DNA of 64,000 nt, taken from a virus. The notes under the pieces are model-generated. The model ran no database searches. It worked only from the letters and a program-made list of their open reading frames with translations, and was not told the origin of the DNA. This document shows positions 1-64,000 of this stretch, one piece after another. Made by a program: the position numbers and the translations under genes. Location of the stretch: positions 1 through 64,000 of the IMG/VR virus record IMGVR_UViG_3300006001_000011. One strand, written 5' to 3'. Position 1 is the stretch's first letter; the number at the start of each line of letters is the position of its first letter.

Positions 1-13045
<13,045 letters not shown>

Positions 13046-13046
13046 C

Positions 13047-16000
13047 ATGCACTGCCTCATAGACAGCATAAACGAAAAGATAGAAAAGACTTCCGGAGCG
13101 GAGAAAATATACGGCGGATACCGTATTCCCGTCGCAAGAGGAAGAACGAAGGCGAAATGCGATTTCCTCGCAGACAGAGCCGCAGACGCCGCCAATAAAG
13201 GATATGAATTCCTTCCGAAAGAAGAACAACCCGCAATCGTCGATAAAAGTTATCTCAAAGAAGCCAGAATAAGGGTAAACGCCAATCAGAGATTAGAAGA
13301 ACTTCACGAAGTCAAGAACGGAAAAAGATCTTTGGAAGACTGGAACGAAAAACACAGAGGCGAAGGGGCAAACAGACACTATTCCCCTCATTCCGACCCT
13401 GCGGTTCACGCCAAAGCAATCAAAGACCAAATAGGCGTAAAAGCATTGACGGTGAACCCCGCCAAATCTTCGGAATACATAGATCCTAAAACAGGAGAAA
13501 CATTCAGAAGGGTTACCTCTTTGGGCAAGGAAAAACATATAGCCGACAGCGGAGCTACGGCAAGAGGAAATATCGTGGATTTGACATTGAGGGATTTTGT
13601 GACGGACACGAATGACAGAAGCCAAAAAAACAATGCCGCGCAAGCAATAGTCACGCCTCGCGTCATGTCCGTCAAAGATTTTGAAACGTTGTTCAGACAG
13701 CATGTAACGGACGTAGAAGCAAAAGTAACGGCGGAAAAAGGGGTGCTTCCTCCCAAGTTCGACTCTGCCGCCATTAAACAGATATACGACATATTCGTAA
13801 ACTTCTCCAATCAAAACAATTATCTGGTGTCCGACATTCCGACATTGTGGGGCAATGTGGGAGGAGAAACGATAGCGGGCACGGTGGACATCATAAACAT
13901 CGACGGAAACGGAAGGATAGAAATCATAGATTTAAAAACTTCCGTCAAAGACCGCGTATTGGACGACACCATAAACTTTCACGAATCCGACGTCAGCCAA
14001 CAGTCTCACTATGCCGAACTCATCAGACAGCGAACAGGAGAAATTCCGATAGGTTCGAGGATATTGGCCATACAAATGATAGAAGGCACGAAAGGAATCA
14101 TAACTTCCGCGATATGCACCGCGGACAAGCATAAAATGTCCGACGCAAGGGGAGGAGCTTATCAAGTGCCCTATAATTCCAGAATACTCAGCTTTCCTTC
14201 TCAGGGTCAGACGCAGGCGGATTTCGACGCCAAGATAAAGAAGATAAGAGAAGAGAACGGAGCTCCTCTGGGACAAAATTTCGCCGAACTGGCGCAATGG
14301 AAAAAAGAACAGCTTGAGGAAAACAGAAGAAAGCAGTTTACGCTGAAAAACGTAAAAGGAATAGAAGCAGAACAGAAGAGAGCGTTGCTCGCAAAAGAAA
14401 GAGACATCTTGGAAAGTCAGGCAAGATACCTTTTCGAAAATAAAGAGTTCGGTCAATTTACGGTCGCTTATCTGGATTTAAAGTCCATACAACAGGCTCT
14501 CGAATCCGGAGATCAAGACAAGATTCTGATGGCGGGAAACAAACTCAGATTTTACAACGACATTCATTTTTCGGAAGTAATCGTGCCGAAAGACGGAACC
14601 GCGCCTCAAGAAGAAATCGAGTTGGCAAAAAAGAACAAGGAGACGGTGGACGCCATCAACGCCATGAAAACGACGCTGACGAAAATATTCAAAGACAAGA
14701 ACAAAGAAATCGTATTGGCGATATTAGAGAAAGACGGAATTATAACCGACGTGCTGAAAGAAATGAACTCGAGAGAGGACATAAAGCGGAGAGCCGGAAA
14801 AAAGGAAATTTCGGCAGGCAAATTTGAAGACTTTACGGTAAAAGATTTGCTCACGGCGGAAGGAGACATAGACGTGCTGAGCGAAAACATACTGGGCATT
14901 ATATCGAGTTTTAAAGGAGATACCGTAATCCCTCAATACATTTATAAAGTATTTGAAAATCTTTTGCACGAAAATCAGGAACACCCCATGGATTTGATGG
15001 AAAGGATGGACAAATTCAACTCGGAACATAAAATGTCCGACCAAGAAAAAGAAATATTTTTCAGCAAAGACGAAGACGGAGAAAGAGACGGTTTTTTGAT
15101 AAACGCTTTCAGCGAAGCATGGTTCGGCATGACGAAGGCTTTCGGAGAAAAAGTAAGGTCTTTCAAAAATTCGTTTTCCGGGGCAAACAGAACGGCAAGG
15201 TATAAAATCGCCTTCGACTGGATTCTCAATAATTCCGAACCGATAAACTTTTTCAATTTAAAAGCCGTGTACGACGAGTACGGAAAAGACCCGAAGTACA
15301 GTCAATATTTCAGCGGTTACAACGAAGCGGACGCGATAGCCTATGAAAAAAAATTAGAAGGCGTTTTGGGACCTCAGCTTCACGCCATAAAAAACAACAT
15401 CATGGCGACGTTGCAAAATTATCATTCTTCGGCAAGCGAACTGACGGGAACAATTACAAATCAGTCTCTGGCGTCCAGAAATATCTGGCAGTTTATGGAC
15501 AACATCAACAAAAAAGTTTATGACCCGATAGATTACCAAAGAGAGAACGAACACGACATAATGGCGAGAGCCATTAAGCCCGCGGGAGGACTTACTCAAG
15601 AAATGCAAAATGATTTATTGGAAATAAAAGGAAAGATAGAACAATATCAACTGGAAAGAAAAAACAATACGACCGGACTCGAAACGCCTTCCATGTCTTC
15701 TCTTAAAAGCGAGATACAAGCCAAGCTGACAAAGTTTAAAGGCTTCGGGATGTTGCAGGAATATGCGGATTCAGTCATGGACAAACTCGAAAAAGGACAA
15801 ATAGAATACACTTCTGCTCCGAGAAAAATATATTTTTCCGACTTCGAGAATTTCCCGATGGTGCCGAAGCACGACAACAAAGACCATTTTTCCGAAGAAT
15901 TTGAAACCATAAAGAACGACGAAAACAAAAGCGAACTGTGGAAACTCTATCACGAAGCCGGAGAATATATAAACAACGTATATGGAATGGCATCTTCGGA

Positions 16001-19000
16001 AAGGGTTAAAATTCCGATGGTAAAAACCGGCTTCTTTGCCAAGATGGCGAGTTATCGAAGAGACGTCAAAAACAAAGACAAATCCTCGAGAGGAGTCCAA
16101 AACCCGATTACTTCCTTCTTCGTTTCCGAACCGTGGAGAGTAATGACCGAAAACTTTTTCAGCAAACAGAGATACAAAAAACGCGGAGAAATAGTCAGCA
16201 ACAACTACGACTCTTCGGCAAAAGAGATAAAAGAACTTGCCAAAAATTATATGCTGACCAAAGGCATGAACGAACAAGAAGCGTTGAAAGCGGCAAGGAA
16301 AGAAGTAAATAAATTCTATTTCGGGGACATCGATTCTTCCATAAAGCAAATGCTTACCGCCGCCTCCGTGCACAGGACGAGACACATGTCAGAACCCATA
16401 ATCATGGCCATGTACAATACCTATGAAAATGTATTTGGCTCCAAGAAAGATTTAAAAACGGGACAAACTTCCGTCAATATAGAGAGAACCAAAGGAAAAG
16501 CAAAACTCGACTACTGGATACAAAAACACGTGTATAACATTTCCAATCCGCTTTGGGAAGACGGCATCACTCAACAGGCTCTCGGCACCGACGAGCTTAA
16601 AACTTTAAAAGCCATACAGAAAGCGTATTCGAGAATCGCAGACGTGGACAAGACCACAAATAAAAGAACCCGAAAATTGGTAAGCAAAAGCCATTTGAAA
16701 CGATATACTCAGCAAGAACGGGTAATCGCCAGAGAATACAAGCAAATCGTGGAAAACGGAATTACTCCCGGACAAGAAATGGAGCAAATTCAGGAAATAG
16801 ACGGCAAGGAGTTTTATTTCAAAGTATATAAAGATCCCGTAACCCATCAATTCAAATACAAAACAAACGTCAAAATGCTCAAGGAAAACGGGGTCGGGAT
16901 TCCGGCCATAGATTTTTCGGGAGAATTAAACAAAGAAGTAACCGACATAAACGACTCGCAGGACGTAACGGAAGAACAATTCCATACGGCACTGGGATAC
17001 TTCATAGAATTGAATTTGAACCATATGGGTTCTCCGATAACCATCAGTTCCGCCATGAACGGATTAATGGCTTACTGCATATACAGAGGACTCGCCCTCA
17101 ATCCGATTTCCGGAGCCAAGAACAGAGGAGAAGGGATATTGACGAATACGGCGGCGGACATGTCGGGAGAATACTGGACGCCGGGGAATTACATGCCCGC
17201 CAAAGATTTCATGGGATACTCAAATCTCATGAAAGTGAGAGAAAGATTTATAAACAAAAACAAGCCGTTGTCCAAAAAACGAGAACAGCTTCAAGTGTTT
17301 GAAAAACTGTTGGAACGCTTCGGAGGGCTCCATAAAAAATACGATACCATAGGAAGCGGAGTAGATACCTTCGACGACAAGGTGGCAAACGTTCTTTTTG
17401 ATTTGGCCATTAATCTTCCGGAAAGAAAAAATCAGGGAGAAGTGGTGCTGTGCCTCATGATGGACGAAATGATAGAAGTGCCCGACGGAAAAGGCGGCAC
17501 GACGAAAGTGCCTTTCTTTGACAAAGCGACGCAACAGTTTACTTTGTATCACATCAAAGACGGAGAGCTTAAACTGAAAGACGAATACGAAGGCAAGTTT
17601 GATTTGTACGGAGAGCAAATGAAAAATTTGCGTTTGAGAATGACCAACGTAGTGTCCAGAGTGCAGGGAAATTTTGCCAAACACGACGGATTGAAAGGAA
17701 AAGCGAGCATTTTGGGAAGAATGGGCCTGTTGTTCAAAACCTATTTGCCGGAACACATCAATTCGCGATATTCCGGATTTATGTCCGAGAACGAAAAAAC
17801 GATAAACGTAGATATTAATACAAGGGGGATAAAAAAGAAGGGGAGGTATGCGCAGATGTTGGAAAGCGACCCGATGACGTTTACAAGCCACATGTTGGTC
17901 GGCATAGGATTGTCTTCGGGATGGCTTCATACGGCGATAGCCATGTGCGGATTGGGGAGCGGAATGACGGGAATGGCGGCATACGGAGGAGCGGCGATAA
18001 TTTCTGCCGGCACTATTCCCATGGCCGCGGCGGGAGCGGCAGGAATATACATGCTTTACAAACGCTTCGCGGGAAGAGACAAAATAGTGACGGAAGGTCA
18101 CCAAATGCTGAAATTTATGTATTCTCTGGAACAAATGGTTACTCAGACATGGAATACTTATCCTCGCTTTCTTTCCGGTATTCTGGGAAAAAAGGTTACC
18201 AACGCGATAATGATAGACAGAAGTCTGGTAATGAACAAGGACAGACAACAGCTCATAAAAAACAAGGACGAGATTATGGCCATTAAAGCCTGCACGGCGG
18301 AATTAGCTTCAAAAATAACCATGTTTTTGACCATGATATTGGTGAACGCATTACTGAGACCCGGAGACGACGAAGAGGAAGACACTTTTAAAGCCAGAAT
18401 GTACAATCAGCTTACCAACAATTTGGTTCAGTTCGGAACTATGTCAGATCCCGCCACGTCCATAGTAGGCATTTACGACGACGTATGGGAAAATATGTTG
18501 GTAAAGACAATCGAAGACTCGGTAAAATGCGTAGCCTTTTTTATGGAGGGAGAATTTGAAAAATCGAGAGACAAGCTATTGGCTCTTTCGCCTATTCCGA
18601 AAAGCGTGCACAGTCCTTTTTCCTATGCCGTGGGACCTACTTGGAATTTGGCAGAAATGAGAGGAGAAGGAATAATGGGACAATACGGCTATCTAGGAAA
18701 GACCGCTCAGATATTCCAAGACGAAGGAGAAGGACAGTACAAGAAACTGAATACGAAAAAGAAAAAGGATTATCACGAACAGATGAAAGACAAGTTTGAA
18801 GGACTTACTTTCGACAGCGAATCGGTGAACAGAAGAATAAATATGGCTTACGACGCCAAGTTCTTTATTCAGAGAAAAGGAAAACTGGCGCAGTTGTCGC
18901 ATAAACAAATAAATCGTCTCAACACAATATTCGGAGAGAACCAAGTAAACAAAATAAAAGGATTGTCGGATTCCGAGCTGATTAACACGGAAGGGCTTAA

Positions 19001-19157
19001 AATATTGACGACCATGATAAAAGTCAGACAGTTGCAAGACTTGCCCGAAGACGAAAGGAAACAAGAAGCGAAAAAAATCATAAATAACACGATTCGCATA
19101 TTGAGGATCATGGCAAAGGATTTTCAAAAGAAAGACAGAGAAGAAATTTTTGATTAA
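13047..19157 (+). CDS. Giant (2036 aa) virion/ejected-type protein with an N-terminal PD-(D/E)XK (RecB/Cas4-like) nuclease signature and a C-terminal transmembrane cluster
   Basis: The ATG lies 1 nt after the TAA of the previous ORF. The motifs GTVDIINIDGNGRIEIIDLKTS plus QQSHY (D..D/E-x-K..QxxxY) lie at nt 13887-14012. The hydrophobic Gly/Ala-rich segments LVGIGLSSGWLHTAIAMCGLGSGMTGMAAYGGAAIISAGTIPMAAAGAAGIYML lie at nt about 17874-18066. Confidence 0.75.
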   Translation: MHCLIDSINEKIEKTSGAEKIYGGYRIPVARGRTKAKCDFLADRAADAANKGYEFLPKEEQPAIVDKSYLKEARIRVNANQRLEELHEVKNGKRSLEDWNEKHRGEGANRHYSPHSDPAVHAKAIKDQIGVKALTVNPAKSSEYIDPKTGETFRRVTSLGKEKHIADSGATARGNIVDLTLRDFVTDTNDRSQKNNAAQAIVTPRVMSVKDFETLFRQHVTDVEAKVTAEKGVLPPKFDSAAIKQIYDIFVNFSNQNNYLVSDIPTLWGNVGGETIAGTVDIINIDGNGRIEIIDLKTSVKDRVLDDTINFHESDVSQQSHYAELIRQRTGEIPIGSRILAIQMIEGTKGIITSAICTADKHKMSDARGGAYQVPYNSRILSFPSQGQTQADFDAKIKKIREENGAPLGQNFAELAQWKKEQLEENRRKQFTLKNVKGIEAEQKRALLAKERDILESQARYLFENKEFGQFTVAYLDLKSIQQALESGDQDKILMAGNKLRFYNDIHFSEVIVPKDGTAPQEEIELAKKNKETVDAINAMKTTLTKIFKDKNKEIVLAILEKDGIITDVLKEMNSREDIKRRAGKKEISAGKFEDFTVKDLLTAEGDIDVLSENILGIISSFKGDTVIPQYIYKVFENLLHENQEHPMDLMERMDKFNSEHKMSDQEKEIFFSKDEDGERDGFLINAFSEAWFGMTKAFGEKVRSFKNSFSGANRTARYKIAFDWILNNSEPINFFNLKAVYDEYGKDPKYSQYFSGYNEADAIAYEKKLEGVLGPQLHAIKNNIMATLQNYHSSASELTGTITNQSLASRNIWQFMDNINKKVYDPIDYQRENEHDIMARAIKPAGGLTQEMQNDLLEIKGKIEQYQLERKNNTTGLETPSMSSLKSEIQAKLTKFKGFGMLQEYADSVMDKLEKGQIEYTSAPRKIYFSDFENFPMVPKHDNKDHFSEEFETIKNDENKSELWKLYHEAGEYINNVYGMASSERVKIPMVKTGFFAKMASYRRDVKNKDKSSRGVQNPITSFFVSEPWRVMTENFFSKQRYKKRGEIVSNNYDSSAKEIKELAKNYMLTKGMNEQEALKAARKEVNKFYFGDIDSSIKQMLTAASVHRTRHMSEPIIMAMYNTYENVFGSKKDLKTGQTSVNIERTKGKAKLDYWIQKHVYNISNPLWEDGITQQALGTDELKTLKAIQKAYSRIADVDKTTNKRTRKLVSKSHLKRYTQQERVIAREYKQIVENGITPGQEMEQIQEIDGKEFYFKVYKDPVTHQFKYKTNVKMLKENGVGIPAIDFSGELNKEVTDINDSQDVTEEQFHTALGYFIELNLNHMGSPITISSAMNGLMAYCIYRGLALNPISGAKNRGEGILTNTAADMSGEYWTPGNYMPAKDFMGYSNLMKVRERFINKNKPLSKKREQLQVFEKLLERFGGLHKKYDTIGSGVDTFDDKVANVLFDLAINLPERKNQGEVVLCLMMDEMIEVPDGKGGTTKVPFFDKATQQFTLYHIKDGELKLKDEYEGKFDLYGEQMKNLRLRMTNVVSRVQGNFAKHDGLKGKASILGRMGLLFKTYLPEHINSRYSGFMSENEKTINVDINTRGIKKKGRYAQMLESDPMTFTSHMLVGIGLSSGWLHTAIAMCGLGSGMTGMAAYGGAAIISAGTIPMAAAGAAGIYMLYKRFAGRDKIVTEGHQMLKFMYSLEQMVTQTWNTYPRFLSGILGKKVTNAIMIDRSLVMNKDRQQLIKNKDEIMAIKACTAELASKITMFLTMILVNALLRPGDDEEEDTFKARMYNQLTNNLVQFGTMSDPATSIVGIYDDVWENMLVKTIEDSVKCVAFFMEGEFEKSRDKLLALSPIPKSVHSPFSYAVGPTWNLAEMRGEGIMGQYGYLGKTAQIFQDEGEGQYKKLNTKKKKDYHEQMKDKFEGLTFDSESVNRRINMAYDAKFFIQRKGKLAQLSHKQINRLNTIFGENQVNKIKGLSDSELINTEGLKILTTMIKVRQLQDLPEDERKQEAKKIINNTIRILRIMAKDFQKKDREEIFD

Positions 19158-19190
19158 TGACCAAGAGCCGCGATCAAATTTTTTTAAAAA

Positions 19191-19212
19191 GGCGAGGGAA
19201 GAATCCCCCGCC
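19191..19212 (-). terminator. Hairpin terminator between convergent blocks (GGCGAGGG-loop-CCCCGCC), with the T-run on the minus strand
   Basis: A GC-rich inverted repeat sits between the stop at 19157 (+) and the stop at 19225 (-). The plus strand has AAAAA just upstream, which gives a U-run after the hairpin on the minus transcript. Confidence 0.6.
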
Positions 19213-19224
19213 TCTCGTTAATAA

Positions 19225-19461
19225 TCAATCAAACCATCCTTTGGCGTCTCTGTTTTTGTCGCTCTCGGTTTGGATATGAAGCATTTCTCCTATTTTGACG
19301 ACCCTGCCGTCTGGAGGCAACCCGTCCAACGAGCTGATGATGCTCTTGCCGTTGCATACGTCGCAAATCACCAGTTCCGCGCTTTTGGCGGGAAACGGAT
19401 GAATCATTCTTTCCCCGTTACACTTGGGACACAATTGCCATAATCGCATGTCAGCTTTCAT
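19225..19461 (-). CDS. Small zinc-ribbon protein (CPKC...CDVC)
   Basis: 78 aa ORF with two CxxC pairs. It is the last gene of the minus-strand operon and overlaps the upstream gene by 11 nt. Confidence 0.6.
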   Translation of the reverse strand: MKADMRLWQLCPKCNGERMIHPFPAKSAELVICDVCNGKSIISSLDGLPPDGRVVKIGEMLHIQTESDKNRDAKGWFD

Positions 19462-20038
19462 TTTCTTTCTGTTTTTGTCGTTGTTTCATTATCTCTCTCA
19501 ATTTGGAGGAATATTTCTCGTCCTCCGAGTATTTGACTTCTCTCAACAGTTTGATGTATTCTTCGTCGTCCATGTCGTGTTGTCGTATCCTTGCCTGATA
19601 GAGGGCATAGTCTATGACGCTGCTTTCGGAACTTTCATATACGGCATAACCTGTCCTCGGCAACTTGTCCAACGCGGTGGTAGGTCTGACATAGGCATAC
19701 TTCATGCCGAACATATTGCAACTCCAACGATACACGGAACTTCCTAAATCTCCGGTTTCCAAAATAATCTGAGCCTTGACCACGTCCCTGTTCTTGACTT
19801 TGTATTTGTCGAACAGAGAGTCTAGGTGATATTCGTTAATGTATCCTTGCATGACTTTTTTCTTCACGTCGGCTAATTTTTCAGAAAACTCCTTTTCTTT
19901 CTGAGCCGTGAATATGTCGTACATGTACTGCATCTCTTTCCTTCGTTCCCAGTCTTTTATCTGATATACGGCGGTAAGAAGGAGGGCGTATCCCAAGACG
20001 ATTGCTATCGTCCACATTTCGATGTTCATTTTTTTCAT
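19451..20038 (-). CDS. Endolysin candidate: GH73-type N-acetylglucosaminidase domain with an N-terminal membrane anchor
   Basis: The N-terminal hydrophobic segment is WTIAIVLGYALLLTAV. The motifs AQIILETGDLGSS...NMFGMK...YAVYESSESSVIDYALY match the FlgJ/LytD glucosaminidase pattern AQaalESGwG..NNlFGiK..Y.S..eS..DY. Confidence 0.7.
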   Translation of the reverse strand: MKKMNIEMWTIAIVLGYALLLTAVYQIKDWERRKEMQYMYDIFTAQKEKEFSEKLADVKKKVMQGYINEYHLDSLFDKYKVKNRDVVKAQIILETGDLGSSVYRWSCNMFGMKYAYVRPTTALDKLPRTGYAVYESSESSVIDYALYQARIRQHDMDDEEYIKLLREVKYSEDEKYSSKLREIMKQRQKQKENES

Positions 20039-20125
20039 TGTATTTAGAGTTGTTTCTTAAAATAAGGAAGAAGCACATTATTATCGCCAGATGGACAAGG
20101 ACGGCTGTTTCGAGGCAATTCATAA

Positions 20126-20371
20126 TCAGGTATTGTAAGCGGTGATGTGAATTCCCGCAATACATCCTTCTTCTACGTCTTCGATGTTGTCGGAAGGAAC
20201 TAATTCTCCGTCATAATCTCCTTGCCCCCAAGAACCTTCTTCTTCTCGTTTTTTAAGGCTGTAAATCGCAAAATTATTGACGAGTTTATATCCCGATTCA
20301 CGGGCGGGCACTATTGCCAAAGCGTCCTGCGGACACCTCTTTAAAATGTTTATCAATTCTCCTATGGTCAT
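20126..20371 (-). CDS. Small protein, member 1 of the MT(I/V)xELIxxLKxYPxD paralog family
   Basis: The N-terminus MTIGELINILKRCPQDALAIV is shared with six other small ORFs in the window. Confidence 0.65.
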   Translation of the reverse strand: MTIGELINILKRCPQDALAIVPARESGYKLVNNFAIYSLKKREEEGSWGQGDYDGELVPSDNIEDVEEGCIAGIHITAYNT

Positions 20372-20373
20372 TT

Positions 20374-21096
20374 TTAAAATTGAATTATGGTATAATTTAG
20401 TCCTGCTCCTACTACAGGCGCGAAGCCTGCGGAGCTTATCCCGTAACCTATAAAAACCCCTAATCCGAGACGTCTTTGTTTCGGAACGGCCATTTGGTAA
20501 GAGCGTATTCCTTCAATCTCGGAATAGGGGTTTTTGTCCTTAATCTGGATATATGCAATTTGTCTTTTAAACCATCGATGAGAACCCGGCACGAGGAGAA
20601 CCTCGTACTCGTTCCTCACCTTTACATCGACTTTTACAGAGTCGGCGTTCATCAAGACATTTCCCCGTATCCATTTGTCTAGGTTAAAATCAGATTTATA
20701 TGCGGGGTACACAAAGACGCTGTCCCCTTTTCGGGAGACAGCGTTGGAAACCACAGACACACAATCTCTTCGTATTCGATAAGACGACCTCTGATTAATC
20801 AGAACCGCGCTTCCGCCGTATCTCAATTCGTTCTTGTATTTCTTGACCAATCCTTGAAGTTTTTTGATTTCTTCGTCTTTGGTCTTGAGCGCGATAAACG
20901 ACTTGGCGTTTTCCGTTACGAGCGAGTTCATTCTGTATATAAGCAGAGAGTCAGAGTCTCGTTTGACGAGCATGACGTCTTTCTTTGCTTCGACGGGATT
21001 CTCTTTTCCGCAATTTCGGAAAATGAAGAACACCGCCGCAAGGACAATGAAGAGGGACAAAAGTCCCCAAGAGCGATTTAAAATGTTTCGTATCAT
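20374..21096 (-). CDS. Membrane-anchored protein (N-terminal TM, hydrophobic Gly-rich C-terminus); possible lysis accessory
   Basis: The N-terminus is WGLLSLFIVLAAVFFIF. The C-terminus is LGLGVFIGYGISSAGFAPVVGAGL. It lies near the endolysin. Its function is inferred only from position. Confidence 0.55.
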   Translation of the reverse strand: MIRNILNRSWGLLSLFIVLAAVFFIFRNCGKENPVEAKKDVMLVKRDSDSLLIYRMNSLVTENAKSFIALKTKDEEIKKLQGLVKKYKNELRYGGSAVLINQRSSYRIRRDCVSVVSNAVSRKGDSVFVYPAYKSDFNLDKWIRGNVLMNADSVKVDVKVRNEYEVLLVPGSHRWFKRQIAYIQIKDKNPYSEIEGIRSYQMAVPKQRRLGLGVFIGYGISSAGFAPVVGAGLNYTIIQF

Positions 21097-21362
21097 GTTT
21101 TAGGTTTTTTTAGTTTTAAAGCAATTTCGTCGGGAGGTTCTTCGTCTGCGAAGAGATGCCAAGAACAGCAAGGACAAAAGGAATAGTAAATCGTTTTGCC
21201 GCCGCAATGCACTCTTCCCATTATCCAAGACTGCCGTTCTTCTATTTCTTCGGGATTCCATTCTCCGCAGATGGTGCATTTCGCGTCGTCTGAAATCAGC
21301 GTCTTGTAGGCGTTTATCGAGCTTCTCAGCTCTCTAAAGGTATATTTTTTGTTTTTGTCCAT
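21093..21362 (-). CDS. Cys-rich small protein (putative zinc-binding)
   Basis: 89 aa with CTIC..HCGG..CPCC. It has an ATGA start/stop overlap with the next gene. Confidence 0.6.
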   Translation of the reverse strand: MDKNKKYTFRELRSSINAYKTLISDDAKCTICGEWNPEEIEERQSWIMGRVHCGGKTIYYSFCPCCSWHLFADEEPPDEIALKLKKPKT

Positions 21363-21363
21363 T

Positions 21364-21558
21364 TCAACGCAAAAATACTACGACTTCTCCGACTTCTTCA
21401 TTGTCTTTGTTCACTTCTCTCCATTCTTGATTTTCCCAAAAGACGTATCCTTGACGCGCTTCTGTTATGTTTGACACTCCTGTTTTTTCGTTAAAAATGG
21501 TTACTTTCATGTCTCTCGGATAGTATCTCAGAGCTTCTTTCAATTCTATTACTGTCAT
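21364..21558 (-). CDS. Small protein, MTxxELIxxLKxYPxD family member 2
   Basis: The N-terminus is MTVIELKEALRYYPRDMKVTIF. Confidence 0.65.
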   Translation of the reverse strand: MTVIELKEALRYYPRDMKVTIFNEKTGVSNITEARQGYVFWENQEWREVNKDNEEVGEVVVFLR

Positions 21559-21564
21559 GATTTT

Positions 21565-21834
21565 TTAGTTTATGCTTTCTTTTGCGTTGTTGTTCTTTCC
21601 CGCCAGTCGGAATACGGGATAGAACCCGTCGTCGATTAAATCTTTTCCCGGCGTTCTCTCCGCGTCTTCGACGCTTTCAAATTCCCCTTCGTACCAATGC
21701 GAGTCTCTTTTCTGTCTGACCGTAATGGTGTCCGAAATCGTGATGTCGTTGTACCCTCCTTCGTATCCTTCCACGACTACCGGAGTATATCGGGGAAGTT
21801 TTTTTAGTTCTTTGATTAATTCTTCTGCCGTCAT
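21565..21834 (-). CDS. Small protein, MTxxELIxxLKxYPxD family member 3 (start moved to an internal ATG)
   Basis: The track ORF 21565..22122 overlaps the dUTPase gene out of frame. The internal Met at 21834 gives MTAEELIKELKKLPRYTPVVV, which fits the family and begins 12 nt after the dUTPase stop. Confidence 0.65.
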   Translation of the reverse strand: MTAEELIKELKKLPRYTPVVVEGYEGGYNDITISDTITVRQKRDSHWYEGEFESVEDAERTPGKDLIDDGFYPVFRLAGKNNNAKESIN

Positions 21835-21845
21835 TGCGTTTGGTT

Positions 21846-22316
21846 TTAAAATTGTCCTGTGCTTCCGAACCCCTTGTCTCCTCTTCTGGTGGATTGAACA
21901 TGGCTTTCGTCTTCGTACTTTTCTATTTTTACTTCGGGTCTGATTATAGGCATGGGCACTAATTGGGCGATGCGTTCCCCTTTCTTTATCAGAATGGAAT
22001 AGAAGCTGTGATTGAAAAGAGTGATTTTTATCTCTCCTCTGTAATCTTCGTCCACCGTGCCGAAGGAGGCGATGATTCCTCTCGAAGTCAGCCCGCTTCT
22101 GGGTCTGACCTGAATTTCGCATCCTTCCATGTGTTTGATGTGCACCCCTGTTCCGAAAACGGTTTTGCCGTGTCCTTTGACGCTTACTTCTCCGTATTTT
22201 TCAAAACGGTCTCCTTCGTTGAAAGTACGAAAGGCTCTTATGTCCATTCCCGAAGCTCCGTCAGAACCGTAAGAGGGAGCTTCTGCCCCCTCTTCGATTA
22301 AAAATTCGACTTTCAT
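21846..22316 (-). CDS. dut: dUTP pyrophosphatase (trimeric dUTPase)
   Basis: The motifs ASGMDIRA, RPRSGLTSRGI, GTVDEDYRGEIKI and the C-terminal RGDKGFGSTG match the classical dUTPase motifs. Confidence 0.9.
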   Translation of the reverse strand: MKVEFLIEEGAEAPSYGSDGASGMDIRAFRTFNEGDRFEKYGEVSVKGHGKTVFGTGVHIKHMEGCEIQVRPRSGLTSRGIIASFGTVDEDYRGEIKITLFNHSFYSILIKKGERIAQLVPMPIIRPEVKIEKYEDESHVQSTRRGDKGFGSTGQF

Positions 22317-22564
22317 TTCCGTCTGTTTTCGATTTGAGAAAGCATTTCGAGGTTATCATGATAAGTTTTCAAATACCATTGTTGCAAAGCGGGATCCAAA
22401 AATTCAATTTCCGCGTTGTTCAGAAAATTGCAAAAGTCTTCGCTGTAACGTTTCATTTCTTCTATCGTCATCACTGCGGCGAGTTTTTTGCATTTGTCGG
22501 CGTGTATGAAATTTACCGTCGGCTCAAGATGTTCCGGTTTGCCGCATTCGTCTCTTCGTATCAT
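22313..22564 (-). CDS. Hypothetical protein
   Basis: 83 aa ORF, translationally coupled to dut by an ATGA overlap. Confidence 0.55.
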   Translation of the reverse strand: MIRRDECGKPEHLEPTVNFIHADKCKKLAAVMTIEEMKRYSEDFCNFLNNAEIEFLDPALQQWYLKTYHDNLEMLSQIENRRK

Positions 22565-22585
22565 GATTGGTTTATTTTAAATTGT

Positions 22586-23215
22586 TTATTTCCATATTTT
22601 GTCTAAATCTTTGTCGAAGAATATTCTGTCTTCCGACTCGCAATTGAATATTTCTTCTTTCTTTTTCAAAGGCAGTTCCCATTCCGAGTTATACGCGGAA
22701 TTTTCGTTTGCCTTCTCTCCGAACTCTTCTTCTATCGTCTTTTTGAATTTGGTAAACGCTTCTCCCGTCTTGGAAAGAATGGAGTATTCCTCTTGTCTCT
22801 GTTTGCTCGAAAACAAATATTTCAACTGACGGGGCGTGTACATTTCGCTGTACTTGGACTGCAAAAATTTGTCGTAGGCGTCGTAATATTCTTCGGGGAT
22901 TTCTATGACCAGACAATGAAGGTAAGTGTTAATCATGTCCGAGTCGGGGCAATAGTCGCCTTTAAAGAAGGGCTGACCTCGCACATAGTCCATCAATGCT
23001 CTGAAAGCCGTCGCATTCTTCTTCTTGTCGAACACCGTATAGATGTTTCTTCCCGTCGTAATTCTCGCCTTGCTCAAAAGCTCGTCGTAAATGCCCAACG
23101 CCAACTTTGCCGCAGGATTGTACTTCTTGACAAATTCCGAACCGTGATCTCTTAGACACGGAGCGAGAAAACGCCAAGTTTTGTTCACATATATTCTGTT
23201 TCTCTGCAGTTTCAT
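22586..23215 (-). CDS. Hypothetical protein (start moved to the ATG overlapping the upstream stop)
   Basis: The track start at 23266 overlaps the upstream gene. The ATG at 23215 forms an ATGA with the stop at 23212. I recognise no motif. Confidence 0.6.
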   Translation of the reverse strand: MKLQRNRIYVNKTWRFLAPCLRDHGSEFVKKYNPAAKLALGIYDELLSKARITTGRNIYTVFDKKKNATAFRALMDYVRGQPFFKGDYCPDSDMINTYLHCLVIEIPEEYYDAYDKFLQSKYSEMYTPRQLKYLFSSKQRQEEYSILSKTGEAFTKFKKTIEEEFGEKANENSAYNSEWELPLKKKEEIFNCESEDRIFFDKDLDKIWK

Positions 23216-24288
23216 GGTTCTAACATAATAATGTCTCCTTTCGCCGTAAAAAGGTCTTCTTTCCATCCGGTAAGTTCGTAAAACATAAATTCTTTGAATA
23301 ATTTTTCATATCCTTTTTCTCCGTCGCCTCCGAATCTTCCCAGTTTAATCAGATTGGAAGAATATTGATACAATGCGGGATTGCCGGGATAGTTTACGGA
23401 TTCTACGATATTTATGAAAGCATACGAAAATACGATGTCTTCTCTTCCTCCCAGTTTTTTGAAAGGCTTCTCTATGACTTCTTCGACGGCTTTGAGATAC
23501 CATGCCGCCTGAATGTCGTATCTGAATCTCTTTACGGAAGAGGGGAAGTAAGAAACAGGTTCGCTCATGGTCTTCAAATCAAAGATATATACATTGATTT
23601 TCTTTTCGTCGGAAGTATCTATTATCATAATGTCCAACAATGCTTTGCACTCTTTGCCGTCCATCAAAAAATACAAAGGTTTTTGTTTGTACACTTCGAT
23701 GTTCGAAGAAGGAGAGGCGTCTCTGACGAAATAGTTCTTGGTTCTGGGGTGCGTAGTCAGAGACTCGACTACCTTATCGACCTTGTTCATGACGTCTCTC
23801 GTGATTATTTTCTTCCCTTCGGTCGCGAAAAGCTCTCTGAAATATTCTCGTCCTTTTTCCGTCAGTTTGTTTATTCTGGTTTCCGGCTTCCAGTTGGGTT
23901 GCCAATTAAATTGACACACGGTTTCTCCTATCTCGTTTGCGTATTCTTCCATATTTCTCTTTCCGGGAGGAGCGGTTTTTGCTTTTTCGTACACCGACTG
24001 CACCATTGTTTTTTCAATGTCGCTGAGGTCGATTTCCCTGTCGGAGATGTAATACGTTTTGTCGAAGTCCCCTTCTTCGTGAAGGAGAACGCAATCTACG
24101 ACAGAGCCTATCAGCATGGCTTCGGTTTCTTTTTGGTCTGTTTCGGAAGTCTCCTTCCTCACGTATTTGTCCATGCCTGCGAGCAGTTTTTTCAACGTGC
24201 TCTGGCTTATCGCGTCCGTGTCGAAATACTTTTGAATTTCTTCTTTCGTGCTGTGCGATTTATACCCTGATTTTTCCATTAGTCCCAT
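23212..24288 (-). CDS. PD-(D/E)XK family nuclease (RecB/YqaJ/Cas4-like exonuclease fold)
   Basis: The motifs are LIGSVVDCVLL, ALLDIMIID..(n)..VYIFDLKT and YDIQAAWYL (D..D/ExK..QxxxY). An alternative start at 24279 gives a TAATG junction. Confidence 0.7.
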   Translation of the reverse strand: MGLMEKSGYKSHSTKEEIQKYFDTDAISQSTLKKLLAGMDKYVRKETSETDQKETEAMLIGSVVDCVLLHEEGDFDKTYYISDREIDLSDIEKTMVQSVYEKAKTAPPGKRNMEEYANEIGETVCQFNWQPNWKPETRINKLTEKGREYFRELFATEGKKIITRDVMNKVDKVVESLTTHPRTKNYFVRDASPSSNIEVYKQKPLYFLMDGKECKALLDIMIIDTSDEKKINVYIFDLKTMSEPVSYFPSSVKRFRYDIQAAWYLKAVEEVIEKPFKKLGGREDIVFSYAFINIVESVNYPGNPALYQYSSNLIKLGRFGGDGEKGYEKLFKEFMFYELTGWKEDLFTAKGDIIMLEP

Positions 24289-24671
24289 TTTTCTATTTTG
24301 TTTAAAAGTTTCTTAAAATCTTCAAAAGTCATAAACACCAATTGGTCATACTCCGTTCTTCTTTTTTTTCCTTTCCCGTACATTTTGTGGAGTATGGCTA
24401 TCGTCGTTTTTTTCTGTTCCGCCGAACTTTTGGAGAACATCGTTTTCACCCTTTCTTTGGTGATTTGCAGGACAGACGGAGGTCGGAACTCCGTCTGCTT
24501 TCCCGCTTTTATCTGAACGTTGAACGGAAGGTTTATCAAATCGATTCCCGCGTCGTCGTGTTGTTTGCTTCCGTACCGCGAAGTGACGCAGTCCTCGAAA
24601 CCCATTTTTTTGAATTCCTTCGCGTACAGTCTTTCCGCGTTGTTTCCTTTCGTTCTGTTCGTATTGCCCAT
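24279..24671 (-). CDS. Small endonuclease candidate (Hjc/archaeal Holliday-junction-resolvase-like PD-(D/E)XK pattern)
   Basis: TKGNNAERLYAKEFKKMGF..S..DDAGIDLI..FNVQIKAG resembles G-x3-E-R...D...(E/Q)-x-K of Hjc-type resolvases. This is pattern-level evidence only. Confidence 0.45.
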   Translation of the reverse strand: MGNTNRTKGNNAERLYAKEFKKMGFEDCVTSRYGSKQHDDAGIDLINLPFNVQIKAGKQTEFRPPSVLQITKERVKTMFSKSSAEQKKTTIAILHKMYGKGKKRRTEYDQLVFMTFEDFKKLLNKIEKWD

Positions 24672-24673
24672 GT

Positions 24674-25387
24674 TTAATTTATTTGCGTTTCCAGTTTCAA
24701 ATCGTCGAGGTGAGTCAAAAATTTCTCCGCCGTTCTAAATTCGTTCATTTCCGTTTCTCTTGCCAGTTCTCTTTCGGGAAACAGCTCGCTTTCTATTTTT
24801 CGAGAAGGCAAATAAGCTACTTCCGCTCCGTACTTCTCGAAAATCGAAATATAAACAACTTTGAGGAACTTATGAAAAATTTTGTACAGCTCGTTTGAAA
24901 TCAACTCGTTGGACAGCCACAGTTTATAATTTTCCGGACTGTCCCTGATTCCGAACTCATACTCGTTTACGTTAGACATATTCGTCGTGGTGAGCATCAG
25001 AAGTATCTGGTCGGAAGCCGAAAGTATGCAACCCGGATATACGGATATTATAAATTCGTATTTGTTCACCGTGCTGTTATACCGGTAAGGACCCTTTCTT
25101 CCCGTCAAACTGTCGAATACGGATTCTTTCTTGTATCGAATCGAATACATCGGATACAGCAGTTTGAAATAAATTGTCAGTCCTCCTATTGTCTTGACGG
25201 GTTTGTCGTCAGAATTCGAATATTTGGAATATATTTCCGTGTACATGGGATGGTGCGTTCTCGGAAAGTCTCTTATGCTGTAAGTTCCCGCCGTCATAGG
25301 GTCATAACGAAGACCTGCCGGAACGGGACCGTGCAGACGATTTGTTCCCAACAGGTTTTCTACTATGCTTTTTTCAATTTCATTCAT
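24674..25387 (-). CDS. Hypothetical protein downstream of the E1-like gene (single Cys in VYPGCIL); start moved to an internal ATG
   Basis: The track ORF begins inside the ThiF-like gene. The ATG at 25387 (MNEIEKSIVENLL) lies 13 nt after the ThiF-like stop. Confidence 0.6.
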   Translation of the reverse strand: MNEIEKSIVENLLGTNRLHGPVPAGLRYDPMTAGTYSIRDFPRTHHPMYTEIYSKYSNSDDKPVKTIGGLTIYFKLLYPMYSIRYKKESVFDSLTGRKGPYRYNSTVNKYEFIISVYPGCILSASDQILLMLTTTNMSNVNEYEFGIRDSPENYKLWLSNELISNELYKIFHKFLKVVYISIFEKYGAEVAYLPSRKIESELFPERELARETEMNEFRTAEKFLTHLDDLKLETQIN

Positions 25388-25400
25388 TGCTTTTGAGGTT

Positions 25401-26195
25401 TTAGATAAACGGATTTTTTTCTTTTTCTCTTTCTGCTTTGAGGAATGCCAAATCTTCTTTTTCGGGAACGCATTGCGGACTCTCCGGCTCATTTTCCGGC
25501 TTTTCTTTCGGTTTCGGCTTTCTTTCCGTGCTCAAATTCATGGGCAGAAAATACTCATAGTAGAAAGGCACGTCTCTTACCGCGTCTCCTTCCGCAATAT
25601 TGGTCAGGTGGTTGGTGAAGAAACCGGTCATGAAGGCGGCAATCATGGCGGCGGTATGAGAAGTCTGCCTCATGGTGCAGGGAGCGTCTTCCGCCTCCGC
25701 GTCTGAAAACAAATATTTCTTTTCGTACTCTTCGGCGGTTTTCGGCGTTACGCAAAGTATCTGCATCTGTTCCATGAGAAGCCTTCCGTCTATGAGCAAC
25801 GCGCATGAGTTTTTGTCAATGCAATTTTTGCTCCATACGTTAAACATCATTCTGCGGGCTTCCATGTTGTCGAAAGCGGAAAAACAAAATATATGGCTCA
25901 TGGTGGCATTAGTCAATTTGCTTCCTATGGCATGGATGTCTTTCTCGCAAAATATGCTTATCATTTTGGAAAGGGCGGCTACTTTTCTCGTGCCTATGTC
26001 TTTTCGGGTAAAGAGCTGTCCTCCCAGATTGTGGGCTTCCACGTAATCGTCGTCATATACGATTGTTTTGAATCCCGCGCGGGAAAGGAAGAAGGCGAGC
26101 CAACTTCCTATTCCTCCCGCGCCTCCTATCATGGCGGCTATTTTGTTTTCCTTGTCGAACCAAGGAGCGTCTTTAAATCTTTCTGTCGTTTGCAT
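25401..26195 (-). CDS. ThiF/MoeB/E1-like adenylyltransferase family protein
   Basis: The Rossmann ATP-binding signature is IAAMIGGAGGIGSWLAFFLSRAGFKTIVYDDDYVEAHNLGGQLF..DIGTRKV, followed by FDNMEARR. This is the typical E1/ThiF layout. Confidence 0.8.
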   Translation of the reverse strand: MQTTERFKDAPWFDKENKIAAMIGGAGGIGSWLAFFLSRAGFKTIVYDDDYVEAHNLGGQLFTRKDIGTRKVAALSKMISIFCEKDIHAIGSKLTNATMSHIFCFSAFDNMEARRMMFNVWSKNCIDKNSCALLIDGRLLMEQMQILCVTPKTAEEYEKKYLFSDAEAEDAPCTMRQTSHTAAMIAAFMTGFFTNHLTNIAEGDAVRDVPFYYEYFLPMNLSTERKPKPKEKPENEPESPQCVPEKEDLAFLKAEREKEKNPFI

Positions 26196-26198
26196 CGT

Positions 26199-28007
26199 TT
26201 AAATTTTTAATGAATTAAATTCTTCCGTCATTTCCTCTTTGAAGGGATACTCGTTTTCTTCGACGTCGCCGAGAATGTCTATGCACATGTCTATTGCAAG
26301 ATTTCTGACTTCTTTTAAGTTAAGTTCGATTATGTCCTCTACGCCTGAGTCTTCAAAATGAAAACGAAACTCTTTGTCAAAGTTTTTCTTTATCCTTTCC
26401 ATTAAGACTTTGACGTCGTCGTCTATTATTCCGAACCCGTCGCTTTGAAGAAATCTGAACACCTGATATATGTTGTTCGCATTCGTCATGTGATCGTCTT
26501 TAAACAGGTCATACATAAAGTCTTCCGTCATTGACCGAAAATATCTTTCGGTTTCGTCGGAAAGTTCGCTTATCGTTTTGACCGTGGATTCGAAAAATCT
26601 CAAAGATTCGAGCTTCTTCGCGATTTTATAAGGCAAAGAATACGATTTTTGGTCTCTGCGCAACATTTTCGCGCAGGCTTTGAGCACCATATTTTTCTTT
26701 TCGTAATCGGTTGCCGGAAAACCGTTTTTCGTGATTTCCTTTTTCGAAAAATGCTCTTCAAAAAATTTCTCGAATATGTCTTCCGTGATTCTTATGTTAA
26801 GTCTGTTTTCAAAGAGATTAGGCGAGTTTTTATAGTTTTGCTCTATTCGTTTTAACAGACTTTTCAGCGAAAGATGCTTTCCGAAAGATTCTTGGTCTTG
26901 CAAAAGATCGACCAAAAAATCTTCGATAGCCATAGATTCCCCGTCATTCCCGGTCTTATTAGTCTTGGTCTCTTTTTTTTTTATCTTTTCGACTTCCTCT
27001 TTGTACAATACGAGGTATTTCTCATAGTCTTTCCCCGCTTTGTCGAACAGGTAATTCACCATTTCTTTGGACAGAGTGATGCCGTCGTGTTTCATCGGAG
27101 CCGGCTCTTCGTCGAACAGAGTGGGAGACGGTCTTTTCGATTCCCGTTCCAGTTGTTCCATCTGTTTTTCCAAGTTAATCGAAGAGTCCCATTCGTCGCC
27201 GTCGTGCCTTCTGAGCCAATGAGAATTGCTTGAAGGAGGAGAATAGGAATAGGAGTTGTTATTGGAATAGGAATGAGAAGGCTTCTTCATGATGTCTTCG
27301 ACGGAGTCCAAGAACCTTTTGTCTAAATTAGGAGTTACTTTTTCGGGCAGTTCTATTTTGCAGTCGTGCACGATGAGTTCTTCGCTAGTGAATATGAGGT
27401 TCTTTTCAAAGATGCGATACGGATTTCCGAACTCGTCGTTGGCGAAGAAATCCTCTTTTCCCGTCTTTTTCATTTTGGCTTTGAAGGCGACTTTGGCAAT
27501 CATGTCCATCGCGTTGTTCACGATGAAAGAAAGATAGAAATCATGCGCGGCGGAATTTTCTTTCAGCTCGTCGTTGTCCGTCCCGCTGAAAAACACGGAC
27601 ATTCTGTTATGGGAATGTATCAGCCCTATTTTCCAGTTGTCGTCCAACGCTTCGGGCACGGCTTCGAAATAGTCTATCATTTTGTCGTCTGCGCCTTGAT
27701 TATTCCTTTTGGGTTCGTTGAACTTGTACTCGGTGTAAGACTGAGTTCCTTTGTTCATGGGAATGATGTCTCGAAGGCATATCTCCATTTCGGAAGGATT
27801 TCGGATAGTTCCTTTTACGGAATAGAGCAGTATTCCCGACCATTCCACGTCGTATATCAGACGGCAGAGGTACTCTATTTTCTCAAGCACGGAAAGAGGC
27901 ACGGTTACTTTGATGAGTTCCCTTTGCTCCGGCAATGCGGTTTCGGTTTTGTTTCCCGCGAATTTGTTCATGTTCTTTTTTATTTTGTTTTTAAATCTTG
28001 CTTTCAT
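26199..28007 (-). CDS. JAB/MPN (JAMM) metalloprotease domain protein with a roughly 400 aa C-terminal extension
   Basis: The exact JAMM motif is present: E55 (DVEWSG) and HSHNRMSVFFSGTD = HxH-x7-S-x2-D (nt 27576-27617). An alternative start is at 27971 (MNKFAGNK). Confidence 0.8.
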   Translation of the reverse strand: MKARFKNKIKKNMNKFAGNKTETALPEQRELIKVTVPLSVLEKIEYLCRLIYDVEWSGILLYSVKGTIRNPSEMEICLRDIIPMNKGTQSYTEYKFNEPKRNNQGADDKMIDYFEAVPEALDDNWKIGLIHSHNRMSVFFSGTDNDELKENSAAHDFYLSFIVNNAMDMIAKVAFKAKMKKTGKEDFFANDEFGNPYRIFEKNLIFTSEELIVHDCKIELPEKVTPNLDKRFLDSVEDIMKKPSHSYSNNNSYSYSPPSSNSHWLRRHDGDEWDSSINLEKQMEQLERESKRPSPTLFDEEPAPMKHDGITLSKEMVNYLFDKAGKDYEKYLVLYKEEVEKIKKKETKTNKTGNDGESMAIEDFLVDLLQDQESFGKHLSLKSLLKRIEQNYKNSPNLFENRLNIRITEDIFEKFFEEHFSKKEITKNGFPATDYEKKNMVLKACAKMLRRDQKSYSLPYKIAKKLESLRFFESTVKTISELSDETERYFRSMTEDFMYDLFKDDHMTNANNIYQVFRFLQSDGFGIIDDDVKVLMERIKKNFDKEFRFHFEDSGVEDIIELNLKEVRNLAIDMCIDILGDVEENEYPFKEEMTEEFNSLKI

Positions 28008-29214
28008 TGCGTTTAATGATTCCTTTAAAAAATATGTTTTCTTCTATCCTTGCTTTCGCATAATCGAGGACTTCTTCTTTTATTTCAAAGTGAGTCAGTT
28101 CCAGTTCGTCTTTGTTTGAATCTGAAATAATGATGTTGAAATCGACTCTTTTGCCTCTGAACCAAAAGTGAATGTCTTTCTGTTTGACCAATTCCATTTT
28201 CTTTATGGGGTCGGAGAAATTTTGCGTGACGTTGGCAAACCACCGTCTCTTTCTTTCTCCGTCCAAAATGTACAGATTATGGTGACACAGCGAAAGGTTT
28301 TGCTTCATCAGCGTTTTGAGATAATCTTTGAACAAGTTGTCCGCCGACAGTCTGTAATGTCCGTCCTGAAAAACAAAATTCAGTTTCGGAGGAGGCGGGT
28401 TTCTTGCGATGATCTTCTGCATTTCCTCCCAGAAATAACCGTATGCCATAGTGGTGGAGTCTCCGTCGTGCAGTCCTTTCTTGGGAAGCAGTTTGTGCAT
28501 GGTCATGTGAGGCACTCCTTCCGTCGATTCCCATTCCACGTAGCTGTTCAAAGTATGAAAGAACAATTCCATGTAATCGTTGTCGGAGCCGCTTTCCAGA
28601 CGTTTGAGCATCCTGACCATTTCGGTATTTTCTCCCAGACAGAAATAAGGTTCGACCAAAAATATTTTGTCCGTGTCATATCCTCTTGCGGGGGAATGAG
28701 AATGAATATACGACATGGCGTATTCTTCGAAAGACACGGTGGCTCTGGTCGGTTTTATCGTATTCTGAAAATAGATGTTTCCGGTTTCTTTAAATCTCAT
28801 GTTCAAGAACACGTACATGTCTCTGATGAGGTGTTCGTCCATAAATTCGTTGGTGATTTTTATTTCGGGATAATGCACCGCGACGTACATGAAATAACAG
28901 TTTCCGTCTTTTCCGCTTGCCAGATAACTGTTTTCCTGAAAATAAAATTCCCAACGGTCTTTATACACTCCGTTGAGCACGTCTATGAGGTCGTCTACGG
29001 CTTCCGCAAAAATTTCGGCGTCTTCGAAAGGCACGGAATATATGTTTCCTTTCTTTGCCATATTGTAGATATATTCCGTTTTTCGAGTTTCCCCTTTGAC
29101 GTAATCTTCATACAATTTTTTATATCTTTCGCTTCCGTCTCTTAATGACTTGTGTAAATTCATTTGGGTTTCATTTAAAAAGAAGAAGCAAGGCTTTTGA
29201 CCCTGCTTCTTCAT
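27991..29214 (-). CDS. Hypothetical 407 aa protein between the Ubl-like ORFs and the JAB gene
   Basis: Long ORF in an operon context. It contains SYIHSHSPARGY-x-YFCLGEN. I cannot assign a domain. Confidence 0.65.
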   Translation of the reverse strand: MKKQGQKPCFFFLNETQMNLHKSLRDGSERYKKLYEDYVKGETRKTEYIYNMAKKGNIYSVPFEDAEIFAEAVDDLIDVLNGVYKDRWEFYFQENSYLASGKDGNCYFMYVAVHYPEIKITNEFMDEHLIRDMYVFLNMRFKETGNIYFQNTIKPTRATVSFEEYAMSYIHSHSPARGYDTDKIFLVEPYFCLGENTEMVRMLKRLESGSDNDYMELFFHTLNSYVEWESTEGVPHMTMHKLLPKKGLHDGDSTTMAYGYFWEEMQKIIARNPPPPKLNFVFQDGHYRLSADNLFKDYLKTLMKQNLSLCHHNLYILDGERKRRWFANVTQNFSDPIKKMELVKQKDIHFWFRGKRVDFNIIISDSNKDELELTHFEIKEEVLDYAKARIEENIFFKGIIKRNESKI

Positions 29215-29228
29215 GGTTTGACTGCTTC

Positions 29229-29885
29229 CTAGTTGCTTCCGTGAGCGTCGTACTCGGCTTTCAATTGGCGAAGTTCGGCTTCTTCCGGAGTTTCGTTGAA
29301 AGAGGATACGGACTCCGCTTCTTCCTTTTCGCGTTCTCTGTCACGTTCCGCTTCGCGTTCTGCTTGGCTTTGCGCTTCGCGTTCCGCGTCTTGTTCCGCT
29401 TCGTAGTCCTCGTCCTCAGCTTCTGCTTCCGCCGCTTCTAACGCGATGGTCGTCTCCAATTCAGCCATCTCTCTGGCTAACTTTTCGATTTCCGTCTCGC
29501 TTTCCGTTCTTGCCATGGCGCGGTTGCTTTCCTCTATTCCTTCCGCCGTGGCTATGCGAGCCGAGTTATGGAAAAATTCTCCCAAAAGGGAGAATAATTT
29601 TCCGTTAAAGCTCAGCACTTCTTTCGAGAAGTCCTCTTTTTTTTTTACCTCCGGGTCGAAAGCCCCCGATTTGGTTCTTTCGGGACGGAGGAATAACTTG
29701 AAGTCTCCTTCGGGAAGTCTGTCGCTGTCGTTGGTGAGCGTAGTCTTGTTGGTCGCCTCCGTAGGAAGCAAGTTGCTCAGGTCATAGTGCTGACCGACCT
29801 GTTCCTTGATTTCTCCCCAAGTGGTCGCGTCTGTTTCGATTACTTTTTTTCCTCCTATCGAGGAAAAACAAATGATTGTTCTCAT
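29229..29885 (-). CDS. Ubiquitin-like (beta-grasp pattern) N-terminal domain followed by a long acidic coiled-coil tail
   Basis: The first about 74 aa are MRTIICFSS..KKVIETDATTWGEIKEQVGQHY...LPEGDFKLFLRPERTKSG. About 145 aa of E/A/D-rich sequence follow. It is a paralog of the next ORF. Confidence 0.5.
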   Translation of the reverse strand: MRTIICFSSIGGKKVIETDATTWGEIKEQVGQHYDLSNLLPTEATNKTTLTNDSDRLPEGDFKLFLRPERTKSGAFDPEVKKKEDFSKEVLSFNGKLFSLLGEFFHNSARIATAEGIEESNRAMARTESETEIEKLAREMAELETTIALEAAEAEAEDEDYEAEQDAEREAQSQAEREAERDREREKEEAESVSSFNETPEEAELRQLKAEYDAHGSN

Positions 29886-29889
29886 TGTT

Positions 29890-30177
29890 TTAGATTTGGT
29901 TGTTTAGAATTAATTTTTGTTTCTGTTCTTCCGACAAAAGAGTAAATTTAATTGAGGGACGTCGGACAAAAAATGTCACGTTTCCTTTCGGAATAAGGGC
30001 TTCCGGATTTTCTCCGTATTTGTAAATAAAGACTTCTCCTTTATTCACGCCTGCTTCAAAATTCATAAAGCCTTTCCAATGTTCCGTGATGATTTTTTCG
30101 GCCTGTCCCCAAGTAGTGGCATCGGACATTACTTCATACATTCCTCTCGCGGAGGAATAAAACCTTATTTTTCTCAT
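29890..30177 (-). CDS. Small ubiquitin-like (beta-grasp pattern) protein, paralog of 29229..29885
   Basis: MRKIRFYSS..MYEVMSDATTWGQAEKIITEHW...IPKGNVTFFVRRPSIK aligns residue for residue with the neighbouring ORF. Confidence 0.5.
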   Translation of the reverse strand: MRKIRFYSSARGMYEVMSDATTWGQAEKIITEHWKGFMNFEAGVNKGEVFIYKYGENPEALIPKGNVTFFVRRPSIKFTLLSEEQKQKLILNNQI

Positions 30178-30193
30178 ATTATTCAGATTTAAT

Positions 30194-30898
30194 TTACCAC
30201 TCGATAATGCAAGATTTAGTCCTTTTCAATATCTCGTTTGCCTTGTAAAAATGTTTGCATCCCGAAAAGCCCGTTCTGGAAGAGGGATGCGCCGCCTCCA
30301 GAATGTAGTTAAAATCCGAGTTGGACGGTATCTCGAATAAATCCGCTTCGTTGTAAGCGTTGGCGTCTATTCTGTCTTTCAGATAGGGCTTGATCTGCTG
30401 AGCGTTTATTCCCCACAACATCCAGATGCAGGGGTTTTGGTCAGTAATGATTTTTACCGTCCGTCGTACAAAATACCGCCAATGGCTGAGATGGTTTATT
30501 TCGTAATTCATCTGACAGGTCAGCGAAAGGTTGAGCAAAAACACTCCTTGCGGAGGAAGATGTTCCAACGTATTCGCGTTTCTGCCCTGCTTCATGGGCA
30601 CGTTGTCAAGGAGCATTTCCTTGTTCACTATCCATGTCGCGGGAGGCACTTTTAAACCTTCTTTTATACCGTAAGCCAGTCCGTTGTTGCGATTGTGAAT
30701 AAAATAGGGCTGATTTCCGAAGATGACTGCCTTTATTTCTTTGGGCGACATCGAAAAAGGCTTGAAGAGAACCTCCTTTTCGGGGAGCATTCCTCTTATG
30801 TGCCATTCTTCAAATAATCGCGTCAAAGGGGCTTCGGTCAAAAAACCGAATAAAGGCTTCCAGTCCGGGTGAAACTGGTTTTGAAAGATTTGTTCCAT
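30194..30898 (-). CDS. Family-1 uracil-DNA glycosylase homolog with a non-canonical catalytic motif (GNQPY instead of GQDPY)
   Basis: VIFGNQPYF.., PPQGVFLLNLSLT, WMLWGINAQ and AAHPSSRTGFSGCKHFYKANEIL...IEW align with the UNG motifs VILGQDPYH, QGVLLLN..LTV, LLWG..AQ and HPSPLS..GFFGC.HFS..N..L..IDW. Confidence 0.85.
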   Translation of the reverse strand: MEQIFQNQFHPDWKPLFGFLTEAPLTRLFEEWHIRGMLPEKEVLFKPFSMSPKEIKAVIFGNQPYFIHNRNNGLAYGIKEGLKVPPATWIVNKEMLLDNVPMKQGRNANTLEHLPPQGVFLLNLSLTCQMNYEINHLSHWRYFVRRTVKIITDQNPCIWMLWGINAQQIKPYLKDRIDANAYNEADLFEIPSNSDFNYILEAAHPSSRTGFSGCKHFYKANEILKRTKSCIIEW

Positions 30899-30911
30899 TT
30901 TTGGTTTCCGT

Positions 30912-31961
30912 TTAAAATTTAATTAGATTTTCATGGAGAAGATTTTTCAAAAAGTCGTTTCCCCTGTATCTTCTGAGGTCGGCAGGGTCTTTTTCCATGC
31001 CTATGGGGATATGGAAAGCACGCGCCTTGTTTGAAACGCATCCGTTTAAGAGTTCCTTTAGTTTTTCTGCCGCAAAGAGTCCGGCGTCGTCGTTGTCGAA
31101 AAAGACCACGATTTGTTCGAACCTTACGCACAGGTTTTTCAGGGTTTCTTTGGACGGGAACATTCCCTCATTTTGAAACCATACCGCATTAATTCCCAGA
31201 TTTCTCAACACTCTGCAATCCTTGTAGGACTTGGATATGACCAACTGCTCCCCGAAAGACGGGAGGGATTTGATTTCCCCCACGTCTTCCGCTTTGCAGG
31301 TGGCGAAGAACCTTCCTCTGCCTTTTGACAGCGGGTTGTAAATCTTCTTCCTGTCTTCGGGAAAATCCGAAAATGAATAACATATTTGCCATGGTTTGTA
31401 TATCCATGTGCCTCGTTTTGCGTTAATCATATGGGCTTCCTTGACCGGAAATACTTTGTCGTCCAGAAGGTTTTTGCGGCTTATTCCGTACTTGCTCCAG
31501 TACCTTTTGTCTCTCGCTTCATATTCTCTCGTTCTGGTGTGTATATACACTTTGGGTTTGGGAGCGAATTGAGTTTCGGAGAGAGAAGAGGAAGGAGGAA
31601 GGGGAATAAGCGAACCGTCTTTGTCCGCCATAAAATAACTATAGAGGAAGAGCAACGTCTCGCGAAAATTGTCAAAGTCAAACTTGAATTTTACGGCGTC
31701 GAAGCAATCGATGCTTGCGCCGGAACCAGTCTGAGAGTTTCCGAAATCGACGAAACGGAGTCTTCCTCTGTACTGTTCAAACCAACAGCCCGGATTCTTG
31801 TCTTTTCTGAAAGGAGAAATGACCTTTACTCCGGGCTGGGGTTTATAATTAAATGCCAATTCAAATATCTCTTCTTCTTGCACGTATTTTAATATTTCGC
31901 GCTTGTCTATTCCTCTTTCGAGGAATTTGACGCGGGCATCATATTGATAGCCTGATTCCAT
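30912..31961 (-). CDS. DnaG-like (TOPRIM) DNA primase
   Basis: The N-terminal segment is SPFRKDKNPGCWF. The TOPRIM acidic cluster is VVFFDNDDAGLFAAEKLKELL. It sits in the replication gene neighbourhood. Confidence 0.7.
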   Translation of the reverse strand: MESGYQYDARVKFLERGIDKREILKYVQEEEIFELAFNYKPQPGVKVISPFRKDKNPGCWFEQYRGRLRFVDFGNSQTGSGASIDCFDAVKFKFDFDNFRETLLFLYSYFMADKDGSLIPLPPSSSLSETQFAPKPKVYIHTRTREYEARDKRYWSKYGISRKNLLDDKVFPVKEAHMINAKRGTWIYKPWQICYSFSDFPEDRKKIYNPLSKGRGRFFATCKAEDVGEIKSLPSFGEQLVISKSYKDCRVLRNLGINAVWFQNEGMFPSKETLKNLCVRFEQIVVFFDNDDAGLFAAEKLKELLNGCVSNKARAFHIPIGMEKDPADLRRYRGNDFLKNLLHENLIKF

Positions 31962-31985
31962 CAGAAAGATATTTAAGCGAGCTTC

Positions 31986-32825
31986 TTACCAATCCATCGG
32001 GCCTGCGGAATGGTGAGATACGGGTCTCGGCTCGGCGGGTTTTGTCGCATAGGTCTGGTTGCCCTGATTTTGGGGCTGAGCCTGAGCCGCTTCTTCGTTT
32101 TGCTGAATGGCTTTTCGACTTTCCATATACATTTTATCCCGTTTAAAGGGATGTATGTTTTGACCTGCGTCGATATACCGCAATCCCGTCATTGTTTCAA
32201 TTTTTGCTATGTTATTGGGATTTGCGGACTGCCATGTTCTTTGCTCCGTCCAAGAGCCGCCTACGGGTTCGATATGAGGGCAAAGGAATTTTCCGCCCTT
32301 CATGTTCTTGGGCAATTCCAGATACGTTTTGTTTTGCCCCTGTTGAATTTCCCATTGGTATTCCAAGAAGAAATCTACCGGTTTTTCGGCATAATTGAGG
32401 GGAGCGAGAGAGGTAACCACCTTAGCCCAAGAAGAAAAATCGGAAAAACCGTTTTTAAGGGCATTGGATATGGCTGTTTCCGTTACTCCGACGGCTTTGA
32501 GCAAATGCACCATCACGGCAACAAGCTGACCCATTGCGTCTTTATAAGCGTTTTTGTACTCTGCGGAAGACCTGTCTGCGATTTCTCCTCCCTTTCCGTA
32601 AAGACGGGAGATTTCAAAGAACCGCTTGCGATACTCCTTTTCTCCTGTTTTAATGGTTACGTCGATGGCGTTCATTTCCGTGCCGTCTCGTCCCGCATAG
32701 GGGTTGAAGGCGAAATGGGAGATATTTCCCGTATTCAGTCCGAACTGACCGTAACCTCCGGATTTTCCTTTTACCGAGTCATCATTGTCGCTGATAAACC
32801 CGTACTTTAACTGTTCTTCTAGCAT
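31986..32825 (-). CDS. Hypothetical protein; possible ssDNA-binding protein (position-based guess)
   Basis: 279 aa with a Q/A/P-rich disordered C-terminal tail ending in an aromatic residue. It lies between the primase and ATPase genes. I recognise no motif. Confidence 0.3.
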   Translation of the reverse strand: MLEEQLKYGFISDNDDSVKGKSGGYGQFGLNTGNISHFAFNPYAGRDGTEMNAIDVTIKTGEKEYRKRFFEISRLYGKGGEIADRSSAEYKNAYKDAMGQLVAVMVHLLKAVGVTETAISNALKNGFSDFSSWAKVVTSLAPLNYAEKPVDFFLEYQWEIQQGQNKTYLELPKNMKGGKFLCPHIEPVGGSWTEQRTWQSANPNNIAKIETMTGLRYIDAGQNIHPFKRDKMYMESRKAIQQNEEAAQAQPQNQGNQTYATKPAEPRPVSHHSAGPMDW

Positions 32826-32853
32826 AATTTAATTGTTTATTTATTGTTTTTGA

Positions 32854-33609
32854 TTAATTTTTCCAGATGTTTTTAATAGGAGGCGCAGGCGTTTCCGTTT
32901 TTTTCTCTTCGGCTTGTTTTTCTACTTCTTTTATCAGTTCCAGTGCGGCTTGGTCTGCTTCCTTGCGCAATGCTTCTTGAACCGGAGGCTCAGAATGAGA
33001 AGCAGCAATCAGAATTTCAGAAACTTTGTCAATTGTCTCTCCTCTCTTCGTTTCTTTCGGAATCCAAGCATGTTTTGCGTCTTTTAAAATGGGAAGCGGA
33101 ACATGCGGTTTCGGAGGAGAAACTTTGTCCTCCGGCAAGAAAGGAAGCTCTTCCGCCATTACGTCGGTCTGACCGGTAATTTCTCCTTCGTCGACGGGAG
33201 TAACGTCGTCTCCGTGTTCGTCGGTCAGTTCAAACTGCATCGGCACATATTCTTCTTTTGTTTCTTCCGTTTTTGCCGTTTCTTCCGACTCTATCAGTTC
33301 AAAGGCGGGCTGTTTCTTGGCTCTCTTGAAACGCAAATGTTTGTTCTCCTTAAAAAATTGATTAAGCGAGGATATTTTTATGCCCATCTTCTCCGCTATC
33401 TGAGGACGGGTAAGACCCTTTTCTATCAGGTCGACTACTTCGCTTTCTTTGATGAGACCCACAAAATTGGGTCTCAGGTTCTTTAGTTTCGGATGTCTGA
33501 AAAGTCTTGCGCAATCTGTTTTGGAAAGCCCGTAATGCTCTCCGATTTCTTTCCTTGTTTTGCCTGTGTTGTTTAAGGCGATGACGTTATTCAATTCTAT
33601 TCGTATCAT
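32854..33609 (-). CDS. DNA-binding protein with two helix-turn-helix modules
   Basis: The repeated HTH-like units are GKTRKEIGEHYGLSKTDCARLF and GLTRPQIAEKMGIKISSLNQFF. An acidic linker follows. Confidence 0.55.
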   Translation of the reverse strand: MIRIELNNVIALNNTGKTRKEIGEHYGLSKTDCARLFRHPKLKNLRPNFVGLIKESEVVDLIEKGLTRPQIAEKMGIKISSLNQFFKENKHLRFKRAKKQPAFELIESEETAKTEETKEEYVPMQFELTDEHGDDVTPVDEGEITGQTDVMAEELPFLPEDKVSPPKPHVPLPILKDAKHAWIPKETKRGETIDKVSEILIAASHSEPPVQEALRKEADQAALELIKEVEKQAEEKKTETPAPPIKNIWKN

Positions 33610-33610
33610 A

Positions 33611-34306
33611 TTAATAATTTAAAAGTTTCTGCAACACAAAATTGTAGTCGTTCTCGATAATCGGGTCGAAAAGACCTTGAGGACTCCTTACGGTATTGAA
33701 GCCGTCATTCTCGGTTTCAAACACGTATTTGGTGGAACTTCCGTCTCTCATTGCCCTTGTGTAAAGCACCGTTTCAAATTTGCCCTCCAGTTGCATTTTG
33801 GTGGTTACGTTCCCGATGGTTTTCAGTCGATACCTCACGTCATTCCCTTTTTTGAACTCTTCGGTATGCCCCGTGAGAAAGGCAAACCTGTCCTCTTCAA
33901 AAGCTCCCGCCTCCAACGCTTTGGCTATGTGGTCTATGATTTCCTTGTAGGTCTTGGGAATCATGTGATACGGATAGTTGGGTTTCCTTTTTGTTCCGTA
34001 CTCTTCTCTCCCTCCGAGCCATACGGGGTCTTTTTTGTCGGCGTTAAACCAGATATTGCTCTTATGGGGAAGGTTGCGCATAGAGGTACTTTTTCCCGTT
34101 CCGGGTTCTCCTAACACCAAGATAGTGTTAAATCCCATATTTTGCAAATCGGAGTTAAAACTCCAGATGTCCACTCCCCAGTCCCGCCATTTGTCGTGAG
34201 TCGGTTTTTTTACGGATGTCATGTACATTTCTGTTTGAATGCCGGTAAGCGTATCCACGCAGATGCTTCTGACTTTGGTTTTCGGTTTCTCTTGTTCTTG
34301 TTCCAT
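33611..34306 (-). CDS. P-loop NTPase (phage AAA_24/Sak4-like replication-recombination ATPase candidate)
   Basis: Walker A is LVLGEPGTGKST. There is also a FAFLTGHTEE segment. It sits in a replication context. Confidence 0.6.
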   Translation of the reverse strand: MEQEQEKPKTKVRSICVDTLTGIQTEMYMTSVKKPTHDKWRDWGVDIWSFNSDLQNMGFNTILVLGEPGTGKSTSMRNLPHKSNIWFNADKKDPVWLGGREEYGTKRKPNYPYHMIPKTYKEIIDHIAKALEAGAFEEDRFAFLTGHTEEFKKGNDVRYRLKTIGNVTTKMQLEGKFETVLYTRAMRDGSSTKYVFETENDGFNTVRSPQGLFDPIIENDYNFVLQKLLNY

Positions 34307-34330
34307 AGTTTATTGTTTATTTTCGTTGTT

Positions 34331-34735
34331 TTACCAGTCGTCTTCTTCGCCTTTTACCCGTTTTATCTCGTCGTCGAGCTGTTCGGGACTGAATACCACT
34401 CCGCTGAAATACGGATTTCCTTCCATTATTTTTCTGACCGAGTATTTTATTCCGCTTTTATTGGGGTGCGAAATTAGAAATGTTTCTCTGTTTATCTCGG
34501 TCAATATGTGAAAGATTTCGACTTTTTCTCCGGAGTCCAGTTTTTCCGCCAGTTCTTCTATGGGCGCGTCGGTTCTGAAAACGAAGATATTTATGTCATG
34601 GAAGGCGTCCCATTCCGTGCGCAATTTTTTGTTGAGGTAAATGTAGGGTTCTTTTATGAGTTCCCTGACAAATTCCAACATTTCTGCTTTGTCTTCCGAC
34701 TCGCAGGCATGGAATTCAAAAAGATATGTTTTCAC
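34331..34735 (-). CDS. Hypothetical protein, tandem paralog A (MxTYxF...VFR family)
   Basis: It contains MKTYLFEFH...INIFVFRTDAPIEELAEKL..EIFHIL, an architecture shared with the two upstream ORFs. Confidence 0.6.
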   Translation of the reverse strand: MKTYLFEFHACESEDKAEMLEFVRELIKEPYIYLNKKLRTEWDAFHDINIFVFRTDAPIEELAEKLDSGEKVEIFHILTEINRETFLISHPNKSGIKYSVRKIMEGNPYFSGVVFSPEQLDDEIKRVKGEEDDW

Positions 34736-35147
34736 GTCGTTTGTCTTTTAAGTTTATAAGTTCTCGCATTTTTTCTATCTCTTCTTCGATGTCTTCCTTT
34801 TTGCGGAAATCCCTCGTGTCGCCGAGCATAAAAGTCTCTTTGCTTCCGAACAAGTTTTTTGCCGCCAGAATAAAATAAACGCTGTCGTTTTTGTCGTCGG
34901 CTTTAAAAACATGTTTTGCAAATTCCGATTTAGACATTTGGACATTGAAAAAGAAACTCATGATTCGCACCGAGTTGTAACGTTTTCCGCGATATGGTTT
35001 TTCCAGAAAATATTTTTGTTTCCAGTAAAAGACGGGATATTTGACAATATCCTTTAAAGCGGACAACATTCCTATTTTGGCGGATGCCGATTTAAAATGG
35101 CAATTCAAAAAATAGGTTCTCGTGATTTCTTTGACTTTTGGTTTCAT
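34716..35147 (-). CDS. Hypothetical protein, tandem paralog B
   Basis: It contains RTYFLNCHF...RIMSFFFNVQMSKSEFAKHV..VYFIL. Confidence 0.55.
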   Translation of the reverse strand: MKPKVKEITRTYFLNCHFKSASAKIGMLSALKDIVKYPVFYWKQKYFLEKPYRGKRYNSVRIMSFFFNVQMSKSEFAKHVFKADDKNDSVYFILAAKNLFGSKETFMLGDTRDFRKKEDIEEEIEKMRELINLKDKRRENISF

Positions 35148-35611
35148 GGTTTTCTCGGTTTTTGTTTTTTCATCTGACGCAACATGTATCGTTCCGACAA
35201 CTGGGATACCGCGAAAACGAACATGATTTCGTTGTCCGTAAGCATTTTCTCCAAATTTTTGGCGGTCGTATTGAAGAAAATCTGAACTGCTTCTTGAAGC
35301 GACGGACTTTTCATGTTGTGCACAATCATGTCCGGTTCTTTGAGAGAGATGAGATAAAATTCCGCGTCTCTCTCTTTGTCTCGCATCAGCGTATTCAATT
35401 CCGCGACGGAGAAGTTGCTTCTGAATACATAGATTGCTTCGCCGAAAGTGCTCGGCGCGTTTGCCCCGAACATCAGTTTATGTTCTAACTCTATTCCGTA
35501 TTCCTTTTCGGCGGCTATTACGTGTTCTTCCATTGCGTCTTTTATGTTCATAAACATTTCGTGAACAGGTTCCAGCGAATAGGACAGTATGTGCAAAAAA
35601 TAAGTGTTCAT
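35144..35611 (-). CDS. Hypothetical protein, tandem paralog C
   Basis: It contains MNTYFLHIL...AIYVFRSNFSVAELNTLM..EFYLISL. It has ATGA coupling on both sides. Confidence 0.6.
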   Translation of the reverse strand: MNTYFLHILSYSLEPVHEMFMNIKDAMEEHVIAAEKEYGIELEHKLMFGANAPSTFGEAIYVFRSNFSVAELNTLMRDKERDAEFYLISLKEPDMIVHNMKSPSLQEAVQIFFNTTAKNLEKMLTDNEIMFVFAVSQLSERYMLRQMKKQKPRKP

Positions 35612-36330
35612 TGTTTTTTTGATTTTTGTTTTTTCTCTGTTTTTTCCGTGAATTTTTTAACCTCCCAATAAGGATTTTCTTTCTCCCATGTTTTCGGGAT
35701 TCCGTTTAAAGCGATTGCCATCAGGAAGTTGGTGATTATGGGATTTTCCCTGTATTTTTCGGCATCCCATTCCGCCGTTATGGCATATCCTTCTCGTCTC
35801 AAGGAATAGATGACCTTCTCGATAAAGTCGTATCTGGTCATGTTGCGTTTTGCCAGATGCTTGTCTATCGTTACTGCTCTTTCCGACGGAAGGTTAAGAA
35901 AGTATAAATAGGCGACCATTTCTTTGTCGAACCTTAAATATTGCCTTTTCTTGGTTTCCAGTTCTTTTTTGTAAAGGAGTTTTTGTTTTTCCGTCATCAT
36001 GTCGTATATATGTTCCATCGCCGAAATCTGGGCTTTCGCTTTTCTGGAAACGTTATATTCGTCGAGGTTGTAGAATCCCAAATCTTCCAGTATAGGCGTC
36101 GCCATTTCGGAAAGCGAGAGGACGGGTTTTAAGTCGTCCTCGTCAGCCAATTTTCGCAGAGCGTCTTTTTCCAGAGCGCGTTGTTCTCTTTCATTCAATG
36201 CCGACCACTCTGCGCCGTTCATTTTTTTGTTTATCATTTGACAGACCTTCGCCATTACGGCTTGCTTGGGTCTTCTCGGTTTCCTCGAAAGAAAGTTCGA
36301 GGCGTCTTGTTCCATTTCTTCTGATGTCAT
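35608..36330 (-). CDS. Hypothetical protein (paralogous N-terminal region with 36327..36773)
   Basis: It contains LSLSEMATPILEDLGFY...KAKAQISAMEHIYDMMTEKQKLLYKKELETKK. The neighbour has IPLSEMARPALERLDIY...KVRMQLSEMERIYAEMSEEDKAFYKEEIEKKR. Confidence 0.6.
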   Translation of the reverse strand: MTSEEMEQDASNFLSRKPRRPKQAVMAKVCQMINKKMNGAEWSALNEREQRALEKDALRKLADEDDLKPVLSLSEMATPILEDLGFYNLDEYNVSRKAKAQISAMEHIYDMMTEKQKLLYKKELETKKRQYLRFDKEMVAYLYFLNLPSERAVTIDKHLAKRNMTRYDFIEKVIYSLRREGYAITAEWDAEKYRENPIITNFLMAIALNGIPKTWEKENPYWEVKKFTEKTEKKQKSKKQ

Positions 36331-36773
36331 GATTTTTGGATTTCTTTGTACAATAATCTTTTCTTTTCGATTTCTTCTTTATAGAAGGCTTTGTCCTCTT
36401 CGGACATTTCCGCATAGATTCGTTCCATTTCCGAAAGTTGCATTCTCACTTTTCTATTCGTATGGAGTACTCCCATTTTGTAAATGTCTAATCTTTCCAG
36501 AGCGGGTCTTGCCATTTCCGACAACGGAATTCTTATTTCAACGTTTCCTTCTCCCGCGATTTCTTCTATGGCTTCTCTTTCAAGATCCAGTTTTTTCTTA
36601 CGGTTTAGGTCATAAAAGTTCGACGCAGAAAGTCCCATTTCTATAAGTTTCCTTCCCATTATCTGCATTATTTTCTTGTGCAAACAAATATGGGGGATAG
36701 GCATAAGTCTATAACATTGAGCTTGTCTCAGAAACTTTTGCGCTTCCCTTTTCATTTCCTCTTCTTCTGTCAT
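36327..36773 (-). CDS. Hypothetical protein (paralog of the 35608..36330 N-terminal region)
   Basis: See the shared motifs above. It has an ATGA overlap with the downstream gene. Confidence 0.6.
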   Translation of the reverse strand: MTEEEEMKREAQKFLRQAQCYRLMPIPHICLHKKIMQIMGRKLIEMGLSASNFYDLNRKKKLDLEREAIEEIAGEGNVEIRIPLSEMARPALERLDIYKMGVLHTNRKVRMQLSEMERIYAEMSEEDKAFYKEEIEKKRLLYKEIQKS

Positions 36774-36808
36774 TTCTTGCTTTTTATTGGTTTTGGGCTT
36801 GCAATCTA

Positions 36809-38011
36809 TTAAATAATTTCGGTCAAAGGTTTAAATGTTTTGAAGTTTCCGAACATGTTTACCTTAAAGTGCTGAGGATATATCGTATGCCTGCTCTCCA
36901 CTAAATGAATGCTTCTCATGTTGGGGTATAACTGATTGTCGTACCCGTCTCTTATCTTCATTCCAAAGTGCGATTTCAGGTGATATTTGTCGTCATTCGG
37001 GTTCATCATCGTAAACAGATAGTCGCTGTCCTCAGACAAATTGTTGGTGTCCTTGACGTCCTCCGCCGTAGGGTAGAGCATGTCTTTGGCATACCGCAGT
37101 CTGTCTTGGTCTACTATGCTCCTGTTGGTGTGAATGATGTGCACAAAAGTATATTGACACAAATTTCTGACGATTACGCTGTATTCCACGAATTTGTCGA
37201 TGAGCTGTTTCGGCGTAAATCCCTGTTCAGGTATAAACTTCCTCAAATGGTCTGTGATGACTATCACGTATTTTTGAGGATTGTTCGGCTTGTAACCTAT
37301 GATGCGTTCTCCTTGTCCTCCCGCTTTGGTCTTTATGAATTGACCGTTTGATTCTGCGTGAGCCAACAAGAATTTATACACCCCCGTGGGATTGTTTCTT
37401 TCCTCTTTGAAATCAATTGCTCCTTTTTTGCAGATGTGCCCGTATTCGTTGTATTCTCCGAACAGCGGCTTTATCCTTTTGGAGTAGGTTTGCTTTACGG
37501 CTTCAAATATGCTTTCCTTTACCAGTATTACTTTCCCTTCGTCGTCCAATACCCTTCCTCTGAGGTAATCGGGGGACAAGGGTATGGTGCTTTCGCCGTT
37601 TTTCTTCACTCCGTCTTCCAGAACGATATTTTCTATTCCGTAGTCTTCGTGCAGAAAGTGAGCGACGAAATCGAACTCTTTGCTTACTCGGTCTATTTCG
37701 TATGAATTGTAAATCCATTCGAGGTCGAGTTTGTTTTCAAGGGAAGACAGCCAAGGATTAATCAGGAAAGCATAATCGACCAATGTAGATTTGCCGACTT
37801 TTGCTCCGCTTGCGATAGAATAAATTCTTCCGCGTTGGAGTCCGTTTATTGCTCCCGCAAGTTTAACTAATCCTTTGCCCAGAGGGATTCCTATATTGCC
37901 CCCCTGTTGTCCCTTTTTGTATTCCAAAATGAAATTCACTGCAGAGTATTGGTTAGATTTCTGCTTCTCATGGCGACTTGTTCCTTTTCTTCTTTGAGTC
38001 TTTCGAGCCAT
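36809..38011 (-). CDS. DnaB-like replicative helicase (RecA-fold C-terminal domain type)
   Basis: GIPLGKGLVKLAGAINGLQRGRIYSIASGAKVGKSTLV matches DnaB G.P.G...LD...GG...G.L.vIa.rP..GKT. Walker B is YVIVITDHL. HIIHTNR is also present. The start overlaps the upstream ORF by 76 nt, so the true start is uncertain. Confidence 0.8.
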   Translation of the reverse strand: MARKTQRRKGTSRHEKQKSNQYSAVNFILEYKKGQQGGNIGIPLGKGLVKLAGAINGLQRGRIYSIASGAKVGKSTLVDYAFLINPWLSSLENKLDLEWIYNSYEIDRVSKEFDFVAHFLHEDYGIENIVLEDGVKKNGESTIPLSPDYLRGRVLDDEGKVILVKESIFEAVKQTYSKRIKPLFGEYNEYGHICKKGAIDFKEERNNPTGVYKFLLAHAESNGQFIKTKAGGQGERIIGYKPNNPQKYVIVITDHLRKFIPEQGFTPKQLIDKFVEYSVIVRNLCQYTFVHIIHTNRSIVDQDRLRYAKDMLYPTAEDVKDTNNLSEDSDYLFTMMNPNDDKYHLKSHFGMKIRDGYDNQLYPNMRSIHLVESRHTIYPQHFKVNMFGNFKTFKPLTEII

Positions 38012-38478
38012 GATTCCAAGTCAGAAATTTTAGCCGCGCCTGCCCCCTTTTCGATAAAATAATGAGGGAGTCTGATGTATGCGGGGTCTGTCCTGCTCAG
38101 ATATAAGCGGGTCGCGTCCAATACGTCGTCTTTCCTCACTTCGGGGTTTTTGGCGAAAAAGGCTTTCATTCTGTTGGTCGATTCCTTGATGTTCCCTCCC
38201 TTTTCGGGGTTTCTTTCCGAAAATAATTTCACGTACTCGGTTTTAACCCAGTCAAAGGGAGTGTTCATGTTTTTTGATTTGAACAATTCCGCGTTCCATT
38301 TCAGCGAACCGTCTTCGTCGGCTTCCGCAATCTGAGAGCTGTTTACTTTCTTCTTGAGCAAGTCGGGTATGAAGGACGGGTTCAGCCCGAAATGGAGCGA
38401 AATCAAATAACACAATCCGTCGTCTTTGGGAATGTCAAATTCTTCAAATATCTCCAAGATTTTCTCGTTTATTTCCAT
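37936..38478 (-). CDS. Hypothetical protein upstream of the helicase (possible helicase partner/loader, position only)
   Basis: 180 aa ORF with no motif I recognise. Confidence 0.55.
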   Translation of the reverse strand: MEINEKILEIFEEFDIPKDDGLCYLISLHFGLNPSFIPDLLKKKVNSSQIAEADEDGSLKWNAELFKSKNMNTPFDWVKTEYVKLFSERNPEKGGNIKESTNRMKAFFAKNPEVRKDDVLDATRLYLSRTDPAYIRLPHYFIEKGAGAAKISDLESWLERLKEEKEQVAMRSRNLTNTLQ

Positions 38479-38522
38479 TACATTTTTGATTTGAAATTTA
38501 ACATAACAATCCTATTTCGACG

Positions 38523-39647
38523 TTATTTCAAAGAGAAAGAAAATTCCCGCACTTTGCTTTTGTCAAATCTTTCCAGAGTCAAATTCACCCATTTTTCGTC
38601 CTGCGTTTCTTGCAGGCAGAAAATCCAGATGTTGGCTTTGTACTCGCTTTGCACCAGTAAAGTGCGGGCAATCTTCTGAGAAACCGTTCCGTTCCTGTCG
38701 GAGTCCGCCTGCACCACCACCAAGTTGTCGATTCCTTTATATGTATATCCGATTCCTCCGGAATTTACCATCGCAATTCTCTCGATCTTGTTCTCTTGGA
38801 ATAACCTCAAACTTTTGTCGTCGGTCTTGCTGTGATAAGTGTGTTCGCATAATTCCTTCGCTTGCTTGATGTTGGCGGCGAATATCAACGTTTTGCCTTT
38901 AATCTGCTGTCCGAGCATATACTTAACCGCTCTCAATTTGCTCGGCGCGTTTCCGATGAACCTCATCCGTGCAAAAATACGAAACATGACGTCTTTGCTT
39001 TGGCTTCCCAAGACGGATGCTCTTCGGATGCTGTCAGACAAATATTCATAGTTCTTCTTTTCGGAAGTCCACCAGCTTTTGCCGGGCTTTTTAATGAGAA
39101 GGTCGCGCTTGTCGCTCATGGCTACTCTTACCAGATTAATCTGATAATTGGACAGTATTCCATGCCCTACAGCCTCATTGATGTCCAACTCGTAAAGTAC
39201 TTTAAGCCCTAACTTCGAGTATATACCATGCTTCTCTCCGTGCTCCGTTGCCGTGCCGGTCATAGAAAGCATGTATTCGCAGGTCAGGGTCTTGTTCAGC
39301 AGATTTGCCGCATTTCGTTCCGTCAGGCATTGTTCCTCGTCGAGCACTACCATTTTATAATGCCCTCCGTATTTGGGCAACGACGCGTAAGTGACGAATT
39401 TTACGGCGGGCAGAAACTCCGTCGCGTCCCATTTCACAAACTCGGTAGGGATGTCGATTTGGCAAAGTTGCGCAGAAGGACTTACCCACAGGACGGAATC
39501 CGGTTTTTCTCTTTTAATAATGTCTATCATCAGTTTTGTTTTCCCGAATCTGGGGGCAAGAAGAAGCCTTCCGGAAGGCTTTGCGGGCAACAGTCTGATG
39601 ATTTCTTGCTGTAGCCGCGTCTTGCTGTCGATGGTTTGAGTATTCAT
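38523..39647 (-). CDS. Superfamily 2 (DEAD/SNF2-like) helicase
   Basis: Motif I is LLLAPRFGKTK. Motif II is MVVLDEEQ. Motif III is SMTGTA. The motif V/VI region is GGIGYTYKGIDNLVVVQ..SQKIARTL. Confidence 0.75.
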   Translation of the reverse strand: MNTQTIDSKTRLQQEIIRLLPAKPSGRLLLAPRFGKTKLMIDIIKREKPDSVLWVSPSAQLCQIDIPTEFVKWDATEFLPAVKFVTYASLPKYGGHYKMVVLDEEQCLTERNAANLLNKTLTCEYMLSMTGTATEHGEKHGIYSKLGLKVLYELDINEAVGHGILSNYQINLVRVAMSDKRDLLIKKPGKSWWTSEKKNYEYLSDSIRRASVLGSQSKDVMFRIFARMRFIGNAPSKLRAVKYMLGQQIKGKTLIFAANIKQAKELCEHTYHSKTDDKSLRLFQENKIERIAMVNSGGIGYTYKGIDNLVVVQADSDRNGTVSQKIARTLLVQSEYKANIWIFCLQETQDEKWVNLTLERFDKSKVREFSFSLK

Positions 39648-39682
39648 AATTTAATTGATGTGAGGGGCACTTAGCCTTGTTT

Positions 39683-41779
39683 TCATTGGTCAAAAATTGT
39701 TTTTTGCAGTGTTATCGGTGTTTTCTTTTTTTCTCGGTGTTCTGAGACAATCCCTACCGAGTCTATTATTTTTTGAGCTTCCTCGATATAATAGTCATAG
39801 CAAAGCCCGTTCCTTATTTCCTTTTCGGAAGTTTTGGACAAGTCATTGCACTCTGAGCACAGGCTTCCCGAATCCACATTTATCTCTTTCAGTCCGCTCT
39901 CATTCTTCCGAGAGGGCATGGATTTAATAAGGGTCATTCCGGTGCCGGATTGAATAAATTTTCGGTGTTTTCTATTGTATTCGCTTTTGCCGGAAATGTA
40001 ATACCTCGTAATATGTTGCAACGCTATTTCGATGTTTACTTCTCCGTCCTCATCTCTGTCAATGGCGGTCAGGGCGCTATCCCGATTTATTTTTGTACGT
40101 TTAAAAAAGTCGTGTATGTTATCGTGTTTTCGTATAAATTCAGAAGGCTGAATTCCTTTTGTAAACCATGCCTCGACTGCTTTTTGCACTACGAGCATAG
40201 AGAAATTTTTGTGCCATTCAAGCTCGGAAGGAGACTGTTCGTATATGAAAGCCGCTCCTTTTCGCTTGATTTGCCCGTTTTCCTTTATCGCCATGTAGTT
40301 GTTTACGTCTTTGATTACCATTTTTTTGTAGTACGCATATTCAAGTTGAAGTTTCGTCAGTTCCTCCCATTCTTTGTTGATGCGGTTAAGTTTGGGAACT
40401 TCGTCGATATGCACTTTTACGGTAATGCCGTCGGTGTTGATTTGAAGCATGGTCAAATCTTCGATTTGCTCGCAAAGGGCTTCGCACAGCATGCAAATCA
40501 GAAGCTGTCCGTTGATGGTAGTGGTCATGGTATATTGCGGGTCATAGAGCGGAGAGAACATCGAATTGCTTTTTCCGTATGCTCCGTTCAATGCCAGTTT
40601 ATATGCCAGATTTTCTACCGTGCCTTTGGCGTATTTCTTCCTCTGCTCATATACGGATTTGTATATTTCGCAAAATTCTTTTCCCAGATGCTGAGGATAA
40701 TACTCGTTCTGTATCGCCAGATTTGGGTAAAAAGAAGAAATGTCGATGTCAATGATTTTATGGGTATCGTCGGCTTCGTAAACCCCGCTTTGGATTGCGC
40801 CATGTATTCCCCCTGCTCCGAAATCATATTGAAAGCCTTTATAAATTACATTAAGATTTTTCTGCGTTTCGGCTACTTTTATCTCTTTGTAATGAGGTTT
40901 CAGGTCTTCCAATTCTTCAAAAGGTATTCTGGAAAAAGCGGTCAGTGTATCCGTAATGACTTGCTTTTTGAAATACTCCGTAACCTTGCGAAAAGGTTCT
41001 GTCTTAAACTCGATATAGGGAAAAAGTATGTCTTTTACGACAATATTTTCTCTGGGCGTGTTTATGACGGTTTTCTTTCTCCCGTGAGCGGTTTCGACGT
41101 ATTCGTATATCGCGGAGTACCCCAATTTCTTGACGATTTCGGTAATCAGAATTTGCTCTCCTATCTTGGCGGCGTTGAAATTGGTGAAATCCATGCCGTA
41201 CATTTTGGTCAGCTTTCCCCTGAGTTCTATTTCGGGTATCGTCATTTCGTACAGTTTGGAAGTCGCCGTTACGTCATTCTTGCAATATTCGATTACGTCC
41301 TTGTCCTGCCCTTCTCCAAGAGGGGAATCGAAATCGAAAGGAGTCTCCATGATATTCTCCATGCGCATGTTGAATTGAAGCAGTTTAAGGGAACACATTT
41401 TGGCGTGGTTGTCAAAATGGTGTATCTTAAACAGGTCGATTTGCTTTTTCTTGCAGTTTCCGAAATGGTTGGGATTCTGCGACTCAATCAGCTCTTTCGA
41501 TTTCTTTGTCAGCTTGCGGCAAAATACGCTTCCTTTGTCTTTCCAACAATGAGTAATGGCATAATCCAACAAAGGATAATCGTAGTTGAGGTTGTTGAAG
41601 CCCACCATTTCTTCGACTTCGGTTCTGAGAAATTCCAGAATTTGAGGTCTTTCGTCTTTGTGTCGGCTTACCTGAAAAACAATTATCTCTTCTTTTGTAA
41701 CTCTTTTGAGGCAAATCAAGAAGAAATTGGGATATATTTCCAAGTCGTAAATAAAGCGTTTCTCAAGGTTTGTCATCAT
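39683..41779 (-). CDS. Family B DNA polymerase with 3'-5' exonuclease domain
   Basis: ExoI is FIYDLEIYPNFF. ExoII is GFNNLNYDYPLL. ExoIII is YCKNDV. PolA is IDIDISSFYPNL. PolB is KLALNGAYGK. PolC is QINTDGITV. Confidence 0.9.
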   Translation of the reverse strand: MMTNLEKRFIYDLEIYPNFFLICLKRVTKEEIIVFQVSRHKDERPQILEFLRTEVEEMVGFNNLNYDYPLLDYAITHCWKDKGSVFCRKLTKKSKELIESQNPNHFGNCKKKQIDLFKIHHFDNHAKMCSLKLLQFNMRMENIMETPFDFDSPLGEGQDKDVIEYCKNDVTATSKLYEMTIPEIELRGKLTKMYGMDFTNFNAAKIGEQILITEIVKKLGYSAIYEYVETAHGRKKTVINTPRENIVVKDILFPYIEFKTEPFRKVTEYFKKQVITDTLTAFSRIPFEELEDLKPHYKEIKVAETQKNLNVIYKGFQYDFGAGGIHGAIQSGVYEADDTHKIIDIDISSFYPNLAIQNEYYPQHLGKEFCEIYKSVYEQRKKYAKGTVENLAYKLALNGAYGKSNSMFSPLYDPQYTMTTTINGQLLICMLCEALCEQIEDLTMLQINTDGITVKVHIDEVPKLNRINKEWEELTKLQLEYAYYKKMVIKDVNNYMAIKENGQIKRKGAAFIYEQSPSELEWHKNFSMLVVQKAVEAWFTKGIQPSEFIRKHDNIHDFFKRTKINRDSALTAIDRDEDGEVNIEIALQHITRYYISGKSEYNRKHRKFIQSGTGMTLIKSMPSRKNESGLKEINVDSGSLCSECNDLSKTSEKEIRNGLCYDYYIEEAQKIIDSVGIVSEHREKKKTPITLQKTIFDQ

Positions 41780-41801
41780 TCGCAGGGTTAAAAAGAAAAA
41801 A

Positions 41802-41826
41802 GTTCGGGGGTTTATATGTCCCGAAC
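41802..41826 (-). terminator. Rho-independent terminator (GTTCGGG-loop-CCCGAAC), with a U-run on the minus strand
   Basis: A perfect 7-bp GC-rich stem is flanked by AAAAAA on the plus strand, just after the stop at 41840 and before the polB start. Confidence 0.65.
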
Positions 41827-41839
41827 TCTTTATGTTTGT

Positions 41840-42280
41840 CTAATCTTCGTCTAAATCCAGTTGCATTACTCTTACGGGGAAAGGGGGATTTCCTTTATAC
41901 ACATAGATGTCTATTCCCCTTTTATACAGTCCGTCTTTAGCCAGTTGTATTCGCTTATAGGGTTCGCATAGTTTCCCGTTTTTGTCTCTGCCGGATATGA
42001 TTATTCCTCCCGCATTGTCGGCTTGTATCCCTGTCCAGTTTTCTACTTCGTCGGCTATCTTGTATTCCGGAATGTAACCCTGTTCCTCAAGCTCTTTTTG
42101 CCTGTAAAATTCGTGCTTGAGGTAAAACTTGACGATTACTTTGTGGTAATCCTCGAAGGGCACGATGCGTCGCGGGATTTCAAGGTCTCGCGTTTCCGCC
42201 ATGTTGCGGGCTTGAGCCTGCAAAGGAATTGCTTTTTGAAACGAAAGCATAAACGTCATTAACGCCAATAAAAGTTTCAT
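41840..42280 (-). CDS. Secreted small protein (signal peptide)
   Basis: The N-terminus MKLLLALMTFMLSFQKAIPLQAQA has a typical signal-peptide h-region and an AxA site. Confidence 0.6.
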   Translation of the reverse strand: MKLLLALMTFMLSFQKAIPLQAQARNMAETRDLEIPRRIVPFEDYHKVIVKFYLKHEFYRQKELEEQGYIPEYKIADEVENWTGIQADNAGGIIISGRDKNGKLCEPYKRIQLAKDGLYKRGIDIYVYKGNPPFPVRVMQLDLDED

Positions 42281-42302
42281 TTGTTTTTGGTTTGATTTGA
42301 TT

Positions 42303-42758
42303 TTAGTTCTTGTGCAAAGTAAAGATATTTACATTCGGGGAGCAAATCTTTTCGATAAATTCTCCCAACAGGTTTACTGCTTCCTGCGCTTCTTTCTTGG
42401 TTTTCTCGTCTTCCAAATTGTCGTCGTAAACCCATACAATTCCGTAAGTGGCGGGCTTTTTCGTCTTAAATTTGGAATATATGCACAGTTCTGAAATGCG
42501 CACCACGCTTCGCAAATTTACTTGAGCGTCTTCGTTTTCCTGTCCTACGGGAAAGAACGTCGCCAGAAATATGGCACGGGAAACTTTGTCCTTAATCCTG
42601 AAAAATCCTCCCGAAGGGATGACTCTTGAGAGAATATCCCTTATTCCCTCCGCGTCGAGAGGGTCAAAGGTTTTGATAAGCCCCAGTTCCGCCGTCGCGT
42701 TTATTACGTGGGTTATCATCGTTTTCATTGCGTTTTCTTCTCTTTCTGTGTTTTCCAT
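42303..42758 (-). CDS. Hypothetical protein
   Basis: 151 aa ORF in an operon context. Confidence 0.55.
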   Translation of the reverse strand: MENTEREENAMKTMITHVINATAELGLIKTFDPLDAEGIRDILSRVIPSGGFFRIKDKVSRAIFLATFFPVGQENEDAQVNLRSVVRISELCIYSKFKTKKPATYGIVWVYDDNLEDEKTKKEAQEAVNLLGEFIEKICSPNVNIFTLHKN

Positions 42759-42771
42759 TGGTTTTTATGTT

Positions 42772-44316
42772 TTATCTTTTAAGTTGCCATTCTACGGGTT
42801 TCACGATGTTGGGAGGCGCATTTTTAAACAGTTCGGTCATAAATTTGTCGGTAGCCCAAGAAGACTTTCTTCCTATTCTGTCCAAAAGAAATACGTCGTT
42901 CTGATATACTTTGGCGCAGGCATAGAGGTCTTCTATTTGGTCTCTGATGTCCTCTATTTTTTCCGTTCTCATTCGATAGATGCCTCCCTTGAGTCCTCTG
43001 TTCCATTGTCCTCTGTATGCTCTTTTTTCTTTGTAATCTTTGTTGATGTTTAAGAGCTTTTCGGGGATTTCGTCGTGTTCCCCTTCTCCCATGTCAAACA
43101 CGTAGATTTCGTAGCTTTTGAGGGAGAAAAGATTTTCCAACGTCGGCGAGCCTATATATTGGCTTACGATGTTGGCGTTTCCGTCGATGGCATAGAGGAT
43201 GTCGTTTTCCATAGTGATTTCAGAGGCGGCAATGTCTCTCAGAGTATCTATCATGACGATTACGGAATTTTTGTCGGTTCTCACCAAATTAATTTCGTCT
43301 TGTCTGATATTGACCACAATCACGGAATTGCTTCCCGATTTTTGCAAAGAACGAGTACCGGCGGATTGCAAGGCTCTTTCCCCCGCTATCTGGGTGCTGT
43401 TCTTCTCGGAGATTTGGATGCAGGCTTTTTCCGCGACTTGCCTGTTTCCTCCCGTTCCTATCTGAACGGAATTTTCTTTGGCTTCCTGAGTGCCGTACCC
43501 GAAAGAAGAAATAACCTGCACGGAGTCCTGTTCCGCCGTTTGCCAAGAGTATCCTTCGGCATATTGAATGACGTGATTTTCTCCTATTTGCCTGCCGTTC
43601 TGCAACGTTTTCTGGATGCTTCCTCTCCCTGCTCTCTGATTGGAGAAGTTTCCGGATTTCTGAACGGAGGAGTCTTGCGCGACTTGCTTCGCGTTTTCTC
43701 TGGCGTTTTGCAAAGAGTAATCCAGTGCGGTCTGTTCCGCGTTGTAAGAAGCGTTTTGCAAAGAGTTGAAGCCTCCTTTTTGAATCATATATCCGTCGCC
43801 TTGCTGAATGACTTTGGAGTTTCCGGACTGCGTGCTTTTCTTCATGGCTATCTGTACTCCTGCGTCGCCGAACATTTTCTGCTCGCATTCTACTCCTGCT
43901 TTTTGAAAGTCGTCGTCTTTGCGGGAATGTTGCACGTCTTTGTGAAACCACATCGTCGGATAATGCAATTGCATAAAGCGTTTGACATACTCGAGGGAAC
44001 TGCCGTTGTACAATACTTTCCCGATTCTGAATTTCACTTTTTCGCGCATGTCCACGAATCCTTCTTTTTTGTTTACCAAGAGGATGACGTAATTGCCGGA
44101 ATATTCAGTCCAGTCATATGTCTGCGCATTTATGGCAAGTCCGAAGAGTCCGTTTTCGCAGTCGTAATCGTCGTCCCAATGAGGAGCTTTGATGTACTTT
44201 CCGGCTTCGGGATACTCGAAACCGTCATAGCCTTTGTTGCCTTCGCGGCAACGTTTCATGACCAATATCTCTTGTTCTCCGAGATTCAGTTTTCTCATTT
44301 CTTCCTGTGTTTCCAT
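42772..44316 (-). CDS. Octad-repeat (S-h-Q-x-A/G-x-x-x) protein, tandem paralog 1
   Basis: About 23 consecutive 8-residue units (e.g. SLQNASYN AEQTALDY SLQNAREN AKQVAQDS SVQKSGNF) lie between an N-terminal domain (GFEYPEAGKYIKAPHWDDDYDCENGLFG) and a C-terminal domain ending in LFKNAPPNIVKP. Confidence 0.7.
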   Translation of the reverse strand: METQEEMRKLNLGEQEILVMKRCREGNKGYDGFEYPEAGKYIKAPHWDDDYDCENGLFGLAINAQTYDWTEYSGNYVILLVNKKEGFVDMREKVKFRIGKVLYNGSSLEYVKRFMQLHYPTMWFHKDVQHSRKDDDFQKAGVECEQKMFGDAGVQIAMKKSTQSGNSKVIQQGDGYMIQKGGFNSLQNASYNAEQTALDYSLQNARENAKQVAQDSSVQKSGNFSNQRAGRGSIQKTLQNGRQIGENHVIQYAEGYSWQTAEQDSVQVISSFGYGTQEAKENSVQIGTGGNRQVAEKACIQISEKNSTQIAGERALQSAGTRSLQKSGSNSVIVVNIRQDEINLVRTDKNSVIVMIDTLRDIAASEITMENDILYAIDGNANIVSQYIGSPTLENLFSLKSYEIYVFDMGEGEHDEIPEKLLNINKDYKEKRAYRGQWNRGLKGGIYRMRTEKIEDIRDQIEDLYACAKVYQNDVFLLDRIGRKSSWATDKFMTELFKNAPPNIVKPVEWQLKR

Positions 44317-44332
44317 ATTTATTGTTTTTGGT

Positions 44333-45235
44333 TTAATAGTCGTAAGGCGTCTGGTAGCTCATGGTTACAAAATTGGCGGGTCTGTTTTCGAATAAAAACA
44401 TTCTTTTCAGAAATTTTCCGCCGTACATTTCAAAATCGGAATCTATGCTCTGCAACACAAATATGTTGGAGGTATATCTGTAACAATAGCCGTAAAGTTT
44501 GAAAACTTCGGCTTTGAACTGATTCTCCGTCAGCATTTTTCCGTCTTTGTCCATTACGATAAAACGATATACGTCTTTGTTGTTTTTGGACAATATGCGG
44601 GAGAAGAAGAAATTTCCTTCTGTTTCTTCTTCTCCTTCTTTTACTCCGACTACCTGTATTTCCAAATCCTGTCTTTCTTGCTTGTAGTGTTCCGTTTCAA
44701 ATCTGCTTCCGTCATAGCGGTTCGGAATGTAAATGCTTCCTTCGGAATTTTTGACGAACACATAAGTCATTCCGGGATTCAGTCTTTCGTAGCTCGATTT
44801 TATCATGTAATCTTCGTCGTAAATATTAAGACGGCAATTGCTTCCGAGTCTTACGATAAGCGTAGAGCATTTTTTCATCTTCGTATTTATCTCGGAATGT
44901 CTTTTCGCCTTATGGACTGAATTTATTCCCGAAAATTGATGAGCGTATTCTCCCGCTTCCTGATAGGCATAGTCATAGGCGGTTTGATGCGCTCTGTCTT
45001 TTCCGAACTGCCTCATGTTGCTTTGTCCCGACTGATGGCTGTCGTTTCCGGCAAATTGCCATCCGTTGTCAATCATGTATTGCACCGAAGAATGTTCCGC
45101 GAATTGATACCCGTGACGGAAACCGATTTGATTGGCGTTGTCTCTCGCTTTCTGAACGAAATACATTCCCGATTTCTGTCTGACGTCTTTTTCGTCGGCG
45201 GACTGAATTAATTTTTCCCAATTTTCAAATTTCAT
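44333..45235 (-). CDS. Octad-repeat protein, tandem paralog 2 (start moved to the ATG after the upstream stop)
   Basis: Its repeats include NANQIGFR HGYQFAEH SSVQYMID NGWQFAGN DSHQSGQS NMRQFGKD. The C-terminus is LFENRPANFVTM. The ATG at 45235 avoids a 73-nt overlap. Confidence 0.65.
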   Translation of the reverse strand: MKFENWEKLIQSADEKDVRQKSGMYFVQKARDNANQIGFRHGYQFAEHSSVQYMIDNGWQFAGNDSHQSGQSNMRQFGKDRAHQTAYDYAYQEAGEYAHQFSGINSVHKAKRHSEINTKMKKCSTLIVRLGSNCRLNIYDEDYMIKSSYERLNPGMTYVFVKNSEGSIYIPNRYDGSRFETEHYKQERQDLEIQVVGVKEGEEETEGNFFFSRILSKNNKDVYRFIVMDKDGKMLTENQFKAEVFKLYGYCYRYTSNIFVLQSIDSDFEMYGGKFLKRMFLFENRPANFVTMSYQTPYDY

Positions 45236-45246
45236 TTTTCTTTGGA

Positions 45247-46137
45247 TTAGAGTCTTTTCGGTTTTACTAAATTGGCGGGAGAATTTCTGAGCCATTTTCT
45301 TAATTTGCCTCTGTCGCAAGGAATTCCTTGCTCATTTAAGATAAAAATCATGAAAGGGTGCATGTAACAGGTTTTGAACAGCCTGAAAATCTGTATCTTC
45401 ATGTCTTCGTCGTCTAATGCTCTGTATTCTTTGCACGATGTTCTTGCAATGAGGGAATAATCTCTGAAATGGTTTTCCTTAAACCTTTTAAGGGTTTGTT
45501 CCAAATCGTCGTTTACGGTTTTGTTTGTCCCAAACCGATACACGGCATTGACTTCGCATTCTATTCCGTATTGGAAGTTGCGGAAAGTAAGGTTTTCATT
45601 CGTGTATACGGTTTCGATGTCCCGATAATAATTCCTGACCGTAGGAAGACCGCCGTCACTGGGGAAAGAAATTAAATACGCGACGTTTTTTTCCGTTCTT
45701 GAAAATATTCTCAGCAATTTTGCATTTTCGTCCTCGATGCTTATGACGCAACCTGCTCCGGGTTTTACGATGACTCGGCCCTCTGTTCTCATCATTATTT
45801 GGATTCTGGCGTTGTCTCCTGTTTTTATCGCGCTGTTGCCTTTAATGCGTACCAAAGAGTTGTCTCCGGTTTCGCAATAACAATTTCTTCCCAGAGAAAC
45901 GTCGGAATTGATTCCGGAAAAGGCGCGGGAATTTTCCGACGCATGTTGCATCGAATTTCTTCCCGCAAAAAGCCATGAATTAATTCCGGCGTCCTGTCTG
46001 GAATGTTTTCCGGCGGACAATATGGAGAAATCTCCCGCCGTTTGTCTGGCATTGTCCTTCGTTTTTAGAATCGCCATATGTTCTCCTTCCTGAATTTTTT
46101 CATTTTCCATATTTGAGGGTTTAAGGTTAGTCTTCAA
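45247..46137 (-). CDS. Octad-repeat protein, tandem paralog 3
   Basis: Its repeats include NARQTAGD FSILSAGK HSRQDAGI NSWLFAGR NSMQHASE NSRAFSGI. The C-terminus is WLRNSPANLVKP. An alternative start is at 46110. Confidence 0.65.
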   Translation of the reverse strand: MKTNLKPSNMENEKIQEGEHMAILKTKDNARQTAGDFSILSAGKHSRQDAGINSWLFAGRNSMQHASENSRAFSGINSDVSLGRNCYCETGDNSLVRIKGNSAIKTGDNARIQIMMRTEGRVIVKPGAGCVISIEDENAKLLRIFSRTEKNVAYLISFPSDGGLPTVRNYYRDIETVYTNENLTFRNFQYGIECEVNAVYRFGTNKTVNDDLEQTLKRFKENHFRDYSLIARTSCKEYRALDDEDMKIQIFRLFKTCYMHPFMIFILNEQGIPCDRGKLRKWLRNSPANLVKPKRL

Positions 46138-46498
46138 ACAGTTCGTAAATCGCGTCTGACCTCAGTTCTTTTCTGTCATAATAGAAATAATGACAATTTG
46201 CCAATTCTATCAAGTTGAAATCGTCTTCCGGCAATTTCACTTGTTTTGCGGCGATAAAACAGCCTATCATGTTCTTGTCTTTGACGGCGACATAAGCATG
46301 TGCTTCTTCGTAAGCGCGTTTGTTGCCTAAATCGTCGAATTTTTTTTCGCAGGCTCTGTAAAGGGCGCAAGGCAACTCGTAAAAATTTATCCGCGAGAAA
46401 TCAATGCGGCTAAATTCTCCTTTGGTCATAAGTTCGTTATCTAAAACATATTCCCGAAATCTGATTATTTGCAGGTATCCTGCTCTGTACGTTTTCAT
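46127..46498 (-). CDS. Hypothetical protein
   Basis: 123 aa ORF, coupled to its neighbours. Confidence 0.55.
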   Translation of the reverse strand: MKTYRAGYLQIIRFREYVLDNELMTKGEFSRIDFSRINFYELPCALYRACEKKFDDLGNKRAYEEAHAYVAVKDKNMIGCFIAAKQVKLPEDDFNLIELANCHYFYYDRKELRSDAIYELFED

Positions 46499-46782
46499 GG
46501 TTTTTTGGTTTCTAGTTTAAAAGGTTTGGTTTGAAGTCCGAAAATATTTACCCATTTTTTGCACTCGTTGCAACAATGAGCCATTTCTCCGTCGATGGTT
46601 TTGTATTTGTGCCAGTTGTGCTTTTCGCCGGTGTATTCCATCTGTTCGCAAAGCACGGAGGATATTTCAGTTCCCTCGTTGTACAATTTCTTGTCGCAGG
46701 CATTGCACTCCAGAAAGAAAATTCCCAGAGTAACTTCTTCCTTTATGTTGGCTTTTACTTCTTTGTTTGTCATGGCTTCCAT
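46495..46782 (-). CDS. Cys-rich zinc-ribbon-like small protein
   Basis: It contains CNACDKK ... CCNECKK. Confidence 0.55.
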   Translation of the reverse strand: MEAMTNKEVKANIKEEVTLGIFFLECNACDKKLYNEGTEISSVLCEQMEYTGEKHNWHKYKTIDGEMAHCCNECKKWVNIFGLQTKPFKLETKKP

Positions 46783-47081
46783 ATTTTTCCGTTGTAGTTG
46801 AGTTTCCGTGCTTCTTCTTCTATCTCTTTGCCTCTTTTTTCGAGTTCTTTCATTGCCTTAATACATCCCTCCATTTCTTTTTCGGAGGCTAACAGCTCGG
46901 GATAATCTTCGATATTGGGTTCTCTTTCGTTTGTAATGGCATCGACTTTGTCTTTTATGTTTCTCAACATTTTGTTTTGGATTATGGCGAGTCTGAGCAG
47001 TTCTTTCATTTCTTCGTCCAATTTTATGGCACGCTCTAATTTTCTCGCTTCTTCGTGTCCTCCTGATTTTTCTTCTTCCAT
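46770..47081 (-). CDS. Hypothetical coiled-coil protein
   Basis: 103 aa, E/K-rich with heptad-like character. Confidence 0.5.
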   Translation of the reverse strand: MEEEKSGGHEEARKLERAIKLDEEMKELLRLAIIQNKMLRNIKDKVDAITNEREPNIEDYPELLASEKEMEGCIKAMKELEKRGKEIEEEARKLNYNGKIWKP

Positions 47082-47085
47082 TTGT

Positions 47086-47382
47086 TTAAAGGTTTTTGGT
47101 TTCTAAATCTATTTCTTTTTCTACTTTTTCCATTTCGGCATAAATTTCAAATTCTCTTTTTGTGAGTTTCTCCATAATTTTGGAGTTTTCATCGACGGTT
47201 ATTTTGATTTCCTTCATTTTTTTGGCGTCTTTGCTTTTGTCTTTGTCCGGGTTTTCGAGTATGTATTCCGCCAATTTTTTAAGTTCTCTCATTTCTTCCG
47301 TGATTTGATTTGACCTTGCCGTGATATAGTCTAAGTCTTGGTTCAAGTTCAACAGTTTGTCGATATTATCTGATGATTCCAT
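47086..47382 (-). CDS. Hypothetical coiled-coil protein
   Basis: 98 aa, E/K-rich. Confidence 0.5.
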   Translation of the reverse strand: MESSDNIDKLLNLNQDLDYITARSNQITEEMRELKKLAEYILENPDKDKSKDAKKMKEIKITVDENSKIMEKLTKREFEIYAEMEKVEKEIDLETKNL

Positions 47383-47393
47383 GTTTGCGGGGA

Positions 47394-47663
47394 TTAAATT
47401 AATATAACAGCAGTAAAATCGGCAGGGTTCTTTTTGCCGGCTTCGAGATATTCTCCTTCAAATTCTTCTTCCTTGTATTTGCCGTTTACGTTTTTTAATA
47501 TGGTTGTGCGTTTTAAGGCAATTTCTTCGGAGCGTTTGAAATCTTTGTAGGTTTTGTATCCTCTGTATCGCAAAGAGGCGGGGTCTTCCTGATAGTCATA
47601 TACCACCACTGACATGTCGGGAGGGTATTTCTTTAAATCTTCAATCAATTCTTGTATTGTCAT
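47394..47663 (-). CDS. Small protein, MTxxELIxxLKxYPxD family member 4
   Basis: The N-terminus is MTIQELIEDLKKYPPDMSVVVYDY. Confidence 0.65.
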   Translation of the reverse strand: MTIQELIEDLKKYPPDMSVVVYDYQEDPASLRYRGYKTYKDFKRSEEIALKRTTILKNVNGKYKEEEFEGEYLEAGKKNPADFTAVILI

Positions 47664-47675
47664 GGTTGTTTTGTT

Positions 47676-47945
47676 TTATTCGATTAATAATGCTTTAAAA
47701 GAGTCAGAAGGTCTTTTTCCTCCGAGTTCTTGATATTCTCCTTCAACTTCTTTGTTTATCCATTTCCCGTTTTCGCGCATTAATTCGCTGTGCGGCATCA
47801 AGTCAAACAGATATAGGTCTGATACTTTTTCGTATTTAAAGTATCCTCTGTTATTTCTATCCCATGAATTTTCATACATTGTCAATACTAATGGCATATC
47901 GGGAGGATATTTTTTCAATTCTTCAATCATTTCTTGTACTGTCAT
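47676..47945 (-). CDS. Small protein, MTxxELIxxLKxYPxD family member 5
   Basis: The N-terminus is MTVQEMIEELKKYPPDMPLVLTMY. It resembles member 4 along its full length (..EVEGEYQELGGKRP vs ..EFEGEYLEAGKKNP). Confidence 0.65.
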   Translation of the reverse strand: MTVQEMIEELKKYPPDMPLVLTMYENSWDRNNRGYFKYEKVSDLYLFDLMPHSELMRENGKWINKEVEGEYQELGGKRPSDSFKALLIE

Positions 47946-48162
47946 GATTAGTTATTAGTTTTTTGAGGTCAAAAGTTAAAACAAGGGCTTTTATTTTCTC
48001 TTTATTATTTTCTTTAGTCCAGAAATAATCTGTGTCCTTCTTATATACATTCATCGGAAGTAAACTATTTACTGTCTCAAATGCTTTCTGATTCTCTTTT
48101 GTGAGCACCAAAAGATCGGGAGGATAAGTTTTCAGTTCGTCTATTAATTGTTGTATCGTCAT
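47923..48162 (-). CDS. Small protein, MTxxELIxxLKxYPxD family member 6 (start at an internal ATG)
   Basis: It begins MTIQQLIDELKTYPPDLLVLT from the ATG at 48162. Its 3' end overlaps member 5 by 23 nt. Confidence 0.55.
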   Translation of the reverse strand: MTIQQLIDELKTYPPDLLVLTKENQKAFETVNSLLPMNVYKKDTDYFWTKENNKEKIKALVLTFDLKKLITNHDSTRND

Positions 48163-48173
48163 ATCTTTTTTGT

Positions 48174-48416
48174 TTAACACCAATGTCTTATGATTATCGC
48201 TTTAAAGGGTTCTCCGGCAACGCCGTCCCTGCAGGAAAGCGTGAAGTTCCCGGCATTAATGTATCTGTGATGCGCGGTGTCTTCGACTTCTGTCACCGTT
48301 TCTTCTTTGTTGAGTATCACGGCATCTACAAAGCCTTCTCCCTCTTCTACCAATATTCTTTGGTCTTTGGGGTATCGGGATAAATGTTCTATCATTTGTC
48401 CTACGGTCAGTTTCAT
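48174..48416 (-). CDS. Small protein, MTxxELIxxLKxYPxD family member 7 (divergent)
   Basis: It begins MKLTVGQMIEHLSRYPKDQRILV from the ATG at 48416. The track start at 48431 is also possible. Confidence 0.55.
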   Translation of the reverse strand: MKLTVGQMIEHLSRYPKDQRILVEEGEGFVDAVILNKEETVTEVEDTAHHRYINAGNFTLSCRDGVAGEPFKAIIIRHWC

Positions 48417-48461
48417 TCCTCTTGTTCCCATATTTCTGCAATTTTGTTTAAAATAAAAACA

Positions 48462-48493
48462 AAAGAAAGGAGGCTTGTATTCCCCCTTTCTTT
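48462..48493 (-). terminator. Rho-independent terminator (AAAGAAAGGAGG-loop-CCCCCTTTCTTT)
   Basis: A 12-bp stem with one mismatch lies just after the stop at 48508. The minus strand continues TTGTTTTTATTTT. Confidence 0.6.
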
Positions 48494-48507
48494 CGATAAG
48501 TTGTCAT

Positions 48508-48912
48508 TCATATTTCCCTTTTTGTCTTAAAGGTAGTATAATTCCCGTTTGTTACGGCTTCTAATCCGCATTTGGCGGCTTCTAACGTCATATTTAATAT
48601 CATGGCGTTGAGTTTCATTTCGGCGTTTTCACCTTTTATCTCTGCATCGGAATGACGTGCCTCTGACATCCATTTTCCGTCGTATGAAATATGACCCGCG
48701 TTCCATGTTCCGTCTTCATGCACCGCAATGTTTATCAGTTCTATGCCGTCTCTGAGTTTTAAAGGCACAGAAATAATCTTGTAAGTCTGGTTAGAAGCAT
48801 CATTGAAATACGTGGCAGGAGTAGATGTATTCTCTTTTCTATAAACCCCGTCTAATCTCTCTGCCAAAAGATACAAGGATTGATCTGATGTGTCGTTAAT
48901 TAGCATTTTCAT
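48508..48912 (-). CDS. Hypothetical protein
   Basis: 134 aa ORF flanked by a terminator and a 520-nt gene-free gap. Confidence 0.6.
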   Translation of the reverse strand: MKMLINDTSDQSLYLLAERLDGVYRKENTSTPATYFNDASNQTYKIISVPLKLRDGIELINIAVHEDGTWNAGHISYDGKWMSEARHSDAEIKGENAEMKLNAMILNMTLEAAKCGLEAVTNGNYTTFKTKREI

Positions 48913-49116
48913 GGTGTTATCCGTTTTAATTGTTTACTTTAGTAATAGTTGTATTTTTTTGACTCTCTTTTTCCTCTTTTGTAAAAAAATATTTTTCTCA
49001 GTGTTTATAAGGGTTTACAGCAGTTTTTGAACTATTTCTTGACCGCAAATTTGTAAGTATCATTTTTTTCGTCTAACTTTACATAAAATTTCAGATAGTA
49101 CTTATTCCCGTAAGCA

Positions 49117-49180
49117 GGGGAACTTTAGCATTTGACGCCTCGCCGCAAGCGGCTCGTCTTACAAATGCTAAACCTCCCCC
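49117..49180. other. 64-nt extended imperfect stem-loop in a gene-free gap (candidate structured RNA or DNA element)
   Basis: The sequence is GGGGA-AC-TTTAGCATTTG-..GCCGC AA GCGGC..-CAAATGCTAAA-CC-TCCCC. The 11-bp and 5-bp perfect segments are nested. The strand of any transcript is unknown. Confidence 0.5.
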
Positions 49181-49431
49181 GCACCCCCTCCAAATCACAT
49201 TCAGCAGTTTACAGCCCAACAGAGGCTAACAGAGCCACATCGTAATTCCAACGGGAGGGGGGTTGCAGAGTCAGTACAGAGCCGGCACAGAGCCATCATA
49301 GAATAAAATAAAATCAATATCAGTCTCTTAGATTCCTCCTAATTGACTTTTATTTTTCTAAATAGTCCCTTTATTTCTCTTAACTATCCGTCTTTAGTAA
49401 AGGCATGTGGGCATGTTATGCCCTTTCCAGT

Positions 49432-49848
49432 CTACTTTATCATCATCAATAGCTGATTGTATCTTATTAGCTGACTGTTCCTGTTCGCTAAGTTGTATAC
49501 CGTACATCCCTCATCCAATAAAAAATTATCGGGATCACATACATATAAACAGTTCGGACTCCTTCTATATGTAACCGTTATAATGTTGTGCAATTGACAC
49601 ATTCTTAACACTTCTTCTTTGCAGTTTAATCCCGTAGCCTTATTCAATGTCTCGGCGTATCTGTTGTCTATTAAGGAGTGCATCGCCAGTTTCGCCGCCC
49701 AAATCTCATTCTTCCCGTTGCTATATACATTGTTAATGGATGTTTTTAAATCCCTTATCTCTGCCACTATTCGCAAATCCTCCGGCGTCATCATAGCCTT
49801 CTCCTCTGCCGTAAACTCTTCGTTAATGAATTTTGTCTTCTTTTTCAT
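49432..49848 (-). CDS. Hypothetical protein (isolated gene between two long non-coding gaps)
   Basis: 138 aa ORF, MKKKTKFINEEFTAEEKAMMTPEDLRIVAEIRDL... Confidence 0.6.
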   Translation of the reverse strand: MKKKTKFINEEFTAEEKAMMTPEDLRIVAEIRDLKTSINNVYSNGKNEIWAAKLAMHSLIDNRYAETLNKATGLNCKEEVLRMCQLHNIITVTYRRSPNCLYVCDPDNFLLDEGCTVYNLANRNSQLIRYNQLLMMIK

Positions 49849-50064
49849 GTCTGTGTTATTTATGGTTTTCTCTTGTTTTAATTGTACCCTCGCTATTTGT
49901 ATAATGTATCAAATTTTCACTGCTAGTTCGAGTATTTCGTTGTTCTTTTGGTGGTTTTCCTGACCAGTATTTCTCTAATTTCCCTGCTTTTTCTCTTGAT
50001 TTTCCTGCCCATTTAATTCTTATTTCGGAGACCGGTTAATTACGGCTAATCTGTGATGTTAAAA

Positions 50065-50095
50065 AATGGGAAAAAGACGTCTTCTCTTTCCCATT
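50065..50095. terminator. Hairpin AATGGGAAAAAGA-loop-TCTCTTTCCCATT flanked by an A-run and a T-run (bidirectional terminator candidate)
   Basis: Inverted repeat with one mismatch. AAAAAA lies upstream and TTTT lies downstream on the plus strand. Confidence 0.4.
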
Positions 50096-50340
50096 TTAGT
50101 TGTTTTCTCATGATAATGTGCGTAATAGAGACGCGATGAGCTTATCAATTAAAAACGTTCACACAAGGTCTTGCTGTCGGGAGACTATGTATAAGCAGTT
50201 AAACGACAAAAAACTAAAATGACAGACTTGCTTCTCAAACTTAACTAAAACCAATTAAAAAAGTATAAGATGGTGTGGCAAAAGTATTGAATTTGGCGAC
50301 TCGCTCCAAATTTTCTAGGTATTAATTATTCGTGGGAGAG

Positions 50341-50402
50341 GGTCGGGGGAGATTTGGTCACGGGGAGGCAAAGTTGGTCACGGGGAAGATTACGTTACCC
50401 GC
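50341..50402. promoter_or_regulatory. Repeat array A: GGTC(A)CGGGGA x3 plus GTTACCCGC x1 (iteron/operator-like)
   Basis: GGTCGGGGGA is at 50341. GGTCACGGGGA is at 50356 and 50376. GTTACCCGC is at 50394. The same words recur in array B at 51183-51303. Confidence 0.6.
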
Positions 50403-50465
50403 AGTTCCCGCTGTGGTCGAACTTGACTGTAGCGGAGGGGTATTGGCGGCGGGCTGTATTAAAAA

Positions 50466-50510
50466 AACGAAAACGAAAGGAGAGGCTGAAAGCCCCTCCT
50501 TTGTTTCGTT
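50466..50510 (-). terminator. Long hairpin terminator after cassette gene 1
   Basis: The hairpin is AACGAAAACGAAAGGAGAGGC-TGAA-AGCCCCTCCTTTGTTTCGTT. An A-run on the plus strand gives a U-run on the minus transcript. It lies 12 nt after the stop at 50522. Confidence 0.65.
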
Positions 50511-50521
50511 TTTGCGAGCCG

Positions 50522-50953
50522 CTAGAAGATAGAGGCGACGCTGTTGTCGGCAATTTCTTCGCCGGAATACACGATTTCATCGACGTTGTTAGTTTCGATT
50601 TCATCGACTGCATTTACGTTGTCGGTAAAGAGAGTTTGGACAAACACTTCACGACCATTGGTAAGCACAGGTTCGCCGGTAGTGGGGTTAATTTTGCACT
50701 TTTGCCCCTGAAAGAACGGCGTAAAGCGTTGTTTGACAATAATTTTGCCCTTGAGTTGTTGTCCGGCTTTCAAACCGAGACTTTCGAGCAGTTCGGTATT
50801 GCCGTTAATAAACGCTACGCGCCTGCTGACAAAGGAATTTCCGACTCCGAAGCCGACGGATTCGACGCGAATGGAGCTAATGTCCTTGTTCTTGGTCGGA
50901 TTCACGACTTTGCCGGTTTCCGGATGGACTGCGACTTTCACAAAATTTACCAT
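50522..50953 (-). CDS. Cassette gene 1: 143 aa protein with an acidic C-terminal tail ending in Phe (SSB-like tail; function unknown)
   Basis: The ORF is flanked by the promoter-like motif and a terminator. The C-terminus is DEIETNNVDEIVYSGEEIADNSVASIF. Confidence 0.65.
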   Translation of the reverse strand: MVNFVKVAVHPETGKVVNPTKNKDISSIRVESVGFGVGNSFVSRRVAFINGNTELLESLGLKAGQQLKGKIIVKQRFTPFFQGQKCKINPTTGEPVLTNGREVFVQTLFTDNVNAVDEIETNNVDEIVYSGEEIADNSVASIF

Positions 50954-51016
50954 AATTGATAATATTTAAGGTTATAAAAGAAACTAAATGCGAACACACA
51001 ATGCCCGCACCAAAAA

Positions 51017-51043
51017 CAAGTGAGGCTTATGCGTGGGAGAGCA
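51017..51043 (-). promoter_or_regulatory. Conserved cassette motif copy 1 (plus-strand reading CAAGTGAGGCTTATGCGTGGGAGAGCA)
   Basis: It is one of 7 copies of caagtaaagTTTATGCGtnnGAGAgca. It lies 74 nt upstream of the ATG at 50953 on the minus strand. Confidence 0.55.
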
Positions 51044-51182
51044 TCTTTTGCGTAAGAGAGCGGAGTATTTTAAGGAGTCGCCGCCTCCCGGGGAAAGCGG
51101 GAGCGGCAAAATTCAACGGCGAATTTGGCGACTATCTCCCCCTTTCCCGGGGGCCGGAGGTGTAGAGGCGGGGGGGGGCTGT

Positions 51183-51303
51183 GGTCACGGGGAGGCAAGC
51201 GTTACCCGCAGGGGGAGCAAACGTTACCCGCTGTCGTAGACCTTGACCCTGATGACTGTCAAACGTTACCCGCTGTGGTCACGGGGAAGAGAGGGTTACC
51301 CGC
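51183..51303. promoter_or_regulatory. Repeat array B: GGTCACGGGGA x2 and GTTACCCGC x4, followed by AAATACCC(G/T) x3 (to 51365)
   Basis: GGTCACGGGGA is at 51183 and 51277. GTTACCCGC is at 51201, 51223, 51265 and 51295. The 13-mer GAATTTGGCGACT at 51121 also occurs at 50289. Confidence 0.6.
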
Positions 51304-51383
51304 GAGATGCACTCCCTGAAAAATACCCGCAAAAGGATAAATACCCGCAAGGAAAAATACCCTGAAAGAAAAGAGGTAAAAAA

Positions 51384-51406
51384 GGGGAGAGAGCGAAGCT
51401 CTCCCC
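51384..51406 (-). terminator. Terminator with GCGAAGC core after cassette gene 2
   Basis: The hairpin is GGGGAGAGAGC-GAA-GCTCTCCCC, flanked by an A-run and a T-run. Confidence 0.7.
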
Positions 51407-51422
51407 TTTTTGTTTTGCTTGT

Positions 51423-51833
51423 TCACCAGTCTTTCCTGATGGTTTCCAAGTCGTTTTCAATCTCGAGCTTGGCTTTGCGCAACTTGTTAATCTGTGCGAG
51501 ATGCTCTTCATAGGTCATGTCGGCGGGACATTCGCGTTTGATGAGATATTCAATTTCGGCATTGACCTCAGCCAACTGTTGTTCTAAGGCGTCGATTTTA
51601 AGCCCCATATAGTCATCGGAGACAATCATATCCGCCAAATCTTGCGCAACGGCATTCCATTTACGCGCAAACTCATATTTCTCGACAGGACTGTCGACGG
51701 CTTCAAACTTGGCATACAATTCCAATTCTTCGGGAGTATAAGTCCCAAAAAATTGATAATGTTTGCCATTGAACATGTTGTTGTTGCCTTCAATTCCTTG
51801 AACCGAAGGCAACGTTTCGTTTGTATTTTTCAT
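51423..51833 (-). CDS. Cassette gene 2 (136 aa from the ATG at 51833); paralog of cassette gene 3
   Basis: The shared block is QFFGTYTPEELELYAKFEAVDSPVEKY...WNAVAQD...LKIDALEQQLAE. The track start at 51842 is a GTG. Confidence 0.65.
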   Translation of the reverse strand: MKNTNETLPSVQGIEGNNNMFNGKHYQFFGTYTPEELELYAKFEAVDSPVEKYEFARKWNAVAQDLADMIVSDDYMGLKIDALEQQLAEVNAEIEYLIKRECPADMTYEEHLAQINKLRKAKLEIENDLETIRKDW

Positions 51834-51844
51834 ATCAGGCACGA

Positions 51845-51868
51845 TATAGGCTTATGCGTTTGAGAGGA
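51845..51868 (-). promoter_or_regulatory. Conserved cassette motif copy 2 (ATATAGGCTTATGCGTTTGAGAGGA)
   Basis: The core TTATGCG..GAGAG is present. It lies only about 19 nt from the ATG at 51833. Confidence 0.45.
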
Positions 51869-51895
51869 TTAGTATAGATTAAAATAATGAAAAAA

Positions 51896-51919
51896 GGGGG
51901 AAAGGCGAAGCCCTCCCCC
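51896..51919 (-). terminator. Terminator with GCGAAGC core after cassette gene 3
   Basis: The hairpin is GGGGGAAAGGC-GAA-GCCCTCCCCC. AAAAA on the plus side gives the U-run. Confidence 0.65.
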
Positions 51920-51926
51920 AATAGTG

Positions 51927-52190
51927 TCAAATGCCGTACTCGTAGGTAATGACGGCACGCTCGCGTTCAAGCTCAGCAATTTGACACTCCAAAGCGTCAA
52001 TTTTGAGCTGGACGTAGTCCTTGAGCGCAATTTTGTCCCTGTCGTCGGTCGCGACAGCGTTCCAGTCAAATGCCGCGTCGAATTTGTCGACGGGATACTC
52101 GACAGACTCGAATTTGGCGTACAAGGCGAGTTGTTCGGGAGTATAAGTCCCAAAGAACTGACGGTTAGAGGTTGCAATTGCAGTTTTCAT
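51927..52190 (-). CDS. Cassette gene 3 (87 aa), paralog of gene 2
   Basis: It contains QFFGTYTPEQLALYAKFESVEYPVDKF...WNAVATD...LKIDALECQIAE. Confidence 0.65.
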   Translation of the reverse strand: MKTAIATSNRQFFGTYTPEQLALYAKFESVEYPVDKFDAAFDWNAVATDDRDKIALKDYVQLKIDALECQIAELERERAVITYEYGI

Positions 52191-52245
52191 AGTAGTAAAA
52201 ATTTAGAAGTTAAAACGTATGTCGGCAACACACCGACACCCTGTA

Positions 52246-52270
52246 CAAGATAAGTTTATGCGATAGAGCA
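52246..52270 (-). promoter_or_regulatory. Conserved cassette motif copy 3 (CAAGATAAGTTTATGCGATAGAGCA)
   Basis: It lies 66 nt upstream of the ATG at 52190 and 17 nt from the preceding terminator. Confidence 0.55.
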
Positions 52271-52287
52271 TGTTCCGAGATAAAAAA

Positions 52288-52311
52288 GGGAGAAAGGCGA
52301 AGCCTTTCCCC
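52288..52311 (-). terminator. Terminator with GCGAAGC core after cassette gene 4
   Basis: The hairpin is GGGAGAAAGGC-GAA-GCCTTTCCCC, preceded by AAAAAA on the plus strand. Confidence 0.7.
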
Positions 52312-52322
52312 TCTTCCCCAAT

Positions 52323-52619
52323 TCAATCCAGAGCAATCAATGTATCTCTGCCGTTGAACTCGACATGCAACAGAGAACGTCTGCCCTCAATCTCTTCAAC
52401 CATCTGTTCCATGGTGTCGCGACAATCAACCAACTTGTCAATCTCTCCGAGTCTGTTATACTCGTCGGGAGTGAGAAACAAAGAGACCGTCGTGCCGCCT
52501 ATGAGATGGGCAGACATGGACAAATCAGAAACCTCCGCCATACTTCTGACAGAGTCGGGAGCAGAAGCAGGAATGACTTCATACCCGATTTCAAAACCAT
52601 CGACAATTACACTTTTCAT
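52323..52619 (-). CDS. Cassette gene 4 (98 aa from the ATG at 52619)
   Basis: The track ORF extends 16 codons upstream into the leader. The ATG at 52619 sits in the same CATAGTAGTAAAA context as gene 3. Confidence 0.6.
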   Translation of the reverse strand: MKSVIVDGFEIGYEVIPASAPDSVRSMAEVSDLSMSAHLIGGTTVSLFLTPDEYNRLGEIDKLVDCRDTMEQMVEEIEGRRSLLHVEFNGRDTLIALD

Positions 52620-52676
52620 AGTAGTAAAATTTAAAAGATTATAACTTATTGCGGCAACACACCGCAACCAAATACA

Positions 52677-52699
52677 CGCAAGGGTTATGCGTAAGAGAA
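52677..52699 (-). promoter_or_regulatory. Conserved cassette motif copy 4 (CGCAAGGGTTATGCGTAAGAGAA)
   Basis: It lies 66 nt upstream of the ATG at 52619 and 18 nt from the preceding terminator. Confidence 0.55.
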
Positions 52700-52717
52700 T
52701 GTTCCGAGCAAAAAAAA

Positions 52718-52739
52718 GGGGAACAGCGAAGCTGTCCCC
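52718..52739 (-). terminator. Terminator with GCGAAGC core after cassette gene 5
   Basis: The hairpin is GGGGAACAGC-GAA-GCTGTCCCC, preceded by AAAAAAAA on the plus strand. Confidence 0.7.
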
Positions 52740-52758
52740 TTTTCCCTACTACGAAACG

Positions 52759-53202
52759 TCAATTGATGCCGGTGAAATAGCCAATGGTCTTGACAATGGC
52801 AATGATGCCAAATATAATGGCAAACATGAACGCCATATTCTTGCCAAATACAATCCATTGCTCGCCGTTATAGAGCCTTCTGGCTGTCGCCTCCGCAACG
52901 GTAATGCCCATAATGGACGCAGTCGCGGCATCAATAATCTCATGACGCTTCTGGTCATAATTGCGCTCAAGCTCGTCATATGCGCTCTGCTCCGCATGAT
53001 ATATATCATAGAGATACCGCTGTTTGCGATATTGCCTCCAGAGCTGGCGAAGCCTGATGCCCATGTCCAGTCTAGCCAAGAATACCCTCCTCGACTCGTC
53101 GAAGAAGGGAAGCATAGACTGGAACAAATTGCGTAATTGCTCAATCGCCGTTCCTAGAACAACGAGAACCCCATACGCGAGGAATGTGATGAAATGTAAC
53201 AT
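52759..53202 (-). CDS. Cassette gene 5: membrane protein (TM segments at both ends)
   Basis: The N-terminal segment is FITFLAYGVLVVLGTAI. The C-terminal segment is MAFMFAIIFGIIAIV. Confidence 0.65.
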   Translation of the reverse strand: MLHFITFLAYGVLVVLGTAIEQLRNLFQSMLPFFDESRRVFLARLDMGIRLRQLWRQYRKQRYLYDIYHAEQSAYDELERNYDQKRHEIIDAATASIMGITVAEATARRLYNGEQWIVFGKNMAFMFAIIFGIIAIVKTIGYFTGIN

Positions 53203-53243
53203 AATGAATTGGTTTTAGTTGATGGCAATAGCGCCACCATATA

Positions 53244-53270
53244 CAAGTAAAGTTTATGCGTCGGAGAGCA
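53244..53270 (-). promoter_or_regulatory. Conserved cassette motif copy 5 (CAAGTAAAGTTTATGCGTCGGAGAGCA)
   Basis: It lies 52 nt upstream of the ATG at 53202. Confidence 0.55.
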
Positions 53271-53290
53271 TGAGATGAAGAGATAAAAAA

Positions 53291-53311
53291 GAACAGCCTG
53301 AAAGGCTGTTC
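53291..53311 (-). terminator. Terminator after cassette gene 6 (GAACAGCC-TGAAA-GGCTGTTC)
   Basis: A perfect 8-bp stem is preceded by AAAAAA on the plus strand. Confidence 0.7.
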
Positions 53312-53321
53312 TCTTTAGTCG

Positions 53322-53606
53322 TCAGAATGGGAGGCACTGTTCGGCTTCGGCGCGTTGTTCTGCCTCATGCCGTATAGATTCTCTGCGAATATCCAAACGC
53401 ATTAACGCCTGTTCAATTCTGTCATACTCCTGTTCGTGTATGCTGAGTTCCCACTCGATTTCGTCGCGCTCGCACTCTAACGTGATGTTGTCCGTTTCGG
53501 AGTTGTCGATACGGTGTTGCACCTCGATGATGCGAGCTTTGATTGGTGTCATTTCGGCTTGCAATGCAACAAGCGCGAGCATGAGTTTTTCTCTGATGGT
53601 TTCCAT
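53322..53606 (-). CDS. Cassette gene 6 (94 aa, helical/coiled-coil-like)
   Basis: The ORF is bracketed by a motif copy and a terminator. Confidence 0.6.
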   Translation of the reverse strand: METIREKLMLALVALQAEMTPIKARIIEVQHRIDNSETDNITLECERDEIEWELSIHEQEYDRIEQALMRLDIRRESIRHEAEQRAEAEQCLPF

Positions 53607-53648
53607 AACTGTATTTGGTTTTAGTTGTTAATAATGTACTGCCTAGAA

Positions 53649-53675
53649 CAATAAAAGTTTATGCGTTTGAGTACC
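53649..53675 (-). promoter_or_regulatory. Conserved cassette motif copy 6 (CAATAAAAGTTTATGCGTTTGAGTACC)
   Basis: It lies 53 nt upstream of the ATG at 53606. Confidence 0.5.
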
Positions 53676-53695
53676 GCATTAAGAGATAAAAAATA

Positions 53696-53723
53696 GAGAG
53701 CATGGCGCGAAGCCATACCCTCT
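53696..53723 (-). terminator. Terminator with GCGAAGC core after cassette gene 7
   Basis: The hairpin is GAGAG-c-ATGGC-GCGAA-GCCAT-ac-CCTCT, preceded by AAAAAA on the plus strand. Confidence 0.6.
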
Positions 53724-53734
53724 GTTCTGTGCAA

Positions 53735-53953
53735 TCAATATGCGCATTGCTCGTTATACCATGCCTGCCATCTGAGGTTCTCCAACGCCTGCTCTGCATT
53801 GGGAGAGAACTTGATGCGAATGTATTCTTGGTAGGTCAAACCCAAATAGCGTGCCTCTGCCATACCTTCCATATGGTACTGAAAGCGAGACGCATGCGTT
53901 ACATGGCGGAGACCTAAGATTGTGATGAGGATGTTCTGGATGAACTTTTTCAT
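53735..53953 (-). CDS. Cassette gene 7 (72 aa)
   Basis: It is the first gene of the minus-strand block. Its leader (CATAATTGATAATA...) is similar to that of cassette gene 1. Confidence 0.6.
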   Translation of the reverse strand: MKKFIQNILITILGLRHVTHASRFQYHMEGMAEARYLGLTYQEYIRIKFSPNAEQALENLRWQAWYNEQCAY

Positions 53954-54084
53954 AATTGATAATAATTAAATTGTTAATGATACCGTGCCCCTCGCCTGAT
54001 GTACACTTGCAACATTCAACATGTGTTACACATTGAACATCACAACACTACAAACAAGAGAGAGAACCAACACAGTACCAAAAA

Positions 54085-54110
54085 CAAGTAAAGTTTATGC
54101 GTGAGAGAAC
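54085..54110 (-). promoter_or_regulatory. Conserved cassette motif copy 7 (CAAGTAAAGTTTATGCGTGAGAGAAC)
   Basis: It lies 142 nt upstream of the ATG at 53953. The flank ACCAAAAACAAGT is identical to copy 1. Confidence 0.55.
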
Positions 54111-54292
54111 GAGGACTGAGCATGAGAGACCTTCGCCCTTCGTAGAATTTATTCTCGCGGCGGGAAATCGAAGATTTCCTTGACGCCGCGGGGGGATTTC
54201 CCATTTGGGAATCGGGGCGGGGCTTCGTTGAGGAGGTCTCACGCTCTCACTAAACACACAACTCAAAAAATTTTTTCATAAAGAAATTTTAT

Positions 54293-54300
54293 TAACTTTG
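54293..54300 (+). promoter_or_regulatory. Candidate Bacteroidota-type -7 promoter element TAACTTTG (TAnnTTTG) for the plus-strand late block
   Basis: It matches the TAnnTTTG consensus and lies 13 nt before the ATG at 54314. I found no clear -33 TTTG, so support is weak. Confidence 0.3.
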
Positions 54301-54313
54301 ACCTCATAAAAAT

Positions 54314-54673
54314 ATGAAGCCCATTCAACAAATACTGAAACTTTCCACGAAAGAATACTACATGAAACATCTGTCGATAGTCAGTTGCTTACTGCCTACG
54401 CATCTGACGGATAAAGAGATAGAGGTGCTGTCCTTGTTTTTGTATTATAGCGGGGAATTGACGATGAACGACATGTTCAATTCCTTGAGCAGGAAAAGGG
54501 TCAGAGAAATATTAAACATATCGCAGGGGGGATTGGGGAACTACTTGAAATCGATGTTGGATAAGAAAGTGCTGACGCGGAACATATATAATAAATTAGA
54601 GATAAGGCCATACTTGTTGCCTAATTCAGAGAGTCAGGGTTACCAGATAATGATTAAAAGGATAAAAGGATGA
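54314..54673 (+). CDS. Small winged-HTH-like DNA-binding protein candidate
   Basis: It contains LTDKEIEVLSLFLYY...ILNISQGGLGNYLKSMLDKKVLTR. This is an HTH-like pattern only. Confidence 0.5.
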   Translation: MKPIQQILKLSTKEYYMKHLSIVSCLLPTHLTDKEIEVLSLFLYYSGELTMNDMFNSLSRKRVREILNISQGGLGNYLKSMLDKKVLTRNIYNKLEIRPYLLPNSESQGYQIMIKRIKG

Positions 54674-55005
54674 GACTGTCGCCTGCGGAATTAATAAAAG
54701 AATTTGTTACTTTGCGGAAAGAGGAGTATCCGGGATGTGATTTCAGACAGATGAGAGAGGCGATTAAGTTTCAGTGGAGGTTTTTGAAACACACGATGGC
54801 GCAAGAAGAGTTAGAGTCGGTGAGACTTAAAGGTTTCGGGTTATTTGAGACATACAGAGGGACGTTGGAGAAATACATAAGGATGACCGAGAAGAACAAG
54901 ACATTAAGCGAAAAAGACAAGGCGAATATACTAAGGATACTAAAGACGAGACGATATGGAAAAGATGACATTGGGAAGGGTTTGGCGGGAGATGAGAAGA
55001 GGTAA
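54670..55005 (+). CDS. Hypothetical protein
   Basis: 111 aa, with an ATGA overlap with the upstream gene. Confidence 0.55.
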   Translation: MRLSPAELIKEFVTLRKEEYPGCDFRQMREAIKFQWRFLKHTMAQEELESVRLKGFGLFETYRGTLEKYIRMTEKNKTLSEKDKANILRILKTRRYGKDDIGKGLAGDEKR

Positions 55006-55327
55006 ATTTCCTTCTGTGAAAGATGTATGGGCTTATGCGACGGGGCATTACAGAAAGACGTTGTTTTACTCTCCTTTTGACAGGCTGATAAGGTCTCACA
55101 TAAGAGACCAGATACAACACAGATTATTTACGATGGACAGACAATGCAGAGAGCAGGGGTACTGCAAACTTTGCGGATGCGACGTTCCCGCGATGCAATT
55201 TTCGAGCAAATCTTGCGACAAGCCGTGCTATCCTCCGCTGATGGGGAAGAAGAAATGGCGGGACTACGTGAGCAAGATGTACGACAGTTCCAAGAAACAT
55301 GACTTGTCAAAATTTTACATTACATGA
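54956..55327 (+). CDS. Cys-rich hypothetical protein
   Basis: It contains CKLCGCDVPAMQFSSKSCDKPCYPP. The start is uncertain; alternative ATGs are at 54965 and 54992. Confidence 0.5.
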   Translation: MEKMTLGRVWREMRRGKFPSVKDVWAYATGHYRKTLFYSPFDRLIRSHIRDQIQHRLFTMDRQCREQGYCKLCGCDVPAMQFSSKSCDKPCYPPLMGKKKWRDYVSKMYDSSKKHDLSKFYIT

Positions 55328-55851
55328 GCATACTGCAAAAGAAAAGATACATGACTATATACAAAAAGCAGTTGGAGATGGCAGGCTTTGACATATACGA
55401 CAGAGTTCAGTTAAGGGACTTTTTGGATGCCAAAGACAAGATATTGACCGACATAGAGAAATACTTCGGGGAGGATGCGCATAAGGAGATGAGGAAAAAG
55501 GGTTCTATGCGGCAGTGTACGCACTTTATAGTAAAGGGTTCGTTATGCGCCAAGATAGTGATGAGGGACTCGATAGTTACGAACCATCCGGTATTGCATA
55601 ATTTTGGGGACTTGACGTTCAAGAAAGACTTGGATGTGTACATGTTTGACGTGAACAAGAACGGGGACGGCGTGGTATTCAAGAACGGATTTGGGTTAGA
55701 AGTTCATCAAGAGGAAAAGGTATATACGTTAATACAAACAGAGAGCAAATGGAAACGAATTGGGAGCAAAAAGATTTGTCTCTCGGCAACAGAAAAGCCG
55801 GGGAGAAAGTTACGAGTTATTTTCAAGGCAAAGAAGGCATCTCCGAAATAG
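55324..55851 (+). CDS. Hypothetical protein
   Basis: 175 aa. The last 34 codons overlap the next ORF and are K/R-rich. Confidence 0.55.
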   Translation: MSILQKKRYMTIYKKQLEMAGFDIYDRVQLRDFLDAKDKILTDIEKYFGEDAHKEMRKKGSMRQCTHFIVKGSLCAKIVMRDSIVTNHPVLHNFGDLTFKKDLDVYMFDVNKNGDGVVFKNGFGLEVHQEEKVYTLIQTESKWKRIGSKKICLSATEKPGRKLRVIFKAKKASPK

Positions 55852-56045
55852 CGGGCATATCTCCGGGATGCGGCTGTGCAGAGGTATGGTACGAGAAAGA
55901 GACGAAGAGATTGAAATTCATTTATCATCCGAGCATATCGGCGGGTTTTCAGGGGGACAGACAACATAGGACGATAGGGATAAAAGTTTATTACAGAGGG
56001 GGCGGGGAGGAGCAGTTGAGTTTTAATGTGACGGTTTTGCGTTAA
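55749..56045 (+). CDS. DUF1573-like (ASH/PapD-like beta-sandwich) small protein
   Basis: DLSLGNRKAGEKVTSYFQGKEGISEIAGISPGCGCAEVWY fits the DUF1573 pattern FDFG.i..G..v...F...N.G...L.I..v..sCGCT. Confidence 0.55.
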   Translation: METNWEQKDLSLGNRKAGEKVTSYFQGKEGISEIAGISPGCGCAEVWYEKETKRLKFIYHPSISAGFQGDRQHRTIGIKVYYRGGGEEQLSFNVTVLR

Positions 56046-56073
56046 ATTTGGGAAAAAATTAAATACTAAAGAT

Positions 56074-56967
56074 ATGCCTGCAGGACATAGTCACTATAAC
56101 AGATACATGGGAGTTATTCCTACTCCCAGTCCTACTCCGACTCAGACGCCTACGATTAGCGCGACGGCGACTTCGAGCAATACGCCTACTCCGAGCAACA
56201 CTCCTACGCCTACGAGCACGGGGACATTGACGGCTACTCCGAGTACAAGTCAGACTTCTACGAGCACTGGGACGCAGACTGCGACTCCGAGCACGAGTCA
56301 AACTTCCACGAGTACTGGTACGATGACGGCTACTCCTTCAAACAGTCAGACTCCCACGAATAGTCCGACGCCTACGAATACGGGGACTTCTACGAGTACC
56401 GGGACGATGACGGCTACTCCGAGTACGACAAATACTGCGACTCCGAGTACTACAAATACTCCGACGCCGAGCACTACGAATACTCCTACTCCGACAAATA
56501 CGATGACGGCTACGAGTACTCCTACTTCGAGTACTACGAGTACTCATACTCCGACTGTTACGAGGACTTCAAGTCGTCGTCCTCGGGAAAGGTGGGAACT
56601 GCGTCAATATGATTCAATTACCGCATATTGTCAAAATAAAAATAACTATACTCTTGTAAATGTTTATGCAGATGAGATTGATTATTATGCTAATGCAGAA
56701 GGAGATCGTCGTTATATAATGGGCGGACCTATGTTTACTAGTATTGAAACAAATGACTTATATAACGGACAAAATAAATTATATATGTCGCATAGATATA
56801 ACAATGTGCCGGATACAAGAAATGGACAAACGGCAAGAGTACATTTTATGCGAATAGATAGTATGGGAGGCACATGTGCAATATCTTATTTGGCGTGTAA
56901 TGGTTCTGTTCCTTCTAGTACGACTCAAATATCGCAATCAAATTATTTTAGCTCATGTAATTCTTAA
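56074..56967 (+). CDS. Mucin-like Thr/Pro/Ser-rich repeat protein with a globular Cys-containing C-terminal domain
   Basis: Residues about 15-185 are almost only T/P/S/N/Q/G/A. They include 16-aa (48-nt) tandem units GT(L/Q/M)TATPSTSQTSTST and 7-aa units (T/A)TPSTTN. The C-terminal 110 aa are AT-rich in codon usage and non-repetitive. Confidence 0.7.
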   Translation: MPAGHSHYNRYMGVIPTPSPTPTQTPTISATATSSNTPTPSNTPTPTSTGTLTATPSTSQTSTSTGTQTATPSTSQTSTSTGTMTATPSNSQTPTNSPTPTNTGTSTSTGTMTATPSTTNTATPSTTNTPTPSTTNTPTPTNTMTATSTPTSSTTSTHTPTVTRTSSRRPRERWELRQYDSITAYCQNKNNYTLVNVYADEIDYYANAEGDRRYIMGGPMFTSIETNDLYNGQNKLYMSHRYNNVPDTRNGQTARVHFMRIDSMGGTCAISYLACNGSVPSSTTQISQSNYFSSCNS

Positions 56968-56975
56968 TCCTTGAT

Positions 56976-57596
56976 ATGAATTATAAAGAAACAAGCATAA
57001 AAAAGCAGTACTCGCAAGAGGAGCTCATACGGAGAGTAAGGGCTCTCCCCGCATTGGTTCACGGAAACGAGCTTCCTTCCGATTATTGGATCTTGGGAGT
57101 ACAGTCCAAAGCCAACATTCCAGACAAGTTCGATGATCTCTTTTATTTATTCAACGGAGATAAATTGGAGAACGTCGCAAACGGCACTACCAATGCGGGT
57201 CTGGCGGGACTGAAATCCTACGAACAGTTTAACAAAAGCGGGATTGCGGTGATTAAAACGAATGAGTTCTATTTCAATCTTTGGTCATACGGACTGCACA
57301 GGAACAAGATGCCCGCGTTAAAGCAGATACATCCCATTAAGTTTTATCGGGATACGAACAGAGACAAGACTCCCGACGAAACAGGTCAGTTGTTCAATCA
57401 GGTGATAGGCATTAATTTTCACACCGTGTTCTATGATTTCACGGAACAGGAATTGAGGAACGACATATTCAGACCCAACATAGGACAATGGTCTGCGGGA
57501 TGTCAGGTGATAAACCATGTGAGAATGTACTACGAAATTCTCAACAAAGTGAAGCATCAGGATACGGTCAGTTATTGTTTGATTAAAGAATTTTAA
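56976..57596 (+). CDS. Hypothetical enzyme candidate with an H...SxGC signature (YkuD/L,D-transpeptidase-like?)
   Basis: It contains INFHTV..(27 aa)..GQWSAGCQVIN, which resembles the catalytic His/Cys arrangement of the YkuD fold. This is pattern-level evidence only. Confidence 0.3.
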   Translation: MNYKETSIKKQYSQEELIRRVRALPALVHGNELPSDYWILGVQSKANIPDKFDDLFYLFNGDKLENVANGTTNAGLAGLKSYEQFNKSGIAVIKTNEFYFNLWSYGLHRNKMPALKQIHPIKFYRDTNRDKTPDETGQLFNQVIGINFHTVFYDFTEQELRNDIFRPNIGQWSAGCQVINHVRMYYEILNKVKHQDTVSYCLIKEF

Positions 57597-57602
57597 CCTT
57601 GT

Positions 57603-58169
57603 ATGGCATATCTCTTTCAGATAAACGAAAAGATCGTCTTTCCAAACGAAGAGACGTTGCTTATTTCTCCGTTTAAAGAGATATGGGAAAGAGACTTGTC
57701 CAAAGACAAGAACAAAGCCATTCAGGAATTTGCCTACATAGAGTTTATGACTTCGATGAAGAAGTCGAATCCTTACCGTCAGTATCCCGAGAACATAAAA
57801 GAAACGATAATCAAGAAAGCGATAATCAAAGAAGAGGACTGGACTCCGGACATACTTATCATAAAAGGCATGGAGCTTGTAATCAAGTTTCAGAGAGAAG
57901 CGTCGGCTACCTACAACTACTATATGGCGGCAAAAATGGCGGCGGAGAAGATGCAGGAGTTCTTTCGCGAAGTGGACGTAAACGAAAGAAACGGCAAAGG
58001 GCTTCCCGTATATAAACCCAGAGACATTACCTCCGCTTTGAACGACACCGAAAAGGTTCTTGCCAACCTCAAATCCCTTGAAAAGAAAGTAGAAGAAGAG
58101 CTTTACGAAGAGAGCAGGATACGGGGGAACAAAGAAATCAGTCCTTTCGCCGAGCCTGAATCCGTATGA
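57603..58169 (+). CDS. Candidate small terminase subunit (position-based)
   Basis: 188 aa helical protein with an ATGA overlap with the TerL start. I recognise no motif. Confidence 0.35.
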   Translation: MAYLFQINEKIVFPNEETLLISPFKEIWERDLSKDKNKAIQEFAYIEFMTSMKKSNPYRQYPENIKETIIKKAIIKEEDWTPDILIIKGMELVIKFQREASATYNYYMAAKMAAEKMQEFFREVDVNERNGKGLPVYKPRDITSALNDTEKVLANLKSLEKKVEEELYEESRIRGNKEISPFAEPESV

Positions 58170-60397
58170 TCCTCGATACATCATATGACGAAGGAAAAGT
58201 CAATGCGGTGCGCAATCCCGACGGCATTTGGATTAACTCTTCGGTATTTACCGACGCCGCGAAATGCTTTAAGAAATACGGATACTACGTGTCAGACCCG
58301 TGGGGTACTGCGGCATGGTATGACTACTGGAAAGAAGAGAGAAAAAGGTGCATCGAAGGATATACGGTGGCAGGGGTCAAGATTACCGGCGAGCATTACT
58401 TCTACCTTAACTACACGCCCATTCAGAAAGTGGACGTGATAATGGGAAACCGAGCCAACAAAGTAGAGGGTTTTCCCGACTTCTGGGACGGCGACTTCAA
58501 CTACTTTTGGATAAGAGAGATAGCCAAGAACGGCATATACCAATCCTTGCTTTCTCCCGAAAAGTTTAAAGCGTTTTCGGAGAATCCTCAGAATTTTCCG
58601 GGCTTGGGAGAGAAACTTCTCGAATCCCTTAAACTCGAGGTGAAGATACCGCCTTCCACCACCATAGAACTGGAAGGGCAGAAATATACGAAAGACAATC
58701 TCGAAGGCGGGTTTAACTTGATAGTGGGCAAATCCAGAAGGAAAGGATACTCCTTGAAGAACTCGTCTATCGCCGCTAACAACTTCTTGACCATACCCAA
58801 CAGCTATACTGCGTTGGCCGCTTATGAAAAGAGATTTCTATATCCCGGAGCTATCTTCTCCTACACGCTAGACCTTCTCAACTTCATCAATGCTTCCACC
58901 GGATGGGTCATGCCTTCCGACGTGCTCAAGAGAGCCGACCACATACGAAGTTCCTACTATGAATACATCAACGGACTCAAACTTGAGAAGGGGTTTAAGT
59001 CAGAGATACAAGCCGTATCCTTCAAAGACAACCCCGATGCCTTGAGGGGGAAGAACGCCAAAGACATTTACTTTGAAGAAGCGGGGGCTTTCGGCGTTCC
59101 GGGACTGCTCAAATCGTCCTATGCCGCCTCCGAGCCATGCGTAATGGCGGGAAAGATTAAAACGGGAATGATAACTCTATTTGGAACCTCGGGAGACATG
59201 GAAGGCGGCACTGCCGACTATGCCGACATGCACTCCAGACCGGAGGCTTTCAACCTGCTCCCCTTCCTTAATATATGGGACAAAGATTCCCTAAACCAGA
59301 AGACCGGTTTCTTTCATCCCATCGACTGGAACATGGAAGGTCTCTACGACAAACAGGGCAACTCGAACAAAGAGGCGGCGAGGCAACTGGAGCTTTTGAC
59401 TCGCAAGAGATTAGTCAAGAACGGGGCTTTGTACTCCGACATACAACAGAGGATGCAGGAGAACCCTTTGTCTCCTTCGGAGGCTTTCGGGGCTATTGCA
59501 ATCAATAACTTCCCGGTGGTGGAACTCAAACATCAGCTCCAGAAGGTGAAAGCCAACAACCTTCAATTCGTGAAGGGGATGCCGGTGGACATCATGTACA
59601 ACGAAGACCAAGTGGTCATCAAGCCCATACTCAACAATGAAAAAGAGCCGATTACTTCCTATTACAACATACCTCTCAACAAAGCGGGATGCGTAATGAT
59701 TTACGAACAGGTAGTGCCCGACCCGCCCAAGAACCTTTACAAAATAGGATACGACCCGGTTATGCAAGATCAGGGAACTTCTCTCGCCGGCATCGCGGTA
59801 TATAAAGGAGTACATACTTCTACTCAATACCACAGCGTTTTGGTGGCTGAATACATAGGCAGGATGGAGTCGGCGGAAGACATGGACAGGCTTGCCGAGA
59901 TGCTCGCGGTCTATTACAACACCCAGATTATGCACGAGAACGAGGTTACGGGAGTAAAGACTTATTTTCAAAGAACCAAGAAACTGCACCTGTTGGCGGG
60001 ACAGCCCAACGCCGTCATATCCAAGAACGTCAAACTTTCAAAAGTGGCGAGGGTCTATGGATGCCATATGGCGGAACCGCTCAAAGACGCGGGGGAAAGA
60101 TACGTGAAAGACTGGCTTTTGACTACTTTGGACTACGACGAAAACGGAGACAAAGTGAGGGTCATAGACAAGATTTATTCCATTCGTTTATTGGAAGAGT
60201 TGATTGCTTACAACAGAAAGGGTAACTTTGACTTGGTTTCCGCCCTGTTTATGTGCATGTTTCAGGTGCAAGAAGAAGAACTAGGCAAGAAATACGACTC
60301 TCACGAAGTTGATCCGAAGGGAACGAGGATGCTGAGGATGTTGGACAGAGTATATAGGAGAAATAACTTTTCGCTTGAACAAATGGCAGTAAGATGA
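58166..60397 (+). CDS. terL: Terminase large subunit
   Basis: The Walker A-like segment is LIVGKSRRKGYS. The Walker B-like segment is DIYFEEAGAF. The C-terminal nuclease-like acidic motifs are IGYDPVMQD and IMHENEV. It is 743 aa and is followed by the portal gene with an ATGA overlap. Confidence 0.8.
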   Translation: MILDTSYDEGKVNAVRNPDGIWINSSVFTDAAKCFKKYGYYVSDPWGTAAWYDYWKEERKRCIEGYTVAGVKITGEHYFYLNYTPIQKVDVIMGNRANKVEGFPDFWDGDFNYFWIREIAKNGIYQSLLSPEKFKAFSENPQNFPGLGEKLLESLKLEVKIPPSTTIELEGQKYTKDNLEGGFNLIVGKSRRKGYSLKNSSIAANNFLTIPNSYTALAAYEKRFLYPGAIFSYTLDLLNFINASTGWVMPSDVLKRADHIRSSYYEYINGLKLEKGFKSEIQAVSFKDNPDALRGKNAKDIYFEEAGAFGVPGLLKSSYAASEPCVMAGKIKTGMITLFGTSGDMEGGTADYADMHSRPEAFNLLPFLNIWDKDSLNQKTGFFHPIDWNMEGLYDKQGNSNKEAARQLELLTRKRLVKNGALYSDIQQRMQENPLSPSEAFGAIAINNFPVVELKHQLQKVKANNLQFVKGMPVDIMYNEDQVVIKPILNNEKEPITSYYNIPLNKAGCVMIYEQVVPDPPKNLYKIGYDPVMQDQGTSLAGIAVYKGVHTSTQYHSVLVAEYIGRMESAEDMDRLAEMLAVYYNTQIMHENEVTGVKTYFQRTKKLHLLAGQPNAVISKNVKLSKVARVYGCHMAEPLKDAGERYVKDWLLTTLDYDENGDKVRVIDKIYSIRLLEELIAYNRKGNFDLVSALFMCMFQVQEEELGKKYDSHEVDPKGTRMLRMLDRVYRRNNFSLEQMAVR

Positions 60398-62847
60398 AGT
60401 CATATCAGAATTTAGCCGACAGAGACCAACGCTTGACTATGGCGCAGAAGAATGCCAACAAAAAGCAATGGTACAAAAGCAATGCCGACAAGCTCGACAA
60501 AGTGCACGGCAGATATGCCTATTCTACCGACTACAACAACGCGGTGTCCACATTCGACAGAATGAAGGTGAACTACGACCTGTTCAACAACATTCTCGAC
60601 TTAAAGAACTTTGAATACGTCTGCAAACCTTTCGGGAAAGAAGCCGGAGAGCTTCCCGCCTCGATGGTGAACAGAGACATCTCTTCGGGCAAGATAAGAG
60701 CTATCTTGGGGATGGAAATGAAACGTCCTTTCATATGGGAAGCGGTGGCGGTGAACCCCGAAGCCACCACCAGAAGAGAACAAGAGTCCCTCAAAAGGAT
60801 AAAAGACTTCGTCATAGACTCTATCATGGGTCCTATCAAGCAACAGATAGCCATGCAACACGAGCAGGAGATGAAAGGAAGGGAACTGACGCAAGAAGAG
60901 CAACAACAGATACAACAGCAGATAGAGCAGGAGGTCAAAATGCAGACTCCGCAAGAGGTAAAGAAATACATGGAAAGGGATTACCAAGACCCTGCCGAAG
61001 TCATGAGCAACCAGCTCCTTAAATACCTCGAAAAGAAAGAAGACTTGCCCAGAAAATTCATCGACGCCTTCAAACACGGACTTCTTTCGGGGGTTCAGGT
61101 CATGTACATAGGCATCCTCAACGACGAACCCGTTACGTGGGTAGTCAATCCGATGCGTTTTGCTCCCGACATGTCCCCCGACAACCAATTTATCGAAGAC
61201 GGCGAATCGGCGGTATGCGAATACAGGATGACGCGTTCCGAAATCGTCAAATACTTCGGCGACGAACTCAAAGAAGAAGAGATAGACAGGATATACAAGA
61301 CCATGCCGGTGGGAAGCACCGACAATTCCGACTTTTTTTCCGTGATGCAGGGGTACAACACCGACAGAAATACGGTGGGAGTGCTTCACTGCACGTGGAA
61401 ATCTCTGAGAGAGATAGGTTTTCTGACCTATCAGGACGAAAACGGGCAGATTCAGGAGCAGATAGTCGATGAGCATTACAAAATTAACACGGACGCGGGG
61501 GACATAGAGGTAGAATGGAAATGGATACCCGAAGTCTATGAGACGTGGAAGATAAAAATCAGCGACCCCGTCTATATCAAGATGCAACCCGTGCCCGGAC
61601 AATTCAAAGACCTTGCCAACCTCTACTACTGCAAACTTCCGTACTACGGAGTGGTCTATGACAACATGAACTCCGAGGTTACTTCCATGATGGACAGGCT
61701 CAAAGTATATCAGTACTACTATAATATAGTGATGTACAAGCTGGAATTGCTTCTGGCATCGGACAAAGGGAAGAAAGTGCTCATGAATATAGGGGCGATA
61801 CCCGAAAGCATGGGCATTGACGTGGAGAAATGGCAACATTTCTTTGAGGCTACTTCGATCATGTGGTACAATCCTTCGGAAGAAGGCAACAACTACAACG
61901 ACGCGAACACCGTCGCCAAAGTGATTGACCTTTCCCTCGTGTCCGACATCAAGAAGTATATGGAGATAGCGGAATATCTCAGGATGCAATGCGGAAGAAG
62001 CGTGGGAATACCCGACCAGATAGAAGGGCAGGTCTCCCAGAGAGAAGCCGTCTCCAACGTGAACGCCGTAATGGATCAATCCGCGACCATTCTCGAGTCC
62101 TACTTTGAACTTCATGCCCACATGAAGAAAAACATCATACAAGGACTCTTGGAAACCGCCAAGATAGCATACAGAGAACAGGCGGAGAAGAAACTGACAT
62201 ACGTCTTGGACGACATGTCCATTCAGACTTTGACGGTGGACATGGGCATACTCGACAACAACACATTGGGCATTTTCGTTTCCAACGCATACAAGATAAG
62301 CGAGACCAAAGAGATACTCAAACAGCTTACTCAAGCCGCGTTGCAGAACCAGAAGGTAGAGCTTTCCGACGTGATTTCCGTATTAAGGCAAGAGTCTATC
62401 GTAGAAGCCGAAGAGACGCTCAAAGTATCCGAGAACAACAGAAAAGAATACGAACAGCAGGCACAGCAACAGCAAATTCAGGCAAATGCCGAAGAAGCCG
62501 ACAAGCAGAGAGAGCATGAAGCGCAGATGTTTGAACAGCAGAAAGAGCTTACCGTCATTAAAGAAGAAGAGAGAAGGAAGACAGAACTGATGAAAGTATC
62601 CTTGTTGGGACAATCTTTCAATCCCGACCAAGACGCAGACGACGACGGAGTAAACGACTTCTTGGAGATTGCCAGAGACGGATTAGACGCCGACATCAAG
62701 AGAAGAAAGCTCGGAATAGAAGAACAAAAACTCAATCACACCATGAAAATGGACAAGGTAAAGTCCAAACAAGAAGACGAGAAGATTAAGATAGCGGAGC
62801 AAAAAGCGAAGGCCGATAAAGCAAAAGCAAGAGCGAAAGCGAAGTAA
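60394..62847 (+). CDS. Portal protein
   Basis: 817 aa ORF translationally coupled to terL, in the position usual for crAss-like and many tailed phages. It has a K/E/Q-rich C-terminal tail. The assignment rests on synteny and size. Confidence 0.65.
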   Translation: MKSYQNLADRDQRLTMAQKNANKKQWYKSNADKLDKVHGRYAYSTDYNNAVSTFDRMKVNYDLFNNILDLKNFEYVCKPFGKEAGELPASMVNRDISSGKIRAILGMEMKRPFIWEAVAVNPEATTRREQESLKRIKDFVIDSIMGPIKQQIAMQHEQEMKGRELTQEEQQQIQQQIEQEVKMQTPQEVKKYMERDYQDPAEVMSNQLLKYLEKKEDLPRKFIDAFKHGLLSGVQVMYIGILNDEPVTWVVNPMRFAPDMSPDNQFIEDGESAVCEYRMTRSEIVKYFGDELKEEEIDRIYKTMPVGSTDNSDFFSVMQGYNTDRNTVGVLHCTWKSLREIGFLTYQDENGQIQEQIVDEHYKINTDAGDIEVEWKWIPEVYETWKIKISDPVYIKMQPVPGQFKDLANLYYCKLPYYGVVYDNMNSEVTSMMDRLKVYQYYYNIVMYKLELLLASDKGKKVLMNIGAIPESMGIDVEKWQHFFEATSIMWYNPSEEGNNYNDANTVAKVIDLSLVSDIKKYMEIAEYLRMQCGRSVGIPDQIEGQVSQREAVSNVNAVMDQSATILESYFELHAHMKKNIIQGLLETAKIAYREQAEKKLTYVLDDMSIQTLTVDMGILDNNTLGIFVSNAYKISETKEILKQLTQAALQNQKVELSDVISVLRQESIVEAEETLKVSENNRKEYEQQAQQQQIQANAEEADKQREHEAQMFEQQKELTVIKEEERRKTELMKVSLLGQSFNPDQDADDDGVNDFLEIARDGLDADIKRRKLGIEEQKLNHTMKMDKVKSKQEDEKIKIAEQKAKADKAKARAKAK

Positions 62848-62922
62848 AGGAAAAATATTTTTTGCGTTTTTAAGATTGAAACTTGATTATTATTAATATT
62901 TAAACTTAATTTGTGTACGACC

Positions 62923-64000
62923 ATGAACAAACCGGAAGAAAATATCGCCCTAAACAGCCTTGACGACTTCAAGGGTTGGGAAGAAATGACCGACGAAAAA
63001 GACTTTTTCTCTCAGATTGAAAAAACAGACGACGCTCCTCTTGATAATAGTTCCAAGGTTTCCGACCCTCCTCCTGCCGTGACGTCGGGAGGGGGGAAGG
63101 AGGGGGAGGCTCCTCCCGCTCCGAAGGTCAAACCCGAACCCGACATGTTCAAGAAAGTCTCCAACGTGCCCGACATAAAAGGCGGGAACGAAGAAGACGA
63201 CGAAACGGGGGAAGCCGTGTCCAAACTGGGGGTTTACAAATACCTCAAGACGCAGGGACTGATTGAAATCCCCGAAGACGAAGAAGAGGACATAGACGAA
63301 GAGACCGCCGAAGAATTTATGGCAGAGAAATTCTCCGAGACCTTCGAGAAAAAGGTAAACGAGAGGATAGAAGAACTGTTCAACGGCGTTCCGGAAGACG
63401 TCAAACAGCTCAACAAATTCGTGATTAACGGAGGAAACCCCGCAGAGTACTTTCAGGCGATAGCAAAGAGTCAAGCCGAGGGCATCACCGAAGACATAGA
63501 CCTCTCCAAAGAGAAGAACCAAGAACTCGTATTCCGTCAAATGATGGAAGAAGACGGAGAAGACCCCGAGTTCATCGAAAACCAAATCGACTATTTCAGG
63601 GAGAACGGCAAGCTCAAATTAATGGCCGAAAAGAAATTCGAGAAATGGAAATCCGACAACGAGAGGGAGAAAGAGATGCTCCTGCAGAGGCAGAGAGAAA
63701 GCGTCGAAAGGCAGAAAGAAGCCATAAAACAGAACAAATACAAGTTGTCGGCTTACTTGGAAGAGAACGATACGTTGGGTCAGCTTTCCATAAACAAAGA
63801 CGACAAAAGAATACTTCCTTCCTACATCAACGACAAGACGGTAAGGCTGAACAACGGCAACGTCATCAGTCAGCTTCAAAAAGACCTTTACTTCGACATA
63901 CACCAGAACCAACAGGCTTTGTTGCAGTTGGCGGTCTTGATGAAGAACAGGAACAAAGACGGCACGTTCAACTTCAACGCGATAGTGAACGACGCCAAAA
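62923..64000 (+). CDS. Structural/assembly-module protein, 3' end beyond the window (not in the ORF track because no stop is reached)
   Basis: The ATG at 62923 opens a frame that stays open to nt 64000 (MNKPEENIALNSLDDFKGWEEM...NAIVNDAK). It has an acidic, disordered N-terminal region. Confidence 0.7.
   Translation, partial: MNKPEENIALNSLDDFKGWEEMTDEKDFFSQIEKTDDAPLDNSSKVSDPPPAVTSGGGKEGEAPPAPKVKPEPDMFKKVSNVPDIKGGNEEDDETGEAVSKLGVYKYLKTQGLIEIPEDEEEDIDEETAEEFMAEKFSETFEKKVNERIEELFNGVPEDVKQLNKFVINGGNPAEYFQAIAKSQAEGITEDIDLSKEKNQELVFRQMMEEDGEDPEFIENQIDYFRENGKLKLMAEKKFEKWKSDNEREKEMLLQRQRESVERQKEAIKQNKYKLSAYLEENDTLGQLSINKDDKRILPSYINDKTVRLNNGNVISQLQKDLYFDIHQNQQALLQLAVLMKNRNKDGTFNFNAIVNDAK

Follow-up and report, generated by a model that had tools for sequence, protein, structure and literature searches.

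What is a set of genes resembling the parts of a ubiquitin pathway doing in the replication region of a crAss-like phage? The window, a 64,000-nucleotide stretch of the IMG/VR virus record IMGVR_UViG_3300006001_000011 (positions 1 to 64,000), carries six co-directional minus-strand ORFs (24674–30177) between the primase/UDG genes and the recombination genes. All six ORFs of a preliminary description of this DNA are confirmed, and independent JGI gene calls on an identical contig give the same genes as the ORF list (Table 1). Four components are conserved, a ubiquitin-fold protein, a JAMM protease, an E1-like activating enzyme and a Cys/His protein, hereafter P400, and together they look like a minimal ubiquitin-type protein-tagging system in crAss-like phages. 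Genes of nucleotide metabolism lie near the module (UDG and dUTPase here, RNR also in relatives). In ΦcrAss001, the genes of the replication module are transcribed 10–30 min after infection (PMC8375218). The preliminary description could not place the set in any described system, and our literature search agrees, having found no paper on the module.

Table 1. Coordinates and character of the features of the phage module.
Feature	Position (strand)	Size	Description
ORF A	29890..30177 (-)	95 aa	Divergent Ubl-domain paralogue, from sequence comparison
Ubl domain of the Ubl-X precursor (ORF B)	29664..29885 (-)	residues 1–74 of 218 aa	β-grasp
X region of the Ubl-X precursor	29229..29663 (-)	residues 75–218	Long acidic helical extension
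Intrinsic-terminator-like hairpin	29172..29212 (-)	13-bp stem, 5-nt loop	Hairpin and U-tract between the Ubl-X gene and P400
P400	27991..29163 (-); ORF extends to 29214	390 aa from Met18 (ORF 407 aa)	Candidate Cys/His enzyme or acceptor
JAMM/MPN+ metalloprotease	26199..27971 (-)	590 aa	N-terminal JAMM domain, helical C-terminal extension
E1-like enzyme	25401..26195 (-)	264 aa	Single ThiF/MoeB/UBA5-like adenylation domain, basic C-terminal tail
P250	24674..25387 (-)	237 aa	Conserved in position, fast-evolving in sequence

The module occurs in a large clade of crAss-like phages that includes the cultured ΦcrAss001 and Flavobacterium phage FpV4, with at least 533 IMG/VR loci carrying it. Surveyed in these relatives, the neighbourhood is strongly kept: the order Ubl–P400–JAB–E1 is found in 75 of 80 IMG/VR loci, in each of the ten complete phage genomes surveyed and, wherever the locus is complete, in a set of 15 MAG contigs. 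The six genes had been described as a tightly packed operon; they are indeed co-directional, but the operon is not uninterrupted, as a strong terminator-like hairpin (ΔG -21 kcal/mol, z = -3.2) separates the 218-aa gene from P400. Seven other phages have a similar hairpin at this place, with unrelated sequences. Across distinct loci, a terminator follows the Ubl stop codon in 50 of 62 (81%), against a background of 2%, and follows P400 in 0/63, JAB in 4/65 and E1 in 2/64. The Ubl gene may therefore be transcribed separately from the genes of the enzymes.

Starting from the small proteins, the AF2 model makes us confident that the N-terminal domain of ORF B has a ubiquitin (β-grasp) fold. The model, built from a 72-sequence MSA, reaches pLDDT 93–97 over residues 1–70 and has a β-β-α-β-β topology, with strands at 2–8, 12–18, 39–43 and 62–68 and a helix at 23–31, a predicted secondary structure that matches ubiquitin almost residue by residue. 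At residues 74–76 the pLDDT is below 50, which marks a disordered tail around Gly74. ORF B has no Pfam or PDB match at the sequence level; the Foldseek list against the PDB consists essentially of ubiquitin and Ubl domains (TM 0.55–0.70, rmsd 2.2–3.0 Å, about 74 columns), with BAG1, a UBL followed by a helical domain, as the top match and ubiquitin, NEDD8, SUMO, ISG15 and UBX among the leading ones.

The Ubl domain ends in …RPERTKSG, at an invariant glycine, Gly74. This [TV]K[SA]G tail recurs in every phage orthologue and in almost all of those from IMG/VR (at least 70 of 75), and its penultimate residue is Ser or Ala, not the usual Gly of Gly-Gly. While the residue after it and the extension differ, the glycine is kept in the crAss001-like and FpV4-like clades as well as in the environmental ones. 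Past it the alignment diverges, and the X region, helical at 84–110, 118–196 and 200–216 in the AF2 model, differs among relatives in length and sequence, with fused extensions of 100–250 aa whose start is semi-conserved in many clades (S/D-[YR]-K-E-…-I-K). Two kinds of gene arrangement mark the same boundary: standalone Ubl ORFs of 79–92 aa, present in many genomes, terminate at KSG plus 0–2 residues, and in cr106_1 a homing HNH endonuclease gene is inserted precisely at the Ubl/X junction. We predict that JAMM cleavage and E1 adenylation both take place after Gly74, with the X region as the leaving group of JAMM processing.

The paralogy of the two small ORFs proposed earlier is borne out by BLASTP (E = 1e-7, 27% identity over 97 columns). 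Their ubiquitin-like character holds for ORF B through the AF2 model and Foldseek, and for ORF A through sequence paralogy. A Ubl family HMM built without ORF A matches it at E = 0.0012, and a phmmer search with ORF A as query picks up Ubl genes at other loci, with E-values as low as 2e-5. ORF A lacks the terminal Ser-Gly, having K-F-T at the corresponding position, and judged by this tail is probably a non-activatable Ubl-like protein.

The E1/ThiF signature attributed to the gene at 25401–26195 is all there, with IGGAGGIGSWLAFFLSRAG, YDDDYVEAHNLGGQ and FDNMEAR. Pfam ThiF matches the protein at 1.2e-17 (64 bits, cutoff 28), and PDB profiles match UBA5 (5e-14), its best solved relative, along with MccB, Uba1, ThiF, MoeB and Cap2; MccB, PaaA and TcdA likewise rank among its closest relatives of solved structure. 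In hhalign, E. coli ThiF aligns with a probability of 97% over 104 columns spanning GxGxxG, the N..Q motif, the Lys and DNMxxR. The phage protein carries the Rossmann-type GxGxxG loop, the ribose Asp, the phosphate Lys, the Mg Asp (DN..R) and the N-terminal Arg. R6, GxGG, D48, D50, N56, Q60, K71, D109, R114, DGR138 and C173 are invariant in 76–78 of 78 sequences, and the subset G25, G27, D48/D50, K71, D109, R114 and R6 in 77–78 of 78. One canonical residue is replaced: Gly59 stands in place of the NxxRQ Arg in 78/78 family members, which read NLGGQ or NMSGQ as opposed to NLQRQ in ThiF and NMNRL in UBA5. In ThiF, MoeB and UBA5 that Arg contacts the ATP phosphates, so the chemistry of the phage family could differ; its own invariant Arg138 (DGR) might compensate. 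Cys173 is invariant in 76 of 78 sequences, with gaps in the remaining two, and lies 64 residues past the Mg-Asp, a spacing that we take to be similar to that in ThiF, MoeB and UBA5. The C-terminal half of the protein did not align with solved E1s, and it is from this spacing that Cys173 becomes a candidate crossover-loop residue.

The neighbouring gene, previously given as 26199–28007, contains the exact JAMM motif ascribed to it (E55 and HSHNRMSVFFSGTD), and its extent is corrected to 26199–27971. The motif, here E…HSH…S..D, reads as the E…HxH-x7-S-x2-D zinc/catalytic pattern of the JAMM/MPN+ class, and E43/E55, H119/H131, H121/H133, S129/S141 and D132/D144 are invariant in 59 sequences. Across approximately 60–80 diverse orthologues, the E1 and JAMM proteins keep nearly all of their catalytic residues, in line with the first reading of these genes. 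Pfam Prok-JAB is sub-threshold on the window protein (E = 0.0067, 16.7 versus 25 bits), which has a ~200-aa insertion relative to its ~400-aa orthologues, and matches 11/11 orthologues, at best at 1e-6. Helical design constructs aside, CSN5 and P. furiosus JAMM1 are the only PDB profile matches.

P400 is the orphan of the conserved set. The 407-aa ORF exists as described, with Met18 as the likely start and hence 390 aa (27991–29163), and so does its HSHSPA…YFCLGE motif, with a spacer of 13 residues instead of the 16 first counted. The family comprises 2768 clusters at E <= 1e-3, and in an alignment of 150 representatives less than 50% identical in pairs, S172, H173, C192, G194, E229, S230, G233 and P235 are invariant and Y169 and H171 near-invariant (407-aa ORF numbering). 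A YxHSH motif is followed 19–21 residues on by the single invariant Cys, ahead of a helix. The AF2 model is of moderate confidence (mean pLDDT 65; core residues 105–245, 80–94), and its predicted elements, α, four β, loop, α, α, follow a superficially UBC-like order. Pfam, PDB profiles and Foldseek-PDB (best E = 0.45) give no match, BFVD returns crAss-like orthologues only, and none of Pfam, the PDB profiles, Foldseek and hhalign shows a UBC or Prok-E2 similarity, hhalign giving a probability of 0.07% against UBC sequences. P400 is best described from its conserved residues as a candidate Cys/His enzyme, either transferase or peptidase, or an acceptor.

A gene in the position of P250 directly follows the E1 gene in all annotated relatives, and synteny is what assigns P250 to the module: its orthologues have a mean column identity of 10% and zero invariant columns, and a P250 HMM recovers it in just 17/80 IMG/VR loci. 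It may act as an adaptor or confer specificity. The preliminary description had offered the 407-aa and 237-aa proteins as possible E2-like components; the UBC searches do not back this for the first, nor does Cys conservation for the second, whose single Cys (VYPGCIL) is not kept by its orthologues. A scan of 18 other proteins of the window turned up no E2 either.

These observations are best accounted for, with a probability that we put at roughly 0.55, by a minimal phage-encoded system for JAMM-processed Ubl activation and, probably, protein conjugation, expressed together with the replication (middle) genes. The 218-aa precursor would consist of the N-terminal β-grasp Ubl and the variable helical extension X, and the JAMM protease would cut after the invariant glycine of the …TKSG tail, leaving a Ubl with a C-terminal glycine. 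Co-conservation of the Ubl and the E1 suggests that this glycine would be adenylated by the cognate single-domain UBA5/ThiF-type enzyme, which probably then forms a Ubl thioester on Cys173. Type I Bub provides a precedent, in which a JAMM protease cuts a Ubl fusion precursor before a UBA5-like E1 activates it (PMC11601596). From the E1, the Ubl might pass directly to protein targets, as in archaeal SAMP or Thermus TtuB, or alternatively through P400, which, given its invariant Cys192, HSH171–173 and ES229–230, is the most promising candidate for a transferase of a new kind, or else for a second peptidase. P250 may supply target specificity, and the JAMM protease may later also reverse the conjugates. 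The terminator after the Ubl gene would keep Ubl mRNA in excess over enzyme mRNA. What speaks against this reading is that the searches found no E2-like protein, that the E1 family has Gly at the position of the canonical Arg, that its C-terminal half did not align with solved E1s, that the tail is Ser-Gly in place of Gly-Gly, and that the terminator sets the Ubl gene apart from the enzyme genes.

The same parts could serve other ends. In a sulfur-carrier pathway, which the preliminary description also mentioned and which we consider unlikely here, the processed and adenylated Ubl would become a thiocarboxylate, as do ThiS, MoaD, CysO, QbsE and TtuB. P400 would then insert the donated sulfur into its acceptor, be it a nucleotide, tRNA, DNA base or cofactor. 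A trio of E1, JAMM and C-terminally extended β-grasp protein is classic for such pathways (CysO/Mec+ and QbsCDE; see also PMC1779556), nucleotide-metabolism genes (UDG, dUTPase; RNR in relatives) surround the module, and in NCBIfam the E1 scores best with models of ThiS adenylyltransferase (1.2e-16 and 2.2e-12). All ThiF/MoeB scores nevertheless fall far below their cutoffs (61 against 159 bits), and the 34 window proteins scanned include no rhodanese, cysteine desulfurase/NifS, PP-loop ATPase, ThiG or MoaE domain. The Ser-Gly tail departs from the near-universal Gly-Gly, and extensions of 100–250 aa are unusual for sulfur carriers. The invariant Cys, His and Glu of P400 could bind a metal or persulfide, and P400 could be an acceptor enzyme of a new type, but with one invariant Cys it resembles no known sulfurtransferase (Pfam, PDB, Foldseek).

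Quite improbable, in our judgement, is counter-defence, in which the JAMM protease would undo the Cap2- or Bil-type conjugates of the host, such as those on cGAS-like enzymes or tagged phage tail proteins, with the phage Ubl and E1 serving as decoys for host ubiquitin-like defence systems or competing with them. Phage proteins are indeed targets of host Ubl systems (PMC11601596), the rapid divergence of P250 hints at an arms race, and the E1 matches PADLOC models of the CBASS E1–E2 protein Cap2 (best 1.3e-10) and NCBIfam 6A-MBL cap2_3 (3.5e-10). These Cap2 matches are, however, confined to a generic nucleotide-binding (Rossmann) segment of 60–90 residues, and the JAMM protein has no PADLOC match, Cap3 and BilC included, so a captured gene for the counter-defence deconjugase raised in the preliminary description is not favoured. 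A simple deconjugase would have no need of a strictly co-conserved Ubl with its processing site, nor of P400, and the module sits with replication genes in every member of the large clade, whereas most anti-defence genes are sporadic. We judge it just as improbable that the phage makes no modifier, the β-grasp being a permanent, uncleaved N-terminal interaction domain of a replication-associated protein, as in Rad23 or BAG1, with the E1 adenylating some other substrate (a peptide, tRNA or small molecule; compare MccB, PaaA and TcdA) and the JAMM protease acting on another as well. The top Foldseek match to BAG1, the kinship of the E1 with MccB, PaaA and TcdA, its missing canonical Arg, the terminator parting the Ubl gene from the enzyme genes and the semi-conserved start of X all fit this. 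Against it stand the invariant Gly, which lies precisely where the fold gives way to a disordered tail, the standalone ORFs that stop 0–2 residues past that Gly and the HNH insertion that splits the gene there, as well as the strict co-occurrence of the Ubl with E1 and JAMM in 75/80 loci.

Processing and activation of a Ubl, the reading that we prefer, invites comparison with known systems. The PRTRC cassette (ParB-related, ThiF-related) of conjugative elements likewise joins, on a mobile element, a ThiF-family E1, a JAB-like protein A and a small Ubl-like protein, and its models match the phage proteins weakly (E1 on TIGR03736, JAB on TIGR03735), but the scores are far under the cutoffs (35.4 versus 144.75 bits and 16 versus 101.8 bits), P400 is unrelated to PRTRC proteins, and no ParB, PRTRC B/E/F or other PRTRC component was found for the phage module. 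TAPI (Ubl) and TAPK (JAB plus NlpC/P60) of phages lambda and T1 (PMC1779556) are also phage-encoded and combine a β-grasp Ubl, a conserved C-terminal Gly, a fused C-terminal domain and a neighbouring JAB predicted to release the Ubl; the second, thiol peptidase of TAPK is a possible analogy for P400. That pair, with no detected sequence relationship to the phage proteins studied here, belongs to a tail-morphogenesis module without E1, as opposed to a replication module. Bil (BilABCD, with an ISG15-like Ubl) and type II CBASS Cap2/Cap3 share the E1-like adenylation domain, the JAMM peptidase and, by inference, conjugation through a C-terminal carboxylate, and Bil shares a dedicated Ubl. However, the E2 of Bil is canonical and its E1 tripartite (IAD-AAD-CYS), and Cap2 is an E2–E1 fusion acting on a CD-NTase, whereas the phage has a single-domain E1 of 264 aa, no E2 and, within the module, no CD-NTase; the PADLOC results likewise set its JAB and E1 apart.

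Closer in composition are the archaeal SAMP/UbaA/HvJAMM1 and Thermus TtuB/TtuC systems, which perform E2-independent Ubl conjugation as well as sulfur transfer with a Ubl, a single-domain E1 and a JAMM protease and have no recognisable E2 or E3. There the JAMM protease matures and removes the modifier, as it may in the phage, and the few solved proteins that the phage JAB profile matches include P. furiosus JAMM1. By contrast, the SAMPs and TtuB, which also work as sulfur carriers, have a Gly-Gly terminus against the Ser-Gly of the phage Ubl, the SAMP-E1 model of NCBIfam gives the phage E1 23.5 bits against a cutoff of 450, and P400 has no counterpart in those systems. Type I Bub (6E.1/DUF6527; PMC11601596) differs in architecture, with its Ubl fused to E2 and its JAB to E1, whereas the four phage proteins are separate and the X region is helical, not E2-like. 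No DUF6527 protease was found in the phage module by Pfam, no catalytic Cys is present in the Bub E1, against the invariant Cys173 of the phage E1, and Bub is bacterial and defence-associated, whereas the phage module lies among the replication genes of a virus of the virulent type. Both nevertheless pair a fusion-precursor Ubl, released at its C-terminal Gly by a JAB/JAMM protease (predicted in the phage), with a minimal, homodimer-type UBA5/ThiF-like E1 adenylation domain, and both place an extra, previously unknown enzyme family beside this core.

The region is encoded wholly on the minus strand and, in order of transcription, runs from a Toprim primase gene to a dUTPase gene. Between these lie two ubiquitin-like (Ubl) proteins, ORF A and the precursor ORF B, which is made up of a Ubl domain (residues 1–74) and an X region (75–218); an orphan protein, P400; a JAMM metalloprotease, the JAB protein; a ThiF-like protein, hereafter E1; and P250, the protein that follows E1. 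The original observation is confirmed, since all the motifs reported in the preliminary description are found; only gene starts and the length of a spacer need slight correction. The window, a fragment of a crAss-like phage genome, is identical to the JGI metagenome contig 3300002405 (98 kb), and megablast gives no match between GenBank phages and the module region at the nucleotide level. Elsewhere in the window, two giant ORFs of 4286 and 2036 aa occupy 185–19157 (+) and are typical of the RNA polymerase or cargo proteins that crAss virions package. One tRNA-Arg(TCG), at 20365–20458 (−), overlaps the 3′ end of a 240-aa DUF6808 ORF, and coding strand and AT skew flip at ~19–20 kb and ~50 kb.

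Genes of the region in order of transcription (where two values are separated by a slash, they refer to alternative starts).
Feature	Coordinates	Strand	Length
Toprim primase	30912-31961	-	349 aa
UDG-like protein	30194-30898	-	234 aa
ORF A	29890-30177	-	95 aa
ORF B	29229-29885	-	218 aa
P400	27991-29163/29214	-	390/407 aa
JAB protein	26199-27971/28007	-	590/602 aa
ThiF-like protein	25401-26195	-	264 aa
P250	24674-25387	-	237 aa
RusA/Mrr-like nuclease	24279-24671	-	130 aa
PD-(D/E)XK exonuclease	23212-24288	-	358 aa
dUTPase	21846-22316	-	156 aa

The gene neighbourhood is conserved in crAss relatives, among IMG/VR loci, GenBank phages and MAG contigs alike. The block primase–(UDG)–Ubl–P400–JAB–E1–P250 is present in ΦcrAss001 (gp79–gp75), Kolpuevirus and Flavobacterium phage FpV4, in representatives of Kahnovirus, Lahndsivirus, Mahlunavirus and Mahstovirus, and in two unclassified faecal phages. 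Scanning IMG/VR with a single protein found no loci; alignment-based scans recovered them, and at least 533 loci encode the module E1 by pattern scan. The order Ubl–P400–JAB–E1 is kept in 75 of the 80 best IMG/VR loci, the remainder lacking upstream genes only, and in the complete ones among 15 MAG contigs. Within GenBank phages, E1 is limited to Steigviridae/Asinivirinae and Fipvunavirus-like phages, save for a distant ThiF copy in Xanthomonas jumbo phages; in PhiXhv-15 (locus L005, 6905–7588; 29% identity, Pfam 9e-21) it is flanked by genes for an 892-aa protein without known function and DNA topoisomerase. Because Ubl, JAB and P400 are all absent nearby, we reject this copy as a module member and regard it as unrelated in context. 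The Ubl–P400–JAB–E1 block also lies on a 640-kb contig of a Bacilli MAG (L015, JBMNLZ010000002.1), a 374-kb Puia sp. contig (L017, DASYBV010000020.1) and a 120-kb Alistipes finegoldii contig (L025); its presence on such long bacterial-MAG contigs could stem from crAss-like elements that are integrated or episomal, from chimeric assembly or from mis-binning.

The proposal that the two small ORFs are ubiquitin-like is borne out, for ORF B by AlphaFold2 and Foldseek and for ORF A by paralogy. ORF B and its orthologues align over an N-terminal domain of ~75–95 residues followed by an extension of variable kind, and a profile search yields 188 metagenomic relatives. In the AlphaFold2 model of ORF B, built on a 72-sequence alignment, residues 1–70 have pLDDT values of 93–97 and form four strands (2–8, 12–18, 39–43 and 62–68) and a helix (23–31), in the order found in ubiquitin and with nearly equal residue numbers. 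Model confidence drops sharply at residues 74–76, and the remainder consists of long helices. Nearly all Foldseek matches in the PDB are to ubiquitin, NEDD8, SUMO, ISG15, UBX and a Bacteroides fragilis ubiquitin-like protein, with target-normalised TM-scores of 0.55–0.70 and rmsd of 2.2–3.0 Å over ~74 columns. ORF A is a genuine but divergent paralogue of ORF B (E = 1e-7); it carries K-F-T where ORF B has K-S-G, so that activation in the manner of ORF B is not expected. At three related loci, an ORF of ~110 aa stands immediately 5′ of the Ubl gene (L069, 2166–2498; L072, 2803–3144; L070, 2871–3185); these ORFs match the Ubl profile at a non-significant E = 0.65–8.7 and may be degenerate second copies akin to ORF A.

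The Ubl domain ends in [KR]SG in all phage orthologues. Among 75 environmental orthologues, from loci with E1s 42–58% identical to that of the window, at least 70, nearly the whole set, end in …[TV]K[SA]G. Across the same 75, the residue after the glycine varies and 0 to ~250 residues follow it. Many metagenomic genes encode the Ubl domain alone, with a stop 0–2 residues past the glycine (KSG-KF, -IC, -IY, -K or -E). In phage cr106_1 (L009, NC_055871; 2734–3937), a gene for an HNH homing endonuclease is inserted precisely where Ubl meets X, so that Ubl forms a 92-aa ORF (…KSGKF, then stop) and X an ORF of its own. Dozens of 91–92-aa metagenomic Ubl ORFs, among them P0004, P0005, P0008 and P0011, end in KSG plus two residues, which suggests that the split by an HNH gene recurs. 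Conserved glycine, standalone ORFs and junction split together are, as far as sequence can tell, the signature of a Ubl precursor processed to a C-terminal glycine. The X extension of Kolpuevirus hominis cr126_1 (L010, 3332–4258) contains a ribosomal protein L7/L12 C-terminal domain at residues ~158–220 (Pfam PF00542, 5.1e-12, above cutoff). Eukaryotic ubiquitin occurs fused to ribosomal proteins, and the cr126_1 fusion is formally reminiscent of this arrangement.

The JAMM motif reported for the JAB protein is present, and its E, HSH, S and D are invariant across 59 diverse sequences. Pfam Prok-JAB matches 11 of 11 phage orthologues, and among solved structures the only natural matches of the JAB profile are CSN5 and P. 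furiosus JAMM1. Against PDB profiles, the helical C-terminal half matches nothing but helical design constructs and has no assignment. Compared with orthologues of ~400 aa, the window protein has a ~200-aa insertion (residues ~400–590), for which the sole match, HepT, is non-significant (E = 0.061). The gene with the E1/ThiF signature encodes a true adenylation domain of the E1 superfamily (Pfam 1.2e-17), with UBA5 (5e-14), MccB, PaaA, Uba1, ThiF, MoeB, TcdA and Cap2 as closest solved relatives. Over 78 distinct sequences, an N-terminal Arg, GxGG, D48, D50, N56, Q60, K71, D109-N-x-x-x-R114, D136-G-R138 and Cys173, a candidate residue of the crossover loop, are invariant or nearly so. The Arg of the canonical NxxRQ is replaced by Gly throughout the family, and for this reason we describe the enzyme as probably active though not textbook. 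The E1s of crAss001-like phages (L002, L003, L008–L010; ΦcrAss001 gp76 is 383 aa) bear poorly conserved N-terminal extensions of 100–180 aa, absent from the window and FpV4 E1s; the window E1 ends in a basic, proline- and lysine-rich tail of ~40 aa.

P400 belongs to an orphan family of 2768 clusters (50% identity) at E <= 1e-3. Among 150 mutually distant members, S172, H173, C192, G194, L206, E229, S230, G233 and P235 (numbered on the 407-aa ORF) are invariant and H171 and Y169 nearly so, a pattern that speaks for an enzyme or a metal site. The AlphaFold2 model is moderate (mean pLDDT 65, with a core at residues 105–245 reaching 80–94) and places a helix, four strands, a loop with HSH and Cys, and two helices in an order reminiscent of E2. 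The suggestion that P400 is E2-like fails in every comparison: there is no match in Pfam (11 members), PDB profiles (11 and 150 sequences) or Foldseek against the PDB, and hhalign is negative against three canonical E2s. On these grounds we refrain from naming it an E2. Foldseek against BFVD returns only uncharacterised crAss orthologues. A degenerate JAB/MPN partner, considered for the shared HSH, aligns over only 10 columns in hhalign (probability 0.5%), and a HUH endonuclease or deaminase-like zinc enzyme, considered from the motifs, has no Foldseek or HMM support. We regard P400 as a candidate for a new kind of transferase or thiol peptidase, or perhaps as the acceptor. A 710-aa homologue on a Flavobacteriales MAG contig (L028, 4600–6729) carries a ~380-aa N-terminal extension without Pfam match. 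P250 keeps its position across relatives with no invariant column; its single Cys, considered as a key residue of an E2 or a substrate, is not conserved in orthologues, and we drop both assignments. Its PDB match to an ABC-transporter substrate-binding protein (E = 3e-4) covers ~55 residues only and is judged not meaningful.

The sole sizeable intergenic gap in the module follows the Ubl-X gene (median 61 nt). In the window, this site has a 13-bp GC-rich hairpin with a U-tract (29172–29212, −; ΔG −21 kcal/mol, z = −3.2), and seven other phages have a hairpin and U-tract of unrelated sequence at the same place. A hairpin with U5 follows the Ubl stop codon in 50/62 loci, P400 in 0/63, JAB in 4/65 and E1 in 2/64, and occurs in 2% of random windows; structure and position of this intrinsic-terminator-like element are conserved, its sequence is not. 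The Ubl gene would thus end one transcription unit or precede an attenuator, a position consistent with a stoichiometric modifier whose amount exceeds that of its catalytic partners. The six genes are co-directional as described but, with the hairpin among them, do not strictly form "one operon".

We consider a three-step mechanism most likely, in which Ubl-X would be cut after Gly74 by the JAMM protease, the Ubl adenylated by the UBA5/ThiF-type E1, probably with a thioester at Cys173, and then passed to protein targets either directly, in a SAMP/TtuB-like manner, or via P400. Because the genes are located in the replication module, they should be expressed as middle genes, which in ΦcrAss001 are transcribed 10–30 min post-infection (PMC8375218). 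A more far-reaching reading, at a probability of about 0.35, is that phages of the ΦcrAss001/FpV4 lineage may run their own Ubl conjugation in infection, with JAMM maturation of a Ubl ending in Ser-Gly, a stripped-down E1 and, for E2/E3, P400 as a structurally new Cys/His family attaching the Ubl to host or phage proteins.

The best NCBIfam matches of the E1 are ThiF models, and trios of E1, JAMM and a small β-grasp protein are typical of sulfur carriers; a sulfur-carrier pathway nevertheless seems unlikely given the Ser-Gly tail, the long Ubl extensions and a scan of 34 window proteins that found no sulfur-donor genes. Counter-defence against Cap2 or Bil systems is improbable, as the E1 matches Cap2 models within the Rossmann segment only, the JAB protein has no PADLOC match and the module is a core feature across the clade. 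A UBL domain that is never cleaved, with enzymes unrelated to it, we hold to be just as improbable; it is contradicted by the Ubl ORFs that stand alone and by the invariant glycine at the domain end.

In a very large clade of phages, which includes gut phages like ΦcrAss001 as well as cultured phages of fish pathogens, the conserved replication module contains what looks like a complete activation set. Our literature searches turned up no account of this crAss module with its ThiF and JAB genes; both genes go unmentioned in a 2023 review of Crassvirales, and GenBank labels for the module genes are only 'thiamine biosynthesis protein', 'metalloprotease domain' or 'hypothetical'. If proteins are indeed conjugated, the known direction would be reversed, as the phage would do the tagging instead of being its target. 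No earlier Ubl conjugation system would be encoded by a virus of bacteria, and crAss-like phages would have a new way of taking over the host or controlling replication; P400 would be a new enzyme family in the ubiquitin toolkit, and a function would be assigned to four or five conserved crAss genes now called 'hypothetical' (ΦcrAss001 gp75–gp79).

Archaea and bacteria have Ubl/E1/JAMM systems. To our knowledge, work on prokaryotic Ubl conjugation has until now described it as a function of cells, antiphage defence among them (CBASS Cap2/Cap3, Bil and Bub), and we know of a sole phage case predicted before, the E1-less TAPI/TAPK tail-assembly pair. Such a JAB and Ubl pair without E1 has been predicted for the tail modules of lambdoid phages (PMC1779556). 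For cleavage and activation, the first two steps, the nearest analogue that has been characterised by experiment is Type I Bub, where a JAB domain cuts a Ubl fusion and the freed Ubl is then activated by a UBA5-like E1 (PMC11601596). By membership tests, the module falls outside Bil, CBASS type II, Bub, PRTRC and the ThiS/MoaD pathways, and we classify it among Ubl/E1/JAMM systems as phage-borne and E2-less, with P400 as a new partner family.

What the first reader, a model, noticed from the sequence alone, without database searches (positions are those of the whole stretch)
50522..54110. Seven monocistronic units sharing a conserved ~25-nt upstream motif and a family of GCGAAGC-core terminators: candidate phage-RNAP promoter regulon
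On the minus strand, each of seven small genes is preceded by TGCTCTCnnACGCATAAACTTTACTTG. The plus-strand reading is caagtaaagTTTATGCGtnnGAGAgca, with copies at 51017, 51845, 52246, 52677, 53244, 53649 and 54085. Each gene is followed by a hairpin plus U-run. Five hairpins share the loop core GCGAAGC and the trailing TTTTTTATCTC. The spacing from terminator to motif is nearly constant (17-27 nt). The spacing from motif to ATG varies (19-142 nt). The motif does not resemble the Bacteroidota TAnnTTTG/-33 TTTG promoter. The rest of the 34-kb minus-strand block is one translationally coupled operon with no copy of this motif in its intergenic regions. This is what would be expected of an early-gene set transcribed by the virion RNAP-type enzyme encoded at 2..13045. 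The cassettes appear to have spread by duplication of whole promoter-leader-terminator modules.
Basis: partly seen in the sequence, partly recalled or inferred. Interest (0 to 1): 0.7.

Follow-up and report, generated by a model that had tools for sequence, protein, structure and literature searches.

The report
Phage-specific early promoter-terminator gene cassettes
Seven tiny genes at the start of the replication arm of a crAss-like (FpV4-like) phage each sit between a conserved ~30-nt promoter-like motif and a hairpin terminator; related phages carry their own versions of the motif at the same place, which makes it the best available candidate for the unknown promoter of the crAss-type virion RNA polymerase.

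Summary
Seven minus-strand copies of TCTCnnACGCATAAnCyTnnnnYGT(n4)GG lie between 51016 and 54108. Chance expects 0.02, and there are no other copies in 72.8 kb scanned. Each precedes one small ORFan gene, and each gene ends in a G+C hairpin plus T-run.

The window is an FpV4-like crAss-type phage. Its giant ORF is a homologue of the phi14:2 gp66 virion RNAP.

New here: the motif is the local variant of a clade-wide element. In 50 related loci, 67 of 68 hits to TCAAAACCCtcACTAATTtTTG lie on the replication-arm strand just upstream of TerL, before small ORFs. Cultured phage FpV4 has four copies.

The closest relative (TerL 89% aa) keeps the flanks but has GAAACAA where the window has CGCATAA, in all copies. 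Its cassette genes are almost all different.

The motif has no Bacteroidota -33/-7 boxes, no N4-type hairpin, and no T7-like RNAP or sigma gene was detected.

Best reading: phage-specific promoters in PeSL-like promoter-terminator cassettes (about 0.85). That the virion RNAP reads them is an inference (about 0.5). No transcript data exist.

The parts
54084..54108 (-). Motif copy 1 (TCTCTCACGCATAAACTTTACTTGT), 130 nt before the ATG of G1. There is no terminator upstream.
53648..53672 (-). Motif copy 2 (ACTCAAACGCATAAACTTTTATTGT), upstream of G2.
53243..53267 (-). Motif copy 3 (TCTCCGACGCATAAACTTTACTTGT), upstream of G3. A leader hairpin at 53239-53220 starts at the conserved GG.
52674..52698 (-). 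Motif copy 4 (TCTCTTACGCATAACCCTTGCGTGT), upstream of G4. Leader hairpin at 52668-52648.
52245..52269 (-). Motif copy 5 (GCTCTATCGCATAAACTTATCTTGT), upstream of G5. The leader hairpin at 52239-52219 shows two compensatory pair changes relative to copy 4.
51841..51865 (-). Motif copy 6 (TCTCAAACGCATAAGCCTATATCGT), only 7 nt before the ATG of G6.
51016..51040 (-). Motif copy 7 (TCTCCCACGCATAAGCCTCACTTGT), upstream of G7. It is preceded by a partial tandem half-copy at 51045-51062. Leader hairpin at 51011-50987. The same arrangement, including the half-copy, occurs in the orthologous cassette of relative L104.
53735..53953 (-). G1, 72 aa. No Pfam or PHROG family.
53322..53606 (-). G2, 94 aa. No Pfam or PHROG family.
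52759..53202 (-). G3, 147 aa, with hydrophobic N- and C-terminal segments. No Pfam or PHROG family.
52323..52619 (-). G4, 98 aa from the ATG. Weakly similar (25% aa) to gene e92 of L104.
51927..52190 (-). G5, 87 aa. Paralogue of G6 (63% identity over 67 aa).
51423..51833 (-). G6, 136 aa from the ATG. Paralogue of G5.
50522..50953 (-). G7, 143 aa. The only cassette gene clearly conserved in the sister phage (42% aa to L104 h141).
53695..53723 (-). Terminator after G1: 12-bp stem, loop core GCUUCGC, followed by AUUUUUUAUC.
53286..53316 (-). Terminator after G2: 14-bp stem, loop region CCUUUCAGG, followed by a T-run.
52719..52739 (-). Terminator after G3 (GCUUCGC core, followed by U8).
52289..52311 (-). 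Terminator after G4 (GCUUCGC core, followed by CUUUUUUAUC).
51897..51919 (-). Terminator after G5 (GCUUCGC core).
51379..51411 (-). Terminator after G6 (GCUUCGC core). It is also scored as a terminator on the plus strand.
50476..50502 (-). Terminator after G7. It ends the cassette array, and no motif follows it.
54118..54260 (-). Junction element between the two divergent arms. It is homologous to a block conserved across the whole clade (AGTGAGAgTGTGAgcc ... motif-like C-rich core ... GGGAAnnCCCCCC). In the window the motif-like part (CCCCGCCCCGATT) resembles the clade-type core rather than the window-type core. The region folds as a long imperfect hairpin.
54293..54300 (+). TAACTTTG, an exact Bacteroidota -7 box (TAnnTTTG), 13 nt before the ATG of the first plus-arm gene (54314). 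This is a host-type promoter facing away from the cassettes.
2..13045 (+). Giant virion protein ORF (more than 4347 aa; it runs off the left end of the window). It contains a crAss-type two-barrel RNAP module at about aa 1887-3433. The putative catalytic DYDFD lies at aa 3057-3061 (nt 9170-9184).

Best explanation
The seven motif copies are promoters of seven monocistronic early transcription units. A phage-encoded specificity determinant recognises them, most likely the virion-packaged crAss-type RNA polymerase encoded at 2..13045.

Proposed mechanism:
1. After DNA entry, the polymerase binds the asymmetric ~30-bp element. This element has a CTCnnA flank, a genome-specific 7-nt core (CGCATAA), then nCyTnnnnTTGT.
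2. Transcription starts at or next to the conserved GG, 4-6 nt downstream.
3. Many transcripts begin with a 5'-terminal stem-loop, which probably stabilises them.
4. Each unit ends at an intrinsic hairpin plus U-run terminator directly after the stop codon.
5. The strong terminator after G7 separates this set from the replication genes downstream.
6. The composite terminator-promoter-leader segments also act as recombination points. This lets the small ORFan genes between them be exchanged between phages, as with T4 PeSL cassettes.

Shown: the sequence anatomy, its specificity, the conservation of position across the clade, the core switch and the gene turnover.

Inferred: promoter function (about 0.85), the position of the transcription start, early timing, and the identity of the polymerase (about 0.5).
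For: 1. Specificity. There are seven copies, all in the sense orientation and all in intergenic DNA upstream of one small gene each. Chance expects 0.02, and there are no others in 72.8 kb.

2. Need for a promoter. Every unit is bounded by a hairpin plus T-run terminator, so each needs its own promoter. The motif is the only sequence shared by all seven upstream regions.

3. Conservation of position across the clade.
- In 50 non-redundant TerL-anchored loci (712 kb), 67 of 68 hits to the related motif TCAAAACCCtcACTAATTtTTG lie on the strand opposite TerL, 3-10 kb upstream of it.
- These hits sit 45-70 nt before small ORFs and often about 20 nt after T-runs.
- The complete genome of cultured Flavobacterium phage FpV4 has four copies, all at the start of its replication arm.

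4. Concerted core switch. The sister phage L104 (TerL 89% aa, same metagenome) has seven cassettes with the same flanks and the same GG, but with core GAAACAA instead of CGCATAA. The orthologous G7 cassette and its partial half-copy are switched too. This is what is expected if a phage-encoded recogniser co-evolves with its sites, and not if the conserved host sigma-A reads them.

5. Not a host promoter. No copy has a -33 TTTG or a -7 TAnnTTTG. An exact -7 box does sit on the other strand, in front of the first structural-arm gene, in the window, L104, FpV4 and others.

6. Transcription start. Hairpins of differing sequence start 3-6 nt after TTGT in 4 of 7 window cassettes and 5 of 7 L104 cassettes (z from -1.9 to -4.6). 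The G4 and G5 hairpins differ by compensatory changes.

7. Polymerase.
- The giant ORF is homologous to phi14:2 gp66 (BLASTP E 1e-12, three colinear segments, GSDFDIDKMY aligned with GEDYDFDKRY).
- In phi14:2 the replication arm is transcribed early by gp66 and is rifampicin-resistant.
- In crAss001 the early set is a small group of genes at one genome end.
- No sigma factor or T7-like RNAP domain was found in the 20 largest arm proteins or in the two giant ORFs.
Against: - There is no transcript, 5'-end or biochemical evidence for this phage or its clade.
- In phi14:2, the only crAss-type virion RNAP studied, early transcripts had no detectable common upstream motif, and purified gp66 transcribed denatured or single-stranded DNA. 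phi14:2 also has no copy of the clade motif in its first 50 kb. Sequence-specific initiation by this enzyme family is therefore unproven.
- The core switch shows only that the recogniser is phage-encoded. It does not show that the recogniser is the RNAP.
- I could not obtain the virion RNAP of the sister phage to test co-variation.
- About half of the clade-type sites contain TAATTTTTG, and a few contain an exact TAATTTTG. This resembles the host -7 box and leaves room for host RNAP involvement in that type.
- About 25 kb of the genome (the structural arm) was not scanned.
Confidence: 0.5

Rival explanations
1. The motif is a middle-type promoter used by the host RNA polymerase after it has been redirected by a phage-encoded factor. 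That factor could be a divergent sigma or a MotA-like activator that binds the variable 7-nt core. The conserved 3' half (CyTTnnTTGT / TAATTTTTG) would then serve as a degenerate -7 element.
For: - The element is modular. The 5' core switches between sister phages, while the 3' half and the GG stay. This resembles an activator box plus a polymerase-contact element.
- About half of the clade-type sites read TAATTTTTG, and a few read an exact TAnnTTTG.
- phi14:2 gp66 showed no promoter consensus.
- A host-type promoter at the junction could quickly express plus-arm genes, including a 119-aa HTH-like protein.
- The 251-aa ORF at 32854-33609 has weak GerE/HTH matches.
Against: - The window and L104 variants lack a usable -7 box. 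The TA is not conserved, and no copy has TAnnTTTG.
- No sigma domain was detected.
- The putative recognition helix of the junction HTH-like protein (GGLGNYLKSM) is nearly invariant across phages with three different cores, so it cannot set core specificity.
- These are the first genes of the arm that is early and rifampicin-resistant in phi14:2.
Confidence: 0.25
2. The motif is a promoter read by unmodified host RNA polymerase, using either the housekeeping sigma in a non-canonical way or an alternative host sigma.
For: - Most phages use host RNAP for their first genes.
- The T-rich stretch followed by G near the 3' end loosely recalls the Bacteroidota -7 box.
Against: - No -33 or -7 boxes are present.
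- Two sister phages from the same sample use different cores in all copies.
- More distant clade members use a third and a fourth core.
- Canonical -7 boxes are present elsewhere in the same genomes, so these phages do use the normal signal where host RNAP is expected.
Confidence: 0.07
3. The motif is not a promoter. It is either a binding site for a phage regulator (an operator that shuts off or times the early genes) or an RNA-level signal (a processing or stability site) within longer transcripts.
For: - Strict orientation and a genome-specific core fit any phage-encoded sequence-specific protein, or a phage endoribonuclease site.
- Other strand-specific repeats (GCGGGTAAC, CCCCGTGACCA) in the same region show that additional DNA-binding sites probably exist.
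Against: - The element is long, asymmetric and not palindromic, which is unlike dimeric operators.
- Each unit lies downstream of a strong terminator, and no other shared sequence could act as its promoter.
- Copy 1 lies at the very start of the arm, where no upstream transcript exists to be processed.
- No Rfam family matches.
Confidence: 0.1
4. The shared sequences are only remnants of recent tandem duplication of one cassette and have no common function.
For: G5 and G6 are paralogues, and the G4 and G5 leaders are near-duplicates.
Against: - Five of the seven genes are unrelated to each other, while the motif is nearly invariant.
- The same architecture, with a different core, is kept in a sister phage whose genes have almost all been replaced.
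- The architecture also occurs in more than 20 more distant genomes.
- This pattern indicates purifying selection on the element rather than recency.
Confidence: 0.03

Closest known systems
T4-type PeSL cassettes (promoter-early stem-loop; composite terminator/promoter motifs; PMC2839356, PMC4122927)
   Same: - Short composite terminator-plus-early-promoter segments are repeated between small, mostly ORFan genes in a variable region.
- Closely related phages keep the cassettes but differ in the genes between them. This is the signature attributed to PeSL-mediated modular shuffling.
   Different: - PeSL promoters are sigma-70 early promoters read by host RNAP. Here the promoter-like part has no host consensus and carries a genome-specific core.
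- The phage lineage (crAss-like podovirus-type) and the host phylum differ.
- Recombination at these cassettes is inferred from one genome pair only.
Early transcription by the crAss-like virion RNAP (phi14:2 gp66; bioRxiv 10.1101/2020.03.07.982082)
   Same: - The genome layout is the same: a replication arm divergent from the structural arm, and a giant virion protein with a DxDxD two-barrel RNAP module.
- The cassettes sit at the start of the arm that is early and rifampicin-resistant in phi14:2.
- Long non-coding stretches lie near the arm's start in both phages.
   Different: - phi14:2 early transcripts showed no common upstream motif, and its genome lacks the clade motif.
- Here the RNAP module is embedded in a single protein of more than 4300 aa, as in FpV4 gp32.
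Promoters of other phage virion RNAPs (N4 vRNAP hairpin promoters, PMC4496689; P23-45 gp96 AT-rich pre-early promoters, bioRxiv 10.1101/2022.12.01.518664)
   Same: - A small set of strongly conserved, phage-specific promoter sequences lies in front of the first genes expressed by a polymerase delivered with the DNA.
- In P23-45, relatives that encode the virion RNAP share the motif and relatives without it lack the motif. This is the same kind of comparative argument used here.
   Different: - N4 promoters require a 5-7-bp hairpin on the template strand. The motif here has no conserved inverted repeat.
- The N4 enzyme is T7-like, not two-barrel.
- The P23-45 motif is AT-rich and unrelated in sequence.
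T7/T3/SP6-type single-subunit RNAP promoters
   Same: - A conserved asymmetric sequence of about 23-30 bp ends just before a G-rich start.
- A few central positions differ between related phages and set specificity.
- The transcribed units end at hairpin terminators.
- The clade-type core shares 12 consecutive bases (AACCCTCACTAA) with the T3 promoter. The T3 sequence is from my own knowledge.
   Different: - No T7-like RNAP gene was detected. No ORF of suitable size exists outside the two giant ORFs, and there is no Pfam match.
- The window variant does not share the T3-like core.

Membership tests
Rho-independent (intrinsic) terminators | A G+C-rich hairpin followed immediately by a U-run, placed after the stop codon on the sense strand. 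| tested here: met
   All seven genes have one: stems of 9-14 bp with 5-7 G-C pairs, and T-runs of 5-8. The same holds in L104.
Bacteroidota housekeeping-sigma promoters | A -7 box TAnnTTTG with a -33 TTTG about 19-21 nt upstream. | tested here: not met
   None of the seven copies contains TAnnTTTG, and the TA is not conserved. An exact box lies on the opposite strand at 54293-54300.
N4-type virion RNAP promoters | A conserved inverted repeat that forms a 5-7-bp, 3-nt-loop hairpin on the template strand. | tested here: not met
   Template-strand DNA folds of the seven motifs give -0.3 to -4.2 kcal/mol. Only copy 4 forms a weak stem, and no hairpin is shared.
N4-type virion RNAP promoters | A cognate T7-like virion RNAP. 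| tested here: not met
   The giant ORF aligns with the two-barrel gp66 of phi14:2, not with a T7-like enzyme. There is no Pfam RNAP match.
T7-like single-subunit RNAP promoters | A T7-like RNAP gene in the same genome. | tested here: not met
   There is no ORF of 800 aa or more other than the two giant ORFs. There is no RNA_pol domain in those or in the 20 largest arm proteins. About 25 kb of the genome was not examined.
T7-like single-subunit RNAP promoters | A conserved asymmetric sequence of about 23 bp directly upstream of the start site. | tested here: inconclusive
   A conserved asymmetric element of about 30 bp is present, but the start site is only inferred from the leader hairpins.
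crAss-type virion-RNAP early transcription units | The genome encodes a virion-type two-barrel RNAP with a DxDxD catalytic motif. | tested here: met
   BLASTP against phi14:2 gp66 gives E 1e-12, with DFDID aligned to DYDFD.
crAss-type virion-RNAP early transcription units | The units lie at the start of the replication (early) arm. | tested here: met
   These are the first seven genes after the divergent junction, upstream of the DNA polymerase, helicase, primase-like and exonuclease genes.
crAss-type virion-RNAP early transcription units | Rifampicin-resistant transcription immediately after infection. | not testable with these tools
   This needs an infection experiment. No host or isolate is known for this phage. 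FpV4 is a cultured relative that carries the clade-type motif.
PeSL-like mobile regulatory cassettes | A composite terminator stem-loop plus early promoter, repeated between small genes. | tested here: met
   Five of the seven copies lie 18-31 nt after a terminator stem. The promoter function itself is inferred.
PeSL-like mobile regulatory cassettes | Gene replacements between close relatives have their breakpoints at the cassettes. | tested here: inconclusive
   Between the window and L104, only G7 and weakly G4 are shared, and nucleotide similarity is confined to terminators, motifs and leaders. This rests on one genome pair, and exact breakpoints were not mapped.
PeSL-like mobile regulatory cassettes | The promoter part is a host sigma-70-type early promoter. 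| tested here: not met
   No host-type consensus is present.

The most novel reading that the evidence does not exclude
The motif family is the long-missing promoter of the crAss-type single-polypeptide two-barrel virion RNA polymerase. It has a modular layout in which a 7-nt core sets specificity. That core has switched in concert at least three times within one clade (ACCCtcAC / GAAACAA / CGCATAA, and possibly AGACAACCCC). Sister phages in the same habitat would then run mutually insulated early programmes. The same terminator-promoter cassettes would also drive exchange of early ORFan genes.
Probability: 0.4. Interest if true: 0.85.

Novelty: new variant of a known kind. Interest (0 to 1): 0.68.

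Why it matters
- crAss-like phages are among the most abundant phages known. All of them carry a giant virion RNA polymerase related to cellular two-barrel enzymes and to RNAi polymerases.
- How that enzyme finds its start sites is unknown. The one system studied (phi14:2) gave no promoter consensus, and the purified enzyme worked only on single-stranded DNA.
- A clade with a sharp, orientation-specific, position-conserved ~30-nt element in front of its first genes makes the question testable. The clade includes natural specificity variants and a cultured member, FpV4 on Flavobacterium psychrophilum.
- If the enzyme turns out not to be the virion RNAP, the element still defines a new phage-specific promoter class in Bacteroidota phages.
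- It would also extend the PeSL idea (regulatory cassettes as gene-shuffling points) beyond T4-like phages.

Tried and rejected
- blastn (distant mode) of 50300-54400 against GenBank phages found no match.
- An exact scan of IMG/VR with the degenerate window motif gave 15 loci with one hit each and no multi-copy locus, so these were treated as chance.
- The window-type PWM on 47 TerL relatives found nothing. This led to de novo repeat finding, which revealed the clade-type motif.
- Pfam and PHROGs on the seven cassette proteins plus two neighbours gave no families.
- phmmer of both giant ORFs against PDB sequences gave no hit. Homology to gp66 appeared only in a direct pairwise BLASTP.
- I tried to get the sister phage's virion RNAP to test co-variation with the core switch. 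The protein search was saturated by word candidates and returned only two distant hits. The IMG/VR locus search returned none.
- The metagenome TerL scan gave no relative closer than the one already known.
- The junction HTH-like 119-aa protein was considered as the recogniser of the variable core and rejected, because its putative recognition helix is invariant across motif types.
- An N4-like hairpin promoter was rejected.
- Sigma-54 and ECF layouts were inspected by eye and do not fit. GGAAC occurs upstream of only two copies, at the wrong spacing.
- Rfam gave no match above noise.
- The AAAACTAAA repeats in phi14:2 are A-rich translation-start contexts, not a promoter motif.
- Literature searches found no paper describing these motifs or any promoter for a crAss-type virion RNAP. 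Two searches were badly framed and uninformative. The final Nature version of the phi14:2 paper is not held.

Full report
**Observation**

On the minus strand between 51016 and 54108 there are seven copies of a conserved asymmetric element. The degenerate pattern TCTCNNNCGCATAANCYTNNNNYGT hits exactly these seven sites at up to 2 mismatches, against 0.02 expected from shuffles. A 46-nt PWM built from them finds nothing else above 12 bits in the 64-kb window on either strand. It also finds nothing in a further 8.8 kb of the same contig. The invariant columns are CTC, CGCATAA, C, T, GT and a G of the downstream GG. The element therefore spans about 32 nt: tCTCnnA-CGCATAA-nCyTnnnnTTGT-nnnn-GG.

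Each copy precedes one small ORF of 72-147 aa. All seven are without Pfam or PHROG families. Each ORF is followed within 6-20 nt of its stop codon by a G+C hairpin and T-run, and five share the loop GCUUCGC.

- The constant terminator-to-motif spacing holds for five cassettes only.
- TTTTTTATCTC is exact in three terminators.
- A partial tandem half-copy precedes copy 7.
- The remaining minus arm is not a single seamless operon.

**Context**

The window is a crAss-like phage genome. On the plus strand it carries terminase, portal and two giant ORFs. On the minus strand it carries DNA polymerase, helicase, Toprim/primase-like, UDG and exonuclease genes. The two arms diverge at 54110-54313.

The source is a contig of about 98-101 kb seen in three datasets. 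The nearest deposited phages are the Flavobacterium psychrophilum phages of the FpV4 group (TerL 54% aa). They share the architecture, including a 4287-aa virion protein.

The window's giant ORF has no PDB or Pfam hit by sequence search. In direct comparison it aligns in three colinear segments with the phi14:2 virion RNAP gp66 (E 1e-12). The catalytic GSDFDIDKMY of gp66 lies opposite GEDYDFDKRY. So the phage does encode a crAss-type virion RNAP module.

**The motif is a local variant of a clade-wide element**

The window-type motif is absent from 47 IMG/VR relatives. De novo repeat finding showed that those relatives each carry 2-6 copies of another motif, consensus TcAAaACCCtcACTAATTtTTGg.

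- In 50 non-redundant TerL-anchored loci (712 kb, both strands), 67 of 68 PWM hits lie upstream of TerL on the opposite strand, that is, in the sense of the replication arm.
- They lie typically 45-70 nt before small ORFs and about 20 nt after T-runs.
- The complete genome of cultured phage FpV4 has four copies (variant ACTTAT), all at the start of its replication arm.
- phi14:2 has none. This agrees with the published statement that its early transcripts lack a common upstream motif.
- The window-type and clade-type elements have the same length from CTC to TTG (23 nt). They share the flanks (TC..A ... TTG) and differ in the centre.
- One higher-GC relative (L044) has a further type, ccAGACAACCCCatcttg, in five copies.

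**The sister phage**

A contig from the same metagenome (L104) carries a 70%-identical homologue of the junction gene. It very probably belongs to the phage whose TerL is 89% identical. It has seven cassettes with the same layout: terminator, motif, leader, small gene.

- Its motif keeps the flanks and the GG (…A-GAAACAA-nCCTTtnTTnT-tcTt-GG) but has GAAACAA where the window has CGCATAA, in every copy.
- The orthologous cassette in front of the one well-conserved gene (G7, 42% aa) is recognisably the same in both phages. It has the same leader hairpin (GGTGCGGGCA…) and the same partial tandem half-copy, and both the full and the half copy carry the genome's own core.
- The cassette genes are otherwise almost entirely different. 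Nucleotide similarity between the two regions is confined to terminators, motifs and leaders.

This gives two conclusions. First, the regulatory segments are under selection independently of the genes they flank. Second, the core has changed in concert within each genome, which is the behaviour of sites that co-evolve with a genome-encoded recogniser.

**What it is not**

- No copy has the Bacteroidota -7 box TAnnTTTG or a -33 TTTG. An exact -7 box does sit on the other strand 13 nt before the first plus-arm gene (54293-54300), and likewise in L104, FpV4 and others. These phages therefore use the host signal where host RNAP is expected.
- The motif has no conserved inverted repeat on the template strand, so it is not an N4-type hairpin promoter.
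- No T7-like RNAP or sigma domain was detected in the giant ORFs or in the 20 largest arm proteins.
- The 119-aa HTH-like protein encoded at the junction has an almost invariant putative recognition helix across phages with three different cores. It cannot be what reads the core.
- Rfam gives nothing.

**Likely start site**

In 4 of 7 window cassettes and 5 of 7 L104 cassettes, a hairpin of cassette-specific sequence begins 3-6 nt after TTGT, at the conserved GG. The G4 and G5 hairpins differ by two compensatory pair changes (TTGCGG/CCGCAA against TGTCGG/CCGACA).

A structure conserved in position but not in sequence, right after a conserved G-start, is what a 5'-terminal stabilising stem-loop looks like. 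I therefore place the start at or next to the GG. This is an inference.

**Mechanism and rivals**

Each unit lies behind a strong terminator and shares only this element with the others, so the element is very probably the promoter (about 0.85).

The recogniser is phage-encoded, because of the core switch and the lack of a host consensus. The virion RNAP is the most economical candidate (about 0.5):
- It is present at time zero.
- Its homologue transcribes the equivalent arm in phi14:2 in the presence of rifampicin.
- In crAss001 the early class is a small gene set at one genome end.

The main rival (about 0.25) is host RNAP redirected by a phage factor, which would make these promoters middle-class. 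The modular behaviour of the motif and the -7-like TAATTTTTG in many clade-type sites fit this reading. The lack of any -7 box in the window and L104 types argues against it.

Three further readings are less likely: host RNAP alone, an operator or RNA-processing site, and functionless duplication remnants.

**Comparison with known systems and novelty**

In architecture and evolutionary behaviour the closest known thing is the T4-type PeSL. PeSLs are composite terminator/early-promoter cassettes that flank ORFan genes and mediate modular shuffling. They differ because they use host sigma-70 promoters.

In logic, the closest are promoters of injected phage polymerases (N4; P23-45 gp96), but the sequences and enzymes are unrelated.

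I found no paper describing this motif family or any promoter for a crAss-type virion RNAP. I rate it a new variant of a known kind, namely phage-specific promoter-terminator cassettes. The higher-value possibility is that it defines promoter recognition for an enzyme family where none is known.

**Limits**

- There are no expression data.
- The polymerase is not identified.
- Co-variation with the RNAP could not be tested.
- About 25 kb of the genome was not scanned.
- The recombination role rests on one genome pair.

Noticed in passing
window 51364-51180 and 50410-50350 (minus strand): There are two further strand-specific repeat families in the long non-coding stretches after G6 and G7. GCGGGTA[AT][CT] occurs 7 times (51348, 51330, 51303, 51273, 51231, 51209, 50402). 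CCCCGTGACCA occurs 4 times (51286, 51192, 50385, 50365). They could be iterons of an origin or binding sites for a regulator. The sister phage L104 has a comparable repeat, GGGGAAACAAnnGTGTGTGTC, placed between the terminator and motif of nearly every cassette (L104 about 8600-5440).
   Followed up: partly
window 50476-49849, especially 50097-50062 (minus strand): The 630-nt non-coding stretch after the G7 terminator contains a strong hairpin plus T-run (AAAATGGGAAAGAGAAGACGTCTTTTTCCCATTTTTT, -18 kcal/mol). This suggests a small non-coding transcript. It recalls the two long intergenic regions near the start of the phi14:2 early arm that are transcribed more highly than most genes.
   Followed up: partly
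window 54118-54260; L104 9960-9830; FpV4 about 330-450; many IMG/VR loci: The divergent junction carries a non-coding block of about 150 nt that is conserved across the whole clade: A/T tract, AGTGAGAgTGTGAgcc, a motif copy, GGGAAnnCCCCCC, ...CAGCCATGAATAA. In the window its motif-like part (CCCCGCCCCGATT) looks like a decayed clade-type core rather than the window-type core. The region folds into a long imperfect hairpin (-53 kcal/mol over 150 nt). It could be the first early promoter with its leader, or a terminus, packaging or origin site.
   Followed up: partly
clade-type motif, e.g. L026 5000, L041 4435-4990, FpV4 83708: The clade-type core contains AACCCTCACTAA, which is 12 consecutive bases identical to the phage T3 RNAP promoter (AATTAACCCTCACTAAAGGGAGA, from my own knowledge). 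No T7-like RNAP gene was detected in the window. This is probably coincidence but is unexplained.
   Followed up: partly
window 49082-48935 (minus strand) and L104 4832-4687: A 149-nt non-coding segment upstream of the gene at 48912 is 71% identical between the window and the sister phage, although the flanking DNA is not alignable. It is a candidate promoter or regulatory region for the downstream replication operon.
   Followed up: no
window 50001-54000: The cassette region has GC 0.46 and AT skew near 0. The rest of the minus arm has GC 0.37-0.45 and AT skew of -0.21 to -0.34. This fits a region of high gene turnover or a different selective regime.
   Followed up: no
window 41780-41839 and 48460-48495 (minus strand): Terminator-like hairpins with T-runs sit directly in front of the DNA polymerase gene (GTTCGGG...CCCGAAC TTTTTT, 14 nt before the ATG) and in front of the gene at 48431. 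Transcription of the replication genes may therefore need read-through or antitermination.
   Followed up: no
window 20365-20458 (minus strand): ARAGORN calls a 94-nt tRNA-Arg (anticodon TCG). It overlaps the 3' end of the 240-aa ORF at 20374-21096. It was not checked further.
   Followed up: no
window 13047-19157 (plus strand): The 2036-aa ORF after the giant RNAP-containing ORF has a PD-(D/E)XK nuclease domain match just above the Pfam threshold (aa 170-403, 24 bits against a cut-off of 22).
   Followed up: no
window 32854-33609 (minus strand): A 251-aa replication-arm protein has weak, sub-threshold HTH matches (GerE/LuxR-type, HTH_23) at aa 54-85. It is a possible transcription factor or sigma-region-4-like protein.
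   Followed up: no
L056 1-9571 (IMGVR_UViG_3300021508_000002): This relative lacks the clade motif. Instead it has about 30 copies of TAATGAATTA(G) in the region upstream of TerL.
   Followed up: no
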